Shown here one piece after another: positions 1-49,907 of a stretch of 49,907 bases of DNA. The position numbers were made by a program, and so were the translations under genes. The notes beneath the pieces were generated by a model. It was not told the origin of the DNA and did no database searches. It was given only the letters and a program-made list of their open reading frames with translations. Position 1 is the first letter of the stretch; the number at the start of each line of letters is the position of its first letter. The DNA comes from Thainema sp. (lineage in GTDB: Bacteria; Cyanobacteriota; Cyanobacteriia; Phormidesmidales; Phormidesmidaceae): contig JBQLZK010000058.1 of NCBI GenBank assembly GCA_052168235.1, forward strand, positions 1 through 49,907, given 5' to 3'.

Positions 1-155
1 ACGGTCTCAAATGAGACACCCTTGTCCCAAAACCTCAATTAATCGAGGTTCCCTATAGCGAGACAAATGCAAAAGCTGGTGCAGGTAAAGCAATCGTACA
101 AAAAGTTCCTAAGAAAACTGCTACTGAAACAAAAACTGAAATTTACCAACGCTAC

Positions 156-572
156 TTGCGAAGAAGTGGGTGGCGGTTTTGTGAGCCTTCTCTTTTATGG
201 GATATTCTCGTTGAGCTACAACGACATTTCCCAAATGGTTTTACAAGAGCTGAGGAATTTGAGTATTTAGTTGATCGTTTTGGTCAACGCCATAGTCGCT
301 CACATCTGAGAGCAACGATTTACATTTTGTATCGAATCGGTGCTGTGAGAAAGACAAAGGTACTCCTCACCACTGATATCCCTGTCTCCGAAAGAGTTTT
401 GTCAAAAAAGGTTGATGCCTTATTGATAGAGAGGCTTATTGGGATTTGCAAACTACATCAGTTAGATATAGAGGTAGATAGTATCATTCCACTGCTCACA
501 AATTCCTACACAGCATCACAGGTAGAAACTTTGCTATCTAATGCTCAACTTCAAGCAAACAACGCAACATAA
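156..572 (+). CDS. Hypothetical cassette-borne protein, probably 5'-incomplete or interrupted
   Basis: The frame is open from 15 to 572 with TGA at 12-14 and no ATG. The stop TAA lies inside the R'' box (ACATAAC) of the attC site, as is typical of cassette ORFs. Confidence 0.5.
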   Translation: MRRSGWRFCEPSLLWDILVELQRHFPNGFTRAEEFEYLVDRFGQRHSRSHLRATIYILYRIGAVRKTKVLLTTDIPVSERVLSKKVDALLIERLIGICKLHQLDIEVDSIIPLLTNSYTASQVETLLSNAQLQANNAT

Positions 573-652
573 CAACCCTAGTGCAGCGGATTGACCAAAG
601 CCACTTGGTGAGATGCAAAGACCCCGGCAACCGCTGACTAGGAACGTTAGGC
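567..652 (+). mobile_element. attC: Integron attC recombination site 1
   Basis: R'' ACATAAC (567-573) and R' GTTAGGC (646-652). L boxes CTAGTgCAGCGG / CCGCTGACTAG pair with one extra G. Length 86 bp. Confidence 0.85.
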
Positions 653-1011
653 AGTTAATTGCTCGGATAGATCTCGGTTTGAGGTGTATCTGCAGAATCT
701 ATACGCAGTTAAGCAGAGGCATTTGACTGATACAATGCACTTGACAATCCGTTGGTTGTCGGGTAAGCAGATTAAGGGCTTATCCGGAAACCCTCTCAAA
801 CTCCTAGTAAGTCGTGACCAAATTGGGGTATTCGGATAGGTTCTAAGTCCTGAAAGTTTACAGAATAACACCCAACTTCTGTTATTCGGTTTACGATTAA
901 TCCAGTAACAAAAAGCTAGAAATAGCTATGGTAGTTAGACAACGCTAAGTCCATTTCTTGAGCTATCTTCTAAATAACCAATCTCTGTACCTCTAACTAA
1001 ACAGTTCTCAA

Positions 1012-1341
1012 ATGAATCGTCTTGTTGAATACGAAATCGGTGAAGGCCAAAAGATAATTGTCGAAGTTTCTGAGCCTACTCCAGGCGGTCTAGTACCTGT
1101 GGGCCGAGGTTCTGACACAATAGTTAAGGCTCAGCGTACTCTATCTGACACTCTAGATAATATTCGTCCTGCCGCAGAGGCAATAATTGATAAGTTATCA
1201 GATTTAACAAAACGCCCTGACGAGATTGCTATTGAGTTCGGGGTGAAACTGAGTGCTAATGCAGGAGCAGTACTAGCTGCGGCTAGTGCCGAATGCAACT
1301 TTGTTATCCATTTAACATGGAAAGATAGTGATAATGAGTAA
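1012..1341 (+). CDS. Trypsin-co-occurring domain protein (Trypco1 / CU044_2847-like)
   Basis: 109 aa with the PDEIAIEFGVKLSANAGAVLAAASAECNFVIHLTW signature, directly upstream of a trypsin-domain gene. Confidence 0.85.
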   Translation: MNRLVEYEIGEGQKIIVEVSEPTPGGLVPVGRGSDTIVKAQRTLSDTLDNIRPAAEAIIDKLSDLTKRPDEIAIEFGVKLSANAGAVLAAASAECNFVIHLTWKDSDNE

Positions 1342-1461
1342 AATAAACGATGCGATGATGGATTCTAGATTTCACCAAATTTTGAAGTTCTAAATCATTA
1401 TTTTCATAAGGACTTCACTTTCAAGAAACTGATTAATGTTAATCCTACAGTCAACAGCACT

Positions 1462-4074
1462 ATGGAACGTGAACTGTTAAAGTCGCTTATCTGCGTTTGT
1501 GATGGGAACGGCAATCCAAAAGGAGCCGGTCTTCTCATTGATAGTGAGCACATAATCACTTGCGCGCATGTTGTTGCCCAGTCAGTAGGCTATATACCTG
1601 ATGAAGAAACATACTTAGGCCGAGAACTAGAAATCATCCTTTTTGCTGACGGGAAGCCTTCCGCTACGACCGCTGAAGTTGTATCTATGTTTCCTCAAAG
1701 TAATGTTGACTTCGCTGGGCTAAAGCTGAAGATAGCAAATCTTGAGGATTCTTTTTCCAATAAACTTTTGGGTGATACAAACCTCACTAATCATTCGTTG
1801 AGAGTATACGGGTTTCCAAACAATTATGATAATGGTGTTTGGTCTTACGGTGTTGTTCGAGGGGTACAAACAGATGGCTTATTACAAATAGAAAGCAATA
1901 TAAACGCTGCATACCTTATAAAAGGTGGCTTTAGTGGTTCACCTGTATGGGACGATGAGTTAGGGGGGTGGATTGGAATTGTCAATCAAGCAGATTTCCT
2001 CCCAGAAGGTCGTGGTGCGACAGTTGTTCCAGCGTCAGTGTTATATCAATGTTGGTCTGAAGTTCTCTGCCTGACAGCCACGCCAGAACCACAATATTTA
2101 TCTGATTTAGTAGATAGATTTAAGTTAACTGCAGGAATTATTGCTTATGTCCCTCCAAAAATTGAGATTACTGTAAAGACAAGGAAGCCTCAGCCTCATA
2201 TTGCAGAAGGTATCAAGTGGGATAGTGAATTCGACGATTCAAAAGATACTGCTCGAACTGATGATGCATATAAGACGAAAGAAATCAAAACAGGTCTTTC
2301 CGATGTTCTTCGCTCGTATCCTCGCTTTGTTCTCTTAGGAGAACTAGGTTCAGGCAAGAGCACATCTCTGCATTATGAGATTATTCAACTAGCTGAAAAT
2401 CGGCTGAAAAATGGAACTGGCCCAATTCCATTATTAGTCGATCTATCAGAAGAATGGATTATTCCTGAAAATGACGAGACTAATAGAAGCTATCAAAATG
2501 GCTTCAGAAATTTACTAGAAAGGAATTGGAATCTAGATATTGAACTTAATGAAGCATTATCTAGCGCAAGAGTTATCGTTTTTTTAGATGGGCTAAATGA
2601 AATGGGGGCTGCGAGTTCCCAAAAGGTTAGAGCTCTAAAAAAATGGCTTTTTGAGGATAGCTCTCCAAAATATGTAGTTATTGCCTGCCGTGAATCCTCT
2701 TATGAGGAGGATTTAAATCTTGGTTTACCCACAGCTTCGCTTAGTCAGCTGAGCTCAAATAATTGGGAGAAAATCTCAAATAATCTAATTAGCTACTTCA
2801 ACATTACTCAGCCAAGCCAGCTTCAGACAGAAGATTTTTTATCTGCTGTCCGGAACAAAAATAACTTAAGCGAGATTTTAGACAGAAAGCCTTACTTTAC
2901 CGCGCGACTCTTGAATATATGGATCAGAGGAAAAGAACTTCCTGAATCTGAAGCTCTTATCTTAGATGACTTTATAAGTGTCATTTGGAAAAGAGAGACT
3001 GAACAGCAACTTGACCTACCAAAACTTTCGGTCCTTAAAAAATTGCTAGGCAATCTGGCGACATTGTTAATTCTTCAGCAAAAAGATGGCGTTGACTATA
3101 ACAATCTAGCTAGATCGTCAACTGGAACACTTGGGTTTTTATTTAGACGTAATGACCTTGATAGACTTTATGTTGTAGCAAAAGCAGCTAAACGTGCTGA
3201 CTTAATACAAGAAGAAAACAGCCGATATCGTTTTCACGATAAATTCCTTGAGAATTATTTTGCGGCGGTACATATGCTTGAAAATCCTGATTCAGCAATT
3301 CCTAGAGCTGAAGACAAGAGTGTTGATAAAAGCATGTGGCAAGATGCAGTCAATTATTTCTATCAACTCTTAGGCACTGATAGTAGGGCAACGAATATAC
3401 TCCGGAAAGTTGTAAAACGTAATCCATCAATAGCTGTAGATTTTGTTGTTGAATCCGGTTTTCAAAGACAATACGTAAATGTTGTGACAGATAGTTTAGT
3501 TGATTATTTTCATGAAAATAGAGCAGTTTCCTCTGCTGAAGCTTCATCGGTAACAGCGTTAAATAAACTTAAAAATCATTCTCATCCATACATATCATTA
3601 GCCCTTAGAAATAGCCAGGATGATAGCTTAAAGACATTAAGCACAATCATACTGTGCGAAAAGCTTAAAGTAATAGAGGCAATTCCTACACTTAAAAATA
3701 TTATAAAAGATGAAAAGAAATATAAGGATCAGATAAACGTCATAAAATATCGACGTGGATCGGTGACGAGAAAACGTAATAGAGAAATATTAGAATTGAT
3801 TGGAGGAATTGGAATGCTCGGGCTGGCTACAATCCTTCCGTCACTTTTGTCGGGTCAGCCAATTTCATCAGAAAAAATTTCTAAAGAGGCTTCTGAACTC
3901 TTCTCAAAATCTCCAGGGCTTAAGATGGCTTTTGGTGCAACGGCCAGTGAAGTTTTTGACGGAGAAAAACAAAAAGGTGCTATTGATGATGAGCTTAGAG
4001 AGCTTTATACTGCGATTCAAGTAGTTGAAAAAGCTAAATCGACTGTCAAATTTTTAGAGAGAATAAAAGATTAG
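1462..4074 (+). CDS. Trypsin-like serine protease fused to a NACHT (STAND) NTPase with a helical C-terminus
   Basis: Catalytic triad motifs ITCAHVV, VDFAGL and GFSGSPVW. Walker A GELGSGKST, Walker B VIVFLDGLNE, winged-helix YRFHDKFLENYFAA. Hydrophobic segment near the C-terminus. Confidence 0.88.
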   Translation: MERELLKSLICVCDGNGNPKGAGLLIDSEHIITCAHVVAQSVGYIPDEETYLGRELEIILFADGKPSATTAEVVSMFPQSNVDFAGLKLKIANLEDSFSNKLLGDTNLTNHSLRVYGFPNNYDNGVWSYGVVRGVQTDGLLQIESNINAAYLIKGGFSGSPVWDDELGGWIGIVNQADFLPEGRGATVVPASVLYQCWSEVLCLTATPEPQYLSDLVDRFKLTAGIIAYVPPKIEITVKTRKPQPHIAEGIKWDSEFDDSKDTARTDDAYKTKEIKTGLSDVLRSYPRFVLLGELGSGKSTSLHYEIIQLAENRLKNGTGPIPLLVDLSEEWIIPENDETNRSYQNGFRNLLERNWNLDIELNEALSSARVIVFLDGLNEMGAASSQKVRALKKWLFEDSSPKYVVIACRESSYEEDLNLGLPTASLSQLSSNNWEKISNNLISYFNITQPSQLQTEDFLSAVRNKNNLSEILDRKPYFTARLLNIWIRGKELPESEALILDDFISVIWKRETEQQLDLPKLSVLKKLLGNLATLLILQQKDGVDYNNLARSSTGTLGFLFRRNDLDRLYVVAKAAKRADLIQEENSRYRFHDKFLENYFAAVHMLENPDSAIPRAEDKSVDKSMWQDAVNYFYQLLGTDSRATNILRKVVKRNPSIAVDFVVESGFQRQYVNVVTDSLVDYFHENRAVSSAEASSVTALNKLKNHSHPYISLALRNSQDDSLKTLSTIILCEKLKVIEAIPTLKNIIKDEKKYKDQINVIKYRRGSVTRKRNREILELIGGIGMLGLATILPSLLSGQPISSEKISKEASELFSKSPGLKMAFGATASEVFDGEKQKGAIDDELRELYTAIQVVEKAKSTVKFLERIKD

Positions 4075-4082
4075 AGGTTTTT

Positions 4083-4113
4083 TTCAAGAGTTATCGGGAC
4101 AGAGTACTCTTGA
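4083..4113. terminator. Stem-loop after the trypsin-NACHT gene
   Basis: TTCAAGAGT...ACTCTTGAA inverted repeat just after stop 4074, between convergent ORFs. Confidence 0.4.
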
Positions 4114-4211
4114 AACGCCTTGTGAATCGCCGTAGGCACCTGAATCGTGCGACCTGAATGACCTAAAAGAGAAAGCTGTTGTTGCCCCTGCATGAATCTA
4201 AAGAACTGCCA

Positions 4212-4454
4212 TCAAAACTGCTGCCCATCGCCTGACGCCTCAACCACCAGGACATAACTGTGAATGAGCGCTGATAAGACCACCCGTTTCGGGCCACGAG
4301 CTAATACCCCTCCACTGCCATCGAAACGCCGTAACTCGTAGACTCGCGAATCACGCGCATAGCTGAGATTGAGTAGCCCGTGGTGCGTCTGAGCAATGCC
4401 GACTTCCCCATACCGCCGTGCCGCCCTTAAATCCGCCTCAGCGGCCCTCAGCAA
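4212..4454 (-). CDS. Small hypothetical protein or gene remnant in a GC-richer patch
   Basis: 80 aa ORF with a TTG start in a segment visibly more GC-rich than its neighbours. Upstream ATGs are out of frame. Confidence 0.25.
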   Translation of the reverse strand: MLRAAEADLRAARRYGEVGIAQTHHGLLNLSYARDSRVYELRRFDGSGGVLARGPKRVVLSALIHSYVLVVEASGDGQQF

Positions 4455-4589
4455 CGCCTCTCGTAGCGATCGCGGTAAGTGCGATCACCGATCCTGTAAG
4501 GTGCGTTCCCCACTGGTACTCCTATCACCCTGTCGATAGATATTCGGGAACGTACCATGCTCATAAATTCTTTGAGGCAAGTAGTCACA

Positions 4590-4678
4590 GCCTAACAACG
4601 CCCATGCACACCGACCGCCGAGAGTTGATCAGTTAAGGTACGATGCTTACCTGCGGCGGGTGATGGGCAACGTTGTGC
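4590..4678 (+). mobile_element. attC: Integron attC recombination site 2
   Basis: R'' GCCTAAC (4590-4596) is the exact complement of the preceding R' GTTAGGC. GCCCATgCAC / GTGATGGGC pair with an extra G. R' GTTGTGC (4672-4678). Confidence 0.87.
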
Positions 4679-4801
4679 TGCTTAATTCTCCAGATCAATA
4701 CTTCATTCGTTGCTTGGGGCATCTAGGTCATTTGTTGTGTGCATTGAATTTCGTTAGGTATTTGCTTAATTCTTTAAGATACTATTGAAACTAAAAGAGC
4801 T

Positions 4802-5272
4802 ATGGATGCCACAATAGCAGGTTTAATTGGTGCTGCAATTGGTGCAGTGGCTGGAATGGCTGGAACACTGATTACAACCTATCTATAAGCAAAACAAGAG
4901 CATACAAGATGGATACGTGATAAGCGTGTAGAGGCATATTCAAATACAGTCAGGTATTTAGTCAGGGCACTAAATAAACGATCAAGTCTTGTTATTGAGG
5001 GTGGCACTCTTACAAGTGTGATGGGCAAGGATGTAATAAAGGAATGGTTTGATGATTTGAGCGAAATATTGGTTTGGCTATCGGCTGTGTCTATATACTG
5101 TTCAAAAAGTCAGCAATCGAGAATTGCCCATGCTACTCAGGTAGTTAACAAAGCGGTGTGTGATTTTGTTAATTCTGGTTCAGTAACTTCTGATCTTCAA
5201 AATGTGATTTCATCTGCACTGGGTATTGTAGAAGAATGTGTGCGGCAAGATATAGGCAGAGCAGTTAAGTGA
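4802..5272 (+). pseudogene. Membrane-anchored cassette protein interrupted by a nonsense codon
   Basis: ATG 4802 gives MDATIAGLIGAAIGAVAGMAGTLITTYL, then TAA at 4886-4888. The same frame then stays open into ORF 5018-5272. Confidence 0.7.
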
Positions 5273-5365
5273 GGCGATCTGTGTCTGAACCTCATATCAG
5301 AATCGACCAAATAATCTTAGGATATAATGACCGTAAAGGCTGGTAGCCGTTTGGCTGTATTTGTT

Positions 5366-5590
5366 ATGGCATTGACATCTCGTGTTGTTCATAGCGACCC
5401 TGACATTCTGGGGGGAACTCCGGTTTTTGTTGGAACTCGTGTGCCAATGAGAACCTTACTTGATTATCTTGAGGCTGGGGATTCATTGGAAGTATTTCTA
5501 GACCATTTTCCCAGTGTCAGTCGGGAACAGGCGATCGCAGCCCTTGAATTAGCAAAGGAAATGCTAACAGCCTATGCGAATCCTGCTTGA
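5366..5590 (+). CDS. DUF433 family antitoxin
   Basis: SDPDILGGTPVFVGTRVP...LEVFLDHFPSVSREQ signature. Overlaps the downstream PIN-like gene. ATG 5366 preferred over 5327. Confidence 0.92.
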   Translation: MALTSRVVHSDPDILGGTPVFVGTRVPMRTLLDYLEAGDSLEVFLDHFPSVSREQAIAALELAKEMLTAYANPA

Positions 5591-5900
5591 CGAATGTGCC
5601 CCACGACCTTTGAAGCGTGAACTTACCGATTACGAGATACGCACAGTCGTCGAAATGGGATGGTCAGGGAAAAAGAACGGTGAATTGCTAAAGCTTATGA
5701 GCCAAGAGGGTTTCACGATCCTGCTGACGACCGATCAAAATTTGCGCTATCAGCAAAATCTACAGCAAACTGGAGTAGCAGTCGTCGTCCTTGTAGCACC
5801 CAGCAACAAGCTATCTGACTTACTTCCACTGATACCAGATGCTCGAAACGTTTTGAATACCATTGCTCCAGGAGAAGTGATTGAGGTTGGCGGTTCTTAA
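5574..5900 (+). CDS. DUF5615 family PIN-like toxin (VapC45-like)
   Basis: MRILLDEC...NGELL...LLTTDQNL motifs. Canonical partner of DUF433. Confidence 0.9.
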   Translation: MRILLDECAPRPLKRELTDYEIRTVVEMGWSGKKNGELLKLMSQEGFTILLTTDQNLRYQQNLQQTGVAVVVLVAPSNKLSDLLPLIPDARNVLNTIAPGEVIEVGGS

Positions 5901-5919
5901 AAGTCGAGTAGGCGACGCA

Positions 5920-6005
5920 GCACAATAACCCCAATGCACCCGACCGTTGAGAGGTTATCTGCTGGAGTTCTAGGCTGTTAGCGGGGGTGATTGGGAGTGT
6001 TATGC
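5920..6005 (+). mobile_element. attC: Integron attC recombination site 3 (R'' mutated AAC>AAT)
   Basis: GCAGCACAAT (5917-5926) complements GTTGTGCTGC (4672-4681) at 9/10 positions. CCCAATgCACCC / GGGTGATTGGG pair with an extra G. R' GTTATGC (5999-6005). Confidence 0.8.
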
Positions 6006-6071
6006 TGCTCAGATCCGTGTAGTAGCATTGCCGGAAGCAATCTACAGGAAGAAGTTAGCCATACTAATCCG

Positions 6072-6353
6072 ATGACACGCTTTAAGGAAAATCTGAAAAC
6101 GTGGTTACGTCTTACCGCAGTAGCGTTTGTAATATTGGTTGTCATTTTCCTGGCGCTGCCATTGCTTTTCCTGCTTCTACGTATACCCTCATTTGAAATT
6201 GGCCAGGGTGTCCTGTGGCTTGTGCGTTGGCAGAATGACTCCAGCGGCAATGGAATTGAGTTTAATTTGGTGCCTTTGTTAATAGTTGCTGCTATTGTTG
6301 GCGTATTAGGTGTACTGGTTAAGCTTCGACGCGATCGCTCCCGGACACCATGA
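6072..6353 (+). CDS. Small protein with two transmembrane helices
   Basis: ATG 6072, two long hydrophobic stretches, follows attC3. Confidence 0.6.
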   Translation: MTRFKENLKTWLRLTAVAFVILVVIFLALPLLFLLLRIPSFEIGQGVLWLVRWQNDSSGNGIEFNLVPLLIVAAIVGVLGVLVKLRRDRSRTP

Positions 6354-6556
6354 CTGAGCAATTGATATTATCCAAACAGCATCCATTAAAGCTCTATTCC
6401 CCTAGTGTAATGATGAATCTTGGTCTCGGTATTGGCTTGGGCGCAGGTATCGGAACTGCCGTAGGTGTAGCAACGGACAACATTGGTATTGGACTTGGCA
6501 TAGGGATTGCGATCGGTATTGCGATCGGACTTCAAGGCGGTAACGGTGGCAGATAG
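6350..6556 (+). CDS. Small glycine-zipper membrane protein
   Basis: GLGIGLGAGIGTAVG...GIGLGIGIAIGIAIG GxxxG repeats. ATGA overlap with the upstream ORF; the start may instead be ATG ~6410. Confidence 0.55.
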   Translation: MTEQLILSKQHPLKLYSPSVMMNLGLGIGLGAGIGTAVGVATDNIGIGLGIGIAIGIAIGLQGGNGGR

Positions 6557-6564
6557 AAATTGAG

Positions 6565-7041
6565 TTAATAGTTTCGCTGCTGATCTTGTTGGCGATATCG
6601 CTGAAACGACGACTGCTGCCGCGACTGCTGAGCCTGCTGCGACGAACGATTGCCCAAATAACCCCCGCTTGCCGGATTACTCTGCCCTTGCTGATCGCTA
6701 GACTGAAGCGATAAGTAATCAAGCTGCACCCAACCTGCTGCCTCGGTCGCTCCCTCAAATTGAATCCGATTCCAGGTTGTACCGCTGTTGCTGCCGACCT
6801 GCTCTAGTACGGTCACGGGGTCGCCGCTGAGGCCAAAGCCGACTCTCGCTGTCCGCGTATCCGGCTTGGGATAAATATTGATTTCCATTTCTGGATCGGG
6901 CGCAACTAAGCTGGCAGGTTGATGGATGGCCTGATTGCTTTGACTGGGTTGAGCCAGAGCGTGAGGAATCGCTAACCCAAACAGCATGAATCCAATCAAC
7001 AAACTAAGAGCAATCTGCCGAAGTATTATCATCTGCGCCAA
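6565..7041 (-). CDS. Secreted bacterial SH3-domain protein
   Basis: Signal peptide, INIYPKPDT...GDPVTVL...WNRIQF...GWV SH3b pattern, Gln-rich tail. Confidence 0.8.
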   Translation of the reverse strand: MAQMIILRQIALSLLIGFMLFGLAIPHALAQPSQSNQAIHQPASLVAPDPEMEINIYPKPDTRTARVGFGLSGDPVTVLEQVGSNSGTTWNRIQFEGATEAAGWVQLDYLSLQSSDQQGQSNPASGGYLGNRSSQQAQQSRQQSSFQRYRQQDQQRNY

Positions 7042-7682
7042 CCTTTTTAAGTTTTTCCAATTCTGCAGCAGCTACCGCTTGCAGTTAATCCTAGACGAGA
7101 CATTTCTATAATCGCCGCTTAATCGCTGCGTTCCACTTGCAAATCTTTTACAAGCTGTAAAAGATTACTTGTTTTTGTGGCTGAATTCAAAGTTCAGACA
7201 TAACATTTTTATTTTGTTTTAAGGATCTTTATTGTGTAGCTAAAAAGCGAATCGAGCTACTGATAAATTTGTCAGTCAGAACCAATCATCATTCTATAAA
7301 ACGTCTGCGATGCCTGTAGTACAAGGCTTATAAGCTGGATTTACTTGTCTCGTATTTGTATGGTCAATCAGAAAACTGGCTGTAGCTAAAGCATCAGTGG
7401 CTTATTTTTCTAACTGCGATCGCAACTTGAGCGAAAAACGGTATTGCTAATCACAAAAATATTTAAGCCGGATTTGTACTGTCAGGAGAAATTATAAAGG
7501 TCTTCGAGAGCCAGTTTGATAAAACGGCTTGGGTTTCCTCGTAGCTGTTGCAAAATCAATGCTATTTAGTCAAGAGAAACTGTCTGATTCAGCACCATTT
7601 ATTCACTCGCTCTCTGTCTAATCCAAAAGACGAACCTGCAAGAACACTCTACCCTCTTTCCGTTTTACGATGGAGATCGTCC

Positions 7683-9125
7683 ATGAGCCAGAGCAACATT
7701 GATATCGAGCTGCAACAGTCACAACAGAAGCCACCCTCTCCTCCGCCCTATACAGGCTGGCAAGCTGCGATCGCAAACTATTTCAGCTTTGACTATTACA
7801 AAACGGGGTTTCGCACCGAAATCCTGGCGGGTCTCACAACGTTCATGACGATGGCCTACGTTTTGGTGGTGCATCCGCTGATTATGTCGGATGCGGTGTT
7901 TCTGTCTGAATCGGGCGACCTGTTTCGGGAACTGGTAGTCGTCACCGGAATTACCGCTGCGATCGGCACTCTGGTCATGGGTCTTTATGCCAAATACCCC
8001 TTTGTTCTGGCTCCCGGTATGGGCACAAACGCCTTCTTTGCCTACTCGGTTGTCCTCGGTTTAGGAATCGACTGGCGAGTGGCGCTGGCCTGCGTTTTGA
8101 TTGAAGGTCTGATCTTCATCGGCCTGACGGTGACCGACATTCGCCGCCATCTAATCACGGCTGTGCCCAACTGCATCAAAGTGTCTACAACCGTTGGTAT
8201 TGGCTTGTTTCTGGCCTATATCGGCCTCGCCAGCAACACCGAAACGGGCGGGGCTGGACTGATTGTTGCCAATGAGGTGACCAAAACAACATTCGGCAGC
8301 TTCCGCGAACCTGCCACCCTACTGGCCACCTTCGGTATCTTCATCTCGGTCATGTTCATGATTCGCCGGATTAAAGGGGCGCTGCTCTGGGGCATTGCTG
8401 GAACGGCCATCCTGGGCTGGATCTTTGGCGTCGCTGCCCCCCCCAGCGGCATTGCTGCTGTCCCGATCTTCCCCAGCAATCTGGTTGGTGCGGCCTTTCA
8501 GGGCTTGGGCGGCATTAATGCGGGCAACATTATTGACTTTCTGGCTGTGCTGCTGGTTTTCCTGTTTGTAGACATGTTTGACACCATCGGCACGCTGATG
8601 GGGGTTGGTACGCAGGCGGGTTACATTGACGAAAATGGGGAACTGCCACGGGCCAATCAGGCTTTGTCAGCAGATGCGATCGCAACCACAGCAGGCGCGA
8701 TTATGGGCACCTCCACCGTCACCACCTTTGCGGAATCGGCCTCTGGCGTCGCGGAAGGTGGCCGCACTGGTCTTACCGCTGTAGTTGCCGCGATTATGTT
8801 CTTAGTAGCGCTGCTGTTCGTCCCGATTTTTGAAGCGATTCCGGCCTTTGCGACAGCTCCGGCGCTGCTAATTGTCGGCGTGCTGATGATGTCGGCAATT
8901 GTTAATATCCGCTGGAGCGATTTGACAGAAGCAATTCCAGCCTTTGTCACCATCTTCTTTATCCCACTCGGCTTTTCAATCGCCGCTGGTCTATCGGCTG
9001 GCCTGATTCTCTACCCCTTCACTAAGCTGGTCAGCGGTCGCACCAGCGAAGTTTCCCTTGTTACCTGGATCTTGGCCGCTATCTTTATTTTCCGCTTTGT
9101 TTTTACCACCATGCGGTTTGGCTAA
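7683..9125 (+). CDS. NCS2/AzgA family nucleobase (guanine/hypoxanthine-type) permease
   Basis: TEILAGLTTFMTMAY, APGMG, DMFDTIGTL and ESASGVAEGGRTGLTA motifs, with many TM helices. ATG 7683 preferred over TTG 7548. Confidence 0.93.
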   Translation: MSQSNIDIELQQSQQKPPSPPPYTGWQAAIANYFSFDYYKTGFRTEILAGLTTFMTMAYVLVVHPLIMSDAVFLSESGDLFRELVVVTGITAAIGTLVMGLYAKYPFVLAPGMGTNAFFAYSVVLGLGIDWRVALACVLIEGLIFIGLTVTDIRRHLITAVPNCIKVSTTVGIGLFLAYIGLASNTETGGAGLIVANEVTKTTFGSFREPATLLATFGIFISVMFMIRRIKGALLWGIAGTAILGWIFGVAAPPSGIAAVPIFPSNLVGAAFQGLGGINAGNIIDFLAVLLVFLFVDMFDTIGTLMGVGTQAGYIDENGELPRANQALSADAIATTAGAIMGTSTVTTFAESASGVAEGGRTGLTAVVAAIMFLVALLFVPIFEAIPAFATAPALLIVGVLMMSAIVNIRWSDLTEAIPAFVTIFFIPLGFSIAAGLSAGLILYPFTKLVSGRTSEVSLVTWILAAIFIFRFVFTTMRFG

Positions 9126-9179
9126 AACAGCTGTCTCTGCGGCGAATTCAAGCCATAATGGGCGATGACTGCATCGGAG

Positions 9180-12104
9180 CTAAAACGTAAGCTGCAAGCC
9201 TCCAACGACGGTGGGGCCATCGTCATCGGTCAAGAGTTCTTCAAGGCTTAGGAAGATGCCTGGCCCTGGTGTTTTACCTGTACCTACGGTTTCTGGAATG
9301 CGATCGCCGTTATCGTCATATATGAATTGATTGACGGGGACTTGGAGCAGTTCTCCATCGACCGTTTCGACTAGTTCATGCACAGCCTCTTGGTTGCGAT
9401 CGCGAACAGGTTCAGTTTGGAAAATAGGAACCAAGTTGCCGCTGATGTCGTATTCATACGCTGGTCGCTGTTCCTCTCCAAACGGATGGAAGACAACTTC
9501 AGCCCGCAATCCGATATCGTCCTGGTCATGGCATTGACCGATTGTCGTTCCCCGCACAAACAGCTCAGTCCGCAGAGTATTGGCAGCGGGTGTCCAAGGC
9601 GTATTGCCAAAGTTGAGAACAGCACCCAAAGCCAGCTCTCCTAGGAGCGGCGACAAGTTGGGATAGGTATCGGTGCCAGTTTCCACCTGGCGATTGATGA
9701 GGGTAGGCTGCCAACGGATGATCGTTCTATCAATACCGACGGTTCTATTGGCCAGAAATTCAGGATTTTGAACAATGTCAGTGCCGTCGAATTCCCTCTC
9801 CTGTTCTGTTGTTGTCTGTTCATCGATCTGAGCCGGATCAAGAACGATTTCCACATTGGAGATTAACCCATCCATGCCAACGTCAAAGGTGGCATCTCCT
9901 TCTCGTTGAATGTCTGTGATAGTCGTGTCAGTTGTTGTCGTCGTATATTGATCTAACTGAGTTCTCGGAGTTAGATAGAAATTGGTCGTGGTGGTGACTG
10001 TATGAGTTTCAACCTGTGCCTCGTAGGTAGATGAGGTGGTCGTGACAACATCTTCTTGATTGCCCAAGCCCAGGGTGAGTGAGCCTCTGACATATAGTCC
10101 ACCAGCTCGATTGGTCACATAGTAGCCTGTCTGTCCTGGATCGCCGGAAATGATTTGTTCTTCAGTCGAGAGGGCGTTGCCGACTCTGGCATCAGCGCTG
10201 GTGGGGTCTGTGAGGTCAACAGTAGCCACCCATTCCCCACCAACCTGTTCACGATAAATTCCTTGAATCCCGTTGAAGTAGGCCGTAACGGCATTGCGCC
10301 CTGGCAGCGTATCTTCTACGGCACAAACTCCGTTGGTTTCCAGCACAAAGTTTTGGGAATGATGCACAGCTGAAATCACTCTAAACCCACCATCAGCAAT
10401 CACATACTGATCCTCGTCTCCATCTGGTGCGAATTGGAGCGCATAGCTTTGGCCTAAGCTCAGATTTTGGCCCGTTTGTTGGGGCACAAGGGCATAGATC
10501 ACGCGGTTGGCTTGACCTGCTGCCAACGTAATCGGCACTGTGGCAAAGCCTTCCTGCGTCCACTGTGGCACAAACTCGGCTGTGCCATCGCTCCACTCAA
10601 TAATCAGACCACCGACGTTATCGGTATAGGCTGCATCCCCTGGCCCTACGAGTGCCGGATCAGGAGGAGTAATAATCACGCCTTGATCGGTCGGCACCTC
10701 GAAAATGCCGTTAGGAGAATCAAGGGAGACTCCAGGAATCACTTGGTCAGGGGTGGCGGGTACGTAACCAATTATATGTCTGTCATTTATCAAACCAGTG
10801 GGCTGTACGAGACGCGGCCCATCTGGATCTGGATTTGCGATGCGGTTGCCATACATATCGATCGCATTTGCGTGGGTCGAGTGGAGAAACTGCGTGATGC
10901 CCACACTGGCTGTCAGACCTGCGTTGTTATTATCGGCAAATGGGTTCAGGCGGGCGGTGCCGATCAGCAAGGTTGGAGCGGCGGCAGGATTGTTGTTGAG
11001 GGGAGGCAGTTGGCCAGTTAGGACAGCTCCCTCTGTGCCCAGCCGAACTTGAGCGGCAGCGGCGTATTGATTATAGATTAGCTGCTCTCCATTGGCCGTG
11101 CGGAGTCCAGCGGCATGGGGCAGCAAGTTGGTGTCCGTAGTCGGCACCTCAATATCACCGTAATCTCGCGTCTCTTCTACTTCAGTAAATTGCTGGCGCT
11201 CTATTACTATATCCTCAACCTGAGTGACGGTTTGGCGCTCTAGTGGGTCTAGAGGCGTTTCGACGATCTCGGTGGTGACTGTGACATCAATATTTTCGAA
11301 TTGTCCCTGTCCTAGGAGGTGGGCTTGGCCCGTACCATGATGAATTTCGAAATAGTTCCCGTCGTTGAAATCAAGATCTCCCCCATTCTGCCAGTCTTCC
11401 ACGGCTAGACTGCCATTGATATTGGCATAGATGGCAGATTCATGCTCCGTCACTGTGCCATTGGGGCCGGGTCGAAGGTTAAGCACGCGCAGTTCAACTC
11501 GGTCGCGGGCACCGTAGACGACCTCAATCGAGTCTGTGCTTGGGAGTAGGTTGCCTGCCGGATCAGACTCAACCAGATCGCCCCTGATAAAGACCCGCTG
11601 CGATTCTCGTAATGTCCCATCTGGTGCATATACGTTCACCTCAATGCCTTCACCGTAGCGATGATTGCCTAGACATCGGCAGACATTAAACCGAGTCCTC
11701 AACTGCAACGATGATTGGTTTGGCAGCCGAAAATCTTCGGGTCTCAACGGGCAAATACCCTGTTGCCCTAAGCATTCTGGGATTTGCCGCTGTAATTCTC
11801 CCTGAATATAGTTTGTATCGGCCTCAATGTTAATCGCATTGGGGGCTAATTTCCCGTCAATCACGGGTTGGGCATGGCCTTCTTGCGGATTCTCGACGGG
11901 GCCATCGGGTAGCGGAATATTCGAATCGTTTTCGAGAGGCCCGGAAAAGATATCGAAGGCATTCTGATTAATGCGAAATGCTCCGTCATCATCAACGGTG
12001 ACCTGAGCAACGGCAGGTTTGAACACATTGACGCCTAAGGCTAACAACACTACCGTTGATACTGTGCAAGCTGCCTTTAAATTAATAGGGGTGAATTTCT
12101 TCAT
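9180..12104 (-). CDS. Large secreted/surface protein of unknown function (~974 aa)
   Basis: ATG 12104 gives a signal peptide (MKKFTPINLKAACTVSTVVLLALG...AVA/Q). EDWQNGGDLDFND acidic loop, Thr-rich beta segments, C-terminal LQLTF. Confidence 0.75.
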   Translation of the reverse strand: MKKFTPINLKAACTVSTVVLLALGVNVFKPAVAQVTVDDDGAFRINQNAFDIFSGPLENDSNIPLPDGPVENPQEGHAQPVIDGKLAPNAINIEADTNYIQGELQRQIPECLGQQGICPLRPEDFRLPNQSSLQLRTRFNVCRCLGNHRYGEGIEVNVYAPDGTLRESQRVFIRGDLVESDPAGNLLPSTDSIEVVYGARDRVELRVLNLRPGPNGTVTEHESAIYANINGSLAVEDWQNGGDLDFNDGNYFEIHHGTGQAHLLGQGQFENIDVTVTTEIVETPLDPLERQTVTQVEDIVIERQQFTEVEETRDYGDIEVPTTDTNLLPHAAGLRTANGEQLIYNQYAAAAQVRLGTEGAVLTGQLPPLNNNPAAAPTLLIGTARLNPFADNNNAGLTASVGITQFLHSTHANAIDMYGNRIANPDPDGPRLVQPTGLINDRHIIGYVPATPDQVIPGVSLDSPNGIFEVPTDQGVIITPPDPALVGPGDAAYTDNVGGLIIEWSDGTAEFVPQWTQEGFATVPITLAAGQANRVIYALVPQQTGQNLSLGQSYALQFAPDGDEDQYVIADGGFRVISAVHHSQNFVLETNGVCAVEDTLPGRNAVTAYFNGIQGIYREQVGGEWVATVDLTDPTSADARVGNALSTEEQIISGDPGQTGYYVTNRAGGLYVRGSLTLGLGNQEDVVTTTSSTYEAQVETHTVTTTTNFYLTPRTQLDQYTTTTTDTTITDIQREGDATFDVGMDGLISNVEIVLDPAQIDEQTTTEQEREFDGTDIVQNPEFLANRTVGIDRTIIRWQPTLINRQVETGTDTYPNLSPLLGELALGAVLNFGNTPWTPAANTLRTELFVRGTTIGQCHDQDDIGLRAEVVFHPFGEEQRPAYEYDISGNLVPIFQTEPVRDRNQEAVHELVETVDGELLQVPVNQFIYDDNGDRIPETVGTGKTPGPGIFLSLEELLTDDDGPTVVGGLQLTF

Positions 12105-12734
12105 GGTCCTACTCCAAACAACGGCGTTTTCGGAGCTTGTCTCATCTAGAAATTCATTCTCAAGGAATTTGCGATCGCGAATAAAGAGCGACAGAATTTC
12201 CCTGGTGAAAATAATCTGGATGAATAGAGTTCTAAGAATATCCTGTTCAAGATGCTTGAGTCTGCGACAATGATCCAGATAATGATCCAACGATCATCCG
12301 AACATATCGACTCTGATAGATTTCAGGACAAGAAGATGCCCCTGGTAACTATAGGAGAAACCGATTTTGGCCCGATCAACATCACCCATCCAGATCATCT
12401 GGATATCGTAATAAGTTGCCGAGCTTTATTATGCTTCTGCAATACTTTAAACCCTCAATTACTCCCTTTTGAGGCCGATTAAAGTGAACTAATTTTCAGC
12501 TTCTCTGTAGCGTTAGATTCCCGTTGATTGCTGCCAAACAAATCTCAATCAAGCTGATTTATGATTAGCTAAAAGGCTTTTTTAGGAACCCAGAGTGATC
12601 AGCCTAGAATAGGCCAACCCAATCTCAAAGCCGAAAAAGTTATTTTATCTCTATCTTTATATTATTCGAAAAGAACATAATCGGGGTTGAGCTTAAAGTT
12701 TTTTTTACTAATGGCATCTGGATAATTTGTTTTT

Positions 12735-12832
12735 CTCACATCTTGCACCTTGCAGTTTGAAAACCCAGAAGGGTTGTTTTGCCGCATCGCGGCGGCAAAA
12801 CAACCCTTCTGGGTTTTGGTACAAGATGTGAG
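12735..12832. repeat. Miniature inverted-repeat element with an internal 26-bp-arm hairpin
   Basis: Termini CTCACATCTTGCACC / GGTACAAGATGTGAG match at 14/15. Internal perfect IR at 12760-12785 / 12792-12817. Confidence 0.8.
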
Positions 12833-12860
12833 TTTTTGCTTTTTGCTGAAATATTGATGC

Positions 12861-13277
12861 TCAGTCGCCGTTGAAGCCAGCGATCGCGCCGAGGGATTGC
12901 AGATTTTCCAGTCGCTTACCGCAGGCCATTGGCACCTGTAGATCCATCATCTGGGCTAGCTTGCCGACGGTCGTCACCGTATAGATGGAGGCTTCTTGCA
13001 GGGTGAGCAGAATCTCATACAGTTGCCGCTGACCGATGGACAATGCGCCAGCATAGGTGGGATCGATGGATAGATAAGAGCAGTCTTCTAGCGGGCCTTT
13101 GGAAGAATTGCCGCACAGCACCAGTTTCATTTGAGCGATATCATTTGCGATCGCAGATGATATCGCGCTGTCTTCGTAGGCTGCGTCGTGTTCATAATCA
13201 AGATCCAACTGATCGAGATGATTTTCTCGTTTATACATAGTGGTTGATAATGCTTGGCGGATATTGTGTTTTTCCAC
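12861..13277 (-). CDS. Hypothetical protein (possible C-terminal winged-helix)
   Basis: 138 aa ORF with HIP1 sites and protein-like composition. TVGKLAQMM...RLENLQSLGAI resembles an HTH tail. Confidence 0.55.
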   Translation of the reverse strand: MEKHNIRQALSTTMYKRENHLDQLDLDYEHDAAYEDSAISSAIANDIAQMKLVLCGNSSKGPLEDCSYLSIDPTYAGALSIGQRQLYEILLTLQEASIYTVTTVGKLAQMMDLQVPMACGKRLENLQSLGAIAGFNGD

Positions 13278-13543
13278 TCTAGCTTAAACAGCTCTAAATT
13301 GCATACATGTGTACTATAAATACTGAACCGCTTCATTACTCAATGGGTTAGAAAAGGATAAGGCTGCGATCGCAACCCTATCTTTTCCCTTCCTTCCCTG
13401 AATTTTGCCTGAGAATGCCCTTCAGACTTCTCATCTAACCCTTAAGCCAACCTCAGATCCGGCTCAGAGCAGGTTCAGGCTGGCCCCGCACTATAGGAAT
13501 CAAAGGAAAGTAAACACATTGATTCCACAAAGGAGCCCCACTC

Positions 13544-14008
13544 ATGAAATCTCTACTCGTCAATCTCTCCATCATTGCGATCTCTGCTGCCGTTGTTGCT
13601 CCCGCTGCTGGTGCTGCTGAACTGATCGCTCCTACCAAGCTAACGGATCGCTTTGATGACGAACGGATTGAAACCCTCAACAGTTTGTCTGATCGCTTCG
13701 ATGAGTCTCGTGACGAAGTTCTGAATAAAGGGTTGAATGATCGGTTTAAGCAAGAGCGCATTCAAACGTTGAACAGCCTGTCTGATTGCTTTGAGCAAGA
13801 ACGGATTCAAACGTTGAACAGCCTGTCTGATCGCTTTGATGAGTCTCGTGATGATGTGTTGAATAAAGGGTTGAATGATCGGTTTAAGCAAGAACGCATT
13901 CAAACCCTCAACAGTTTGTCTGATCGCTTTGAGCAAGAGCGGATTGAAACACTGAACCAGCTAAACGATCGGTTCGAAGATGCCCGGAATCAGAACCTAG
14001 ACAGCTAA
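13544..14008 (+). CDS. Secreted protein made of eight 15-16 aa tandem repeats
   Basis: RBS AAGGAG, signal peptide, and repeats of L[ST/N]DRFxxxRxxxLN. DNA period is 138 bp (13661-13798 vs 13799-13936). Confidence 0.85.
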   Translation: MKSLLVNLSIIAISAAVVAPAAGAAELIAPTKLTDRFDDERIETLNSLSDRFDESRDEVLNKGLNDRFKQERIQTLNSLSDCFEQERIQTLNSLSDRFDESRDDVLNKGLNDRFKQERIQTLNSLSDRFEQERIETLNQLNDRFEDARNQNLDS

Positions 14009-14043
14009 TCTCTGCTCCCGCGCACAGTCTCACTGCCTACTAT

Positions 14044-14070
14044 CCCCCAAGTGGAAACACTTGGGGGTTT
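14044..14070 (+). terminator. Rho-independent terminator
   Basis: CCCCCAAGTG-GAAA-CACTTGGGGG-TTT, 35 nt after stop 14008. Confidence 0.75.
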
Positions 14071-14101
14071 ACTCTCAGATCCCTGGAGGGGATGGCTACG
14101 G

Positions 14102-14143
14102 CAAAATTCTTCTACCCCTCATCTCTACTTTGACAGACTACTA
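14102..14143. repeat. 42-bp repeat, left copy (inverted relative to 16483-16524)
   Basis: CAAAATTCTTCTACCCCTCATCTCTACTTTGACAGACTACTA matches the reverse complement of 16483-16524 at 40/42. Confidence 0.9.
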
Positions 14144-14180
14144 GAGAAGGCTTCTGCTTTTAGGCCGTTAGCGGGCTCTG

Positions 14181-16379
14181 TTAATTGACATAGGTTGCTT
14201 CTTGCCAGTTGGGAATACCGAGATAGTCCCGCGCGATCGCTTGTAGTACCTTATCCTTATCGAGTACGCTGCGGTTGTGACGAGAGCCGATCGTGTAGCG
14301 CTCGTGAATCTGATCGATTTCCGCTTCCTTATCTTTCATTACTTCCCGAATAGCTGGTAGATAACTGGCTCCTACCAATACGGCCAGACTCCGAACCGAG
14401 GGAAAGGAGATACGTAGGCGCTGCTCAGAACGTTCCTGCGCCGTATTCCACTTGATGATGGCATCAATCACATCGGCAATCTTCTCCGTTGAATCGGCGC
14501 GATCGCGAATTTTCTCAGGATGAGCATCGTCCTGCTGGGCAGCCTTGTCTGCGACTGATTTTGACTGACTAGCAGCCGATTGCGCTGCTGGGGCTTTCGC
14601 GGATGTCGGTGCAGACTCTGGTGTCGTGACCTGGGGCTGCTTACCTTTTCTCACACCACCCAGTAACTCCTGGATGGCGTTGAGTTGCGATCGCGTTTCC
14701 CTTAGATCGCTCTCCAGTTTGGCATTCCGGGCTTCGAGCTGGGCATTCTGATCTTCGAGCTGAGCATTGCGCTCCTTCTCTGCAACCTTATCTGGTTCCG
14801 TATCTGCTTTCGGTTCCGATTCTGTCTGCTGAGCAACCAGACGCCTGTGCTCTTCTTCCAGAGCGCGATATTGCTGCCGGAGTGTTTCAATCTCTGACGT
14901 GAACCAGTTGATTGCCTGAGCCACCTCTCCCAGCGTTTTCGCGCCCTGCCGCGCGCCCTGTTCTGTCTGCGCTTCAAACTCTTTGACCAAAGCATGGAAA
15001 ACATCGGCTGTGCTGCCAGTGATGCCTCGGTGGGCCATCAGGTCAGTCATCTGCTCTAGGTCATCGGCATAAACATTCGCACGCTTAGTTGTGGATTTGC
15101 GAGCATCGGATTCAGTCATGTGGGGTTCGTCCTGGGGTGAGTGTTTGGTCTGGAGTGCTGTAGTCCTGTCGCGATCGCTGTTTTCGACCGCAGCAGTATC
15201 GGCAGTATCGGCAGTATCGGCATAGCTGCTATCCTCTGCGCCGTCAGTTGCGCTTTCAGTTACGACCTTAGTTACGACCTTAGTTGCGCTTTCCGCTGCA
15301 ACTTCAGTGATTGCCGCTGCCGTCGGTGGCTTGTCGGATTGCTCGGTAGGACTATTCTGAGGATGCCGGAACACCTCAATTACCTCTAGATCCGGCACCT
15401 GACCTAATTTGATGCCCAATCGACCGTCGCGGTTGCCGTCACCATTGCCAATGGCATAGTCGTCGTAATTTGAGCGGGCCGCATAGGTTGGTAGCTTTTT
15501 GCCATCTAGAGTGACCGTGAAATGTCCCTGAATTTCGGCCTTGAACTGATGTTCCGGTACAGACGGTGGACAATACCAATGGGCCGCAATGGTGGCGTAA
15601 ACCGCTCGAAACAGATGCGTATAGAGATTATCTCGGTCGCTGCGAGTCGGCACGAGATCTCGAAAACACTCGTTGCACTTGGCTGCGATCGCGCCACTGT
15701 AGAGCTGATTCACCCTCAGCTTTGCTTGTCGAGACGACATTCCCTGGAGTCGGAGCTGATTCACTTTTAGACCCGTTTGCAAACGCTCGATCGCAGCCAG
15801 AACTACTCGGGCAGGTGCCAGCGTCGGAATCTCAATCGTGATATCCAGAGTGTCTGGCTTCTTTGCCATTTTGCTGAACATCAGACTCCAGGGCGATTTC
15901 AGCGAGAACGTGGAGAGCAGGATTTCACTAATCCGCCGACCGATGAGTACCGCCAATCCGGCTCCAATTTCCGCACACTCTGTACTCGTGATCAACTGGC
16001 TGGCTCGCTTGACGATTGACTCTGCCGCCTCACTGGTAATAAATCGAGTCTGCCGATCGGCCATTCGTTCCCGCTGTTGGTCATTCAGCATTCGATACTG
16101 TGCCGTTGAAAGGCCAACCAAATCGATAGCCGGATGGTCGGGGTCAAACACCTTAATTGCCTGAACCACGTTGGAGCGGTAGTTTTTTTGCTGGGCTGGG
16201 GTATTGAGCTTGCGGGATGCGAATTCTTCTTCCAACTCACTCGCCAACGCCTCCGGCGTTATCCGCTCAGCCTGTAGCTGGGCCACATAGTAGCGGATAA
16301 ACTGCCTCAGCCACTTGGTTGAGCCGCAGCTTTCAGCTGCAGAGAGCCAGTTTTCAGCCAATGGTTGTGTCGTTGGCAT
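14181..16379 (-). CDS. Protelomerase / telomere resolvase family protein with a C-terminal coiled coil
   Basis: Catalytic motifs in the expected order: IGRRISEIL (R), MAKK (K), HLFRAVYA (R..Y), IQGH (H), NYDDY (Tyr nucleophile). A low-complexity linker and coiled coil follow. Confidence 0.88.
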   Translation of the reverse strand: MPTTQPLAENWLSAAESCGSTKWLRQFIRYYVAQLQAERITPEALASELEEEFASRKLNTPAQQKNYRSNVVQAIKVFDPDHPAIDLVGLSTAQYRMLNDQQRERMADRQTRFITSEAAESIVKRASQLITSTECAEIGAGLAVLIGRRISEILLSTFSLKSPWSLMFSKMAKKPDTLDITIEIPTLAPARVVLAAIERLQTGLKVNQLRLQGMSSRQAKLRVNQLYSGAIAAKCNECFRDLVPTRSDRDNLYTHLFRAVYATIAAHWYCPPSVPEHQFKAEIQGHFTVTLDGKKLPTYAARSNYDDYAIGNGDGNRDGRLGIKLGQVPDLEVIEVFRHPQNSPTEQSDKPPTAAAITEVAAESATKVVTKVVTESATDGAEDSSYADTADTADTAAVENSDRDRTTALQTKHSPQDEPHMTESDARKSTTKRANVYADDLEQMTDLMAHRGITGSTADVFHALVKEFEAQTEQGARQGAKTLGEVAQAINWFTSEIETLRQQYRALEEEHRRLVAQQTESEPKADTEPDKVAEKERNAQLEDQNAQLEARNAKLESDLRETRSQLNAIQELLGGVRKGKQPQVTTPESAPTSAKAPAAQSAASQSKSVADKAAQQDDAHPEKIRDRADSTEKIADVIDAIIKWNTAQERSEQRLRISFPSVRSLAVLVGASYLPAIREVMKDKEAEIDQIHERYTIGSRHNRSVLDKDKVLQAIARDYLGIPNWQEATYVN

Positions 16380-16482
16380 GCTGTCTTTTCTAATTTCCGT
16401 TTCTTGATTATATGAAAAACTTTTCTGTGGTCAAGATAGAGATGAATGTGCTTCGTAATCGGCTTCAGCATCAACACGCCAG

Positions 16483-16567
16483 TAGTAGTCTGTCAAAGTA
16501 AAGATGAGGGGTAGGAGAATTTTGAAAATATTGCGGAGCAATATTTTCAAAATTCTCCTACCCCTCA
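16483..16567. repeat. 42-bp repeat right copy, overlapping a 63-bp palindrome
   Basis: 16483-16524 is the inverted copy. 16505-16534 and 16538-16567 are perfect 30-bp arms around GGA. Confidence 0.9.
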
Positions 16568-16635
16568 AAACACACTTGCCAAAGCAGTAGTAGCTTTGGC
16601 GATGGCAATGGTTGCGACTGTACCACCTTCATATC

Positions 16636-18393
16636 CTATTGGCCAAACTTTGCCAGTGCTATTGGACTGTCTAGCTCGGCGGCGGGCAACGGTCGGGAAA
16701 ATAAATAACCTTGACCATATTCACAGCCCATACATTGAAGCAGTGCTAGCTGCTGCTGGGTTTCGATGCCTTCAGCAATGACGGAGAGTTTGAGCTGGCG
16801 GCTGAGGGCAACAATGGTCTCGACTACGGGGTAATCGCTGCCGTTCACCTCCATGGCGGCCACAAAGGAACGGTCAATTTTGAGGGTGTTGATCGGAAAC
16901 TGATGCAGGTATCCGAGGGAGGAATAGCCGGTGCCGAAGTCGTCAATACTGATTTGGATGCCCCGAGATCGCAGTTCCCGCGTCACAGCGATCGCAGCGG
17001 CAGCATTATCCATAATGGCGCTTTCGGTAATTTCGAGTTTGAGGCAGGCGGGATTTACCCCAGTTGCGGCCAACACGCGATCGATATCAGCAACCAGGGT
17101 GGGGCAGGTGAACTGGCGCACCGACAGGTTCACGCTGACCGTTAGATGAGAATGACCCTGCTGGTGCCAGCGGTGTAGTTGTTCACAAGCCTGCTGGAGC
17201 ACCACCATCCCAACAGGAACTACCAGTCCAGTTGCCTCCATACAGGGAATAAACTCTCCAGGTGACACCATGCCCCGCTCCGGATGCCGCCACCGCACGA
17301 GAGCTTCAAACCCTTCTATCTGCTGCGTTTGCAGGTCTACGATGGGTTGGTAGAAGGTGGTGAATTCTTGCCGCTCCAGTGCCCGCTGCAGGTCATTTTC
17401 GAGGGTAAGGCGGTTGAGAATGGTCTGGTGCATGTCTTGGTCAAAATTCTGAATGATGCCTTTGCCCCGCTTCTTGGCGTGGTAGGTGGCTGTGCCAGCC
17501 GACTGCAGCAGTGCCTCTGCTCCCTGCTGGCTGCTGCCCAGGGTAATGCCCATACAGGCAGAGGCGTAAATTTCCAGTTCGCCTACAACAAAGGGCGGCT
17601 CGAACCCCTGCTTTAAGCTCTCCACCAGGGGTTGAACATCCCCAAAAGCGTCAACGCCAGAGCGCAGCAGGCAAAATTCATCTTCTCCGACACGGGCAAG
17701 CAGGTCTCCCGGTTGCAGGTATTGCTGTAACCGCTCTGCGATCGCAACCAGAAACTGATTGCCAACCTGGTAGCCAAGGGAGTTATTGACCAGTTGAAAA
17801 TCGTCACAGTCGAGGTGGATCAGGACCAAAGAAGTTTCGCCAGCCTCTAGTTTCTCGGTCAGGATTTCGAGCAGGCCATTGCGGCTGGGCAAGCCCGTCA
17901 GAGTGTCGCACACAACCAGACAGCGGAGTTCTGCGGTGCGCTGCTCGACGGTCGCTTCTAGATGGGCATTGAAGGTTTCAAGCTGCCGCTGCTGCTGCCG
18001 AATTCGCAGCATGGACTGAACGCGGGCGGCCAGTTCAATGCCGTTGAGCGGCTTACTGATAAAATCATCAGCTCCGACAGCTAAGCACCTGGCCATGTCT
18101 TGTTTTTGGGTCAGCGCAGTGACCACGATAATGGGTACTGTCTGCCACTCCGGCATGGCTTTAATGCGCTGGCAGACCTCCATGCCATCCATGCCCGGCA
18201 TCATCACGTCGAGCAAAATCAGGTCGGGGCTACAAGTTGGGAGCTGCTCCAGAGCCATTTGGCCGCTGCTAGCGTAATGAATTTGATAGGGTCTGCCGCT
18301 GTTCCAACTACCTTCACGGGCAATCAGGATGGTCTCGACCACTTCGAGATTTGTAGGATCATCGTCAATGACCAGGATGGAGATAGTCTTCAT
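16636..18393 (-). CDS. Response regulator with GGDEF and EAL domains (probable c-di-GMP phosphodiesterase)
   Basis: REC (ILVIDDD, LLDVMMP, FISKP), degenerate GEDEF, intact EAL (FEALVRW, IDDFGTGYSS, AEGIET). Confidence 0.93.
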   Translation of the reverse strand: MKTISILVIDDDPTNLEVVETILIAREGSWNSGRPYQIHYASSGQMALEQLPTCSPDLILLDVMMPGMDGMEVCQRIKAMPEWQTVPIIVVTALTQKQDMARCLAVGADDFISKPLNGIELAARVQSMLRIRQQQRQLETFNAHLEATVEQRTAELRCLVVCDTLTGLPSRNGLLEILTEKLEAGETSLVLIHLDCDDFQLVNNSLGYQVGNQFLVAIAERLQQYLQPGDLLARVGEDEFCLLRSGVDAFGDVQPLVESLKQGFEPPFVVGELEIYASACMGITLGSSQQGAEALLQSAGTATYHAKKRGKGIIQNFDQDMHQTILNRLTLENDLQRALERQEFTTFYQPIVDLQTQQIEGFEALVRWRHPERGMVSPGEFIPCMEATGLVVPVGMVVLQQACEQLHRWHQQGHSHLTVSVNLSVRQFTCPTLVADIDRVLAATGVNPACLKLEITESAIMDNAAAAIAVTRELRSRGIQISIDDFGTGYSSLGYLHQFPINTLKIDRSFVAAMEVNGSDYPVVETIVALSRQLKLSVIAEGIETQQQLALLQCMGCEYGQGYLFSRPLPAAELDSPIALAKFGQ

Positions 18394-18436
18394 AAGACAG
18401 CAGTAATAGCGAATATTAGCAGTATCCTAAAAGTCT

Positions 18437-21400
18437 TCAAATTGTAGAATCTGAATCGTCAGATGATGAGACCAATAATTCCTGAACCCTAGCCGCCAGT
18501 ATCTTTAGCTTAACGGGCTTGCTCATGTACTCATTCGCCCCGGCCATTAAACAGCGTTCTCGATCTCCTGGCATCGCTAATGCAGTGAGCGCAATAATGG
18601 GTATATTCTTAAGGTTTCGATTACGATCCTGGCGAATTTGCTGAATTGCCTCCAGACCATCCATGCCGGGCATTTGTATGTCCATCAAAATCAGATCTGG
18701 TTTTTCGGCGCGAGTTATGGCTACAGCGTCTGCACCATTACGGGCAACGATGAGCCGATAGCCTTTAGCTGCCAAGTAGCTTGTGGTGGTTTCGATGTTG
18801 GTTTCGTTATCTTCGGCCAGTAAGACCACGGCAGATCTGCTATCCGCAGAGGATGATGGCCGCGGCAGTGATGAGACGGCATCAGGCTTCTGGTTGTGCT
18901 CAAGGTCAGTTTGGGGTTGAGCTACTACAAGCGGCTGAGCCGGTAGCATCACGGTAAAGCAGCTCCCGACACCGACAGTACTGGTACAGCGAATGTCGCC
19001 CCCGTGGAGTTCGACCAGTTGTTTGACCAGAGCCAGACCTAACCCGGTGCCGTCGTACTGGCGGCTGAGGTCGCTTTCAACTTGGGTAAAGGGCTGGAAC
19101 AGGGTGGGAATGTCTGCTGCCGCAATGCCAATGCCAGTATCGGTAACACTGAGGTGAATCCATTCGCCTGCAGTTTGGGCGGCCAGGGTGACCTGCCCCC
19201 CTTCAGGAGTAAATTTCACGGCATTATCAAGCAGATTGACCAATACCTGACGCAGACGGCGGGCATCACCCCACAGGTCGGGGATATCGGTAGCGAGATC
19301 GAGATGGAGGACAATCTGTTTTTTCTGGGCCTGCTGGGTCACCAGATCCAGGCTGCGGTGGCACAAGTCGGATACAGACACAACGATCCAGTTGGGCTCA
19401 AGTTGCCCTGCTTCCACCTTCGCCAGATCGAGAATGTCGTTGATCAGGTTCAGCAGATGGGTGCCGCTTTGTTCAATGGTGATCAGGGCATTGACTTGAC
19501 GATCGGTGACATTCCCTAGAATACCCTCCTGCAGCGTTTCGGTCATGCCCAGAATGGCATTGAGAGGAGTACGTAGCTCATGGCTCATTGCGGCAAGAAA
19601 GCTGCTCTTGGCTTGGTTGGCGGCCTGGGCCTGCTCGTTGGCATAGGCTAGGGCTAGGGCATTTTGCTTTTCTTCGGTGATTTCGTAAGCCACTCCGGCA
19701 ATACCAGAGAGGTTGCCCTCCATATCGGTGAGGGGTTCCAGCTTGAGGTTGAAATAGCGATCGCACTCTTCTTGCTGGAGTCGAAACTGCATCGTCTGCC
19801 GGGTTTGGCTGGTCAGCACCTGCTGCTTCACGTCTATCAATCGTTGCAGATCAGCATCAGGAAAGATCGCTCGATCCGTTTTGTGGAGAAAGTCGGCTTC
19901 GGTGAAGCCAGTAATGGGGTTGTACACCCACTGGTAAACCAAATCCAGATCCTGGGTAAACACCATCAGTTTGGATTGGTCGAGAGTGAGGCGAAACAGC
20001 GACTCGCTTTTAGTCAGGGCACTTTGGGCAATTTTGCGATCGGTAATGTCTATGAGAGAGCCAATACAGATCATTTCTTCTGTAGACAAATCGTCTGTAG
20101 ATAAAGGAGCGAAGCTCATTTTGAGGCGAGCCTCGAACCAGCGGTAAACACCGTCTGCACAGAGTAGACGATATTCATGTTGATAAAGAGTCTGTTGATC
20201 CCACGCCTGTAGCCCCGCCAGCACCCGGTTCAGATCAGCAGGATGGAGGTGATTCAGCCAAAAATCAGGGTTCTGGATAAAGTCATCGGGCGTATAACCC
20301 AGAACATCTTGAACATTGTCGCTGATGGATAAGCAGCGGTAGTTGTCGGCGGGGGCACAGGTGAAAATGATGGCTGGGGATGAGCCCAAAAGGTAATCGA
20401 GACGGGCTTCGTTTTCCACGATAATCTGCTGGGCCTGCTTCAGGGTGGTTACCTCTGTAACCACAACGCCCACCCCTTCAGGCACCGGGTAGTAGCTGGC
20501 AACCCAGTGGCGAATAGTGTTGGGAGCAGCGGGGGTGGTGCCCGTAATCTCGATGTTCATAAGGGGCTCGCCAGTTTCAAAGACCTGCTGATAAATGGGG
20601 AGCAGCGTATCGACCAGATCCGGCAGAATTTCGGGAATGGGACGACCCAGGTGTTGATCTACCGATAGACCGTTAATTTCTGCCATAGTTGGATTAATGC
20701 GGACAAAGCATAGACTATGGTCAACAATTCCCAGCCCAACGGGAGTCATGGCATAGGTGGTTTCCAGCAGATCCAGAGTCTCTGAGAGCTGGCGCTCCGT
20801 TTCTTTTAGCTCATCAATATTGATGAAGGTTATGACCAAGCCATCCATCCTGCCCCGCTGCTGCCGATAGGGATGCACCCGCATCAGCAGGTTTTCCCCG
20901 GTCGTTGTGAGGCGGACTTCCTGTTCCAGCGGACGTTCGGTGTCGAGCACCTGCTGTAGGGGGTCTAGCAGGTTAACGCCCTTCAGGTTGTGAGTCAAGT
21001 GCACCAGGGGACGCTCAATGTCGCTATCCACCAGATTGACGGCGGCGGCAGCGGCTTCGGTAAATTTGCGAATGCCCAGCTCCATGTCGAGAAAAATGAC
21101 GCCGATGTCGGTGCTCTGGAGCAGGTTGTTGAAGTCAGCAGTAAGTTCGGTTAGCTCAGCGATTTTGGCCTGATACTCGGCATTGACCGTATAGAGTTCT
21201 TCTGTTTGGGCCTGAAATTCTTCGTTGGTGCTCTGTAGCTCTTCGTTGGAGGCCAGCAGTTCTTCATTGGTGGCCTGTAGTTCTTCGTTAATGGTTTCCA
21301 GCTCTTCAATAGTGGCCTGCAAACTTTCGCGGCTCTGCTGCAGCTCATGTTCCAGCTCGACAATACGCAGATTGGTGTCTTCAGTGAGCTGGAATGGTTC

Positions 21401-23332
21401 ACTGGCAGCCGGAGTCGGAGAGGGTGAGTTTGGATAGCTATCTTCGAGCACTAGGGTGGCAAACCCATTGGCGTTGGGGCTGCTTTCGGTATAGGTGGCG
21501 GTAATCTGTAGGGTGCGATCGCTCGCGATTGTTCGTGTGGGAATGCCCAAGTAGGTTACGGGTTCCCCGTCGCGGCGGGTGCGGCTGAGGGCCGTGCTGA
21601 CCGGAATCCGAAGATCGGCAGGGAGCATGGCGGTAATTTGCTGGGTCACTTCCCCTTGGGGAACCTGCAGCAGTCGGGCCGCATCCACCACCACATGCAG
21701 CAGGTTTTGCTGATCATCAAGCAGCACACAGGTAGCCTGGCGACTGGCATAAACATTCACTAGGGCCTGCTGAAGTAGTGGGTTCAGTGGTGACGCTGGC
21801 TTTTCTTCAGAGCGGGGTGTACGGGCGGGAGTGACTGTAATTGGGGTAAACCGTCCGGCACCGGACAGGTCTAAGAACGGTAGCCTGATATTGCGCCGCT
21901 TCTGGAAGATCTTCCACTTCTCGTTGATGGGTACGAATTCTTCCTGCAGTTCCCCCAGATTTTCGCATTCCCCTAAAAACAGAATTCCCTTTGCGGCCAG
22001 GGAAAAATGGAGCGTCTGCAGTACCTGCTGTTGACTGTCGGGCCGCATGTAGATCAGCATGTTGCGGCAGCTAATCAGATGCATTTGCGTAAAGCCGGGA
22101 TTGTTGGTCAGATTGTGGGGCGCAAAAATCAAGGTTTCCCGAATGCGGCGCTTCACGTGAAACTGCCCATTGCGCCAGGTAAAGTACTTACGTAATAGAA
22201 GTTTGGGCACATCGTTGGCAATGCCTTCCGGGTAGGCTCCCTGGGCGGCCTGCTGCAGGGCATCCGCATCCACATCGGTAGCAAAAATTTTGATCGGTAA
22301 GCGACGCCCTATTTGTTCCATCAGGTGGTCGATCAAAATCGCCAGGGAGTAAGCCTCTTCGCCAGTGGCGCAGGCGGCTACCCAGGCCCGAAAGGTACTG
22401 TTCTTGGCTGTGCTCAGAGTAGTCAGTAGGTTGGGCAAAATGTTGTATTCCAGATCCTGCCAGGCTTCGCGATCGCGAAAAAAGCGGGTCACGCTGATCA
22501 GATAATCCTGCTTGAGCTGCTGCCGCTCCTCAACGGAGTCGCGCAGATAGTCAAGGTATTCTTCGATGGTGTTGCAGCCCGTCAGGGAATAGCGCAAGTA
22601 GGTGCGACGGCTGAGGGTGGACGCTTTGTAGTAGGAAAAATCCAGATGTTCCGATTCTTCTAGCAGGTCTAGAATTTGCTGCAGGGTAGGAGGCTCGATC
22701 ATGGGAGCTGTACGGTTGCCTGCCACGGGATAGCCTTGCCTTGCCTGCAGGGTAAATTCGTAGACCAAACGAGCCAGCTCATCAGGCGGAAAGGCTCGGG
22801 CAACGACACCTGTGTCGAGGGCATTGTGGGGCATGTCTGGAATTTCAGCGGTAGCGGGGTCTTGCACTAAAGGTAGCCCTCCTGACGTTCGAATGGCCTG
22901 TAGTCCCTGACTGCCGTCATCCCCTCCCCCTGACAGCACAATGCCAACGGCCCGCTTGCCACAGTCGCTCGCCAGGGATGCAAAAAACAGGTCAATGGGC
23001 AGGTTGATCTGCGATCGCGGTCTTGGCGGTTGATCCATCAGGTATAGCCGTCCGGACTGAATCACCAAATTTTGTCCCGGCGGTATCAGGTACACCTGGT
23101 TAGGCTGTAGCGTCATTCCGCCGATCACTCGCTGAACCGTCATATTGGTGTGGGGTTGCAGCAGCTCTTGCATTAGGCTCTCAAAGTTGGGCGATAGATG
23201 CTGCACGACCACAAAGGCAGCCCCACTGTCGCTGGGCATCGCGGCAAAAAACTGCTCTAGTGCTTTGAGGCCGCCAGCCGAGGCTCCTAAGCCAACGACA
23301 ATCATTTGAGAGTTTTGAACGTTTTGGGCCAT
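18437..23332 (-). CDS. CheB-CheR fusion with PAS domains, histidine kinase and receiver
   Basis: CheB motifs GASAGG, VQHL, GDDG. CheR motifs [24 protein letters not shown]. Coiled coil, PAS domains, SHELRTPL, G boxes GTGLGL, REC. ATG 23332 preferred. Confidence 0.93.
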
Positions 23333-23405
23333 ATGACAACTAAAAAGAACAAGAACGCAAGAAACGCCAGGGCGCAAGGACAGCAGCAGAGATTGAGGTT
23401 TCCGC

Positions 23406-26400
23406 CTATTCCATTGCTGGTTTTGTCAGTAAAGTTTGAATGACATGATGCAGATGTTTCAGCCGAATCGGCTTGCTGATGTACTCATTGGCTCCGGCAG
23501 ACAAACAGCGATCGCAATCGTCGGGCATGGCCAAAGCCGTCAGCGCCACGATGGGAACAGTGGCCAGATCCGGATGTTGGCGAATTTGGCGGATCGCCTC
23601 CAGACCATTCAGTTGGGGCATCTGAATATCCATCACAATTAGGTCTGGAAGGGCAGAATTGGCTAATTGCAAAGCTTCATGGCCGTTCCTAGCTACGATC
23701 AGCTGATAGCCCTTGGCGCTTAAGTAGGCAGTCGTCGTATTGATATTAGCTTCGTTATCTTCGGCCAGTAAGATCAGGTAATCAGACGCAGCATCTATCG
23801 ACAGATCAGCCTCTCTAGAATGAGCTGTTTCTGCCTGAGAGAATGGCACTGAAGCCGCCATCGTCACGGGCAACCACAACGTAAAGCAGCTGCCAACTCC
23901 CACTTCACTGCTTAGTTCAACCTCGCCGCCGTGTAGTTCAGTAATGCGCTTCACCAAAGCGAGTCCTAATCCAGTGCCCTCGTGCTGCCGATTCAGGGCA
24001 CTATCGACCTGCATAAAGGGTTGAAACAGCTTTTTAGCTTGTTCGGGACTGATGCCAATGCCTGTATCCGCAACGGCAATTGAAAGGATACCTGTCGTTG
24101 CTGACGGTGCTGCCTGGGGATGAAGCAGCCGTCGTTCAATGGATACGCCCTCCGAATTGAGCGGCCTGTAGGAGGTCGTGATGGTAATACATCCTGTCTC
24201 AGGCGTGAATTTCACAGCGTTGGTTAACAGGTTGATCAGTACCTGGCGCAGGCGACGTTCATCTCCATACAGATCCGGCAAGCCATTAGGCATTTGCGTT
24301 TCCAGCCGGAGTCGTTTTTTGTTGGCCTGCTGCTTAACAAAGGACAGGCTCGACTGACAGAGATAATTTACATTGACCGAAGTGTAATCCAGTTCAAACT
24401 GGCCCGCTTCGATTTTGGCCACGTCTAGAATGTCGTTGATCAAGGATAGTAAGTGGGTGCCGCTACGCTCAATGGTTTTGAGTGGCTTCTGTTGCCGATC
24501 GCTAATCGGGCCAAATACTTCATCTTGCAGCCCCTCAGCCATCCCCAAAATAGCATTGAGGGGGGTGCGCAGTTCATGGCTCATATTGGCTAAAAACTCA
24601 TCCTTGAGACGAGTCGCGCGCATTAGCTCTTGGTTGGCAATTTCCAGCCTTTGGTTGCTTTCGATTAGATCTTGTTGGATCTGTTGTCGTTCGCTTAATT
24701 CTTGCTGCAGCTGGGTAAACAATCCAGCTTGCTGAATTGCGATCGCAAGTTTGTTAGCAATTTGCTGAAGCAGTTCCGCTTCCGACTCCTGCCACATTCG
24801 CTGTTCACGGCAGGCATGAGCGACAATAATGCCCCACAGCTGATTGTGGTGATGGGAAGCCACCCAACGATGGTTTTCTTGACCATGAGCCTCTTGCAAA
24901 ATGGGGGCCACTATCTTGGACTGAATGTGACCTGCTTGGGAATAGTCCACTAGGCAGTCTGTCCAGACATCGTTCATCACGTCGGATACAATTCGAGGCT
25001 GTCCCTGCCAGTAGGTCTCTAGAATGTCTGGTGACCACACCTCATCGTCCCACTGTTGACCTTTAAGGCTGGCAAACTCTGGGGCAACAGCTTCTTCCAC
25101 AATGCGGCTGTGACCGTCCGGGAAGAGGCGGAAAATAATCACCCGGTCGCACCGCAACAGATCTTTTACCTGCTGAGTCACCGTAGCTAAAATGTGATCG
25201 ATATCAAGTGACGCACGAATGGTTTCGGTCAGGATGGCGAACGTGCGTTGTTGCTGGAGCTGTTGAATAATCTGGGCTTCAACCTGCTGCCGCACCTGTA
25301 GCTCTACCTGAAGACGGCGATACAGGTTGGCCTGATTAATCGCGATCTCTAGCTGATGGGCAATCTGTTGGGTCAGTTCAATGTCTGAAGTTCGCCAAGT
25401 GTATGAGCCGCTGCACTGATGGACACAGAGCAATCCCCAGAGAACCCGATCTCCTCTGATGAGCGGCACAACCAAGTTAGCCCGCACCTGAAACTGACGC
25501 AAAATATCACTGTGGCAAGGTGAGAGATCGCTCGACTCAATATCGGCAGTGGCATAGTAGCGACCCTGGACATAGAGAGTCGCAAAGTCTTGGCCAAAGC
25601 AGTGGTCATGCACTGGGATAGACACGATCGAAGGGTAATCAGCCACCATCGACTCGGCGATAAACTCGCCATCCGTGAAGCTTGTTTCGGAATAAAACTT
25701 AAAAATGGCAACCCGATCGACCTGAAGGGTTTGACGCACTTCATTACAGGCTGTGTTAAAGACGGTCGTTAACTCCAAGGATTGCCGAATCCGATCCGTC
25801 ACTTGCCGCAGCAACGCTTCTTGCTGAAATTGCCGCTGTAACATGCTTTCAGCTTTGAGGCGCTGGCGAATATCAACAACAGTGGTACGACTGCCTATCC
25901 GATTGCCGTGAGCATCTGTTTGCAACTGTTCACTAAACAGGACTTCGATGTGACCCCCATCGCTGCCTAGCAGTGTGACCTGATACTGCATGGTTTTAGT
26001 TTGTCGTGACTGGTTGAGCATGGCCCAACGTTCGGCAAACACAGCGCGGCTCGCTTGAGTTAAGAACTGAGTGATGGGCTGACCTACCACTGCTTCGCGC
26101 GGATAGCCCAGCCATACCAGTTCGGTATTGTTGATGCGGGTAATTCGTCCACTAGTATCTAAGGAATGGTAGCCGCAGGGCGCATTGTTGTATAGATCTT
26201 CAACCTCATTTGCATAGGCTTCTAGGGCCAAGGCTTGTCGTTTGCGATCGCTAATATCTTTCGCGGTTCCCAAAACGCCAATAATGTTGCCCTCGGCATC
26301 GCAGAACGGGACTTTGTTAATCTCTAACCAAAGCTCAACCCCCGTGGTCGTGATCAGGTGCTGAGCAATGTTGAGACAGGCTTCTCCCGTAGCAATGATC

Positions 26401-28391
26401 TGGCGGTCTTCGGCTTGAATGATCTCTACCACATCTGGTGGCCAAATCAGCTCAGCATCGGTTCGGTTCACCAGGTCAGTAGCCGTGACCCCAAATATGG
26501 ACTCAATTTTGGAGTTTGCCCCTTGATAGACTCCCTTCCGGTCTTTCCAAAAAATAGCAATGGGCACCGTCTCTAGAACGGTTTGCAGTAAAGTTTGGGA
26601 AGCCTGCAACGCTCGTTCAGCGGCTTTGCGATCGCTAATATCTTCGCAGACACAGATAACCAACTCATCCTCGGTCAGCGTCAGCGATAGCCATTGGTCA
26701 AAGGTGCTGCCATCCTGCCGGGTTGCGAGGACATCTCCGCTCCAGGCACCATCACGCGCCAGTATCGGCATGATCTCCTGTTCAAAGCGAGCCAGTTCTG
26801 TCGGCCCATAAAGCACTGTCCAGGGCTGCCCAATCAGTTCTGCGGCCTGGGTATAGCCAAACAGTTCTAGATGGGCCCGGTTCAAATATAGGAACGCATT
26901 ATTTTGCGTAATGGCGATGCCATCAACGGCGGCTTCAATCGCCGCTAATTGTCGTGTGAGCCGAGACTCAATTTCTTTCAGATCGGTGATATCGGTAGAC
27001 ATCCCACAGAGCGCATAAGCCTCACCCTGGTCATCTCGTAGTAAAAACTTATTGGATAAAAATACTCGTTCCTCACCATTAACCCACACGATTTCCTCGA
27101 ACTGCTGCACCCCTCCTTGGGACAGCAGTAACCGATCGTTTGCCCGAAAGGCATCGGCAATATCGGGCGGGAAAACCTCATAAATTGTCTTGCCAAGAAT
27201 CTCTGCTGGCGTACAGCCAAATAAATCCAGAAACGTTTGATTGACAAAAATGTAGTGCCCGTCCAAATTTTCGACGTAAATCTTGGCAGGAGAGTGGTTG
27301 AGAACAGACTGTAGCTCAGCTTGGCTTTGCCGGAGTTCTGCGGTGCGCTCTGCAACTTTCTGCTCCAGGGTGCGATTTAAATCCTGTAGGGTAAGTTCAG
27401 CCTGCTTGCGATCGTGGATATCGGTAGACAGGCCAAACCATTGCCCGTCCTGTTCCGGCTGAACACAAACGGCTTGCACCAGATGCCAGCGATAAACGCC
27501 ATCGGCCCGACGCAATCGATACTCCGTTTCGTAGGCCATCCCGCTTTGTACGGACTGCATCCAGCGGGTATGAACCCGCTCCGCATCTTCTGGGTGAATC
27601 ACCCTTTGCCAATCCAAATTGAGCAACTGTTCGGCTGGCAGGCCAATGTATCGACACATTTGCGGACTGGCATAGGTATTCTGTCCGTCAGCATCGGCAT
27701 TCCAGATCAGGTAAGGCGAAAGTTCAATGAGTTGACGATAACGTTCTTCACTCTGACGGAGCGCTTGCTCAGCTCGGATTCGGTCGGTGATATCCTGAGC
27801 CATCACCAATTCAGCCCGTCGCCCTTCAAACTCTAGGGCATAGGACACAATCTCCACTTGAATGATCTGACCATCCTTTAGACAATGCTGCCAGGTGCCA
27901 GCCAAGTCCAGCCCTGAGTCAACCTGAGCCACATTTGCCAACAGTCGGGGCATGTCTTCTGGAGGGCGAATGTCGGCGATGGTCATCGCCAAAAATTCCC
28001 CTCTGGAATAGCCATATTTGACCACCGCTGCATCATTGACCGCTAGAAACCGTAGCGTTTCCAGGTCATACACCCACATAGGCTGGGGATTGCAGTCAAA
28101 CAGGTGCCGATAGGTGACCTCTTGCGCCTCCAAGGTCTGTCGAAACGGGCGATTTTCCTGGGCAACGGGCTGGAGATCTTGCTCAACAAGTGGTTCAGTT
28201 GGTTGGCGCTGTAGTCGATTGGTTTGGCCTTCGAGCTGGGCAATCTGTTGCTGCTGTTGCTCAAGCTGCCCTTGCAGCCGGGCCTGAGTCTGGTGAGCGG
28301 CATTGCGCTCAGTAGCGAGCTGTTGAGACAGTTGCTGTATTTGTGCTTGGGCCGCTTCTAGTTGCTGTTGTATGCTTTGTTCTTGGGTCAT
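23406..28391 (-). CDS. Multi-PAS, tandem cyanobacteriochrome-GAF hybrid histidine kinase
   Basis: About six PAS domains. GAF1 has DHCF and PCH; GAF2 has DEVW...[13 protein letters not shown], HATPase and REC follow. ATG 28391 preferred. Confidence 0.92.
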   Translation of the reverse strand: MTQEQSIQQQLEAAQAQIQQLSQQLATERNAAHQTQARLQGQLEQQQQQIAQLEGQTNRLQRQPTEPLVEQDLQPVAQENRPFRQTLEAQEVTYRHLFDCNPQPMWVYDLETLRFLAVNDAAVVKYGYSRGEFLAMTIADIRPPEDMPRLLANVAQVDSGLDLAGTWQHCLKDGQIIQVEIVSYALEFEGRRAELVMAQDITDRIRAEQALRQSEERYRQLIELSPYLIWNADADGQNTYASPQMCRYIGLPAEQLLNLDWQRVIHPEDAERVHTRWMQSVQSGMAYETEYRLRRADGVYRWHLVQAVCVQPEQDGQWFGLSTDIHDRKQAELTLQDLNRTLEQKVAERTAELRQSQAELQSVLNHSPAKIYVENLDGHYIFVNQTFLDLFGCTPAEILGKTIYEVFPPDIADAFRANDRLLLSQGGVQQFEEIVWVNGEERVFLSNKFLLRDDQGEAYALCGMSTDITDLKEIESRLTRQLAAIEAAVDGIAITQNNAFLYLNRAHLELFGYTQAAELIGQPWTVLYGPTELARFEQEIMPILARDGAWSGDVLATRQDGSTFDQWLSLTLTEDELVICVCEDISDRKAAERALQASQTLLQTVLETVPIAIFWKDRKGVYQGANSKIESIFGVTATDLVNRTDAELIWPPDVVEIIQAEDRQIIATGEACLNIAQHLITTTGVELWLEINKVPFCDAEGNIIGVLGTAKDISDRKRQALALEAYANEVEDLYNNAPCGYHSLDTSGRITRINNTELVWLGYPREAVVGQPITQFLTQASRAVFAERWAMLNQSRQTKTMQYQVTLLGSDGGHIEVLFSEQLQTDAHGNRIGSRTTVVDIRQRLKAESMLQRQFQQEALLRQVTDRIRQSLELTTVFNTACNEVRQTLQVDRVAIFKFYSETSFTDGEFIAESMVADYPSIVSIPVHDHCFGQDFATLYVQGRYYATADIESSDLSPCHSDILRQFQVRANLVVPLIRGDRVLWGLLCVHQCSGSYTWRTSDIELTQQIAHQLEIAINQANLYRRLQVELQVRQQVEAQIIQQLQQQRTFAILTETIRASLDIDHILATVTQQVKDLLRCDRVIIFRLFPDGHSRIVEEAVAPEFASLKGQQWDDEVWSPDILETYWQGQPRIVSDVMNDVWTDCLVDYSQAGHIQSKIVAPILQEAHGQENHRWVASHHHNQLWGIIVAHACREQRMWQESEAELLQQIANKLAIAIQQAGLFTQLQQELSERQQIQQDLIESNQRLEIANQELMRATRLKDEFLANMSHELRTPLNAILGMAEGLQDEVFGPISDRQQKPLKTIERSGTHLLSLINDILDVAKIEAGQFELDYTSVNVNYLCQSSLSFVKQQANKKRLRLETQMPNGLPDLYGDERRLRQVLINLLTNAVKFTPETGCITITTSYRPLNSEGVSIERRLLHPQAAPSATTGILSIAVADTGIGISPEQAKKLFQPFMQVDSALNRQHEGTGLGLALVKRITELHGGEVELSSEVGVGSCFTLWLPVTMAASVPFSQAETAHSREADLSIDAASDYLILLAEDNEANINTTTAYLSAKGYQLIVARNGHEALQLANSALPDLIVMDIQMPQLNGLEAIRQIRQHPDLATVPIVALTALAMPDDCDRCLSAGANEYISKPIRLKHLHHVIQTLLTKPAME

Positions 28392-28560
28392 CTGAATCGT
28401 CTTCCTCCCCAATCCTATACTCTGCAGCAGTAAGTTCTGTAGAGAGCTTGAACAGCAACCCTCTGCCCTAACCTAAGTCTTCCCATCGTTTCGAAGCGGC
28501 TTTTTCTAGAAAAATTAAATTTCTTGACTGGAAACCCCAGCAATCTAAAAGGAGAATATC

Positions 28561-28932
28561 TTGAAAGTTCTTGCGATTGGCGCAACTGGTTTTGTTGGTT
28601 CACATGTGACTCGTTACCTGATAATGCAGGGGCATCAAGTTGCTGTTTTTCATCGGGGTCGTATCCGTGCCGAGGAACTCGATTCCGTTGTGCATATCTA
28701 TGGCGATCGCACTGAGTTATCCAATTTTGAGGCTGAATTTAAGCAATTTGCGCCCGATGTTGTTCTAGACGTTATTCCTTTTACCCAACAGCAGGCGCAA
28801 AACTTGCTTCAGGTGTTTGGTGGTTATGTCCAGCGCATTGTTGCCGTTAGTAGTGGAGATGTTTACCGCAACTATGAGGGATTGAACGGTCGAGGGAGCC
28901 ATCCTCCTGATCCCGTTCCCCTGGCAGAATAG
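28561..28932 (+). pseudogene. Truncated NAD-dependent epimerase/dehydratase (N-terminal part only)
   Basis: GATGFVG Rossmann motif and SSGDVY, then a stop at 123 aa before the catalytic YxxxK. No continuation is visible. Confidence 0.75.
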
Positions 28933-29059
28933 GATACAGTGAACCAGTTGCTTACAAGGCAGCATTGCAACGCGCGATCGCATGGGAGCAAGACAATCGG
29001 GCTTAATCCCTAAGCTTGGATGGAACGAGGCATTTTCTTTTCTTATCTTGTCTTAATTT

Positions 29060-29152
29060 TATAGCGGTTCTAGATAAGAACGAGAGAGGAGAGTGCCTCA
29101 TCATGAAACACTCTTCTCTCTCGTTCTCTCGCTCTTAGCTGGAATCACTATA
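29060..29152. repeat. 93-bp palindromic miniature element, copy 1
   Basis: TATAGCGGTTCTAGATAAGAACGAGAGAGGAGAGTG...CTGGAATCACTATA. Near-identical to 47932-48024, with TATA at both ends. Confidence 0.88.
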
Positions 29153-29169
29153 TCTATAGCCAGTCATCG

Positions 29170-29544
29170 TCATTCGTTTAAGAAGTCGTACAGAATCTCA
29201 TCGGGTTCGTCATCGTCTTCCTCAAAGTCATCCTGCTTAAAAGTAGAGGGCGGAGAGGCAAGAGGCGGTAATTCAGATGTATCAGACTGCAAATGCTTGA
29301 CTAATGAAATGAGGGTTTGCAGTTGATTCTCTAGCCGGGGAATCGCGGCGATCTGTGATTCTAATACTGCCAGTCGTTTACTGATTTCAATGTTGAACTG
29401 GGGATTGGGTTTGCCGAGCAGTCTAGCTATTTCAACATACAGCCACTCTTCAACCGTGAGCTGTTTTTCACTGGCGCGTTGTTCAATGTCAGCAATCCAA
29501 TCGGGCGGTAAGGACAGATTAATCGGGCGGTTACTCGGCAACAT
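29170..29544 (-). CDS. Hypothetical protein (N-terminal RHH-like pattern, acidic tail)
   Basis: INLSLPPDWIADIEQRA, a coiled coil, and a C-terminal DEPDEILYDFL. Confidence 0.65.
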   Translation of the reverse strand: MLPSNRPINLSLPPDWIADIEQRASEKQLTVEEWLYVEIARLLGKPNPQFNIEISKRLAVLESQIAAIPRLENQLQTLISLVKHLQSDTSELPPLASPPSTFKQDDFEEDDDEPDEILYDFLNE

Positions 29545-29605
29545 TAGGTATTGGGTCTATTGATTTGTATCCAGTGATCTGTATCAAGCTTAGTCAATCA
29601 CTATA

Positions 29606-30256
29606 TCAGGCTAATTGATTCGGTTGATTTTCACGAGCAAATAAAGCTAATTGAAGGTGCTGCGGGTGGTCAATGATGATATCAGGGCAGGCTTGCAGCA
29701 GTTGTTGTCGGGACTGGAATCCCCATGTAACGGCGATTGTGTGGACGCCTGCTCCTTTGCCGTGGCGAATATCGCTCATTGCATCACCGACCATATAGGT
29801 TTCTCTGGCATCGTGACCAAATGTGTGCTGCGCTAGCTTGATGCGATCGCGCTTCGGTCCGTACCGAGTGCCATCTAAGATCAACGAGATGGTTGACTCT
29901 AAATGGTGCTGCTGCAGGGTTTGCTCAACGGCGGTGCGAGAGCTAGCCGTGATGATGGTTAAAACATGCTCGCTGGCTAGTTCTGTGAGCCGATCGGCGA
30001 TGCCGGGAAACAGGGTGGGATGATTGGTGGCCTGTCGCTGTAGCTCCCATACGTGATTGACGAAGGTGGGGATGTGGTCAGGCGGAATTTGACATCGTTC
30101 TCCTAGTGCTTCAAACGTCATGTTGGTTAGGGTACGGATGTCTGTGCGGGTGGGTGGACGTCCGCTACCCGTCAATACTTGAGCTTGTAACGCTTGCTGG
30201 TAGAGGATTTCAAATGAATCGACGATGACGCCATCGTAATCAAGGTTGATCAGCAT
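29606..30256 (-). CDS. HAD-family hydrolase (phosphoglycolate phosphatase-like)
   Basis: DYDGVIVDS, GPK and MVGDAMSD motifs. Confidence 0.9.
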   Translation of the reverse strand: MLINLDYDGVIVDSFEILYQQALQAQVLTGSGRPPTRTDIRTLTNMTFEALGERCQIPPDHIPTFVNHVWELQRQATNHPTLFPGIADRLTELASEHVLTIITASSRTAVEQTLQQHHLESTISLILDGTRYGPKRDRIKLAQHTFGHDARETYMVGDAMSDIRHGKGAGVHTIAVTWGFQSRQQLLQACPDIIIDHPQHLQLALFARENQPNQLA

Positions 30257-30263
30257 AGTGATT

Positions 30264-31661
30264 TTACGATTTCAGGCTTTTGAACCGCTCTTTAGCAGCC
30301 TTAAAGGCATCATCCATGACGGCTTGAATGCGCTGCGGGTCGGGCTTTTTGCCACCCATCAGATCACCAAAGTAAACGCAGGTTGCTTCACCTAAGGCCC
30401 ATGTATACGCCGCTGCCCACGATGCCGCAATAAAACTGCCGAATCCAGGAATAAATTTAACCAGCTCCCGCCCAACCGCTTGTGCCACGAAACCACCGGC
30501 TATGGCGCTAACCAGTCCGCCTGCTTGTGCGGTCGATATTGGCTGGTGATACAACCGCGCCAGTAGACCCACCATCGATACCTGGAGGGCTGTCAGTACG
30601 GGCATCGTAGCAAACGGCAGCGGAACTGCCGCTAAGGTTGCTGCCGCTGTCGAAAAGGCAAGGAGATAGCGACGGCCAACGTCTCGGTATAAATCGCCGA
30701 GTTGCTGTCCGGCAGAATCGTTGAGCAACTGGTGGATGGTACGGGCTTCGGCTTCGGGTAGCAGATCGGCCAGGGTATCCCGTAGTGCATCCAGACCATA
30801 GAAGGTGGGGGTGTAGTCGTCTTCTTCCAAGGTGAAGTCGATGAGGACGCTGCGATCGCACAAGGCTTCAAAGCTGTCCTGTAGAGCGGCGGCAGCTCGA
30901 ACGACGGCTTCGGTTGGGGGTGGGTAGGCGGGATGATTATCGGTGGGGTGGGGGTAGAGTTCGTGCAGACAGGTAATTACTAGAAGGCAAGGTAAGCTGG
31001 GATAGCGATCGCGCAATTGTTGGGCGGTTTGACGTAAGGTATCGATCGCAAAGTCGTTGATCTTGACGGTTAGGATCAGGATGCGAGCCCGCGCTGTGTC
31101 TTGTTCGAGATCTGCAACTAAGTCGTCGATGATCGCTTGTGTCTCTTGGTTCACATCTCCAAGTCCTACCGTGTCGGTAAAGATGAGCAGCGGCAGGTCT
31201 TCATTTGGGTAAGAGTAGCGTTCTGTATGCTGGGTATGGGGCCGAAATCCTTGTCCGACGATGTCTGCCGAAACGCCCGTTAAACCTCGCACAATGGAAC
31301 TTTTGCCGGATTGCGGTTTGCCAATCAGGAGGGCTTCGGTTGTGGGCAGTTGCGCTCTGACGGCCTCTAGAATTTCGGCAACTTCTGTTTCGCTGACCCT
31401 AAACCAGCGGCTCATCTGATCCGGCAGCGAGGGCAGGCCAGGCAGTGAGGGCAAGCTGGGCAGCGAAGGTAGATCAGGGAGATGTTGGGTCAGACGCTGG
31501 GTGGTTTCATTCCAGGCAGTACTCAGTCGCCCAAACCAAGAGGAACGCTCGTTCGCCTGGGTTTCCTCAACGGCGGATTCGGGCTCGGATGGGGCTAATT
31601 CAGAGTCAGGGAGCTTATCTGCTGGGGATTTTGGGGGAGTGGGTTCAGGCAAGTTAGTCAT
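30264..31661 (-). CDS. YcjF/DUF697-family protein with an Era-like GTPase domain
   Basis: GKPQSGKSS and DTVG motifs. C-terminal AVPLPFATMPVLTALQ...KFIPGFG helices. N-terminal LPS repeats. Confidence 0.85.
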   Translation of the reverse strand: MTNLPEPTPPKSPADKLPDSELAPSEPESAVEETQANERSSWFGRLSTAWNETTQRLTQHLPDLPSLPSLPSLPGLPSLPDQMSRWFRVSETEVAEILEAVRAQLPTTEALLIGKPQSGKSSIVRGLTGVSADIVGQGFRPHTQHTERYSYPNEDLPLLIFTDTVGLGDVNQETQAIIDDLVADLEQDTARARILILTVKINDFAIDTLRQTAQQLRDRYPSLPCLLVITCLHELYPHPTDNHPAYPPPTEAVVRAAAALQDSFEALCDRSVLIDFTLEEDDYTPTFYGLDALRDTLADLLPEAEARTIHQLLNDSAGQQLGDLYRDVGRRYLLAFSTAAATLAAVPLPFATMPVLTALQVSMVGLLARLYHQPISTAQAGGLVSAIAGGFVAQAVGRELVKFIPGFGSFIAASWAAAYTWALGEATCVYFGDLMGGKKPDPQRIQAVMDDAFKAAKERFKSLKS

Positions 31662-31739
31662 ATCTCGCTCATCATCGAGATCTCTTCTTTACTCTATCTC
31701 ACTCTCCTCCATCCGCTTTGCCGATAATTATGCCGATGG

Positions 31740-32675
31740 CTATGGATTACAGTGCCCGCATTGGCCCGGATCGGCAAACTCAATGCCTTGGGGAAACAAG
31801 CGATCTGCTTGGAAGCGGCAGTGCTGGCAGCGGTAGGTTTCTGCTTTGACCAGCTGGGTCGGCAGATGACACCACTGGCAGGGCAGCCCCCGCTTCTGCT
31901 CGACTACATCAAAACCGGGATAGCTACAGCTCGGGCAGGTCGATTGAATCTTGGTGATCAAATTTTGCGTCGCCTGTTCAATCACCTGCATCCGCATCGG
32001 GTTGCACATAGCCCGCATATCGGTTTCCAGATGCACGCTACCGTCACGCGACTGCTGTAGCAGGCGTTCTACCACCTGACAGAGCTGAGTTGTCGTTTGA
32101 ATTCCCTTATAGATCTGGTTGCGATCGCAGTTGTCCCGGCTGGGCATGACCACCAAAGCGTGTTCAGGAAAGCCCACCTGTTCTGCAAATGCGATCGCAG
32201 CTTCAACGCTGTGGATAGATCTGTGAGCAAAATTGGTCTGGTTGGAGAGTTCGCTGCCAATTACTTCCAGATCGTGCTCGATGTCTAGCAGCAGCACAAT
32301 CTCGCGATTACAGGCAATGCCCGGAAACACCGGATGGGGAAAGAACGACCCCTCACTGGCTACAGCGACGGTCTCTCCCGTCAGCGCCAGAGCCTGTTTC
32401 GCTTTTTGCCGTGCCGCTTCAATCTGGCTACCCGCTCGGGGAATGTCCCGCGTGAATGTGCCCAGCGCATCAGTATCGAAGTTAGCGGGCACCACCAGGT
32501 GCAGCCCAAGCTGCTGGCGAAACAGCGGCGCTATCACCTGTTCTTTGCGATGCATCGTCGCCAGCACAGCCCGCGACTGATCGGCCCAGAACGGCAGGCG
32601 TTCGCTGGAGCTAGAGGATGTAGCTCCAGCAGAAGAAATCATAGGTGAAGTCATAGAAGAAGTCATAGCAGTCAA
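31740..32675 (-). CDS. DUF6671 family protein with C-terminal Cys clusters
   Basis: LATMHRKE, DALGTFT, ASEGSFFPHP, ETDMRA..NPMRM, and four CxxC pairs. Confidence 0.82.
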   Translation of the reverse strand: MTAMTSSMTSPMISSAGATSSSSSERLPFWADQSRAVLATMHRKEQVIAPLFRQQLGLHLVVPANFDTDALGTFTRDIPRAGSQIEAARQKAKQALALTGETVAVASEGSFFPHPVFPGIACNREIVLLLDIEHDLEVIGSELSNQTNFAHRSIHSVEAAIAFAEQVGFPEHALVVMPSRDNCDRNQIYKGIQTTTQLCQVVERLLQQSRDGSVHLETDMRAMCNPMRMQVIEQATQNLITKIQSTCPSCSYPGFDVVEQKRGLPCQWCHLPTQLVKAETYRCQHCRFQADRLFPQGIEFADPGQCGHCNP

Positions 32676-32705
32676 TCAACAAATCAATGCTGGTCAAACA
32701 GCAAC

Positions 32706-32909
32706 CTAGCGGCGCATCCAGAGCCAGATGCTAGCGCTGGTTGCGATCGCAAGTTGTGCCTCCGCTGGTGCCCAGAGGAATCCCCACAGGAAACTAATAA
32801 AGCCTGAAAAGCCAAGGGCAATTGTTGGCACTTCTCCTTGCTGTCGCCGCATCCAGAAAACCAGGGCAACGGCCAGTGTGATCAGAGCAGACCAAAGCAT
32901 AAAGACCAC
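32706..32909 (-). CDS. Small membrane protein
   Basis: 67 aa with hydrophobic helices, co-oriented between bicA and DUF6671. Confidence 0.55.
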   Translation of the reverse strand: MVFMLWSALITLAVALVFWMRRQQGEVPTIALGFSGFISFLWGFLWAPAEAQLAIATSASIWLWMRR

Positions 32910-33006
32910 CTCAATGCATCAAGATTGCGTCTAGCGACATTCCCGTTCTAGCAAACCAGTCCTAGCAAACCGATCGATAAAAATTGGGTATCCGTGAATC
33001 GTTCTT

Positions 33007-33107
33007 AGGAGCGTGAATTAAATAAGGTGAAATCTTTGGGGTAGGGACACGGCATTGCCGTGTCCCTACGGATGGAATGATTGACAGGCTATTTAATTTA
33101 CGCTCCT
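33007..33107. repeat. REP-like element with a GTAG-headed central palindrome
   Basis: TIR AGGAGCGTGAATTAAATA / TATTTAATTTACGCTCCT. Centre GTAGGGACACGGCA-T-TGCCGTGTCCCTAC (33041-33069). A related inverted copy lies at 46281-46524. Confidence 0.85.
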
Positions 33108-33231
33108 TAGAATTGTTCTTAAAACAACGTCTCAAAGATATTTGTATATCAAGCAGCAATTGAGTAGTTGAATCGGAGGAATCATCGCCGCCGTGCGGCA
33201 GCGGCGATGGTTGTTCCTGAAAGGGTTAGCC

Positions 33232-34962
33232 CTACAGTTCAGGCGGCTGGTTAGCGGCAGATGAGGCTGAACTGACTGAACTCGAGGTTTTCATCACACC
33301 ATGCTGGTCGATCGTGTAGCCCGTCACTAGAGCAACCGCTCGGCGCAGAGCATCTGTGCGATCCATCAGCAAATGCTCACGGGGAATGAGTTCCATCATG
33401 CCCAGCTTCTCCAATCGCCGCCGCGTCTGGCCTGTTGCGCCGACCAGGAATACCTGACGCTGTTGATCAACCGCTTCCCGAATCGCGTTTTCAATTGCCA
33501 GCGACGAGGTCACGCCCAAGTGCGGCACATCATCTAGATCCAAAATCAGCGCCTCGCAGGTGCTCATCGCCTTCTGCTCACGGGAAATCGCCTTGGCCAC
33601 GCCAAAGATCATCGGGCCATCCAAGTGGAACAGCAGCACACGACCATCAGCCCGATCCAGAAGCTGCTTTTCTTCGGGATTGAGCGCAATCTCGTCGTCC
33701 GCGTTGGTAATTGCCTTCACGCCTTGAGACTGTAGCTTGCTGAGCCGCTCAATCGTGAGAATGTTGGCGACAAACACACCAATGCCGACTGCCGCAATCA
33801 GATCGACAAACACCGTCAAGATAATTACGCCGTACATGATCAGCGCCCCTTTGACGGAAATTTGGTGCGCCCGCTTCAGGAAGCTCCAGTCAATGATGTT
33901 AATTCCCACTTTGAAGGCGATTCCAGCCAGCACCGCCATCGGAATCACCGCCGTTAGGCTGCCAGCCCACAGCACCACAACGCCCAGCACAACCGCCCGC
34001 ACCAAGCCAGAAAGCGCTGTCCGACCACCGGATTGAATGTTGACTACCGTTCCCATTGTGGCTCCAGCGCCAGCAATGCCGCCGAACAAACCAGAGGCTA
34101 AGTTGCCCAAGCCTTGACCAATTAGCTCTTTGTTGGAGTCGTGTTCGGTACGGGTCAAACTGTCGGCTACGACCGATGTGAGCAGCGCATCAATACAGCC
34201 CAGCATTCCTAGCACGATCGCATTCACGACCATCATGCGGAACTGCTCTGGCGTGAAGTAGGGCATTTGAATCTGCGGCAGACCCATTGGGATCTCACCA
34301 ATCCGGCGAATCTCCACATCTGGGAACAGCATCAAGGAAAGAATCGTGCCCACGATTAGCGCCACCAGTTGGGGTGGCACAATGCGCTTCATTTTACGAG
34401 GACTGAATAGCAGAATGCCGAGGGTAATCAGCGCCAAGCTGGCTTCTGGCCAGCTGATGTTTGCCACCAGATCCGGCAGGTTGCGGATGGTGCCGACAAC
34501 ACCGCCTTTGGGGCTGCTCTGACCCAAAAATGGTGCCGTTTGCAGGATGATCAGAATAATGCCGATGCCTGACATGAAGCCGGAAATCACCGTGTACGGC
34601 ATCAGCGTCACATAGCGACCCAGCCGCAGACTACCCAGCAAAATCTGGAACAGTCCGGCCATCATCACTACGGTGAAGGCCATTGCTAGACCGTTTTCAG
34701 GATTGGCGTCCATCAAACTGGCAATCACGGCGGTCATGATTACCGTCATGGGGCCTGTTGGTTCTGAAATGAGGGTTGGCGTGCCGCCAAACAGCGCTGC
34801 GAAGAAGCCGACCAGCACTGCACCCCAGAGGCCTGCCGCCGCACCCGCACCCGATGCCACACCGAAGGCCAGCGCCATCGGTAGGGCAATGACCGCAGCG
34901 GTCAGGCCACCGAAAATGTCGCCACGGACATTCCTAAAGTGAATTTGATTGGTTATTTGCAT
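33232..34962 (-). CDS. bicA: SulP-family Na+-dependent bicarbonate transporter BicA
   Basis: N-terminus MQITNQIHFRNVRGDIFGGLTAAVIALPMALAFG, SEPTGPMT, GATMGTVVNIQ and a C-terminal STAS domain. Confidence 0.9.
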   Translation of the reverse strand: MQITNQIHFRNVRGDIFGGLTAAVIALPMALAFGVASGAGAAAGLWGAVLVGFFAALFGGTPTLISEPTGPMTVIMTAVIASLMDANPENGLAMAFTVVMMAGLFQILLGSLRLGRYVTLMPYTVISGFMSGIGIILIILQTAPFLGQSSPKGGVVGTIRNLPDLVANISWPEASLALITLGILLFSPRKMKRIVPPQLVALIVGTILSLMLFPDVEIRRIGEIPMGLPQIQMPYFTPEQFRMMVVNAIVLGMLGCIDALLTSVVADSLTRTEHDSNKELIGQGLGNLASGLFGGIAGAGATMGTVVNIQSGGRTALSGLVRAVVLGVVVLWAGSLTAVIPMAVLAGIAFKVGINIIDWSFLKRAHQISVKGALIMYGVIILTVFVDLIAAVGIGVFVANILTIERLSKLQSQGVKAITNADDEIALNPEEKQLLDRADGRVLLFHLDGPMIFGVAKAISREQKAMSTCEALILDLDDVPHLGVTSSLAIENAIREAVDQQRQVFLVGATGQTRRRLEKLGMMELIPREHLLMDRTDALRRAVALVTGYTIDQHGVMKTSSSVSSASSAANQPPEL

Positions 34963-35212
34963 AAAGTAACCATAAGATCGTTATTTGATTGAGTTAAATC
35001 TATACAGTTTTAATAAATGATTTGCTCTTTTCTATGGAAAGATTAGCATTTGGTCTACTGATCCAGTCGCTATGTTGATTTGCGATCGCTAATCTGTTCC
35101 CCAAGCAGGGCTTATTAAAACGTGTCAAGATGGTTGATTTGACTTTAAAGCAAAAGCGGGACGCAATGAAGTGCCCCGCTTAATTTGGACTGTTTTTCGT
35201 ACAGCCTGACGA

Positions 35213-35764
35213 TCAGTCTGGAATGGTGACGAGCGGATCAACTGCGATCGCAACTTCGGGAAATGCGACAGGATGAATAACACCATCTTTAACAGTGATC
35301 TGAGTTGAAAAATCACCATTTTGCAAGTCTCTGAACACGGTCAGTTGCCGTCCGGCGATGTCAATCACCCAATATTCCTGGATGCCAGCCTGAGCATAGA
35401 GCTGGCGTTTAGTATTCAAGTCGTAAGTTAGGGTCGTGTCCGCTACCTCAACGAGCCAATAGATCTCGTCTGGATAGGGGTGATGTTTCAAGTAGCGAGT
35501 ATCGGGCAGGCGGACGATGGCGATGTCGGGTTGGGGTTCAGATTTTACCAGCGTGATGGGATGGGCTTCAAACACTTTTGCTTTACTTTGAAGAATACGT
35601 CTAAGGTATTCAGCCCCCCGATCGTTAATGAACCGATGAAATTCTCCTTCTGGAGCCATGTCCCAAATCTCTCCACGAATGAGTTCGCAGCGGCGGCGAT
35701 CCAGAATGCCCAGATCCCGCATACGGTGATAGTCTGCCACTGACCATTTTGTGAGTGTCCGCAT
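35213..35764 (-). CDS. Uma2 family endonuclease
   Basis: WSVADYHRM, SEPQPD, VEVADTTL.YD..K..LYA.AGI.EYWVID. Confidence 0.92.
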   Translation of the reverse strand: MRTLTKWSVADYHRMRDLGILDRRRCELIRGEIWDMAPEGEFHRFINDRGAEYLRRILQSKAKVFEAHPITLVKSEPQPDIAIVRLPDTRYLKHHPYPDEIYWLVEVADTTLTYDLNTKRQLYAQAGIQEYWVIDIAGRQLTVFRDLQNGDFSTQITVKDGVIHPVAFPEVAIAVDPLVTIPD

Positions 35765-36111
35765 GACGTGAACCTGCTGATGTTAGTCTGACATTTGCTC
35801 ATATCCTACTTCAAACGCGATCGCAGCTATGGAGTGGATGAGTTAAGTGCGATCGCGCACAAGGCATGGTCATGAAAAAAATCTGCCACAGAAATGAGGA
35901 AGCTATGGCTCACTCAAAGCACTAAGGAACTTAAGGTAAAGTGCATTTCCGGATTGTATCTGGGCACTCTGTATGAAGAGCTAATAGGCGATTCCTGTCC
36001 TGGCAAAAATTAATAGATGTAAAAGCTGTGCAGCTCAAAACTGCCAGTCTTCAGACTGATGGCTAAACTAGCCTAGAAGCTCATATCTGTAACCCCCAGC
36101 CTCCAGCCCTT

Positions 36112-38310
36112 ATGCAAAGAACTGAGCAAATCAGCTCCATCCTGAATCAGCGTCGGCCTCTAGCCCAACAAATCCAGACTGTAGAGACTAACTTACAGAA
36201 CCTGGCTGCTGTACTCCATCATCTGGATGAACATCGATACAACCTCATCACCAAGTTGGAAGACGCTTCTGCTTGCGGTTCCCTTCGAGAAATTGACTTT
36301 ACCGTTATACAAAAGGAAATTCAGCAGGAAATTCAAGCTCTAGACAAGCTAAAGGTTCGATTTTCTCGCAATACCTTAAACATTGGAGTTGTCGGTAGAG
36401 CAAGGCAAGGGAAAAGCCGATTGCTTCAAAGTCTGACTGGTTTAAGCTCCTCGGAAATTCCAGATGGTGACCGCCAGCATTGTACAGGAGTACGAAGTAC
36501 CATTCATCACAACCCTGATGTCGAACCTTACGGAGATGTCTGGTTCTATACAGAATTTTCCTTTTTAGAGGAAGTGATAGCTCCCTACTATGAAAAGCTA
36601 AGGCTTGGGGCAAAACCTATCAATTTAGAAACCTTTGCGCGGCAATCACTTCCGCCACTCCCCGAGGATCTCAAAGGTCGAGCTGTAGAAGGGGCAATGT
36701 ATGAGCATCTGAAAAAATATCACACAAATTTTGACAAATATAGCTCCTTACTCAAACAACCCTCTCCACAAAGAATTACTCAAGAGCAAATCAGAGAATA
36801 TGTAGCCCAAGACACAAACGATGGACAACGCACTTACTTTAACTACTTAGCCGTTCGGGAAGTCAAAATCACCTGTAGCTTTCCCAATCAGGATGTTGGA
36901 CAAATTGCTCTTGTAGACATGCCTGGTTTAGGGGATACAGGTATTGGAGATACTGAACGATTGGTAAAAACCCTTGGACAAGATGTTGATGTCGTTTTGT
37001 TTGTCCGCATGCCCAAACCATCGGGAGACTACTGGGCAGATTACGACGTCAATCTTTACGATACGGCCCAAGGTGCTTTGCTTGATTTACCGATTAACTT
37101 ATGGTCTTTTCTGGTGTTGAACCGCACTGCAATGGGTTCAAAATATGGCGATAACTGGCAAAACTGCTTAGAGTTAAAGGAAAGCCTGAAAGAAAAACAC
37201 ATCGATGTTGCAGGACAGCTCATCACCAATTGCTCTGATATTCAAGAGACAGGATCGCTACTTGATCTGATTCTCAACTATATGGCTAATGAAATTCATA
37301 CGTTGGATCGTAAGTACGCTTCTGCATGCCAGAATCGACTGCTTGATCTTCATCGTTCGGTTGAGATTGAGTTAGCTGAAGCTCGAACCGCTCTAGGCGA
37401 AGTAGGTTATGGCGAAGATTGGTTCCCTTTATTCTTGCAACTTTTCGAAAAACTTTGGGATGAATTAGCTTCAGGACTAGATGATCTGCTCGATGAGCTT
37501 AGGGAGCAAAAAGATTTTCCAGATATGGACTTCAAGCAGAAAGTAGATGAAGCCCTTAATGCTGGTAAGCAAGATACAGGTCTTCCATCAATAGAAGAGA
37601 TTGATACTAAGGCCAAAGCATTAGGAGGCTATCCAAATGCTTACTATGCCTATATGAATGAAGTTCGTGCTCATTTATCCCAACATTTTCTACTTGTCGA
37701 TGAAGCCCTGAAGCGTGGCCTAGAGCGAGTCAAGTCTCAGGTTGCAGAGGTTTTAGCACATCAAGGGAAATTGAGTAACCTCTCCGAAGAAGATGGAAGT
37801 AGCTTTTTAGAGGCTATCTCTGAACAAATTCCACAGCAACTTGTTCCCAATCAGCCTAGCAGGCTGAAAAATGGGTTTCAGATTCTTTCAGACTTCACAC
37901 TATCTTACCGAGGTTTAATCCAACACCGCATTCGTCAACATTTGGATGATCTGACACCTAACACAACAGAACTTCAGCTTTCACCATCTCCTACGGCTGA
38001 GGAAGTTGAAAGCTGTCTTAGAACTCTTCATTCAGAGGCATTGTATAAGTGCCGTACTGCTTTAGATGACTTACTTGCTGAACCCAGTCAGGCGGCATTT
38101 GCAATCGTAGAAGAATTTTGCGATCGCGTACTCCGTGCTGAAGGAGTAAAGATGGAATGGCAGATCTTTCTACAATCTGTCAGATCTGAAGTCTGGAGTG
38201 ATCATTTCCGGGCTTTGGATGAGAAGACGCGAACTCGAACAGAATGGCTCGATACCATTCAACAAGTTTCAGAAATAAACAAGTTTGAAAATTTACGTTT
38301 TTTGAATTAA
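36112..38310 (+). CDS. Dynamin-like large GTPase
   Basis: N-terminal coiled coil, G1 GRARQGKS, G2 CT, G3 DMPG, G4-like LNRT, long helical C-terminal region. Confidence 0.82.
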   Translation: MQRTEQISSILNQRRPLAQQIQTVETNLQNLAAVLHHLDEHRYNLITKLEDASACGSLREIDFTVIQKEIQQEIQALDKLKVRFSRNTLNIGVVGRARQGKSRLLQSLTGLSSSEIPDGDRQHCTGVRSTIHHNPDVEPYGDVWFYTEFSFLEEVIAPYYEKLRLGAKPINLETFARQSLPPLPEDLKGRAVEGAMYEHLKKYHTNFDKYSSLLKQPSPQRITQEQIREYVAQDTNDGQRTYFNYLAVREVKITCSFPNQDVGQIALVDMPGLGDTGIGDTERLVKTLGQDVDVVLFVRMPKPSGDYWADYDVNLYDTAQGALLDLPINLWSFLVLNRTAMGSKYGDNWQNCLELKESLKEKHIDVAGQLITNCSDIQETGSLLDLILNYMANEIHTLDRKYASACQNRLLDLHRSVEIELAEARTALGEVGYGEDWFPLFLQLFEKLWDELASGLDDLLDELREQKDFPDMDFKQKVDEALNAGKQDTGLPSIEEIDTKAKALGGYPNAYYAYMNEVRAHLSQHFLLVDEALKRGLERVKSQVAEVLAHQGKLSNLSEEDGSSFLEAISEQIPQQLVPNQPSRLKNGFQILSDFTLSYRGLIQHRIRQHLDDLTPNTTELQLSPSPTAEEVESCLRTLHSEALYKCRTALDDLLAEPSQAAFAIVEEFCDRVLRAEGVKMEWQIFLQSVRSEVWSDHFRALDEKTRTRTEWLDTIQQVSEINKFENLRFLN

Positions 38311-38328
38311 GGCTGTGGGGAACATCTA

Positions 38329-39312
38329 ATGCATGAACTTCAAATCACTATGCTTGGGCCAAGTGGTGTTGGTAAAACCACTCTTTTAACTGCTATGTAT
38401 GAGCAATTCGAGAGTAATATTGGCAGCGTTGATTTACAACTCACTCCTGATGAGGACAGTTCAGCAATTTTACAAGATACATTAATCGACTTAAAAAGCC
38501 TTCTGGACTCGTTTGAAGTTAAAGGTGGAGTTCTAAGTACTGAAGCTCCTGCAGGACCAGATTCTTTAAGATCATTTACCTTTGGTCTTGGGAAAAAAGG
38601 AAAAAAGCCATCTTTAACCTTAACATTTAGAGACTATCCAGGAATTTATCACACTAAAATGGCAACAACGGATGAAAAAAGGTTTTTGAGGGACTTGATT
38701 GTTGACTCTCATGTGATATTGATTGCAATAGACACACCATCACTCATGGAACAGAATGGGAAATATCATGAAAAAATAAATAGACCACAGCAAATCAAAG
38801 ATTTATTTAAAAATGCTTATTCAAAGAGCGATGACAATGAACCTAAAATGGTTATTTTTGCGCCTGTTAAATGCGAAAAATATCTAAAGAAGAACCTCAA
38901 CGCTGAGCTTGAAGACGCCGTCAAGAAAGGTTATCAAGACCTATTTGAATACTTTAGATCTGATGGTTTATCGAATTGGACAAGCTGCGTCTTAACTCCT
39001 GTTCAAACTGTAGGCAATGTTGTTCTTTCACGAATAGAACCTGATGAAAATGGTGTACTACATTTTTCTTTCCGAAAAACTCGCTACGATGCAACATACG
39101 ATCCAAAAGATAGTGAGCAACCACTAAGATATTTGCTTCGGTTTCTTCTTAAAATACATCTTGACTCTAGAAAGTGGAGTAAATTTAATTTTGTTAGAGA
39201 TTGGCTAAAAATGGATAGGCATCTTGAAAAAGCAGTTGATGAATTTTCAAGAGGATGTAAAACAGGTGATGGTTTTACCATACTTCAAGGTGAAAGCTGG
39301 TTGAAAATTTAG
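38329..39312 (+). CDS. TRAFAC-class P-loop GTPase
   Basis: G1 GPSGVGKT, G3 DYPG, IAIDTP, G4-like VKCE. Starts 18 nt after the dynamin-like gene. Confidence 0.82.
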   Translation: MHELQITMLGPSGVGKTTLLTAMYEQFESNIGSVDLQLTPDEDSSAILQDTLIDLKSLLDSFEVKGGVLSTEAPAGPDSLRSFTFGLGKKGKKPSLTLTFRDYPGIYHTKMATTDEKRFLRDLIVDSHVILIAIDTPSLMEQNGKYHEKINRPQQIKDLFKNAYSKSDDNEPKMVIFAPVKCEKYLKKNLNAELEDAVKKGYQDLFEYFRSDGLSNWTSCVLTPVQTVGNVVLSRIEPDENGVLHFSFRKTRYDATYDPKDSEQPLRYLLRFLLKIHLDSRKWSKFNFVRDWLKMDRHLEKAVDEFSRGCKTGDGFTILQGESWLKI

Positions 39313-39322
39313 TTAATAAGGA

Positions 39323-40240
39323 TTGGCACAAATGTCTTCTATTACTAATATTCATGTTCAATCCAGAGGGTATCAGCAAGAAAATGATTATCGGTGGGTA
39401 AAAGTAAATCAACAAGGCGATCCTAGATTTGAAATGCCTTTTTTTATAGATTCTCATAACAATCTTAATTTATTAGACTTTATTGAAACTCAGCGTCCTT
39501 CAGTAATTCTTGCTCATCAAGGAAACTATTTCTTTCTCCTAGTTACAGCGTTGGAAGCTGATTCTACCAGACTAGATTGGGCTAATCGTCCAATAAGAAA
39601 CTCGATTGCATGGACATTTGAACAAGATGAGGAGGGAGTAAATGAGAAAAAAATTAGGGCAATTACAATTTTGGCTTTACAGAACAAGCTGAGTACAAAA
39701 ATACATCAAATGATTTTGAATGATGATAGTAAAGACTACGGATTTCGAGTGAATTTTTCTTCTTTAAATACTATTGGCAATTCCTATAGAGAACTAAAAG
39801 ACTTAGATCCGAATCTAAAAAGATGGATCAGCGGAGACTCTGAGGATACTCGGCAGAAACTATGTGATGAGCTTAGGACTAGCAGGTTACCGCAGCAAAA
39901 CGGCTTGCTAATTTTGGTTACCACTCTTAAAAATAAAGATTTTTTGCGTCAAGTTCCAGTATGGAGAGGAATATCTTGTCGATCAGATGAAGACATAGAG
40001 TGGTTAGAGAATAACGAACCTGAACAAGTAGCTTTCTCTCAAAAAAAAACAGAATTCTCGAAAAAAGGAATCTTTCTCGCTTTACTCCTTATCCTGTTAC
40101 TGAGCATCATACTTCTGACAGGATTATATCTAAAACCAATTCTCCTGAGACCGATCGAGGAGATACCAAATCAACAGGAAGATACAACACAAATCCAAGT
40201 GGAAGAAATCAAGACAATGGAACAGATCAATCCTCTTTAA
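39323..40240 (+). CDS. GTPase-associated protein with a C-terminal transmembrane anchor (0-frame product)
   Basis: Tightly linked third gene (TTG 39323 or ATG 39332). KK is followed by GIFLALLLILLLSIILLTGLYL. Confidence 0.75.
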   Translation: MAQMSSITNIHVQSRGYQQENDYRWVKVNQQGDPRFEMPFFIDSHNNLNLLDFIETQRPSVILAHQGNYFFLLVTALEADSTRLDWANRPIRNSIAWTFEQDEEGVNEKKIRAITILALQNKLSTKIHQMILNDDSKDYGFRVNFSSLNTIGNSYRELKDLDPNLKRWISGDSEDTRQKLCDELRTSRLPQQNGLLILVTTLKNKDFLRQVPVWRGISCRSDEDIEWLENNEPEQVAFSQKKTEFSKKGIFLALLLILLLSIILLTGLYLKPILLRPIEEIPNQQEDTTQIQVEEIKTMEQINPL

Positions 40241-40416
40241 TTGGTCAAATAAAAGATAGGATGTTATCTACTCCTGGTGCTTTGAGAGAATTCTACCCGT
40301 TGGCACAGGAAATAGTTGGACGAGCTTTAGGCGAGGTATCTAATAAGATAGAAGTAGATCCAGATTTTGAGCGCAGATTTCGAGAATTCTTGGATTTTAT
40401 AAATGAGAATCTTTAG
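40041..40416 (+). other. A9 slippery tract and overlapping -1 reading frame (alternative C-terminus)
   Basis: Nine As at 40041-40049, phased A_AAA_AAA. The -1 frame is open from 40024 (after TGA 40021) to TAG 40414-40416, with no ATG until 40261. Confidence 0.65.
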
Positions 40417-40568
40417 ACTAATTCGTAGTTAGTATAGCCACATCTCAAAACTAGGCAACGATACCGCTATTCTGCCACGCGCTTCCCTTGAGAGTTTCCG
40501 AAAGGATAGCTTTCCTCTGTCGTTCAAAATGAGATCGCAACTGAGACTGACATGCAGAGAGAATGTGA

Positions 40569-41204
40569 TCATTGCTCTAAAACCTTTTGCCCCACCACCT
40601 TGAGAATCTGAGCCACTTGCCCCAGTTCATGCCGCTGCGGAAATAGCGAAAACGAACGAGACGTATCGTATTCCCGTTCAGCACTCAGTTTCAGAAAGAC
40701 AAACTCATCCCCATTTGTCGCCATGCCATAGTTAGGATGCTGTCGGTTAGGATTGGCTGCCATATACGCCAGCAGTTGCGGCAACGCCGCCGGAACCGAA
40801 ATGCTGGTTCGCTTAGACTCAACCGTCAAAATCCAAAGATGCTCTTGCACCACCAATACATCAATGAATCCCCGGATCGTTTCCTCCGGGTCTTGCAGTT
40901 CTACAGCAACTCCATGAGGCGACTTGATGCGAAAAGGAGGATCAACAAAACCCAAAAGCTCCAGCAGCGGAGCAGTCATTACCAGATTAATTGCGGTGCC
41001 CTCTAGCAGCAACCCATCAGCACGGTGATAATCGTAACGCTGTTTGATGCGTTCAACACTCGCTGCTTCCTGAGCCGTCAAAGACGGTAGATCACCCGTC
41101 CATTCAGAGAAGAACTCAGGATTACGAGATTGCACAAGTCCCAAGCGCTGGTGCAAATCATTTAGTGTGGTGATTACATCTCTAACGCCAGCGCTGCCTA
41201 CCAT
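40569..41204 (-). CDS. Restriction-endonuclease-like protein (type I HsdR N-terminal-like PD-(D/E)xK family)
   Basis: GFIDVLVV...VESKR...QLLAYM...GMATNGDEFVF. Confidence 0.82.
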   Translation of the reverse strand: MVGSAGVRDVITTLNDLHQRLGLVQSRNPEFFSEWTGDLPSLTAQEAASVERIKQRYDYHRADGLLLEGTAINLVMTAPLLELLGFVDPPFRIKSPHGVAVELQDPEETIRGFIDVLVVQEHLWILTVESKRTSISVPAALPQLLAYMAANPNRQHPNYGMATNGDEFVFLKLSAEREYDTSRSFSLFPQRHELGQVAQILKVVGQKVLEQ

Positions 41205-41288
41205 CGTATTCAGCTCTCTCCTAACAGGTTACAGCTCTAGTTTAGAGGTTAGAAAGACTGACGGCTTCCGGGTTGTCTGATATGAACT

Positions 41289-41579
41289 TTATCCCCCTCA
41301 TCCCCCAACCCCTTCTCCCACAAGGGGCGAAGGGGAGCCAAAAAATCAAACTCAATTCTCAAAGTCCCTCTCCCGCTCTGGGCTGCTGTTTATACACAAA
41401 TCTTTTGGACTTCGCTTCGACGCTTAGATCCCCCCTAGCCCCCCTTAAAAAGGGGGGAATTGGCTCAAAGTTCCCCCTTTTTAAGGGGGATTTAGGGGGA
41501 TCGATCCGGGATTTAGAAGAACCATTCAGATGTGTGTAAGCAGTAGCCCGCTCTGGGAGAGGGATTTAGGATGAGGGCT
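41289..41579. mobile_element. Nested miniature elements: a 164-bp insert (41383-41546) inside a REP-like palindromic repeat
   Basis: 11-bp direct repeat CCCGCTCTGGG at 41372-41382 and 41547-41557. Imperfect TIRs CTGCTGTTTATACACA / TGTGTGTAAGCAGTAG. Internal CCCCCTTAAAAAGGGGG hairpins. Confidence 0.8.
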
Positions 41580-41612
41580 AAACTACTGCCATCGGAACCA
41601 AGTCCTTTAGAC

Positions 41613-42401
41613 TCACCTCTCACCTCTACCTGCCTGTAAGCCCTGCCACAGCAGTCGCACTAGCTGATCCACGCAGGCTGCTGGGTCAACCCGCTCCGGA
41701 TCGACCATGTGGGCCAGAATCAGGCCATCAACCAACGCACCCCAGAACATCGCAATCACCTGTGGGTCAACATCAGCGGCAATGATGCCGTCGCGCTGCA
41801 TCTGGCGGATGAGCTGGTCAATTGCTTCCTGTTGCTGCTGGCAAGTTGCGACGCTCAGCACCTCCTGCACATCAGACTGACGGCTTTGGATCATAAACTC
41901 CATATAGAGGCGGCACCAGTCCGGGTGAGCCTGGGCATAGGTGAGCTGACCCGCTAGGAGCGATCGCACTGCATCGCGCGGCGCATTCTCAGCAAACGCC
42001 GCCTTCGCCCGATCCGCTGAAACGTTGAGTGGAGACTGGAGCTGGTCTTCTAGCAGCGCCAAGAATAAATCGCTCTTACTGGAAAAATGCCAGTAGACCG
42101 CACCTTTGGTCAGTTCCGCATCGGCTGCGATCGCATCTAGCGTTGCCCCCGCATAGCCCGACTGAGCAAACACCTGCTTGGCCGATTCTAAAATGCGGCT
42201 GCGGGTATCTAGCGGTGGCTCAGCATTGGGTTGGGCTTTGCTGAGAAATTCTCGGAGCTGCTGCTTGTCGCCAATGTAGCGGCGAGCCGTCGGCCAGCTC
42301 ACGCCTGCTTCGCGGGCAATATCCGTTAGGCTAATTTGGTTGAGGGGTTGGTCTTGGGCCAAACGTTGAGCAGCATCAAAAACGCGATCGCGAAGAGTCA
42401 T
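41613..42401 (-). CDS. TetR/AcrR family regulator with two HTH domains
   Basis: SLTDIAREAGVSWPTARRY and TLDAIAADAELTKGAVYWHFSSK. Confidence 0.9.
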   Translation of the reverse strand: MTLRDRVFDAAQRLAQDQPLNQISLTDIAREAGVSWPTARRYIGDKQQLREFLSKAQPNAEPPLDTRSRILESAKQVFAQSGYAGATLDAIAADAELTKGAVYWHFSSKSDLFLALLEDQLQSPLNVSADRAKAAFAENAPRDAVRSLLAGQLTYAQAHPDWCRLYMEFMIQSRQSDVQEVLSVATCQQQQEAIDQLIRQMQRDGIIAADVDPQVIAMFWGALVDGLILAHMVDPERVDPAACVDQLVRLLWQGLQAGRGER

Positions 42402-42447
42402 GGAGCAATGGTGAGCACATCGTCTCGAAAAAGGTAGGCGCTTTTAG

Positions 42448-42468
42448 ATTATAGACTGACCAGTATGT
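42448..42468 (-). promoter_or_regulatory. Putative TetR promoter -10 box with an overlapping operator
   Basis: Minus-strand TATAAT at 42448-42453 overlaps the imperfect palindrome ATAGACTG-AC-CAGTATGT (42451-42468), ~50 nt upstream of the TetR start. Confidence 0.5.
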
Positions 42469-42479
42469 TTTATACATTG

Positions 42480-42518
42480 TGAGCAATAGCGATCGCTGTT
42501 TGCGATCGCTATTGCTCA
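42480..42518. repeat. Perfect 17-bp-arm hairpin containing two HIP1 sites
   Basis: TGAGCAATAGCGATCGC-TGTTT-GCGATCGCTATTGCTCA. Confidence 0.8.
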
Positions 42519-42673
42519 ATTTCAGTATCTCCATGCCGCCGCCAATGTCCCACCCAAGTTTATGGAGATAGGCAGAAGTTAAACAGCAGAAGTTAAACAA
42601 AGGTGAAAACCGATGCCGTCCATCCCGTAAACAAGCAAAGATAGAAATAGGCAAAGCTGAGGAGATTTGACCC

Positions 42674-43315
42674 ATGCCGCAATCACCCAAACCACAAACA
42701 AATCCCTATCTTTCCCTGGTTGAAATTCCGGCAGGGTATCTGAACCTGATGGGCTATGTTGACGAATCCGAAGTCAACGGGCCAGGTTGTCGAGCCGTCG
42801 TCTGGGTCCAGGGCTGCATGGGCGAGTGCCCAACCTTAAATCCGGAATCTCAGTCATTCGAAATTAACCAGCTCATGTCGGTTGATACGCTGGTCAAAAA
42901 GATTCTTAGCAATCCGCGTCATGAAGGCGTGACGTTTTCCGGTGGTGAACCGTTTTGGCAAGCGCCAGCCCTGGCCGAAGTCGCGCGGCGAGTCAAAGCT
43001 GCCGGGTTGAACGTCATCTGCTTCACTGGCTTTACGCTGGAGCGCCTACAGTCTGACTATGCACCTGCCGGAGCCGAGAATTTACTCAGCCAGCTCGATA
43101 TCTTGATTGACGGCCCCTACGACGAGTCGCTGGCCATCGAAGATCCCAATACGCCGATTGCATCCACCAATCAGAAAATTCGCATTTTCAATCCAGCCCT
43201 GCGCGATCGCACCGACTGGGCCAGCGACCAAGTCGAGATCCATATCTTCCGTGACGGCAGCGGTCTTGTCGCCGATCATCACGGACACATGCAGGTCGTG
43301 GAAGCACCGGAATGA
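42674..43315 (+). CDS. NrdG-like radical-SAM activase family protein with an incomplete Cys motif
   Basis: NGPGCRAVVWVQGC, GVTFSGGEPF, FTGFT and LIDGPY motifs. The cluster motif reads CMGECPTLNP. Confidence 0.85.
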   Translation: MPQSPKPQTNPYLSLVEIPAGYLNLMGYVDESEVNGPGCRAVVWVQGCMGECPTLNPESQSFEINQLMSVDTLVKKILSNPRHEGVTFSGGEPFWQAPALAEVARRVKAAGLNVICFTGFTLERLQSDYAPAGAENLLSQLDILIDGPYDESLAIEDPNTPIASTNQKIRIFNPALRDRTDWASDQVEIHIFRDGSGLVADHHGHMQVVEAPE

Positions 43316-43438
43316 GTTAACCCCTCAGCACGTCCTGCTAGCACAGAGATTCCAATTGTCAATTGCTAAGATCACAGCAAGAGCGCACGACCTGTGACAA
43401 GGTCGAGATAATCAGGGCAATTGCACACACGAAACTTT

Positions 43439-44797
43439 ATGAATGAAGGGCAACGACTGGACAATTGGCGATTTGGCCAGAAGACAGGTTCCCTCATTCG
43501 TGCTGCCAGCATTTTGCTGCTTTCTGGCGGAGCCACATTGGGCCTAATTTACGCCAGCTTTTGGGCCAGCTACAGCGGCAATCGGTTAAATGAAACGAGA
43601 TCGGGTACCTCGCCCTCTTTTGCGCAAGAGCTGCAGGATTGGCGACGAGATACGACAGCCTTTCTCATCCGCGCCGAATCCAATCCAGGCTTAGATCCAC
43701 GCAGCATTACCTATACAGCACTTGCGATCGCAGGTTTGGGCACAGGACTACTCGTGTTTGGATTGCTGGAGCGAGCCAATTATCGGTTACGACTCGCGCA
43801 GGCGGAGTGCGATCGCAACTGGCAGGCTTACCAGCAGGCGCTCCAGGAAAAAGCGCAGGTTGAGGACTATGCCACCACATTAGCCACGCAGCATCACCAA
43901 CTGATACAGGCCAAGACTGCCAAACAAGTTGAGCTGCAAGCCACCAAAGAGGTCATCCAAGCACAGCGCGATCAAGCGCTACAGGAACTAGACCAGGCCA
44001 ACGCTAGGGTTGAGCAGGTCACAAACCAGTATCAACAAGCCTTAGCCGAGAAAGCCGAGCTTGAAGCTCAGATTCAGCAGCTAGAAAGCAGCATTCAGCA
44101 AGCTCTGAGTGAGACAGCAGACGCTGAAGCACAGATTCGGCAGCTAGAGGCGGAAAAGCGACGCTGGCTTGAGTATATTGAGCGATCGCAAACTGATGAC
44201 TATAAAGCGCTGCATCAGCAGTACGAGACGCTCCAGCAGCAGGCTCAAAACCAGGAGGCAGAACTCACTCGGCTGCAAAGCCTGAACCAGCAGTTACAGC
44301 AGAAGATTGATGCACAGGATATCCAGATTCAGGCCCAGTACGAGCAGTATGAGCAGTATGGGCGAACAGAGACCAATCCGGCTGAACCAGCCGCTAACCT
44401 GGAAACCGCAATTGTGCTGTGCTCTAGTGAACGCGATCTGTATGACAACGAAAAGCGAGATTTGATACTCGAAATTTTGAATCGGTACAGTCCCAACCTG
44501 CTCGAAAACAGTCGGCGGCAGCATATTCTGCAAGATATTCTAAACGCCAATCAGCCCACCGACCGTCGAGCCGAAATTGCCGGAGAGCTGCGCCACCTCT
44601 TTTGGGACTACCGCAGCATGAAGTCATCCATTCGCAATTCGCTCAGTGCGCTGGGGTTTGAGCTGATCGAAGACGGTACCCACTACAAAATTGTCTTCCA
44701 GCAGGACAATCGCTATCAGATTACCTTTTCCAAAACCAGTAGCGATCGCAGAGCCGGACGCAACATTGTCAGCGAAATTCGGCGTCGCCTGCTGTAG
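43439..44797 (+). CDS. Membrane-anchored coiled-coil protein with a small C-terminal alpha/beta domain
   Basis: Two TM helices and a ~190 aa Gln-rich coiled coil. C-terminal GFELIEDGTHYKIVF...SKTSSDRRAGRN. Confidence 0.75.
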   Translation: MNEGQRLDNWRFGQKTGSLIRAASILLLSGGATLGLIYASFWASYSGNRLNETRSGTSPSFAQELQDWRRDTTAFLIRAESNPGLDPRSITYTALAIAGLGTGLLVFGLLERANYRLRLAQAECDRNWQAYQQALQEKAQVEDYATTLATQHHQLIQAKTAKQVELQATKEVIQAQRDQALQELDQANARVEQVTNQYQQALAEKAELEAQIQQLESSIQQALSETADAEAQIRQLEAEKRRWLEYIERSQTDDYKALHQQYETLQQQAQNQEAELTRLQSLNQQLQQKIDAQDIQIQAQYEQYEQYGRTETNPAEPAANLETAIVLCSSERDLYDNEKRDLILEILNRYSPNLLENSRRQHILQDILNANQPTDRRAEIAGELRHLFWDYRSMKSSIRNSLSALGFELIEDGTHYKIVFQQDNRYQITFSKTSSDRRAGRNIVSEIRRRLL

Positions 44798-44891
44798 CAA
44801 ATATCGCCTCAGAGACTTGATACAGGGTATGAGTATTACGTTATGCTGACTGCTAGCGACTCTTAGCCATCTTTAGTTCCTTAAAGCAATC

Positions 44892-46238
44892 ATGTCCGTG
44901 TCCAATTCTGTTCCCATTGTTCTCGTTAATCAGCATCAACTGAGCAAACACTTTGCTGATCATCAAACCTGGATTAACCTTTCGCAATTTAAGGCTGACC
45001 CTGGCACGTTTTGTTTGCTTCCAGATGCCAATGGCGGAATTAAACATGTATTAGCGGGGCGTGGTGACGCCCTAGATACCTGGACACTAGGCAATCTGGC
45101 AGCGAATTTGCCACCCGGTGATTATCATCTGGCCGATGATCTCAGTGCAGAAGAGGCTACGAAACTCTGCCTGGGCTGGCAGTTGGGCCAATACCAGTTT
45201 CTCAAATATAAAGAAAACGGCTCCAAACGAGCGGCAAACCTCACGTTTCCCGAATCGGCAGATCAGGACTACATTGAAGCGGCTACGGCGGCAACATACC
45301 TGGTACGGGACTTGATTAACACCCCAGCCAACGATATGGGGCCAGCCCAATTGGCGGACGCCGCATCTGCGATCTCAAAAGTCCACGGCGCAGAGTTTCA
45401 GGTGATCACGGGTGAGAACCTGCTCGATCAGCAATACCCCATGATCTACGCCGTTGGTAAGGCCAATGCTCAACCCCCTCGCCTAATTGACATCCGCTGG
45501 GGCAGCACTGACGCGCCTAAAATCACCCTCGTCGGCAAAGGCGTCTGCTTCGATACGGGTGGCCTAGATATCAAGCCCGCCGCTGGCATGAAGATGATGA
45601 AGAAAGACATGGGCGGTGCCGCACAGGTGCTCGGTCTAGCCAAGCTGATTATGCAGATGAAGCTGCCTGTGCGGCTGCGCGTTCTGATTCCCGCCGTCGA
45701 AAACAGCATCGCCGAAAACGCCATGCGCCCCTCCGATATACTGCAATCCCGCAAGGGCATTACCGTTGAAGTGGGCAACACCGACGCCGAAGGTCGCCTC
45801 GTCCTGGCCGATGCCCTCTGGGAAGCCAGCAGCGAATCCCCCCAGTTGCTGGTCGATTGCGCTACCCTCACCGGAGCCGCCCGCGTTGCCTTGGGTACAG
45901 AACTGCCCGCCTTTTTCTGCAACGATGCAGCCATCACTGAGCAGTTTGAACAGGTGGGACTACAGGTCGATGATCCACTCTGGCCCCTGCCCCTGCATGA
46001 ACCCTATCGAGAAATGCTGAGCAGCAAAATCGCCGACATCAGCAATATCGGCAACGTATCCTACGGCGGAGCCATCACGGCAGCACTCTTCCTGCGCGAG
46101 TTTGTGCAGCCATCAACTCCTTGGATTCACATTGACTTCATGGCCTGGAACCTGCGTAGCTTACCCGGTCGCCCCGAAGGCGGTGAAGCAATGGGCCTGC
46201 GTGCCCTATTTGAACTCATTCGCCGCAGGATAGGATAA
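44892..46238 (+). CDS. M17 leucyl aminopeptidase family protein
   Basis: GKGVCFDTGG, MKKDMGG and NTDAEGRL motifs. Confidence 0.95.
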   Translation: MSVSNSVPIVLVNQHQLSKHFADHQTWINLSQFKADPGTFCLLPDANGGIKHVLAGRGDALDTWTLGNLAANLPPGDYHLADDLSAEEATKLCLGWQLGQYQFLKYKENGSKRAANLTFPESADQDYIEAATAATYLVRDLINTPANDMGPAQLADAASAISKVHGAEFQVITGENLLDQQYPMIYAVGKANAQPPRLIDIRWGSTDAPKITLVGKGVCFDTGGLDIKPAAGMKMMKKDMGGAAQVLGLAKLIMQMKLPVRLRVLIPAVENSIAENAMRPSDILQSRKGITVEVGNTDAEGRLVLADALWEASSESPQLLVDCATLTGAARVALGTELPAFFCNDAAITEQFEQVGLQVDDPLWPLPLHEPYREMLSSKIADISNIGNVSYGGAITAALFLREFVQPSTPWIHIDFMAWNLRSLPGRPEGGEAMGLRALFELIRRRIG

Positions 46239-46280
46239 CGTTTCTCAAATAGATAACCAGAAGATAAAATGACGTTCCTT

Positions 46281-46524
46281 AGAATTGTGGATTAAATAGC
46301 CTGTAAACCGTTCCATTAGTAGGGACACGGCAAGTACTTGTTTAGCGCAACACTCTGATAGATCCCTCTAAATCCCCCTTAAAAAGGGGGACTTTGAGCT
46401 AGTGGTGGTATAGCCCCTTTTTCCAAGGGGGCGGCGACAGCGGGGGATCATACAACTACGCTAAACACATACCACGGCAATGCCGTGTCCTTACCCAAAA
46501 ATTTCCACCTTATCCACGTTTCTT
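46281..46524. mobile_element. REP-like element interrupted by a 139-bp miniature element (46334-46472)
   Basis: 8-bp direct repeat CACGGCAA at 46326-46333 and 46473-46480. TIRs GTACTTGTTTAGCG / CGCTAAACACATAC. The host element is an inverted relative of 33007-33107. Confidence 0.82.
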
Positions 46525-46595
46525 GACTGGATAACCCAGGATACCTATCCACCCATCCACCCCTCTACTCATCCACCCTCCCACCCATCTACCCT

Positions 46596-47375
46596 ATGAC
46601 CCTTTACGAAACCCTCCAACAAACCCAGCGAGAACGGGTCAGCACTGGCGAGACGCAGTCCATTCTCAGCGGTTGCGAGTCAGCCAGTCGCATTCTGGTT
46701 CTGATTTGGCCGCAGTTAGGTGATTTCGACAGTCTAGAGTATGCCTGGTGGCTCCAGCGAGAAGCCGAGTGGATTAAGGCTCAGGGCATCACCATTCGCG
46801 CCGTTGGCATTGGCGATCGCACATCTGGCCAGCGGTTTTGTCAGTTCACGGGTTTTCCTACTGATCAGCTTTTTGTTGATCCCAAGGCTGAACTACACCA
46901 GCAGATTGACCTGTATGAAGGACTCTCCACCAAGCTACCTGGACTCTCGGCACAGCAAAACGCCTGGCTGAACCTGATGCTGATGTGTGCAGGCATCGGC
47001 AGTCCCGGCACGCTCAAGGAAGTGCTGCGTGGCTACACGGGCGATCGGCAAGCTCCCCAGCTCATCCCGGATGATCAGGCTGTCCGCACGAATATATTGC
47101 CGCCGATGAAAGGCTCCTTCTTTAAGTTCGCAGGCGGCAAGGGGTTCCAGCGCCCCTTTGAACTGGCCACCCTGCGCTTACGCAACATGACCGAAGTGCT
47201 GGGCAACTGGTCAACCTATGTCCCCGACGCCAAGTACCTCACCCAGCGGGGAGCCACGTTTGTATTTGATGGTCAAGGGCAGTTGCTGTATGAATACCGT
47301 GATCCAGCGATTCTAGGGTTTGCAGAGAATAAGAGTGAGCCGCTGGCGTTTTTTGAAAGGGTTGTAGAGCGCTAA
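46596..47375 (+). CDS. Peroxiredoxin-like AhpC/TSA antioxidant family protein
   Basis: QLGDFDSLEYA, MCAGIGSPGTLKEV, RPFELATLRL and TQRGATF motifs. Confidence 0.85.
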   Translation: MTLYETLQQTQRERVSTGETQSILSGCESASRILVLIWPQLGDFDSLEYAWWLQREAEWIKAQGITIRAVGIGDRTSGQRFCQFTGFPTDQLFVDPKAELHQQIDLYEGLSTKLPGLSAQQNAWLNLMLMCAGIGSPGTLKEVLRGYTGDRQAPQLIPDDQAVRTNILPPMKGSFFKFAGGKGFQRPFELATLRLRNMTEVLGNWSTYVPDAKYLTQRGATFVFDGQGQLLYEYRDPAILGFAENKSEPLAFFERVVER

Positions 47376-47785
47376 TTCCAATCTCGCTGACAGATATACC
47401 AATTGGGTTCCAGTTGCTTCACAGGTTTGCCGCCATTGGCACAGGTGTCGTAGGCATCTGCCGGATTATCGGTCGAGATATAGACCAGCGGCAGGTAGAA
47501 CTCGTCAATCACGAAATCCACAATCAAAGCATCCGTATTCAGCCCTTGCGTCACCCAGGCTGAGTCATAGAAAGCGGTATCTGGTAGCTTAAGCTGAACA
47601 TCACCCGACTGCTCCAGTTCCTGCACCGAAGATTCCGCTAGTTGCACAAATTCAGCGCGATTGTCGGTAAACACCTGCTCAACCTGTGCCACTGCCTCAG
47701 AATTCGCCACGTTTCTCAGACAACCCGTTGCGATCGCAGCCCCAATTCCGGCAGTACAGACCAAGGCTAACTTCGACTGAATCAA
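47372..47785 (-). CDS. Putative lipoprotein
   Basis: Signal peptide ending ATG-C and a 137 aa ORF. Confidence 0.6.
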   Translation of the reverse strand: MIQSKLALVCTAGIGAAIATGCLRNVANSEAVAQVEQVFTDNRAEFVQLAESSVQELEQSGDVQLKLPDTAFYDSAWVTQGLNTDALIVDFVIDEFYLPLVYISTDNPADAYDTCANGGKPVKQLEPNWYICQRDWN

Positions 47786-47931
47786 TTGTTGAATCCCCTT
47801 GCACTACTGCGACCATTGATAGTAGTTTATGCTTGTCGCTGATTTATATTAAGGTGAGTCGGCTTGCCCAAATTTGGAGCGATTGCCTGTTTGGGATGGT
47901 GATTTTGGATGTGCGATTTTGGATTGAGTTG

Positions 47932-48024
47932 TATAGCGGTTCTAGATAAGAACGAGAGAGGAGAGTGCATCAGGATGATGCACTCTCCTCTCTCGTTCTC
48001 TCACTCTTAACTGGAATCACTATA
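47932..48024. repeat. 93-bp palindromic miniature element, copy 2
   Basis: Near-identical to 29060-29152. Confidence 0.88.
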
Positions 48025-48042
48025 GATGTGCGATCGCAGGAT

Positions 48043-48633
48043 ATGCCGGTGTTCTTGCTGCTGGTCATTTTGCTGCTGAACGACTGGATCGCTCAAGTAC
48101 CAATGGCGGCACTGGTCGCAGTGATGATTATGGTGTCAATCAGCACGTTTAACTGGGCTTCGATTCGCAACGTGCGGATTGTGCCCAAAAGCGAAACGGC
48201 GGTCATGGTGACAACGGTTGTGGTTACGATCGTGACTCACAACTTAGCCATTGGTGTGATTATAGGCGTAGCGCTGAGTGCCATCTTCTTCAGCCGCAAG
48301 ATAGCAGCACTGATCTCGGTAGGTTCCAAGCTCTCTGGGGATGAGACGGCGCGAACTTACTTTGTGAATGGTCAAATTTTCTTCGTTTCCGTGGAGAACT
48401 TCATCAACTCGTTCGACTGCCGCGAAAAGCTGGAGCAGGTGACAATCGACCTCACCCACGCTCACCTCTGGGATCAGTCAGCAGTGGATGCTGTAGATAA
48501 GGTTGTCCTACGCATCCGCAAGCGGGGCGTTGCGGTTGACCTGATTGGCCTCAATGAAGCCAGTGCAACGCTACTGGATCGGCTGGCAATTCATCACAAG
48601 CCAGATGCGCTGGATAACGTGGGAATGCACTAA
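48043..48633 (+). pseudogene. C-terminal fragment of a SulP-family anion transporter (last TMs + STAS)
   Basis: PMAALVAVMIMVS, THNLAIGV, GQIFF and AHLWDQSAV motifs. The N-terminal two-thirds is absent and the upstream sequence is the 93-bp repeat. Confidence 0.8.
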
Positions 48634-49030
48634 AGCTTGATTCACGTTGATTTTAACCAGAGCCAGTCCGTTTGGATTGGCTCTTTTTTATCGATAGTTG
48701 AGGTGCGATCGCACTTTTGCCCGTCGAGACCTCTTTTGTCTGCCTGCTTATCGGTTCTCGGCGTTAGCCAACTCGTCTTAACCGTTTGGGATAACCGGAG
48801 GGATGATTCATCTAGTGCTTGGATCTCGGATGAACCTATAAGCGTAGTGCCATACATTTGCCAATCAAGAATCATAAGAGACAAGTTGATAGCGGTATTT
48901 AAGCCATAATTTTTGGGTGTGTGGGCAATGCCCACACACCCAAAAATTATTACCTTTTGAGGACTCCCGACAAGTTTACCGCCGCATTGTGGTAGCAAAC
49001 TCGTCTCTTGGAACTCTACAAACTTGATAT

Positions 49031-49378
49031 CTATGAATGGCTAATCGATTGGATATTCTGAGACAAAATAGCGCCTCGAATCATAGCCTGCTTTAGATCA
49101 ACGCCGCTCAAGTCTACGTTTTGAAGATTGGCTTGCGTCAGGTTTGTGTTCGTTAAAATTGCACCCGTTAAAACCGCATCTGTCAAGTTGGTGCGGCTAA
49201 GATTCGAGTTAGATAAATTAGCTTTAGCGAAATTAGAGCCCCTCAAATCAGCACCACTCAAATTGACGTTTCGTAAGTTAGCGCCAATGAAATTGAGATT
49301 GCGAAAATCTCGCTGGCCTGCTGCATAACGACTCAGCAGTTCTTTGGCATACATGGGTTTGGCAAGCATATGGATCAA
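49031..49378 (-). CDS. Pentapeptide repeat protein
   Basis: ELLSRYAAGQRDF followed by A(N/D)LxX repeats. Confidence 0.92.
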   Translation of the reverse strand: MIHMLAKPMYAKELLSRYAAGQRDFRNLNFIGANLRNVNLSGADLRGSNFAKANLSNSNLSRTNLTDAVLTGAILTNTNLTQANLQNVDLSGVDLKQAMIRGAILSQNIQSISHS

Positions 49379-49421
49379 AAATCAGTGATAACAGCTTCTA
49401 TGGGTAGTCTTCTCAAACAAT

Positions 49422-49613
49422 TCAAACCAGCATCCGCCGCCGCCGCGTGTCATATCGAGCTACGTAGCCAACTGAACTCGTGCGGAGATAAATAACGCTA
49501 TCGATTAGATCAGAATATTCTTCAAGGGGTTGCTGAAATTCGATATTGTTGCGATCGCAACTGTCGCGATAAGCAGCGACAGCCTGATCGTATTTAGAAG
49601 CAGAATTGCTCAT
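49422..49613 (-). CDS. Small hypothetical protein
   Basis: 63 aa, ATG start with an upstream AAAGG, contains a HIP1 site. Confidence 0.5.
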   Translation of the reverse strand: MSNSASKYDQAVAAYRDSCDRNNIEFQQPLEEYSDLIDSVIYLRTSSVGYVARYDTRRRRMLV

Positions 49614-49907
49614 TAGGTACCTTTAATTGCAGCGTAGGTACCGCCCAGGTAGCAGACGCATGGCGCTCAAACTAACAGTACGCTACCTAGCTTTGATTTC
49701 CCTCACTCTAACACGCCCTTGAATTTTACACAGACCAATCGAGCCATCTAAAGATTCTCTTCCAAACCTGCTTTGATGAAGACCAGTTCTACAAACCAAC
49801 GCTATAGATGAGATTAGTGCTGAGTGCTCAAGCTGAGTGCTCAATATGCCTGACTCCTTGTATGTTGAGAGAAGAGAGGTAGACCGACCCTCCTGAGATG
49901 CGAGACA

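Follow-up and report, generated by a model that had tools for sequence, protein, structure and literature searches.

A 4-kb integron gene cassette carrying a Trypco1 and trypsin-NACHT module in an integrase-less attC cluster of the cyanobacterium Thainema sp.

The window analysed here (the whole stretch of 49,907 nucleotides of Thainema sp. contig JBQLZK010000058.1, assembly GCA_052168235.1) holds, at a contig end, an array of attC-like sites, two of which enclose a two-gene unit of about 4 kb. This raises the question of whether the unit is a genuine integron gene cassette and what its cargo could do for its host. A preliminary description had proposed an unusually large cassette, delimited by matching R′ and R″ boxes, that would mobilise an NLR-like “protease-effector” defence system. 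With a probability of about 0.75, we favour a real integron cassette in an integrase-less cluster that carries a two-gene abortive-infection module, was built as a patchwork and is probably sedentary. The coordinates of the features are given in Table 1.

Table 1. Features of the cassette and its surroundings (positions in the window).
Feature	Position	Strand	Remarks
attC site 1	567..652	+	closes the upstream cassette; R′ GTTAGGC 646-652, crossover G646|T647 opens the 4026-bp cassette
Gene cassette, 4026 bp	647..4672	+	extends between the crossovers of attC sites 1 and 2
Conserved cassette 5′ end	647..691	+	common to an unrelated cassette of another genome
Hairpin repeat, 72-76 nt, MITE-like	775..848	+	in the leader
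Trypco1 / Pepco-family small protein, 109 aa	1012..1341	+	predicted pore-forming pro-toxin
870-aa protein	1462..4074	+	trypsin-like protease, NACHT-type STAND NTPase, helical region, hydrophobic helix 779-797, tail of ~70 aa
Truncated foreign fragment, 365 bp, inverted	4114..4478	-	95% identical to G020:C262:949-1315
Hairpin element, 110 nt, HIP1-bearing ends	4476..4589	+	fused to the 5′ side of the attC
attC site 2	4590..4678	+	own recombination site of the 4026-bp cassette; crossover G4672|T4673
Next cassette, 1327 bp	4673..5999	+	84-aa ORF plus DUF433 / PIN-like toxin-antitoxin pair
attC site 3	5920..6005	+	final site of the array within the window

The interval from T647 to G4672 is a real integron gene cassette of unusual length, with an attC site at both ends. 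Its limits and size are thus as first described. Sites 1, 2 and 3 share the plan R″-AAC-L″...L′-AAC-R′, have bulges in their 5′ arm and belong to a family of 17 sites in the Thainema sp. genome. In an alignment of five sites (A2), 96.7% of the cells are paired and compensatory changes occur in 8 of 18 pairs, a result that none of 500 shuffles matched. Model R1, of which the three sites are training members, gives them 82.4, 94.2 and 79.8 bits respectively. Model R2, built solely from nine sites outside the window and showing compensatory pairs at 13/18 in its own alignment, gives the same sites, held out, 73, 69.3 and 43.5 bits. Folding computations return an attC hairpin for site 1 and, for the DNA of site 2, a fold of -21 to -22 kcal/mol (z -2.2 / -2.8). 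No extra attC was found between 647 and 4672 with filters off, either with R1 (best 8.7 bits, E 4.1) or with R2 (none at E<0.5).

The boxes of the two ends also agree. The reverse complement of R″ of site 2 (GCCTAAC, 4590-4596; its R′ is GTTGTGC, 4672-4678) is identical to R′ of site 1 at 7/7 positions, the cassette start TTAGGC being complementary to its own R″ GCCTAA, or 7/7 counting the G. The following pair (sites 2 and 3) agrees at 6/7, the next cassette starting with TTGTGC and R″ of site 3 reading GCACAAT. Since 9 of 289 random pairings among the 17 sites of the genome reach 7/7 and two of the 17 R″ boxes fit GTTAGGC perfectly, a single 7/7 match is modest evidence; 7/7 boxes are seen in three of the five consecutive site pairs of the genome.

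The host is a HIP1-rich cyanobacterium with a 7.5-Mb genome (50.0% GC), in which no intact integron integrase was found; the remnant is a 62-residue stub (model positions 1-62, 69.6 bits, the NCBI cut-off of TIGR02249 being 265 bits). Of 41 related cyanobacterial genomes, 23 have an integrase above this cut-off; none of 14 control genomes does. Where attC and intI matches lie at most 6 kb apart, their coordinates show them to be divergent in 7/8 cases, as in classical integrons; the cassette orientation is therefore +, consistent with all cassette ORFs lying on this strand. That the hairpins are instead other cyanobacterial repeats (REP or MITE type), hence that there is no cassette, appears extremely improbable. 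Such repeats would explain why the sites are spread over many contigs, mainly singly, why a 110-nt hairpin element with HIP1 at its ends is fused to the members of one subfamily and why they occur in a genome devoid of integrase, but not the RYYYAAC / GTTRRRY boxes, the bulges restricted to the 5′ arm, the variable loop, the neighbour-matching rule of the boxes or the divergent integrases of the relatives. Furthermore, a Cyanobacteria-specific attC class has been reported (Ghaly et al. 2021, PMC8352920).

Since this stub is all that is left of the integrase, the array is classed as a CALIN, an attC cluster lacking an integrase. It could be a CALIN that lost its integrase, or else a sedentary chromosomal integron of which the contig end leaves only the far end in view. 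The 4026-bp cassette itself is probably sedentary now, since the resident integrase is absent. “Mobilised” is thus too strong a term for it, the more so as a 4-kb spacing has been reported to hinder recombination and, in the cassette-capture assay described, 4-kb attC spacing went unrecovered (10.64898/2026.03.17.712381). The largest integron cassettes known in the survey of Cury et al. (2016, PMC4889954) reach about 2 kb. The next cassette matches DUF433 (65.2 bits), DUF5615 (25.2 bits) and PIN_10 (25.9 bits, slightly below cut-off).

The interior of the cassette is a mosaic. Its 5′ end shares 89% identity over 47 nt with contig C24 of genome G019 (locus L056, 4118-4164), where the copy also follows an attC (4043-4125, 47.2 bits with R2). 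The last 195 nt, at its 3′ end, are found again in at least nine genomes. The repeat of the leader has five further copies in the Thainema sp. genome (80-99%, sharp borders), none in 40 relatives by sequence search and no Rfam match. The leader does contain the TTGACA hexamer first pointed out at 741-746, but without a matching -10 box, and a promoter scan (8 sites found for 9.3 expected) listed nothing on its + strand. The cassette had also been described as AT-rich and devoid of HIP1 before 4467. This holds for 647-4113, with 38.8% GC against 50.0% for the genome, and the first HIP1 is at 4466, against an expectation of 4.5 copies in 647-4465 (Poisson P ~0.011); it does not hold for the inverted fragment (4114-4478), which reaches 55.9% GC and bears HIP1. 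This fragment is of a different origin from the remaining cassette. A small Zn-ribbon-like ORF contributes its 3′ part and a PAPS-reductase-like gene its first 27 codons, both being full-length in locus L047; the fragment meets the attC-linked element at TAAGT, a microhomology of 5 nt. This 110-nt element has a sharp 5′ border and a conserved 11-bp stem; among 17 copies fetched from relatives, an attC of the site-2 type comes next in 12 and not in 5.

Since the cassette encloses two small repeats and a truncated piece of foreign genes, at least part of it was assembled by recombination other than integrase action. The whole is a patchwork: besides the inverted fragment and the two hairpin repeats, it consists of an AT-rich foreign module and of ends of the cassette type. 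The preliminary description had looked to attC sites or IS ends inside the unit as signs of a secondary insertion: there is no inner attC, but the repeats and the fragment are there. This bears on a tenable, though somewhat unlikely, alternative, in which the attC sites are real but no integrase ever captured the module: illegitimate or transposition-type recombination would have placed it in a small cassette already present, or between two cassettes, the attC in the middle having been lost. The 4-kb “cassette” would then be an accident of decay and not a mobilisable unit. Such an insertion would account for the recurrence of both ends with different cargo, the truncated fragment with its microhomology and the genome-specific repeat of the leader, and would fit the integrase stub, the ~2-kb limit and the unrecovered 4-kb spacing mentioned above. 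However, the cassette end rule is satisfied at 7/7, neither model detects an attC remnant inside, and AT-rich cargo is usual in this array (40.8% GC upstream, 43.1% downstream). A homologous module on the metagenome contig L079 (Trypco1 70% identical, STAND protein 45%) also argues for a genuine cassette: an attC of the same family lies 68 nt past the stop (58.1 bits with R1, 60.7 bits with R2), with no junk between, so that the gene pair occurs as ordinary cassette cargo. Homologues flanked by attC, which it had been suggested to look for, thus exist, but L079 is the only one among six loci of relatives (L005, L006, L007, L022, L079 and L080), three independent loci besides it being without attC.

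The cargo identified at first, a Trypco1 gene and a protease-STAND NTPase gene forming a conflict module, stands. Trypco1 matches PF19493 (Pfam, 97.9 bits) and NF041216 (NCBIfam, 76.5 bits), and its gene lies beside the protease gene at 6/6 loci of close relatives and at 4/4 fetched actinobacterial or Nostoc plasmid loci. The 870-aa protein matches Trypsin_2 (42.1 bits) and, below the Pfam cut-off of 26.7, NACHT (20 and 22.6 bits); its catalytic triad (H36/D83/S158) and Walker motifs (K299, D376) are intact. The family profile detects NLRC4 (E 2.6e-9), positions 266-696 aligning with residues 149-661. The hydrophobic 19-mer at 779-797 (Kyte-Doolittle 1.82) has a counterpart at the same place in six of eight relatives. 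As in the preliminary description, the C-terminal sensor could be assigned to no domain: it has no Pfam HEAT match, the close clade matched no sequence of the PDB, and Atlas scores are all <0.9. PADLOC recognised the protease part, as that of RT-Protease_XI, and nothing else of the module (no Avs, bNACHT or Pepco-type match).

By analogy, the protease would act as the trigger, and Trypco1 as the effector. The “protease-effector” label does not apply because, in the published homologue (bioRxiv 10.1101/2025.11.14.688446, Evans et al.), the protease is the activator and Trypco1/Pepco the death effector. According to this preprint, Pepco toxicity requires the catalytic Ser of the adjoining STAND-fused trypsin-like protease, the characterised pair is triggered by phage portal proteins and the Pepco-linked sensors include “transmembrane STAND ATPases”. 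Modelled on it, the two-gene abortive-infection module would act in three steps. Trypco1 would be produced as a harmless self-assembled beta-barrel. Its partner would be a membrane-anchored NACHT-type STAND NTPase and would oligomerise upon sensing, via its helical C-terminal region, a signal that is probably phage-derived or envelope-associated. Oligomerisation would activate the N-terminal protease domains, which would clip the C-terminal end of Trypco1; the barrel, thus converted, would form a membrane pore lethal to the infected cell. In Trypco1, position 99 is I/V and Trp103 is invariant (9/9); the conserved Ile by which the preprint recognises the Pepco cleavage site has no clear counterpart.

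The module could also serve another purpose, as a system of programmed cell death, kin conflict or envelope stress in a filamentous or multicellular cyanobacterium, or as an addiction module stabilising the array, which we consider quite improbable. Trypco-trypsin pairs are reported as conflict systems enriched in multicellular bacteria, with no fixed target (Kaur et al., PMC7159879), the neighbouring cassette carries a toxin-antitoxin pair, and the sensor has a membrane helix and not a known phage-protein-binding domain. The L. boryana homologue, with a DnaJ_C-like domain at its end and an adjoining Hsp70 substrate-binding fragment, hints at a proteotoxic-stress input. An anti-phage role is nevertheless preferred: the one characterised Pepco-protease pair answers to phage portal proteins, and integron cassettes have been shown to serve as a reservoir of anti-phage systems (10.1101/2024.07.02.601719; 10.64898/2026.03.17.712381).

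The closest known systems include Pepco-protease defence modules such as SsPepco-SsAvs4 of Streptomyces subrutilus (10.1101/2025.11.14.688446), in which a small Trypco1/Pepco gene also lies directly upstream of a protease-STAND NTPase whose N-terminal trypsin-like protease has its catalytic Ser in a G-x-S-G motif; cyanobacteria are among the reported Pepco contexts. In contrast, the STAND part is here NACHT-like without PADLOC Avs match, the C-terminal sensor bears a hydrophobic helix, the Trypco1 tail extends 6 residues past the Trp (about 20 in the known system, 15-17 in Streptomyces homologues) with no conserved Ile evident, and the module is cassette-borne. PF19493 was defined from Trypco1/Trypco2-trypsin pairs, with trypsin-like peptidases as neighbours and an enrichment in cyanobacteria and actinobacteria (Kaur, Burroughs, Iyer, Aravind 2020, PMC7159879). 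However, the systems reported there are mainly vWA-MoxR-VMAP ternary ones, while the present system consists of two genes, its protease forms one protein with a NACHT-type NTPase, and the cassette lacks MoxR and vWA genes.

As a cassette, the unit resembles the attC-bounded phage-defence cassettes, or BRiCs (Kieffer et al., Darracq et al., Science 2025; Getz et al. 2025, the last three as cited in 10.64898/2026.03.17.712381; 10.1101/2024.07.02.601719). Close homologues also occur outside integrons: L079 has an attC and the L. boryana plasmid copy, 81% identical to it, has none. The reported BRiCs are mostly small and come from integrons of Vibrio and mobile ones of Proteobacteria, whereas this cassette is cyanobacterial, 4 kb long, two-gene, NLR-like and held in an integrase-less array. 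No report of an NLR-like integron cassette was found in a narrow literature search (integron cassettes with STAND and NACHT). In the same way, the array resembles CALINs and sedentary chromosomal integrons, including those of Cyanobacteria (PMC4889954; PMC8352920), by its same-strand attC sites (at least two) without integrase, its cyanobacterial attC type and the integrase pseudogenes elsewhere in the genome.

The layout of the large protein, effector - NACHT - helical/repeat sensor, is that of animal NLRC4 and other NACHT NLRs. Bacterial NACHT proteins have the same layout. Unlike in these proteins, the effector here would be a protease acting on a separate pro-toxin, and the protein has a membrane helix and no LRR. 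Cassette type and module type being both already known, the 4-kb cassette is a good new example and not a new kind of system.

Contig C58 begins at window base 1, and the window covers its first 49.9 kb. The draft genome has 7.54 Mb in 205 contigs (GC 50.0%, HIP1 octamer 1 per 841 bp), a composition that marks it as cyanobacterial. The cassette starts 647 bases in; what lies left of its array, possibly with an integrase, is not joined to it in the assembly. The three attC sites of the window follow the same plan, with R''/L''/L'/R' boxes. R'' (xxxTAAC) is separated by an unpaired 3-nt spacer from a long and imperfect stem, which has bulges in its 5' arm only and carries a variable loop; a second spacer leads to R' (GTTxxxx). 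An alignment of these three sites with two paralogues on other contigs has 96.7% of its cells paired and compensatory changes in 8 of the 18 pairs. None of 500 shuffles equalled this alignment and slid controls were paired at 30-49%. Because the first covariance model, R1, was itself built from window sites, a second model, R2, was trained on nine sites outside the window (C80 and C1 of the same genome, and two other genomes). R2 gives 73, 69.3 and 43.5 bits to sites 1, 2 and 3, respectively, and 13 of the 18 pairs of its own alignment are compensatory. These models supersede a crude regex scan, which returned sites 1 and 2 only, plus perfect palindromes elsewhere. With filters off, neither R1 nor R2 finds a further attC inside 647-4672. 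The crossovers, G646|T647 and G4672|T4673, agree with the preliminary description of a unit of exactly 4026 bp. The cassette opens where the preceding attC is cut, at G|TT, and its R'' is complementary to the first bases of the same cassette at 7/7 positions.

Integron recombination swaps everything 3' of the G. The R' of a site should therefore complement the R'' of the next site and not its own R''. In the window array, R' complements the next R'' at 7/7 and 6/7 positions; of the other arrays of the genome, the one on C80 reaches 7/7 twice and the one on C1 6/7. Complementarity between R' and R'' of the same site reaches only 4-6 of 7, and random pairings among the 17 attC sites of the genome give 7/7 in 9 of 289 cases. 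Integrases scoring above the NCBI cut-off of 265 bits for TIGR02249 are encoded by 23 of the 41 related genomes, frequently in several copies per genome, and by none of 14 control genomes. A TIGR02249 profile search of the Thainema genome itself found no intact IntI that could be the cognate integrase; the sole match is a stub (C41:2065-2250, a 107-aa ORF covering model positions 1-62, 69.6 bits vs 265). The stub (fetched loci L001 and L004) is located 3 kb from a divergent attC (C41:5187-5274), and the two represent a decayed integron on a contig other than that of the window. In the congener G001, too, an integrase fragment of about 62 residues is all that is left. Where attC and intI occur within 6 kb on one contig, a reading of their coordinates shows them to be divergent in 7/8 cases. 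This is the classical integron arrangement, and it fixes the orientation of the array: the cassettes are read on the + strand, as are all their ORFs.

Cyanobacteria are included among the integron-bearing phyla by Cury et al. (PMC4889954), and a Cyanobacteria-specific attC model has been published (PMC8352920). Considering the cassette rule, the integrases, the placement and this literature, the hairpin sites are integron sites, and the array is therefore either a CALIN or the far end of a sedentary integron. Cury et al. (2016) define a CALIN as two or more attC on the same strand, spaced by less than 4 kb and with no intI nearby. The window has three + strand sites separated by gaps of 3938 and 1242 bp, and C58 as assembled has no TIGR02249 match.

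The next cassette (4673-5999) holds three ORFs, encoding an 84-aa unknown protein and a DUF433 / PIN-like (DUF5615) pair, which is a toxin-antitoxin pair. Toxin-antitoxin pairs are common in chromosomal integrons. Past the last attC, the region 5991-6556 carries 120-aa and 68-aa Gly-rich hydrophobic ORFs. They match no family and no attC follows them; either the array ends here or a cassette has lost its own site.

Other consecutive attC spacings measured in this genome are about 0.85, 1.65, 0.97 and 1.33 kb. Cury et al. (PMC4889954) put the largest known cassettes at ~2 kb, with attC clustered within 4 kb. According to a 2026 preprint, recovery drops with size and the only cassette not recovered had a 4 kb attC spacing (10.64898/2026.03.17.712381). 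The unit is probably sedentary today, since there is no resident integrase. Two small-share DNA sequencing runs gave short pieces identical to the cassette only, with no joints and with most of the cassette uncovered.

Features of the cassette and of its attC sites (window coordinates unless a contig is given)
Feature	Position	Strand	Evidence or characteristics
attC sites	567-652, 4590-4678, 5920-6005	all +	Hairpins on one common plan
Cassette 5' end	647-691		89% identity with the start of another cassette, which follows another attC, in related genome G019
AT-rich block	647-4113		38.8% GC, HIP1-free, resembling cargo of neighbouring cassettes
Hairpin repeat, 72-76 nt	775-848		Five more copies in this genome; 0 in 40 relatives
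Other copies of this repeat	C63:35592-35665, C14:1672-1749, C50:41901-41973, C114:12089-12157, C24:51112-51188		
Trypco1 ORF	1012-1341	+	PF19493 97.9 bits vs 24.6; NF041216 76.5 bits vs 23
Protease-STAND ORF, 870 aa	1462-4074	+	Trypsin_2 PF13365 42.1 bits vs 27.6
Foreign fragment	4114-4478	-	55.9% GC; 95% identical, inverted, to a locus of G020
110-nt hairpin element	4476-4589		HIP1-bearing ends, conserved 11-bp stem

A distance of 120 nt separates the Trypco1 gene from the protease-STAND gene downstream of it. In the 870-aa protein, the protease triad (H36, D83, S158) falls in conserved columns, and the P-loop NTPase has both Walker A K299 and Walker B D376. The NACHT profile PF05729 gives it 20 and 22.6 bits, below the cut-off of 26.7, and gives its relatives 27.3-30.9 bits; furthermore, the family profile aligns with NLRC4 from NBD to HD2 (E 2.6e-9). 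PADLOC returns no match to Avs4 or to another STAND defence family, only RT-Protease_XI at residues 15-196. Past residue 600, the protein has no significant sequence match of its own in Pfam or PDB. A search of its C-terminal region for HEAT/ARM repeats in Pfam to E 10 gives ARM_TT21_N only (12.6 bits), and the best PDB match of a profile of the close clade's C-termini is Pelota (E 0.014). The HEAT/alphaRep matches stem from a profile that includes TIR-NACHT-HEAT proteins, and the top ESM Atlas scores for residues 610-870 (0.83-0.87) are leads only. The C-terminus consists of a basic stretch, a hydrophobic 19-mer (residues 779-797, Kyte-Doolittle 1.82) and a tail of ~70 residues, and the most hydrophobic segment is found at the equivalent place in 6 of 8 relatives.

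Full-length relatives of the 870-aa protein are few, with 25 representatives at E under 1e-30 out of 1.84 billion; a metagenome scan with the single protein as query found no relative. Trypco1 is adjacent in all six close loci that were read, which are those of a Leptolyngbya boryana plasmid, Scytonema, Okeania, two metagenome contigs and the window itself, and it also lies beside the protease gene in 4/4 plasmid loci. The closest relative (P0003) shares 91% identity for Trypco1 and 60% for the STAND protein, as would be expected if the effector is conserved while the sensor diversifies.

The preliminary description inferred a defence system mobilized as an integron cassette. Among the homologous loci that were read, attC flanks one of six. 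This locus, the metagenome contig L079, encodes a Trypco1 70% identical and a STAND protein 45% identical to those of the window. With the window, this makes two lineages in which an attC is linked to the Trypco1-protease-NACHT pair. The attC of L079, of the same family and on the same strand, is located 68 nt past the stop codon (R1 58.1 bits, R2 60.7 bits) and is followed by comF- and dprA-like genes. The leader of L079 (1-130) starts with several GTAGATCTAC-type palindromes and is unrelated to the window leader. The L079 STAND protein is 81% identical to the copy of the L. boryana plasmid, at which no attC was found. The second metagenome contig, L080, resembles a duplicate of the plasmid locus, and the Scytonema, Okeania and distant Chloroflexi loci gave no attC.

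In the plasmid locus (L005, L. boryana NIES-2135 plasmid AP018204, 6001-9168), the STAND homologue has a DnaJ_C-like domain at its C-terminal end (25.2 bits, slightly under the cut-off), and an 83-aa fragment of an Hsp70 substrate-binding domain is found 3' of its gene. The upstream genes encode a subtilase, an AAA ATPase and a neighbouring Xer-like recombinase; the latter was rejected as an IntI (TIGR02249, 23 bits). The congener G001 was also rejected for synteny, being too diverged (66% identity at the flanking permease).

The cassette is built as a mosaic. Its 5' end resembles the start of another cassette, and the hairpin repeat that follows, probably a young MITE, has terminal inverted repeats of about AGARCCTATCCG. 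The TTGACA hexamer was rejected as a promoter, having no -10 partner. A 9-bp inverted repeat, TTCAAGAGT ... ACTCTTGAA (4083-4114), was read from the sequence directly past the stop codon of the STAND gene and a T-run; it is absent from the terminator-scan list. The AT-rich block stops exactly at this repeat.

The foreign fragment comprises part of a Zn-ribbon ORF and the first 27 codons of a PAPS-reductase-like (SGGKDS) gene. In G020, which belongs to another genus, the corresponding genes (L047, 801-1988) adjoin a DDE transposase. The fragment is cut at both ends, and its junction with the next piece is a 5-nt overlap, TAAGT. This next piece is the 110-nt hairpin element, of which 17 copies were fetched from relatives (L048, L049, L064-L078), in at least nine related genomes. 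Twelve of the 17 copies are directly 5' of one attC subtype and five lack this attC; sequence like an R'' and its spacer precedes four copies, as if the element had inserted into attC sites. Rfam has no match for this element; on positions 1-8000 it gives only a chance snoRNA match (E 0.18). A tRNA search had no match.

The preliminary description named extra attC sites or IS ends inside the unit, as a sign of secondary insertion, among the findings that would speak against it. There are no such attC; mobile-looking small repeats and a stray fragment are present, so that this objection holds by half. At least the 3' quarter of the cassette was put together by recombination not due to an integrase. 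The 110-nt element and attC together form a portable 195-nt unit that recurs behind unrelated DNA in at least nine genomes. This unit may be a means of turning DNA of any kind into a cassette, in the present case a defence module together with a stray gene fragment; if true, it bears on the open question of cassette birth. The mosaic ends also offer a concrete locus for the study of cassette assembly, and of decay after integrase loss.

The way in which the module could work is suggested by its known relatives. In conflict systems, according to Kaur et al. (PMC7159879), who named it, Trypco1 is constantly found next to trypsin-like peptidases. In the Streptomyces pair described by Evans et al. 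(bioRxiv 10.1101/2025.11.14.688446), the Avs4-type STAND protein binds a phage portal and then removes the 2-kDa C-terminal tail of Pepco, a small pro-toxin of the Trypco1 type, after a conserved Ile. The truncated Pepco kills E. coli, toxicity is lost upon mutation of the catalytic Ser of the protease, and the sensors linked to Pepco are reported to include 'transmembrane STAND ATPases' (same preprint). By homology with this pair, a sensor step would come first and be followed by NTP-dependent assembly of the STAND protein, which would activate the protease; the latter would clip Trypco1, and clipped Trypco1 would form a pore and lead to cell death. Since the same logic is inferred for the cassette, the 'protease effector' of the preliminary description should probably be reworded, the protease being the putative trigger and Trypco1 the putative effector.

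The cleavage site itself does not seem to carry over cleanly to the Trypco1 of the cassette. Unlike the conserved Ile of Pepco, no Ile is invariant across nine cyanobacterial and actinobacterial Trypco1 homologues, in an alignment that does not contain SsPepco. The homologues have I or V at position 99, and the residue after it is basic or polar (K/R/H/T); Trp103 is invariant (9/9 homologues). Past Trp103, the tail has 6 residues here, whereas that of Streptomyces has 15-17 charged, proline-rich residues. The module offers a compact and testable two-gene system, both for what membrane-anchored STAND sensors detect and for how a short-tailed Trypco1 is licensed.

Each component is known, whether the cyanobacterial CALIN, the defence-carrying cassette or the Pepco-protease-STAND module whose sensor is anchored in the membrane. 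The novelty lies in their combination and in the size of the cassette, and a second attC-linked member of the module exists (L079). On a tentative reading, to which we give roughly one chance in four, whole NLR-like immune modules are moved about by cyanobacterial integrons, each as one cassette of very large size. By analogy, the cassette probably carries an NLR-like, protease-gated pore-toxin system at about twice the usually quoted upper cassette size. Current views are not overturned by it; the finding that integrons act as anti-phage stores, made in Vibrio and clinical integrons, would be extended to cyanobacteria. For the defence cassettes of mobile integrons, close homologues have been reported both inside and outside integrons (10.1101/2024.07.02.601719). 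The Trypco1-STAND homologues, found in and out of attC contexts, present the same picture.

Follow-up and report, generated by a model that had tools for sequence, protein, structure and literature searches.

Described systems closest to the locus

Dynamin-like proteins encoded in operons with a second GTPase have been described in several bacteria (Nostoc BDLP, Campylobacter DLP1/DLP2, ETEC LeoA/LeoBC, i.e., the defence system Eleos, B. subtilis DynA, and mycobacterial IniA/IniC). DynA has been reported to protect by preserving membrane integrity, and a two-dynamin Leo-like operon to protect against phages (10.1101/2022.05.11.491447). In the "HSR1 clade" (Jilly et al. 2018, PMC5827413), a dynamin-like gene is followed by a small GTP-binding gene. 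The GTPase-centric conflict systems (Kaur, Burroughs, Iyer and Aravind 2020, PMC7159879) combine DO-GTPases with a constant downstream partner that is globular at its N-terminus, has a transmembrane helix at its C-terminus, and in some cases bears outer repeats of the Ig-like type; they act near the membrane and occur chiefly in bacteria with multicellular or colonial growth. Small GTPases are repeatedly docked by longin and roadblock domains, and in bacteria MglB serves as a GAP (PMC3521125).

We analyzed a window of 49,907 nt (the whole stretch of Thainema sp. DNA) that carries a cassette of three genes, here g1, g2, and g3. Like the operon-paired dynamins, g1 has their fold, lies beside a second GTPase gene, and is expected to act on membranes; it differs in that its partner is a DO-GTPase2-type GTPase rather than a dynamin, and in that the membrane anchor is a separate protein. 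For most cyanobacterial BDLPs the extended P-loop motif has been described as GKS/T-x-L/I-N-A-L-L/I (PMC5827413), whereas that of g1 is GKS-R-L-L-Q-S-L. The HSR1 clade, compared by description only, shares the order of the first two genes, but no third gene forms part of its description, and its six listed members (Cyanothece 7424 and 7822, an Anabaena sp. 90 plasmid, Trichodesmium, and two Microcystis; PMC5827413) belong to taxa missing from the 80 related loci considered below. No Anabaena sp. 90 plasmid was among the matches of g2 in a plasmid collection, which may or may not include that plasmid.

Layout and composition of the locus

The features of the region are as follows.

35213..35764, minus strand: Uma2 gene in the upstream flank (Pfam E = 6.9e-31)
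35891..36111, no strand: non-coding stretch at the start of the block common to the window and locus L001
36112..38310, plus strand: g1, ORF of 732 aa
38329..39312, plus strand: g2, ORF of 327 aa
39323..40240, plus strand: g3, 305 aa from TTG, or 302 aa from the ATG at 39332 (the form in the protein collection)
40261..40416, plus strand: g4, ORF of 51 aa beginning 20 nt past g3, its stop being the end of the region at 40416
40569..41204, minus strand: HSDR_N-like gene in the other flank, just below the cut-off (23.7 bits vs. 25.1)

The three cassette genes are co-directional over 36112-40240, with gaps of 18 nt between g1 and g2 and 10 nt between g2 and g3 (19 nt counting from the ATG). This spacing and order, and the Uma2 and HsdR-like flanks, had been proposed in an earlier, sequence-only reading of this DNA, which makes no mention of g4, and were recovered here. 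So were its AT-richness and scarcity of HIP1: the GC content of the cassette is 0.398 (g1 0.431, g2 0.360, g3 0.359) vs. 0.502 in the remaining window, and the interval from 35857 to 41959 contains a single HIP1 site (38120), the nearest upstream of the cassette being at 35849-35856. The window holds 55 HIP1 sites (mean 1.0 in shuffled sequences; density 1.10 per kb), at which density the 4.3-kb region should hold about 4.7 (Poisson P(<=1) about 0.05) and the 6.1-kb gap about 6.7 (P about 0.01). The stretch at 35891..36111 is probably the promoter and 5′ leader, travelling with the cassette; no promoter-like site passed in a promoter scan of it, and Rfam returned no match.

Two GTPases of different families

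The product of g1 matches Pfam Dynamin_N (27.8 bits, cut-off 27) and has 873 homologous clusters. Its AF2 model (pLDDT 86.9) found BDLP (2j69, E = 1.8e-12) and SynDLP (7zw6, E = 6.9e-12) at the top of a Foldseek search against PDB, which returned 109 matches at E <= 1e-3, including IniA, the Campylobacter DLP1/2 pair, and Fzo1/mitofusin. On this model the fold is that seen in bacterial dynamin-like proteins, with the following parts.

Residues 3-85: N-terminal long helices
Residues ~89-372: G domain, with P-loop G92-x4-G100-K101-S102
Residues 377-728: helical neck/trunk

No transmembrane segment was found in g1 (maximum hydropathy over 19 residues 1.21).

The product of g2 is a TRAFAC-type GTPase of the DO-GTPase2 family (Pfam, 31.1 bits, cut-off 27). 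Most of its homologues, spread over 558 clusters, carry a precomputed PF19993 label, and the Atlas clusters closest to it are DO-GTPase2; MMR_HSR1 matched below threshold (19.9 bits vs. 21.9), and a PDB sequence search gave P-loop matches only.

g2 motifs: P-loop G10-x4-G15-K16-T17; Walker B/switch II D102-Y-P-G105

The identities proposed from sequence therefore stand: g1 encodes a dynamin-like GTPase, g2 another P-loop GTPase, and g3 a protein without a family, which is a membrane protein.

A membrane-anchored third protein

The product of g3 is a single-pass membrane protein from a large unannotated family: no Pfam family matched at E <= 1, nor did any NCBIfam or PADLOC family, and a profile search collected 601 clusters at E <= 1e-3, of which 283 reached E <= 1e-30. 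It is the only one of the trio with a transmembrane segment, and a comparable hydrophobic segment occurs in 65 of 74 homologues.

g3 architecture: conserved cytoplasmic domain of ~225 aa ending in a VWRG(L/I)S motif, followed by a linker of variable sequence, the transmembrane helix, and an outer tail that is short and acidic
g3 transmembrane helix: residues ~250-270 (hydropathy peak 3.09 near residue 250)

D82, R86, and R212 are invariant across 57 sequences. The protein evolves fastest of the three (median pairwise identity 38% vs. 58-59% for g1 and g2), and its outer domain can be swapped (WD40 in 8 of 149 members, Ig-like in 1 of 57). The sequence-only reading had given g3 the part of adaptor or variable component; the fast evolution and variable tail agree with this, but g3 is a constant member of the cassette (76 of 80 loci) and its N-terminal domain is conserved.

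In the AF2 model of g3 (pLDDT 86.8), strands at residues 4-11, 21-25, 57-63, 66-75, and 89-97 are followed by helices at 103-116 and 120-127 and then an alpha/beta unit, an order compatible with a longin domain followed by an alpha/beta domain, with helix alpha-1 of the longin fold apparently swapped for a variable loop (residues 26-56). Foldseek gave no match at E <= 1e-3; the best, TagF (9t0n, E = 1.5e-3, probability 0.89), was weak, and nearly all the weak matches are GTPase regulators or longin domains (TagF, GATOR1, FLCN-FNIP, DENND10, SEDL, VAMP7, Lst4, and a Lokiarchaeal roadblock-longin protein). The best neighbours of the model thus lie nearly all among TagF and the longin/roadblock/DENN platforms (MglB-MglA, FLCN-FNIP, GATOR1, DENN GEFs), a likeness that is weak (E = 1.5e-3 to 0.3, TM-scores 0.16-0.25) and has no counterpart in sequence similarity.

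A canonical DO-GTPase/GAP1 system was rejected because the cassette lacks GAP1 (N, M, and C), FNIII, GASH, and effector domains; zinc ribbons and a second, paired DO-GTPase are absent too. It is unlikely, too, that g2 and g3 form a highly divergent pair of this kind (Kaur et al. 2020) in a cyanobacterial and actinobacterial branch where g1 replaces the usual variable effectors. Such a branch would suit the DO-GTPase2 score of g2 (43.4 bits in the Nonomuraea homologue) and the GAP1-like position of g3 directly downstream of the GTPase, and g3 with its Okeania/Dapis relatives bearing Ig-like repeats matches the described partner layout. In addition, an Atlas feature search with g3 residues 1-232 returned, at ranks 9, 14, 20, and 26, clusters (scores 0.78-0.82, rated as leads only) in which GAP1-N2, GAP1-N1, or GAP1-M occurs in 16-37% of members. 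Against it, no Pfam GAP1 model matched g3 at E <= 1, none hit any homologue in the 57-sequence alignment (E <= 0.01), and none matched six divergent or non-cyanobacterial g3 relatives or the Stanieria third gene (E <= 1). GAP1 is also not among the 25 families listed for the 149 members, each of which has at least six members, so that GAP1 in fewer than six could go unseen. Furthermore, the cassette contains a dynamin-like protein and is mainly cyanobacterial, whereas the described systems are "nearly completely absent in cyanobacteria" and dynamin is never mentioned for them (PMC7159879).

On a distant Stanieria plasmid, g1-like and DO-GTPase-like genes occur with an unrelated 992-aa third gene.

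Conservation of the trio

All 80 related loci contain g2, while 74 contain g1 and 76 contain g3, in the same order and on the same strand throughout; contigs end in four of the six loci without g1 and in two of the four without g3. The median gap is 18 nt between g1 and g2 (<= 60 nt in 53 of 68) and ~3 nt between g2 and g3 (<= 60 nt in 63 of 71). Pairwise identities rise and fall together across the three proteins (Spearman 0.50-0.60, 1540 pairs). The g2-g3 pair occurs without g1 in L035 and L037, and a tandem duplicate in L073. No conserved fourth gene was found in the 80 loci, the commonest flank cluster being Uma2 paralogs (13 of 80). The trio is inherited and transferred as a unit; the sequence-only reading had offered separation of the three genes as grounds for abandoning it, and they are conserved together. 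That they are chance neighbours, or that g3 is not a genuine gene, is highly improbable: order and strand are kept in 74-80 of the 80 loci with very different flanks, and g3 has its 283 clusters at E <= 1e-30 and a confident model.

No named system or publication was found for the trio in PADLOC and the literature, in line with the earlier reading, which could not assign it to a named one. The cassette is conserved, mobile, and uncharacterized, and occurs in many cyanobacteria.

Mobility and distribution

By blastn, positions 35891-40417 of the window match 318-4845 of L001 at 82% identity, a 4.5-kb block beyond which the flanks are unrelated. Because of this block and the low GC content (0.40 vs. 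0.50), the window copy looks recently acquired; horizontal acquisition had been proposed from sequence. Cassette GC is also far below that of the flanks in L002, L003, and L059. Over 65 loci, in contrast, the median difference between cassette and flank GC is just -0.013, and HIP1 density is 0.83 vs. 0.97 per kb; most copies have therefore been resident for long. In a pattern scan of 185,579 species genomes, 116 relatives came up. Plasmids of Nostoc carneum, Aulosira, and a Streptomyces carry relatives, as does a Nonomuraea record, and some assemblies hold two copies (L029/L053, L032/L080, and L027/L067).

A proposed role at the membrane

The cassette probably acts on membranes. The reading that we favour tentatively, at a probability of roughly 0.45, is a self-contained, horizontally mobile operon in which a membrane-anchored GTPase switch is coupled to a dynamin-like mechanoenzyme and responds to membrane insult or conflict. 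Lysines before the helix and an acidic tail after it suggest that g3 is oriented N-in/C-out. Its cytoplasmic domain, with its weak likeness to longin/DENN (TagF-like) regulators, would dock g2 and set its nucleotide state, with D82, R86, and R212 as candidate contact or catalytic residues. GTP-bound g2 would recruit or release g1, which might then tether, fuse, remodel, or seal the membrane at the g3/g2 site. Through its variable outer tail, g3 may signal that the envelope is damaged or that an external cue is present, the insults envisaged being phage lysis and pore formers, as reported for DynA. Since the cassette is accessory, patchy, and sometimes plasmid-borne or multi-copy, such a response is favoured over routine membrane biogenesis.

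The same anchor, switch, and dynamin logic could serve physiological membrane dynamics with no part in conflict (upkeep of the thylakoids or the cytoplasmic membrane, septation, or junctions between cells in large, mostly filamentous or colonial cyanobacteria), which we regard as possible but doubtful. Conservation of g1 and g2 across cyanobacterial orders (median identity 58-59%, 56 loci) would be more expected of a physiological role than of an arms race and counts against the conflict reading. Composition is native in most genomes, the housekeeping context is stable within lineages (e.g., GcpE, an S41 peptidase, and an aminotransferase in Laspinema/Oscillatoria), the cassette has no effector domain, and a role in thylakoid dynamics has been proposed for cyanobacterial dynamin-like proteins (PMC5827413). 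Such a module fits poorly with the patchy distribution, copies on plasmids and outside cyanobacteria, several divergent copies within some assemblies, clear recent transfer in several lineages, and a fast-evolving g3 with interchangeable outer domains.

A role in defence is plausible but unproven. PADLOC returned nothing significant, its LeoBC match covering residues 19-123 only (E = 0.006, 13.7 bits), and no effector or toxin domain was found in the cassette. The Leo/Eleos dynamin pair was rejected, g2 not being a dynamin and this match being insignificant. The 135 neighbouring ORFs are mostly housekeeping (e.g., Hsp33, RuvA/B, PGK, GcpE, PNPase, RimM), with defence-type neighbours at 11 of 34 loci, solely Uma2-like in 5 of those 11. 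Uma2 genes are abundant across cyanobacterial genomes generally; for this reason, and because no flank cluster is commoner than the Uma2 paralogs, a Uma2 gene beside the cassette says little for defence. With these neighbours and a mostly native composition, the defence or conflict role proposed from sequence is undemonstrated. Of the earlier interpretation, the identities and the transfer hold, the three genes are conserved together, and the role of g3 holds in part.

The ORF downstream of g3

The 51-aa ORF g4 matches no Pfam family. By tblastn it lies directly after g3 in L001 (61%), L002 (49%), and L080 (41%), with no meaningful E-value in the remaining 77 loci. It is specific to the window's sub-clade and falls within the block common to the window and L001.

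Organization and composition of the cassette

The three genes of the cassette (g1, a dynamin-like GTPase; g2, a DO-GTPase2-family GTPase; and g3, a single-pass membrane protein) are co-directional ORFs separated by 18 nt (g1-g2) and 10 nt (g2-g3; 19 nt from the ATG of g3), and they lie between a Uma2 gene and an HSDR_N-like gene, in agreement with the ORFs, spacing, and flanks described in the sequence-only reading. The features are:

35213..35764, - strand: Uma2 gene, flank (E = 6.9e-31)
36112..38310, + strand: g1, ORF of 732 aa
38329..39312, + strand: g2, ORF of 327 aa
39323..40240, + strand: g3, 305 aa from TTG, or 302 aa from ATG at 39332 (the form in the protein collection)
40261..40416, + strand: g4, a 51-aa ORF whose stop is where the sequence-only reading, which did not describe it, ended the island
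40569..41204, - strand: HSDR_N/PD-(D/E)xK-like gene, flank (23.7 bits against a cut-off of 25.1)

GC content is 0.398 in the cassette (g1: 0.431; g2: 0.360; g3: 0.359) vs. 0.502 in the remaining window. HIP1 occurs at 55 sites in the window vs. ~1 in shuffles, with a single site, at 38120, between 35857 and 41959; the AT-richness and the lone HIP1 noted from the sequence alone are thereby confirmed. No flanking direct or inverted repeats that would mark the ends of an element were found around the window cassette, and there was no tRNA, no Rfam family, and no terminator-like site; promoter-like sites were no commoner than in shuffles.

Families and folds of the three proteins

g1 is a borderline pass for Pfam Dynamin_N (27.8 bits, cut-off 27, residues 91-298), and many of its homologues carry a precomputed PF00350 label. 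In its AlphaFold (AF2) model (pLDDT 86.9) a long helical neck/trunk comes after the G domain, as it does in BDLP, and Foldseek returned 109 matches in the PDB at E ≤ 1e-3, including BDLP (E = 1.8e-12), SynDLP (E = 6.9e-12), IniA (E = 6.4e-11), Campylobacter DLP1/2 (E = 2.7e-10), and Fzo1/mitofusins. A PDB sequence-profile search with g1 gave only P-loop or chance matches. No hydrophobic segment was found in g1 (maximum 19-residue hydropathy 1.21); a conserved amphipathic, basic stretch at residues ~586-608, with G588, F595, Y599, R600, and Q604-R608 invariant, could from its sequence be a membrane-binding paddle.

g2 passes Pfam DO-GTPase2 (31.1 bits, cut-off 27), and most of its homologues are labelled DO-GTPase2, as are the Atlas clusters nearest to it. 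Its P-loop is canonical and a DxxG motif is present; PDB sequence searches yielded P-loop matches only.

g3 had no match in Pfam, NCBIfam (nothing above noise), or PADLOC, and a PDB sequence-profile search gave no real match. The identities proposed for the three genes consequently stand: g1 is of BDLP type by Pfam and fold, g2 is a P-loop GTPase, and g3 matched no family in these collections. Members of the g3 family have at the N-terminus a conserved domain (~225 aa) that closes with the motif VWRG(L/I)S and in which D82, R86, and R212 do not vary among 57 sequences; a variable linker comes next, then a single transmembrane helix (found in 65 of 74 homologues) and a tail of 0 to 455 residues. 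Tails carry an Ig-like domain in 1/57 members and WD40 in 8/149. A word-index search (8 clusters) made g3 look rare, which was a sensitivity artefact; blastp at the loci and a profile search found many more. Among 1.84 billion representatives, the profile detected 601 clusters at E ≤ 1e-3.

C-terminal to its transmembrane helix, g3 varies by lineage through swapping (alignment A4; loci L068, L071, L076, and L078): the WD40 tails are beta-propellers, Okeania/Dapis relatives have Ig-like (He_PIG or Rib) repeats in the outer part, and Pleurocapsales relatives have a Cys-containing motif of ~60 aa.

The g3 model is confident (pLDDT 86.8), and Foldseek with the whole model, including transmembrane helix and tail, found no PDB structure at E ≤ 1e-3, with TM-scores ≤ 0.25. 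The best match was TagF (E = 1.5e-3, probability 0.89), a repressor of type VI secretion, followed by GATOR1 subunits, FLCN-FNIP, DENND10, SEDL, VAMP7, Lst4, and a Lokiarchaeal roadblock-longin protein. FLCN and NPRL2 use arginine fingers of their longin domains in GAP catalysis. MglB-type roadblock proteins are, in the available part of one study, GAPs for MglA (PMC3521125). The secondary-structure elements of g3 come in an order compatible with a longin fold, in which helices flank a sheet of five strands, and an alpha/beta domain after it, although the structural matches are weak. The best matches to the predicted structure form a consistent set of longin/DENN-type small-GTPase platforms, and because TM-scores are low we treat this likeness as a lead to the fold, not as a family assignment.

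Conservation of the trio

Searching a single genome of each species with a profile of g2 returned 116 relatives; 80 loci were kept. By blastp on ORFs, g2 was present in 80/80, g1 in 74/80, and g3 in 76/80; wherever present, the genes share a strand and keep the order g1-g2-g3, so that the synteny expected of a joint unit was found. Four of the six absences of g1 are contig ends, and two loci (L035 and L037) are true g2-g3 pairs. Two of the four absences of g3 are likewise contig ends; one of the other two loci (L038) has an HSDR_N-like gene instead and the other (L079) a truncated g2. Median gaps across loci are 18 nt (g1-g2) and ~3 nt (g2-g3). Among 56 complete loci, g1 and g2 have median pairwise identities of 58% and 59%, respectively, and g3 has one of 38%; the identities of the three genes covary (Spearman 0.50-0.60). 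No conserved fourth gene was found in the 80 loci: g4 follows g3 in only three (L001, L002, and L080), the commonest flank cluster (Uma2 paralogs) occurs in 13/80, and the remaining shared flanks are each confined to a single lineage. In a Bacillota-labelled MAG (L073, 1239..7601), the g2-g3 pair is duplicated in tandem (g1-g2-g3-g2'-g3').

Several loci depart from the common layout in detail. The gene that follows g2 directly in L038 (9195..9800) matches PADLOC PD_DExK (E = 5e-52), the same model as the window's HSDR_N/PD-(D/E)xK-like gene. A transmembrane helix is absent from the second g3 copy of L073, a 428-aa protein, and from its counterparts in L074, L075, and L077, all of which also differ in their C-terminal part. 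In six loci of Laspinema/Oscillatoria/Phormidium (L035, L047, L050, L052, L054, and L055, at ~7100-7830), an ORF of ~160 aa resembling P-loop kinases (Pfam AAA_33, E = 2.3e-17) lies upstream of g2; in all but L035, which is without g1, it separates g2 from g1.

The sequence-only reading cast gene 3 as the adaptor or variable component. Among the 80 loci this does not hold for the presence of the gene, g3 being kept in 76; at larger distance the third component does vary. On a plasmid of Stanieria cyanosphaera (pSTA7437.02, 4995..11384), the gene for a g1-like dynamin is followed by genes for two further proteins: one of 389 aa, whose scores for DO-GTPase1 (24.8 bits) and DO-GTPase2 (22 bits) stay below threshold, and one of 992 aa that matches no family and is unrelated to g3; an NB-ARC gene lies upstream of this trio-like variant.

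Mobility and distribution

In 65 loci with sufficient flank, the cassette differs little from its surroundings (cassette minus flank GC, median -0.013; HIP1, 0.83 vs. 0.97 per kb). The AT shift is strong in L002 (0.433 vs. 0.570), L003 (0.399 vs. 0.548), L059 (0.383 vs. 0.557), and the window. Window positions 35891-40417 are 82% identical to positions 318-4845 of L001 amid unrelated flanks, and L001 as a whole (GC 0.403, zero HIP1 sites) has the composition expected of a donor. The AT shift, the 82% block in unrelated flanks, and the composition of L001 together indicate that the window copy is a recent import of an old cassette widespread in cyanobacteria; horizontal acquisition, proposed from the sequence alone, is thus borne out by the low GC and the block shared with L001.

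The full trio has relatives on a plasmid of Nostoc carneum and in a record of Nonomuraea gerenzanensis (11.85 Mb, filed as 'plasmid I'), the third gene being assigned to the g3 family by hhalign (probability 99.7 and 98.9, respectively). For an Aulosira plasmid the comparison covered g1 and g2, both of which matched, and a Streptomyces plasmid has the same layout with a marginal third-gene match (probability 59%). Five loci (L073-L077) are on contigs without HIP1 whose MAG labels lie outside the cyanobacteria, and L037, with g2-g3 only, is on a Myxococcota-labelled contig (GC 0.70, 2 HIP1 sites). L021, labelled Chloroflexaceae and with 22 HIP1 sites, is likely to be cyanobacterial and misbinned. 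Two cassette copies are present in each of three assemblies. The trio is real, conserved, and mobile and, as far as our searches reach, undescribed as a unit. A phage origin was dropped, g1 having no match in the phage collection.

A plasmid of Pseudanabaena galeata (pPg_02, 4986..8353) carries a g1 homologue with 52% identity, annotated in two pieces ~1.2 kb apart. Around it are an HNH gene and genes of toxin-antitoxin type (PemK/MazF, ParD, PIN-like).

Comparison with known systems

The GTPase-centric conflict systems of Kaur et al. (2020; PMC7159879), as set out in the available passages of that paper, comprise DO-GTPases (often paired, with zinc ribbons), GAP1 (N, M, C), a GASH or FNIII component, and variable effectors. 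GAP1 (N1 or N2, M, C) is downstream of or fused to the GTPase, with GASH in the N1-type and FNIII repeats in the N2-type; in N2-type systems GAP1 often has a terminal transmembrane helix, at times with cadherin domains after it. The same passages report these systems to be nearly absent in cyanobacteria, contain no mention of dynamin, and name a conserved glutamate in the Walker B motif of the GTPase. Of the criteria for these systems, the cassette shows a single one, a GTPase that passes DO-GTPase2. Invariant residues of g2 near Walker B are F100, D102, Y103, G105, Y107, and H108, with no Glu among them; E141 and E183 are invariant elsewhere, the passage leaving the position of its glutamate unspecified. 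The layout of g3 resembles that described there for an N2-type GAP1 ending in a transmembrane helix, sometimes with outer domains.

Unlike these systems, the cassette has no Pfam GAP1 match and no FNIII, GASH, or effector. Pfam GAP1 matched neither g3 (E ≤ 1), nor 57 homologues, nor six divergent g3 relatives; GAP1 is not among the 25 families listed for 149 g3 members; and no FNIII or GASH was found among 135 neighbour ORFs. An Atlas feature search with g3 placed GAP1-N-carrying clusters at ranks 9-26, with scores of 0.78-0.82 that count only as leads. The Pfam searches of g3, homologues, and relatives did not confirm a GAP1 identity for g3; because of the layout and the Atlas matches, g3 may be distant kin of GAP1.

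In the 'HSR1 clade' that the available text of Jilly et al. (2018; PMC5827413) describes, cyanobacterial genes of dynamin-like type each precede a gene for a small GTP-binding protein; the likeness to the cassette is by description only, its six members being known as locus tags from taxa absent from the 80 loci. Membership in Eleos/Leo was rejected: the only PADLOC match was LeoBC (E = 0.006, 13.7 bits, g1 residues 19-123), and g2 is not a dynamin. In the literature on DO-GTPase/GTPase-centric conflict systems and on dynamins in cyanobacteria, we found no link between DO-GTPases and dynamins. The cassette is built of known kinds, a bacterial dynamin-like protein and a DO-GTPase2 GTPase, and the g3 family is new.

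Defence or housekeeping

We sampled the two nearest ORFs per side in 34 dereplicated loci (135 ORFs). By Pfam, these neighbours are mainly unrelated housekeeping genes; by PADLOC, 21/135 matched at E ≤ 1e-10. Seven of the 21 matches are generic (methyltransferases, ArsR-type HTH, cNMP-binding domain, GlgB, desaturase), six are Uma2-like candidate families (five loci), and eight are more specific (six loci: PD-DExK, IetA-like, HEAT-ARM/WD40, ZorD/DpdE-like, AbiEii, AbiEi, MkoA-like, WYL). A defence-type neighbour is present in 11/34 loci, or 6/34 excluding Uma2-like families (raw counts, without background control). A Leo-like dynamin pair adjoins defence systems in 60% of cases, according to the available part of one report (10.1101/2022.05.11.491447).

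A defence role is possible. The cassette is patchy and mobile, occurs in multiple copies, and combines a fast-evolving g3 with swappable outer domains and a g2 of the DO-GTPase2 family, all of which argue for such a role; family searches found no effector domain in g1-g4, g1 and g2 are well conserved, and contexts are mostly native and housekeeping, which argues against it. The proposed undescribed membrane-associated defence or conflict system accordingly stands as a conserved, mobile trio undescribed as a unit; its defence part is weakened by the missing effector domain and the mainly housekeeping neighbours.

Proposed mechanism and significance

Bacterial dynamin-like proteins are widespread, and the known cases are mostly dynamin pairs; to our knowledge, little has been learned of what targets and activates them. 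For g1 and g2 the fold and family are established, as are the presence of a membrane anchor in g3 and the joint inheritance of the three genes; beside these findings we place a conditional model. g3 would be oriented N-in/C-out, as its sequence suggests from four lysines before the helix and an acidic tail after it. Its cytoplasmic domain would dock and regulate g2, given that g2-g3 persist without g1 and duplicate in tandem, and that the fold neighbours of g3 are GTPase platforms. GTP-bound g2 would then recruit or license g1, itself anchorless, for membrane tethering, fusion, or sealing, and the variable outer tail of g3 may sense envelope damage.

We give a probability of about 0.2 to the full reading, in which the cassette would be a prokaryotic counterpart of the eukaryotic small GTPase-longin/DENN-dynamin logic: anchored g3 would set the nucleotide state of g2, and g2 would deploy g1 to a defined membrane site, the whole being a mobile, self-contained membrane-defence/repair unit that senses through the interchangeable outer domain of g3, and a new branch of DO-GTPase conflict systems with a mechanoenzyme replacing the toxin. 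The arrangement is conserved over at least 116 species-level genomes and hundreds of protein clusters, and the recruitment-and-switch model is therefore directly testable. The cassette ties a dynamin-like protein to a small GTPase and to a membrane anchor resembling a GTPase regulator, and g3 is a sizeable protein family without annotation. The DO-GTPase family is extended into cyanobacteria, where the available passages report the conflict systems to be nearly absent (PMC7159879). If the protective role is true, the effector would be a membrane remodeller, not a nuclease or toxin.

Other features of the window

The HSDR_N/PD-(D/E)xK-like gene (40569..41204, - strand) contains no HIP1 site, and the DNA around it has a GC of 0.44. 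Past this gene, in the intergenic region, 75 nt (41427..41501) are 87% identical, on the opposite strand, to positions 11364-11438 of a Scytonema MAG contig (L029); this may be a short dispersed repeat. At 30264..32675 (- strand), 4 kb upstream of the cassette, a 465-aa GTPase gene (MMR_HSR1 and DUF697) adjoins a DUF6671 gene and, as far as checked, has no kinship to g1 or g2. The catalytic domain of ResT/TelK telomere resolvases is found (Pfam E = 9e-28, 97.5 bits) in a 732-aa ORF at 14181..16379 (- strand), in otherwise ordinary, chromosomal-looking surroundings; such a protelomerase-like gene in a cyanobacterium is a hint of either a linear replicon or a remnant prophage. A second low-GC island (1..4400, 0.37-0.41, zero HIP1 sites) includes an 870-aa ORF (1462..4074, + strand) with an N-terminal trypsin-like peptidase domain, and a 283-aa trypsin-like, zinc-ribbon ORF lies just 3' of the cassette in L001 (5035..5886).

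Follow-up and report, generated by a model that had tools for sequence, protein, structure and literature searches.

Introduction

Previous studies have described several bacterial genes from which two proteins are made by a change of reading frame within the coding region. Runs of 9 A or T are described as sites of efficient slippage in vivo (PMC5009743), and RNA polymerase is reported to slip on a nine-base run in Thermus thermophilus dnaX, which gives tau and gamma (PMC5009743, PMC3711429). Shigella spa13 is listed as gaining 112 aa in 25-30% of its product (PMC5009743), and six IS groups are reported to carry conserved 9A runs in the overlap of their ORFs (PMC1088944). In that survey of 108 genomes, Baranov et al. 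listed the six IS groups and, outside mobile elements, only one candidate whose 9A overlap is conserved; they regard a site as probably functional when non-identical homologues share both the 9A run and the arrangement of overlapping ORFs. A -1 frameshift in E. coli copA yields a soluble chaperone from a membrane-pump gene, according to PMC5009743. Finally, membrane association and variable modules are described as typical of the DO-GTPase / GAP1 conflict systems (Kaur, Burroughs, Iyer and Aravind 2020, PMC7159879); the text of that paper contains no occurrence of "frameshift" and none of "dynamin".

Here we describe the third gene of a GTPase cassette in a 49,907-base stretch of DNA ("the window" denotes this whole stretch) and in its relatives. 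Our results indicate that gene 3 probably yields two proteins from one start, a membrane-anchored form of 302 aa and a soluble form of 361 aa. The titles and abstract openings of the literature that was searched gave no description of recoding in gene 3.

Results

The GTPase cassette and its relatives

The features of the cassette in the window are as follows.

36112..38310, + strand: gene 1, dynamin-like GTPase, 732 aa (Pfam Dynamin_N, E 2.9e-6, 27.8 bits, cut-off 27)
38329..39312, + strand: gene 2, P-loop GTPase resembling DO-GTPase2, 327 aa (PF19993, E 2.5e-7, 31.1 bits, cut-off 27)
39332 (ATG) or 39323 (TTG) to 40240, + strand: gene 3, 0 frame, 302 aa
40021..40023, + strand: last -1 stop (TGA) before the slip site, the 5' limit for a productive shift
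40041..40049, + strand: A9 run, the proposed slip site, read as CAA AAA AAA ACA (Q237 K238 K239 T240)
40048..40416, + strand: -1 extension after the putative shift, 122 codons and a TAG at 40414-40416, predicted product 361 aa
40061..40129, + strand: coding region of the membrane helix, 0 frame, residues 244-266, a helix in the AF2 model
40099..40101, + strand: first +1 stop past the A9 run; one A fewer in the mRNA would lead to a short truncated product
40228..40413, + strand: conserved three-helix C-terminal domain, -1 frame, placed by alignment; its start precedes both the 0-frame stop and ATG 40261

Homologues of gene 3 were found in two sets (13 + 83), and family counts were taken over 97 proteins, with members in Nostoc, Calothrix, Snowella and Synechocystis among others. 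Genome contigs were scanned for loci with an alignment of the 7 closest sequences. DNA was available at five independent loci of the 97 family members, namely the window, L001, L002, L003 and L005 (values for five loci are given in this order throughout). L006, a near-identical copy of L005, was not counted as independent, and L004, a 1208-aa protease-like ORF with only a short word in common, was dropped before all counts. The proteins of L001, L002 and L003 are 75, 50 and 45% identical to that of the window, and the fifth locus, a Nostoc plasmid copy, has at most ~28% identity to the window's subgroup (28% match to P0013). When plasmids were searched by tblastn, P0001 gave no match, and P0013 and the L005 protein matched a Nostoc and Aulosira pair alone, which amounts to one independent locus.

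The neighbouring genes are also present in the relatives: L001, L002, L003 and L005 carry an ORF of 732-760 aa at the gene 1 position, gene 2 is 88, 80 and 78% identical in L001-L003, and its counterpart in L005 matches DO-GTPase2 (PF19993, 35.9 bits). The three-gene cassette of the window sits on a low-GC island. Gene 1 matched the PADLOC model LeoBC over ~100 residues (E 0.006, 13.7 bits), and assignment to the bacterial dynamin-like defence pairs (Eleos, LeoA/LeoBC) was rejected, this weak match being the sole link. As for the DO-GTPase / GAP1 systems, gene 2 matches the DO-GTPase family, and no GAP1 protein was recognised downstream of it; among the 25 listed of the 85 families matched by 62 gene 3 family members there was no GAP1 model. 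Atlas leads to GAP1-N clusters were weak (0.77-0.82, below 0.9).

The 0 frame of gene 3 encodes a predicted membrane-anchored protein

The homologues of gene 3 also begin at its ATG (MSS.TNIH), which is preceded at a distance of 6-8 nt by an AGGA-type ribosome-binding motif in 5/5 loci. Because the homologues start at this ATG, the two predicted products have 302 aa and, by arithmetic, 361 aa; the initial annotation had likewise foreseen two products, and its sizes of 305 and ~364 aa are corrected here. The 0-frame protein consists of an alpha/beta N-domain, a K-rich site, a single C-terminal membrane helix and a short tail (AF2 model, mean pLDDT 77.9, pTM 0.72), and its top 19-residue hydropathy window (3.09) begins at residue 247. 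A hydrophobic helix follows the K's in 92 of the 97 family proteins, and 78 of the 97 contain [QEK]KK+[TKNMIRS] after residue 150, the protein-level footprint of at least 9 A's; in a "GKKY" subgroup the protein motif would permit a run of only ~A7. We regard the 0-frame membrane anchor of gene 3 as genuine.

Neither gene 3 nor the tail ORF matched a family in Pfam, NCBIfam or PADLOC (for gene 3, no Pfam match at E <= 1), a Foldseek search of the PDB with the gene 3 model returned no match at E <= 0.001, and a PDB profile search with gene 3 matched in the helix region alone (FliL, E 0.028). The best of the weak Foldseek matches were GATOR1 subunits, TagF, FLCN-FNIP and Lst4 (TM ~0.2), which are longin/roadblock-type GTPase regulators and are regarded as a lead only.

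The -1 frame is open from just before the A9 run to beyond the end of gene 3

The position and phase of the A9 run given in the initial annotation were confirmed on the sequence, and the same was true of the -1 stop at 40021, of the -1 frame that stays open to the TAG ending at 40416 (the translation was identical letter for letter) and of the closure of the +1 frame at 40101. The -1 and 0 frames overlap for ~66 codons, and the -1 frame extends 176 nt past the TAA at 40238-40240, again as first described. An in-phase heptamer, A_AAA_AAA, lies at 40042-40048 inside the A9 run, which is the only A run of at least 8 in the 49,907-base window (one T8 occurs elsewhere). When the bases that encode the membrane helix are read in the -1 frame, they specify a polar linker without stops.

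In gene 3 of the window, the -1 frame contains 28 stops in 236 codons before the A9 run and none in the 124 codons after it; elsewhere in the cassette genes of the window, -1 stop-free stretches reach 24-36 codons at most. With the protein held fixed and codons redrawn from cassette usage, a -1 frame free of stops across the window's 63 overlap codons had a probability of 0.0086, and in a stricter control that shuffled synonymous codons only inside the overlap the value was 0.20. Among the alternative-frame stretches of the window that extend across stops (26 ORFs of at least 150 aa), the slip-site stretch ranked 4th of 52; of the three above it, two are merely the next gene and one is comparable (133 codons), in GC-richer DNA. 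The window by itself is thus suggestive of a -1 frame that is more open than chance would make it, and the significance of the open frame comes from its being shared by the homologues. A second slippery site (G_AAA_AAA at 40060-40066 of the window, A_AAA_AAG at 4485-4491 of L001) was considered and rejected, since it is absent from L002 and L003.

The slip site and the open -1 frame are conserved in five independent loci

The initial annotation had asked whether homologues keep the poly-A tract and the dual frame, and both were found in 5/5 independent loci at the same site and phase. The slip-site codons are CAA AAA AAA ACN in the window, L001 and L002, CAA AAA AAA AAG in L003 and GAA AAA AAA AAG in L005, so that A_AAA_AAA lies in 0-frame phase in all five loci and L003 and L005 also hold A_AAA_AAG. 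Just before the membrane helix, L001 and L002 thus carry A9, as the window does, and L003 and L005 carry A10; the two A10 runs contain a whole extra codon, which keeps the phase. In each locus this run is the sole A/T run of at least 8, the T8 of the window apart. The chance that the Q/E-K-K codons all end in A, given each locus's own codon usage, was 0.33, 0.30, 0.21, 0.20 and 0.49.

The distribution of stops changes at this run in every locus. Before it, stops per codons in the -1 frame number 28/236, 32/236, 30/236, 30/243 and 35/253, and in 5/5 loci the final stop is 20-29 nt upstream of the run; after it, there are none in 124, 125, 128, 122 and 236 codons. The +1 frame contains 4, 8, 6, 6 and 8 stops over these overlaps, and the longest -1 stop-free stretches elsewhere in the cassette genes of the five loci span 24-59 codons. 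The probability of no -1 stop in the overlap, with the protein fixed, was 0.0086, 0.071, 0.115, 0.036 and 0.12; the product of these values is 3e-7, or 4e-5 if the window, a close relative of L001, is left out. Codon shuffling within the overlap gave P = 0.20, 0.18, 0.32 and 0.15 for the four loci other than L005. Substitutions in the overlap between the window and L001 (15/6/21) have the pattern of the 0 frame, and those in the tail domain follow the -1 frame, with an excess at its third position (13/14/27, 19/15/27 and 15/19/30). By these patterns, both frames are under coding-type selection.

These comparisons also bear on two other explanations. The first is an artefact, either a homopolymer assembly error in one long ORF or a gene in decay that happens to have an open -1 frame. 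Homopolymers are prone to error, and the window does hold the other alternative-frame stretch of like length (133 codons). However, the phase agrees across six assemblies, all of which hold the helix in frame, as 92/97 predicted proteins also retain it; the longer tracts of L003 and L005 differ by a complete codon; the 0-frame helix and tail motif are conserved; and substitutions are of the coding type in the -1 domain and follow the 0 frame in the overlap. An assembly error, which the initial annotation had raised, is accordingly unlikely, and we consider an artefact of either kind very improbable.

The second explanation is phase variation, in which replication slippage would convert A9 to A10 in a subpopulation, each cell inheriting one form. 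Such poly-A tracts are described as slippery for DNA polymerase too (PMC3711429), and tract-length variants, or homopolymer errors, are seen in 1-2 of the 97 protein clusters: P0024 ends in the +1 reading (14/25 residues identical to the +1 frame of L005, E 3e-8), and P0016 ends two residues past the K's. We assign phase variation a low probability. It is at odds with the anchor phase of all 6 DNA loci and with the in-frame helix of those 92 predicted proteins; no -1-phase fused variant occurs among proteins of up to 574 aa, the sole confirmed off-phase variant, P0024, enters the unproductive +1 frame, and both Nostocales plasmid copies, which differ at 4/1472 positions, carry A10.

The -1 frame encodes a conserved tail domain

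In the structure model of the tail, built on 4 sequences, the -1 part begins with 62 residues whose pLDDT is under 50 and continues with three helices (64-76, 80-103 and 108-124) at pLDDT 70-83, which agrees, at the level of a prediction, with the polar linker and helical domain read from the sequence in the initial annotation. The tail domain lies in the -1 frame relative to gene 3 in 5/5 loci. The three-helix tail found here and the ~150-aa tail of Nostoc are unrelated, and each has 2 relatives among billions of proteins; an Atlas search with the tail domain gave no usable match. Among proteins of up to 574 aa, none was found that naturally joins the N-domain to a tail domain in one frame.

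The tail could instead come from a small gene in its own right, with a product of ~51-63 aa (152 aa in Nostoc) that is translated by coupling or re-initiation past the gene 3 stop, the A run and the open overlap being incidental. Every locus has a candidate start 0-45 nt from the 0-frame stop (ATG 40261, TTG 4665, TTG 5957, ATG 5912 and TTG 5861), and ATG 5912 overlaps the gene 3 stop as ATGA, while ATG 40261 lies 21 nt past the stop. The Nostoc ORF is annotated as a CDS of its own, and gene callers predict proteins of 59 and 46 aa for the forms in L001 and L002. A ribosome-binding motif precedes the candidate start in 2/5 loci, and such motifs are often missing anyway, genes 1 and 2 being without one. 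This explanation, however, leaves several features of the locus unaccounted for, namely five overlaps that are all free of -1 stops (joint P 3e-7 to 4e-5), the constant -1 phase of the tail, and the retention of at least 9 A's with a -1 stop just upstream. Furthermore, conserved residues and the predicted helix 1 of the tail precede ATG 40261, the candidate starts fall in differing alignment columns, and the first and sole canonical -1-frame start of L002 (TTG 5957) lies within the conserved domain and would truncate it. We therefore judge it improbable that the tail is only a separate gene; independent translation of 40261-40416 may nevertheless be a possible additional route to the tail alongside a shift at the A run.

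Candidate recoding signals and a proposed mechanism

The features by which Baranov et al. 2005 recognise slippage are present in gene 3: a coding gene holds at least 9 A's, the shifted product is the longer one (361 vs 302 aa), and the 9A run and overlapping-ORF layout recur in 5/5 non-identical loci. Of the parts of a -1 programmed ribosomal frameshift cassette, the heptamer is present, while a stimulator was not detected. The folds downstream of the slip site are not conserved (z -1.06, -1.17, -0.26 and -3.04, with structures at differing positions), RNAalifold gave a consensus of 0 pairs (with the L005 row poorly aligned), Rfam gave no match at E <= 1, and no SD-like motif was seen by eye 5' of the slip site. 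A terminator scan of 39800-40800 found none.

We propose that standard decoding would yield the 302-aa protein, whose cytoplasmic alpha/beta domain would be tethered by the C-terminal helix, and that part of the expression would switch to the -1 frame on reaching the A9 run (Q-K-K-T). This could occur by RNA polymerase inserting one A, to give an A10 mRNA, or by the ribosome backing up one base on A_AAA_AAA. The shifted product would retain the N-domain, but the anchor and short tail would give way to ~60 residues of disordered polar linker, encoded by the bases that also specify the helix, and then to a three-helix domain, likewise of ~60 residues. That shifting occurs, and by what mechanism, at what efficiency and with what roles for the two forms, is what we infer from these comparisons.

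A ribosomal slip site needs only 7 A's. The sequences fit RNA polymerase slippage and ribosomal -1 shifting alike, and we think that both routes may contribute; we lean toward polymerase slippage because 5/5 loci hold at least 9 A's, more than the seven that the ribosome requires.

Discussion

Altogether, we rate gene 3, part of a GTPase cassette that is still uncharacterised, as a probable addition to a known kind of recoding. Ordinary bacterial genes seldom show conserved recoding, and the case of gene 3 is deeply conserved. Since an anchor would be exchanged for a soluble domain, two localisations are predicted for one protein. The small "hypothetical" ORFs that follow gene 3 homologues (e.g. 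BAY35527.1) probably encode tails that belong to trans-frame proteins, which would be a correction to their annotation. A tract that can be locked in either frame also offers a simple genetic handle on the cassette.

We give a small chance, though not a negligible one, to the broader idea that the slip site is an ancient, family-wide device of a cyanobacterial GTPase conflict cassette, by which a constant GTPase-binding domain is made both in an anchored form and in a soluble form with a lineage-specific, rapidly replaced tail. The linker would cost next to nothing in this view, since a Leu/Ile-rich helix read in the -1 frame cannot hold stops. If so, the A run would act as a gauge, and stress on transcription or translation, as in phage infection, could alter how much of each form is made; recoding would then be part of how the cassette senses or fires.

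Among the described systems, Thermus thermophilus dnaX resembles gene 3 in that a run of 9 A/T within a coding sequence leads to mixed mRNAs and to two proteins sharing their N-terminal part (PMC5009743, PMC3711429). In dnaX, which belongs to an unrelated gene family, the shifted frames are described as stopping at once, so that the extra product is truncated, whereas the -1 frame of gene 3 would add ~122 residues with a predicted folded domain, leaving the unshifted product as the shorter of the two. Shigella spa13 and the OrfA-OrfB fusions of IS elements are further cases, in which slippage at an A/T run is reported to extend part of the product at its C-terminus by a long stretch read in an overlapping frame. 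Unlike these, gene 3 is neither a mobile element nor a secretion gene, its extension would take the place of a membrane anchor, and its layout is conserved across its cyanobacterial relatives, down to the <= ~28% identity of the Nostoc plasmid copy.

Gene 3 shares with E. coli dnaX and other -1 cassettes (A_AAA_AAG / A_AAA_AAA) an in-phase heptamer, found in 5/5 loci, and differs from them in having no detected SD-like or stem-loop stimulator and in tracts that are longer than needed. The cassette as a whole resembles the DO-GTPase / GAP1 conflict systems (PMC7159879) in its DO-GTPase2 match and in the partner gene directly downstream of it, but gene 3 matches no GAP1 Pfam model and the second GTPase here is dynamin-like rather than a DO-GTPase paralogue. 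Finally, the -1 frameshift of E. coli copA, although it differs from gene 3 in slip site and protein family, likewise lets a single gene supply two products, one soluble and one in the membrane (PMC5009743); in copA the shift is described as early, giving a truncated 70-aa product, whereas in gene 3 it would come late and add a domain.

Reading frames and putative slip site of gene 3

Gene 3, the third gene of the cassette, and its frames were re-read from the window sequence.

39332..40240, + strand: gene 3, 0 frame, ATG 39332 to TAA 40238-40, 302 aa
40041-40049, + strand: A9 run, phased CAA AAA AAA ACA (Q237 K238 K239 T240)
40021..40416, + strand: -1 frame, TGA at 40021-23, then open in translation up to TAG 40414-16

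The initial annotation gave the gene 3 product 305 aa, the length obtained from an alternative TTG start at 39323; homologues begin at the ATG instead, and the length is 302 aa. The position and phase that it assigned to the A9 run were reproduced, its -1 frame translation was identical to ours, and closure of the +1 frame at 40101 was confirmed. If the frame shifted at the run, the calculated product would have 239 + 122 = 361 aa.

Among the 49,907 bases, the only A run of at least 8 is the A9 of gene 3, along with one T8 elsewhere. The -1 frame of gene 3 contains 28 stops in 236 codons before the run vs 0 in 124 codons after it, and the longest -1 open stretches elsewhere in the window's cassette genes reach 24-36 codons. 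Under a null model holding the amino acids fixed and redrawing synonymous codons from cassette usage, 3.6 stops were expected in the 63 overlap codons of the window (P of no stop = 0.0086). A -1 codon takes its third base from position 2 of the overlapping 0-frame codon, where Leu, Ile, Val and Phe have T. Because of this, the segment coding for the membrane helix cannot give -1 stops, and part of the openness after the run is automatic; the constraint therefore acts on the helix flanks.

Conservation of the run and the open -1 frame

Gene 3 matched no family in Pfam, NCBIfam or PADLOC. We found 13 homologues, in Leptolyngbya-, Nodosilinea- and Limnothrix-like cyanobacteria, and a sister branch of 83 proteins in Nostocales, Snowella, Planktothrix and Synechocystis. 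Five independent loci with DNA were compared; L006, on an Aulosira laxa plasmid, was left out as a near-identical copy of L005 (4 differences in 1472 bases), and a false hit, L004, was removed.

Table. Run and -1 frame at five independent loci. Identity is to the window gene 3 protein, P0001, except for L005 (to P0013, a subgroup relative); P(no -1 stop) is from the fixed-protein null.
Locus (source); identity; run; -1 stops/codons before run; last -1 stop before run; open -1 codons after run; overlap +1 stops; P(no -1 stop)
Window; n/a; A9; 28/236; 20 nt; 124; 4; 0.0086
L001 (genome contigs); 75%; A9; 32/236; 26 nt; 125; 8; 0.071
L002 (genome contigs); 50%; A9; 30/236; 29 nt; 128; 6; 0.115
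L003 (genome contigs); 45%; A10; 30/243; 20 nt; 122; 6; 0.036
L005 (Nostoc carneum plasmid); 28%; A10; 35/253; 23 nt; 236; 8; 0.12

At all five loci the run begins at codon position 2 of a Q or E codon, is the sole A/T run of at least 8 (apart from the T8 of the window) and is followed by a downstream domain in the -1 phase. The five probabilities multiply to 3e-7, or 4e-5 without the window. The window and its closest relative, L001, differ at 81 of 236 third positions, and the chance of Q/E-K-K codons all ending in A, as a product of codon frequencies, is 0.20-0.49 per locus. Weaker controls were less decisive: codon shuffling confined to the overlap gave P = 0.20, 0.18, 0.32 and 0.15 (window, L001, L002, L003), and the gene 3 stretch ranked 4th among 52 alternative-frame stretches running across the stop codons of 26 long window ORFs, with one other comparable. 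At the candidate slip site, sequence comparison shows both the overlapping-ORF layout and the 9A run to be conserved in non-identical homologues, which Baranov et al. (PMC1088944) take as the marks of a probably functional site.

Gene order is the same at all loci (dynamin-like ORF of 732-760 aa, DO-GTPase2-like gene, gene 3). Gene 2 (38329-39312) is far better conserved, at 88/80/78% identity between loci vs 75/50/45% for gene 3 (39332-40240). The L001 contig, PXAW01000204.1, is titled as a Hyphomicrobiales MAG, and all named relatives of its cassette are cyanobacterial, which leaves mis-binning or transfer as explanations.

Predicted products of the two frames

Substitutions in the overlap track the 0 frame (15/6/21 at positions 1/2/3, window vs L001), and those in the tail domain track the -1 frame (13/14/27, 19/15/27 and 15/19/30). 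Judging by the strongly hydrophobic 19-residue window found after the lysines in 92 of 97 family proteins, and by the tail motif P.QQE.T.QIQ common to the 0-frame products of close homologues, the predicted anchored form is real. In its AF2 model (pLDDT 77.9, pTM 0.72), residues 1-228 make up an alpha/beta domain, and a hinge of low confidence at the lysine site leads to a helix spanning 244-266. For the -1 part, a model built on four sequences has pLDDT <50 at residues 1-62, followed by helices at 64-76, 80-103 and 108-124 (pLDDT 70-83). Since ATG 40261 is residue 75 of this part, it lies downstream of helix 1 and of the conserved residues L-x-x-[QE]-[IV]-K. The tail domains are near-orphan: a 51-aa part had 2 relatives among 1.84 billion representatives, and the Nostoc tail domain formed 2 clusters. 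The tail module therefore appears to have been replaced from one lineage to another.

Translation of the tail domain may also begin separately, in addition to the proposed fusion. Counting from the upstream stop, the first canonical start in the -1 ORF is at 40261 in the window, 4665 in L001 and 5957 in L002; L003 has an ATG overlapping the stop (ATGA) and an unconserved TTG close to the run. The candidate starts share no alignment column, and that of L002 falls within the conserved tail domain. AGGA stands 6-8 nt upstream of the gene 3 ATG at all five loci, but SD-like motifs at usable spacing precede candidate tail starts at only two of five. Separate initiation fails to explain the comparative pattern of run, phase and open -1 frame at five loci. 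Separate 152-aa hypothetical proteins are annotated at L005 5861-6319 (BAY35527.1) and L006 2514-2972 (BAZ78061.1); each ORF shares the -1 frame of the gene before it, and no stop separates it from that gene's A10 run, so it probably encodes the tail of a trans-frame protein. No fused, -1-phase form was found among family proteins of up to 574 aa.

Possible mechanisms of the proposed shift

Ribosomal and transcriptional slippage are both possible. The heptamer A_AAA_AAA is in phase at all five loci, with A_AAA_AAG additionally in L003 and L005; downstream folds, a consensus fold and Rfam revealed no ribosomal frameshift stimulator. At least 9 A's are kept at every locus, the length of efficient in vivo slippage (PMC5009743), and many genomes select against such runs at this length (PMC1088944). 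Polymerase slippage would also make A8 mRNAs, yielding short truncated products ending at +1 stops.

A second A-rich site lies 10-11 nt past the run in L001 (in-phase A_AAA_AAG, 4485-4491) and the window (G_AAA_AAA, 40060-40066) and is absent from L002 and L003. Seven proteins (P0073, P0077, P0078, P0080, P0081, P0083 and P0086) carry G-K-K-Y rather than Q/E-K-K-T before the helix; the named members of this subgroup are Snowella, and the motif, seen in protein sequences only, permits at most about seven A's. If this subgroup recodes too, the mechanism would have to be ribosomal. P0024 ends with what the +1 frame encodes beyond the A run (14 of 25 residues shared with the +1 frame of L005, E 3e-8), and P0016 ends two residues past the lysines; these (1-2 of 97 clusters) could be natural tract-length or phase variants or homopolymer assembly errors.

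Cassette context and comparison with known systems

The cassette (window 36000-40450) is a low-GC island (35-44% GC vs 52-56% in the flanks), and GC declines from gene 1 to gene 3.

35213..35764, - strand: Uma2-family endonuclease gene, flanking the island
40569..41204, - strand: HSDR_N-like gene, flanking the island

The low GC and the flanking genes suggest horizontal acquisition. Gene 2 scored above the Pfam cut-off for DO-GTPase2. No Pfam GAP1 model matched gene 3, and none was among the 25 families listed, of 85 matched, for 62 of its family members; weak Atlas leads pointed to GAP1-N, and weak fold matches to longin/roadblock regulators. Downstream of its cassette, L001 encodes a trypsin-like peptidase with zinc ribbons (5035-5886; Trypsin_2, E 2.4e-25); a 21-codon remnant of its start is all that is present in L002 (6296-6361), and none was seen directly after the window cassette.

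The literature searched held no precedent for the gene family, the exchange of an anchor for a domain or the depth of conservation; the proposed recoding is of a known kind, like that of dnaX, spa13 and IS elements.
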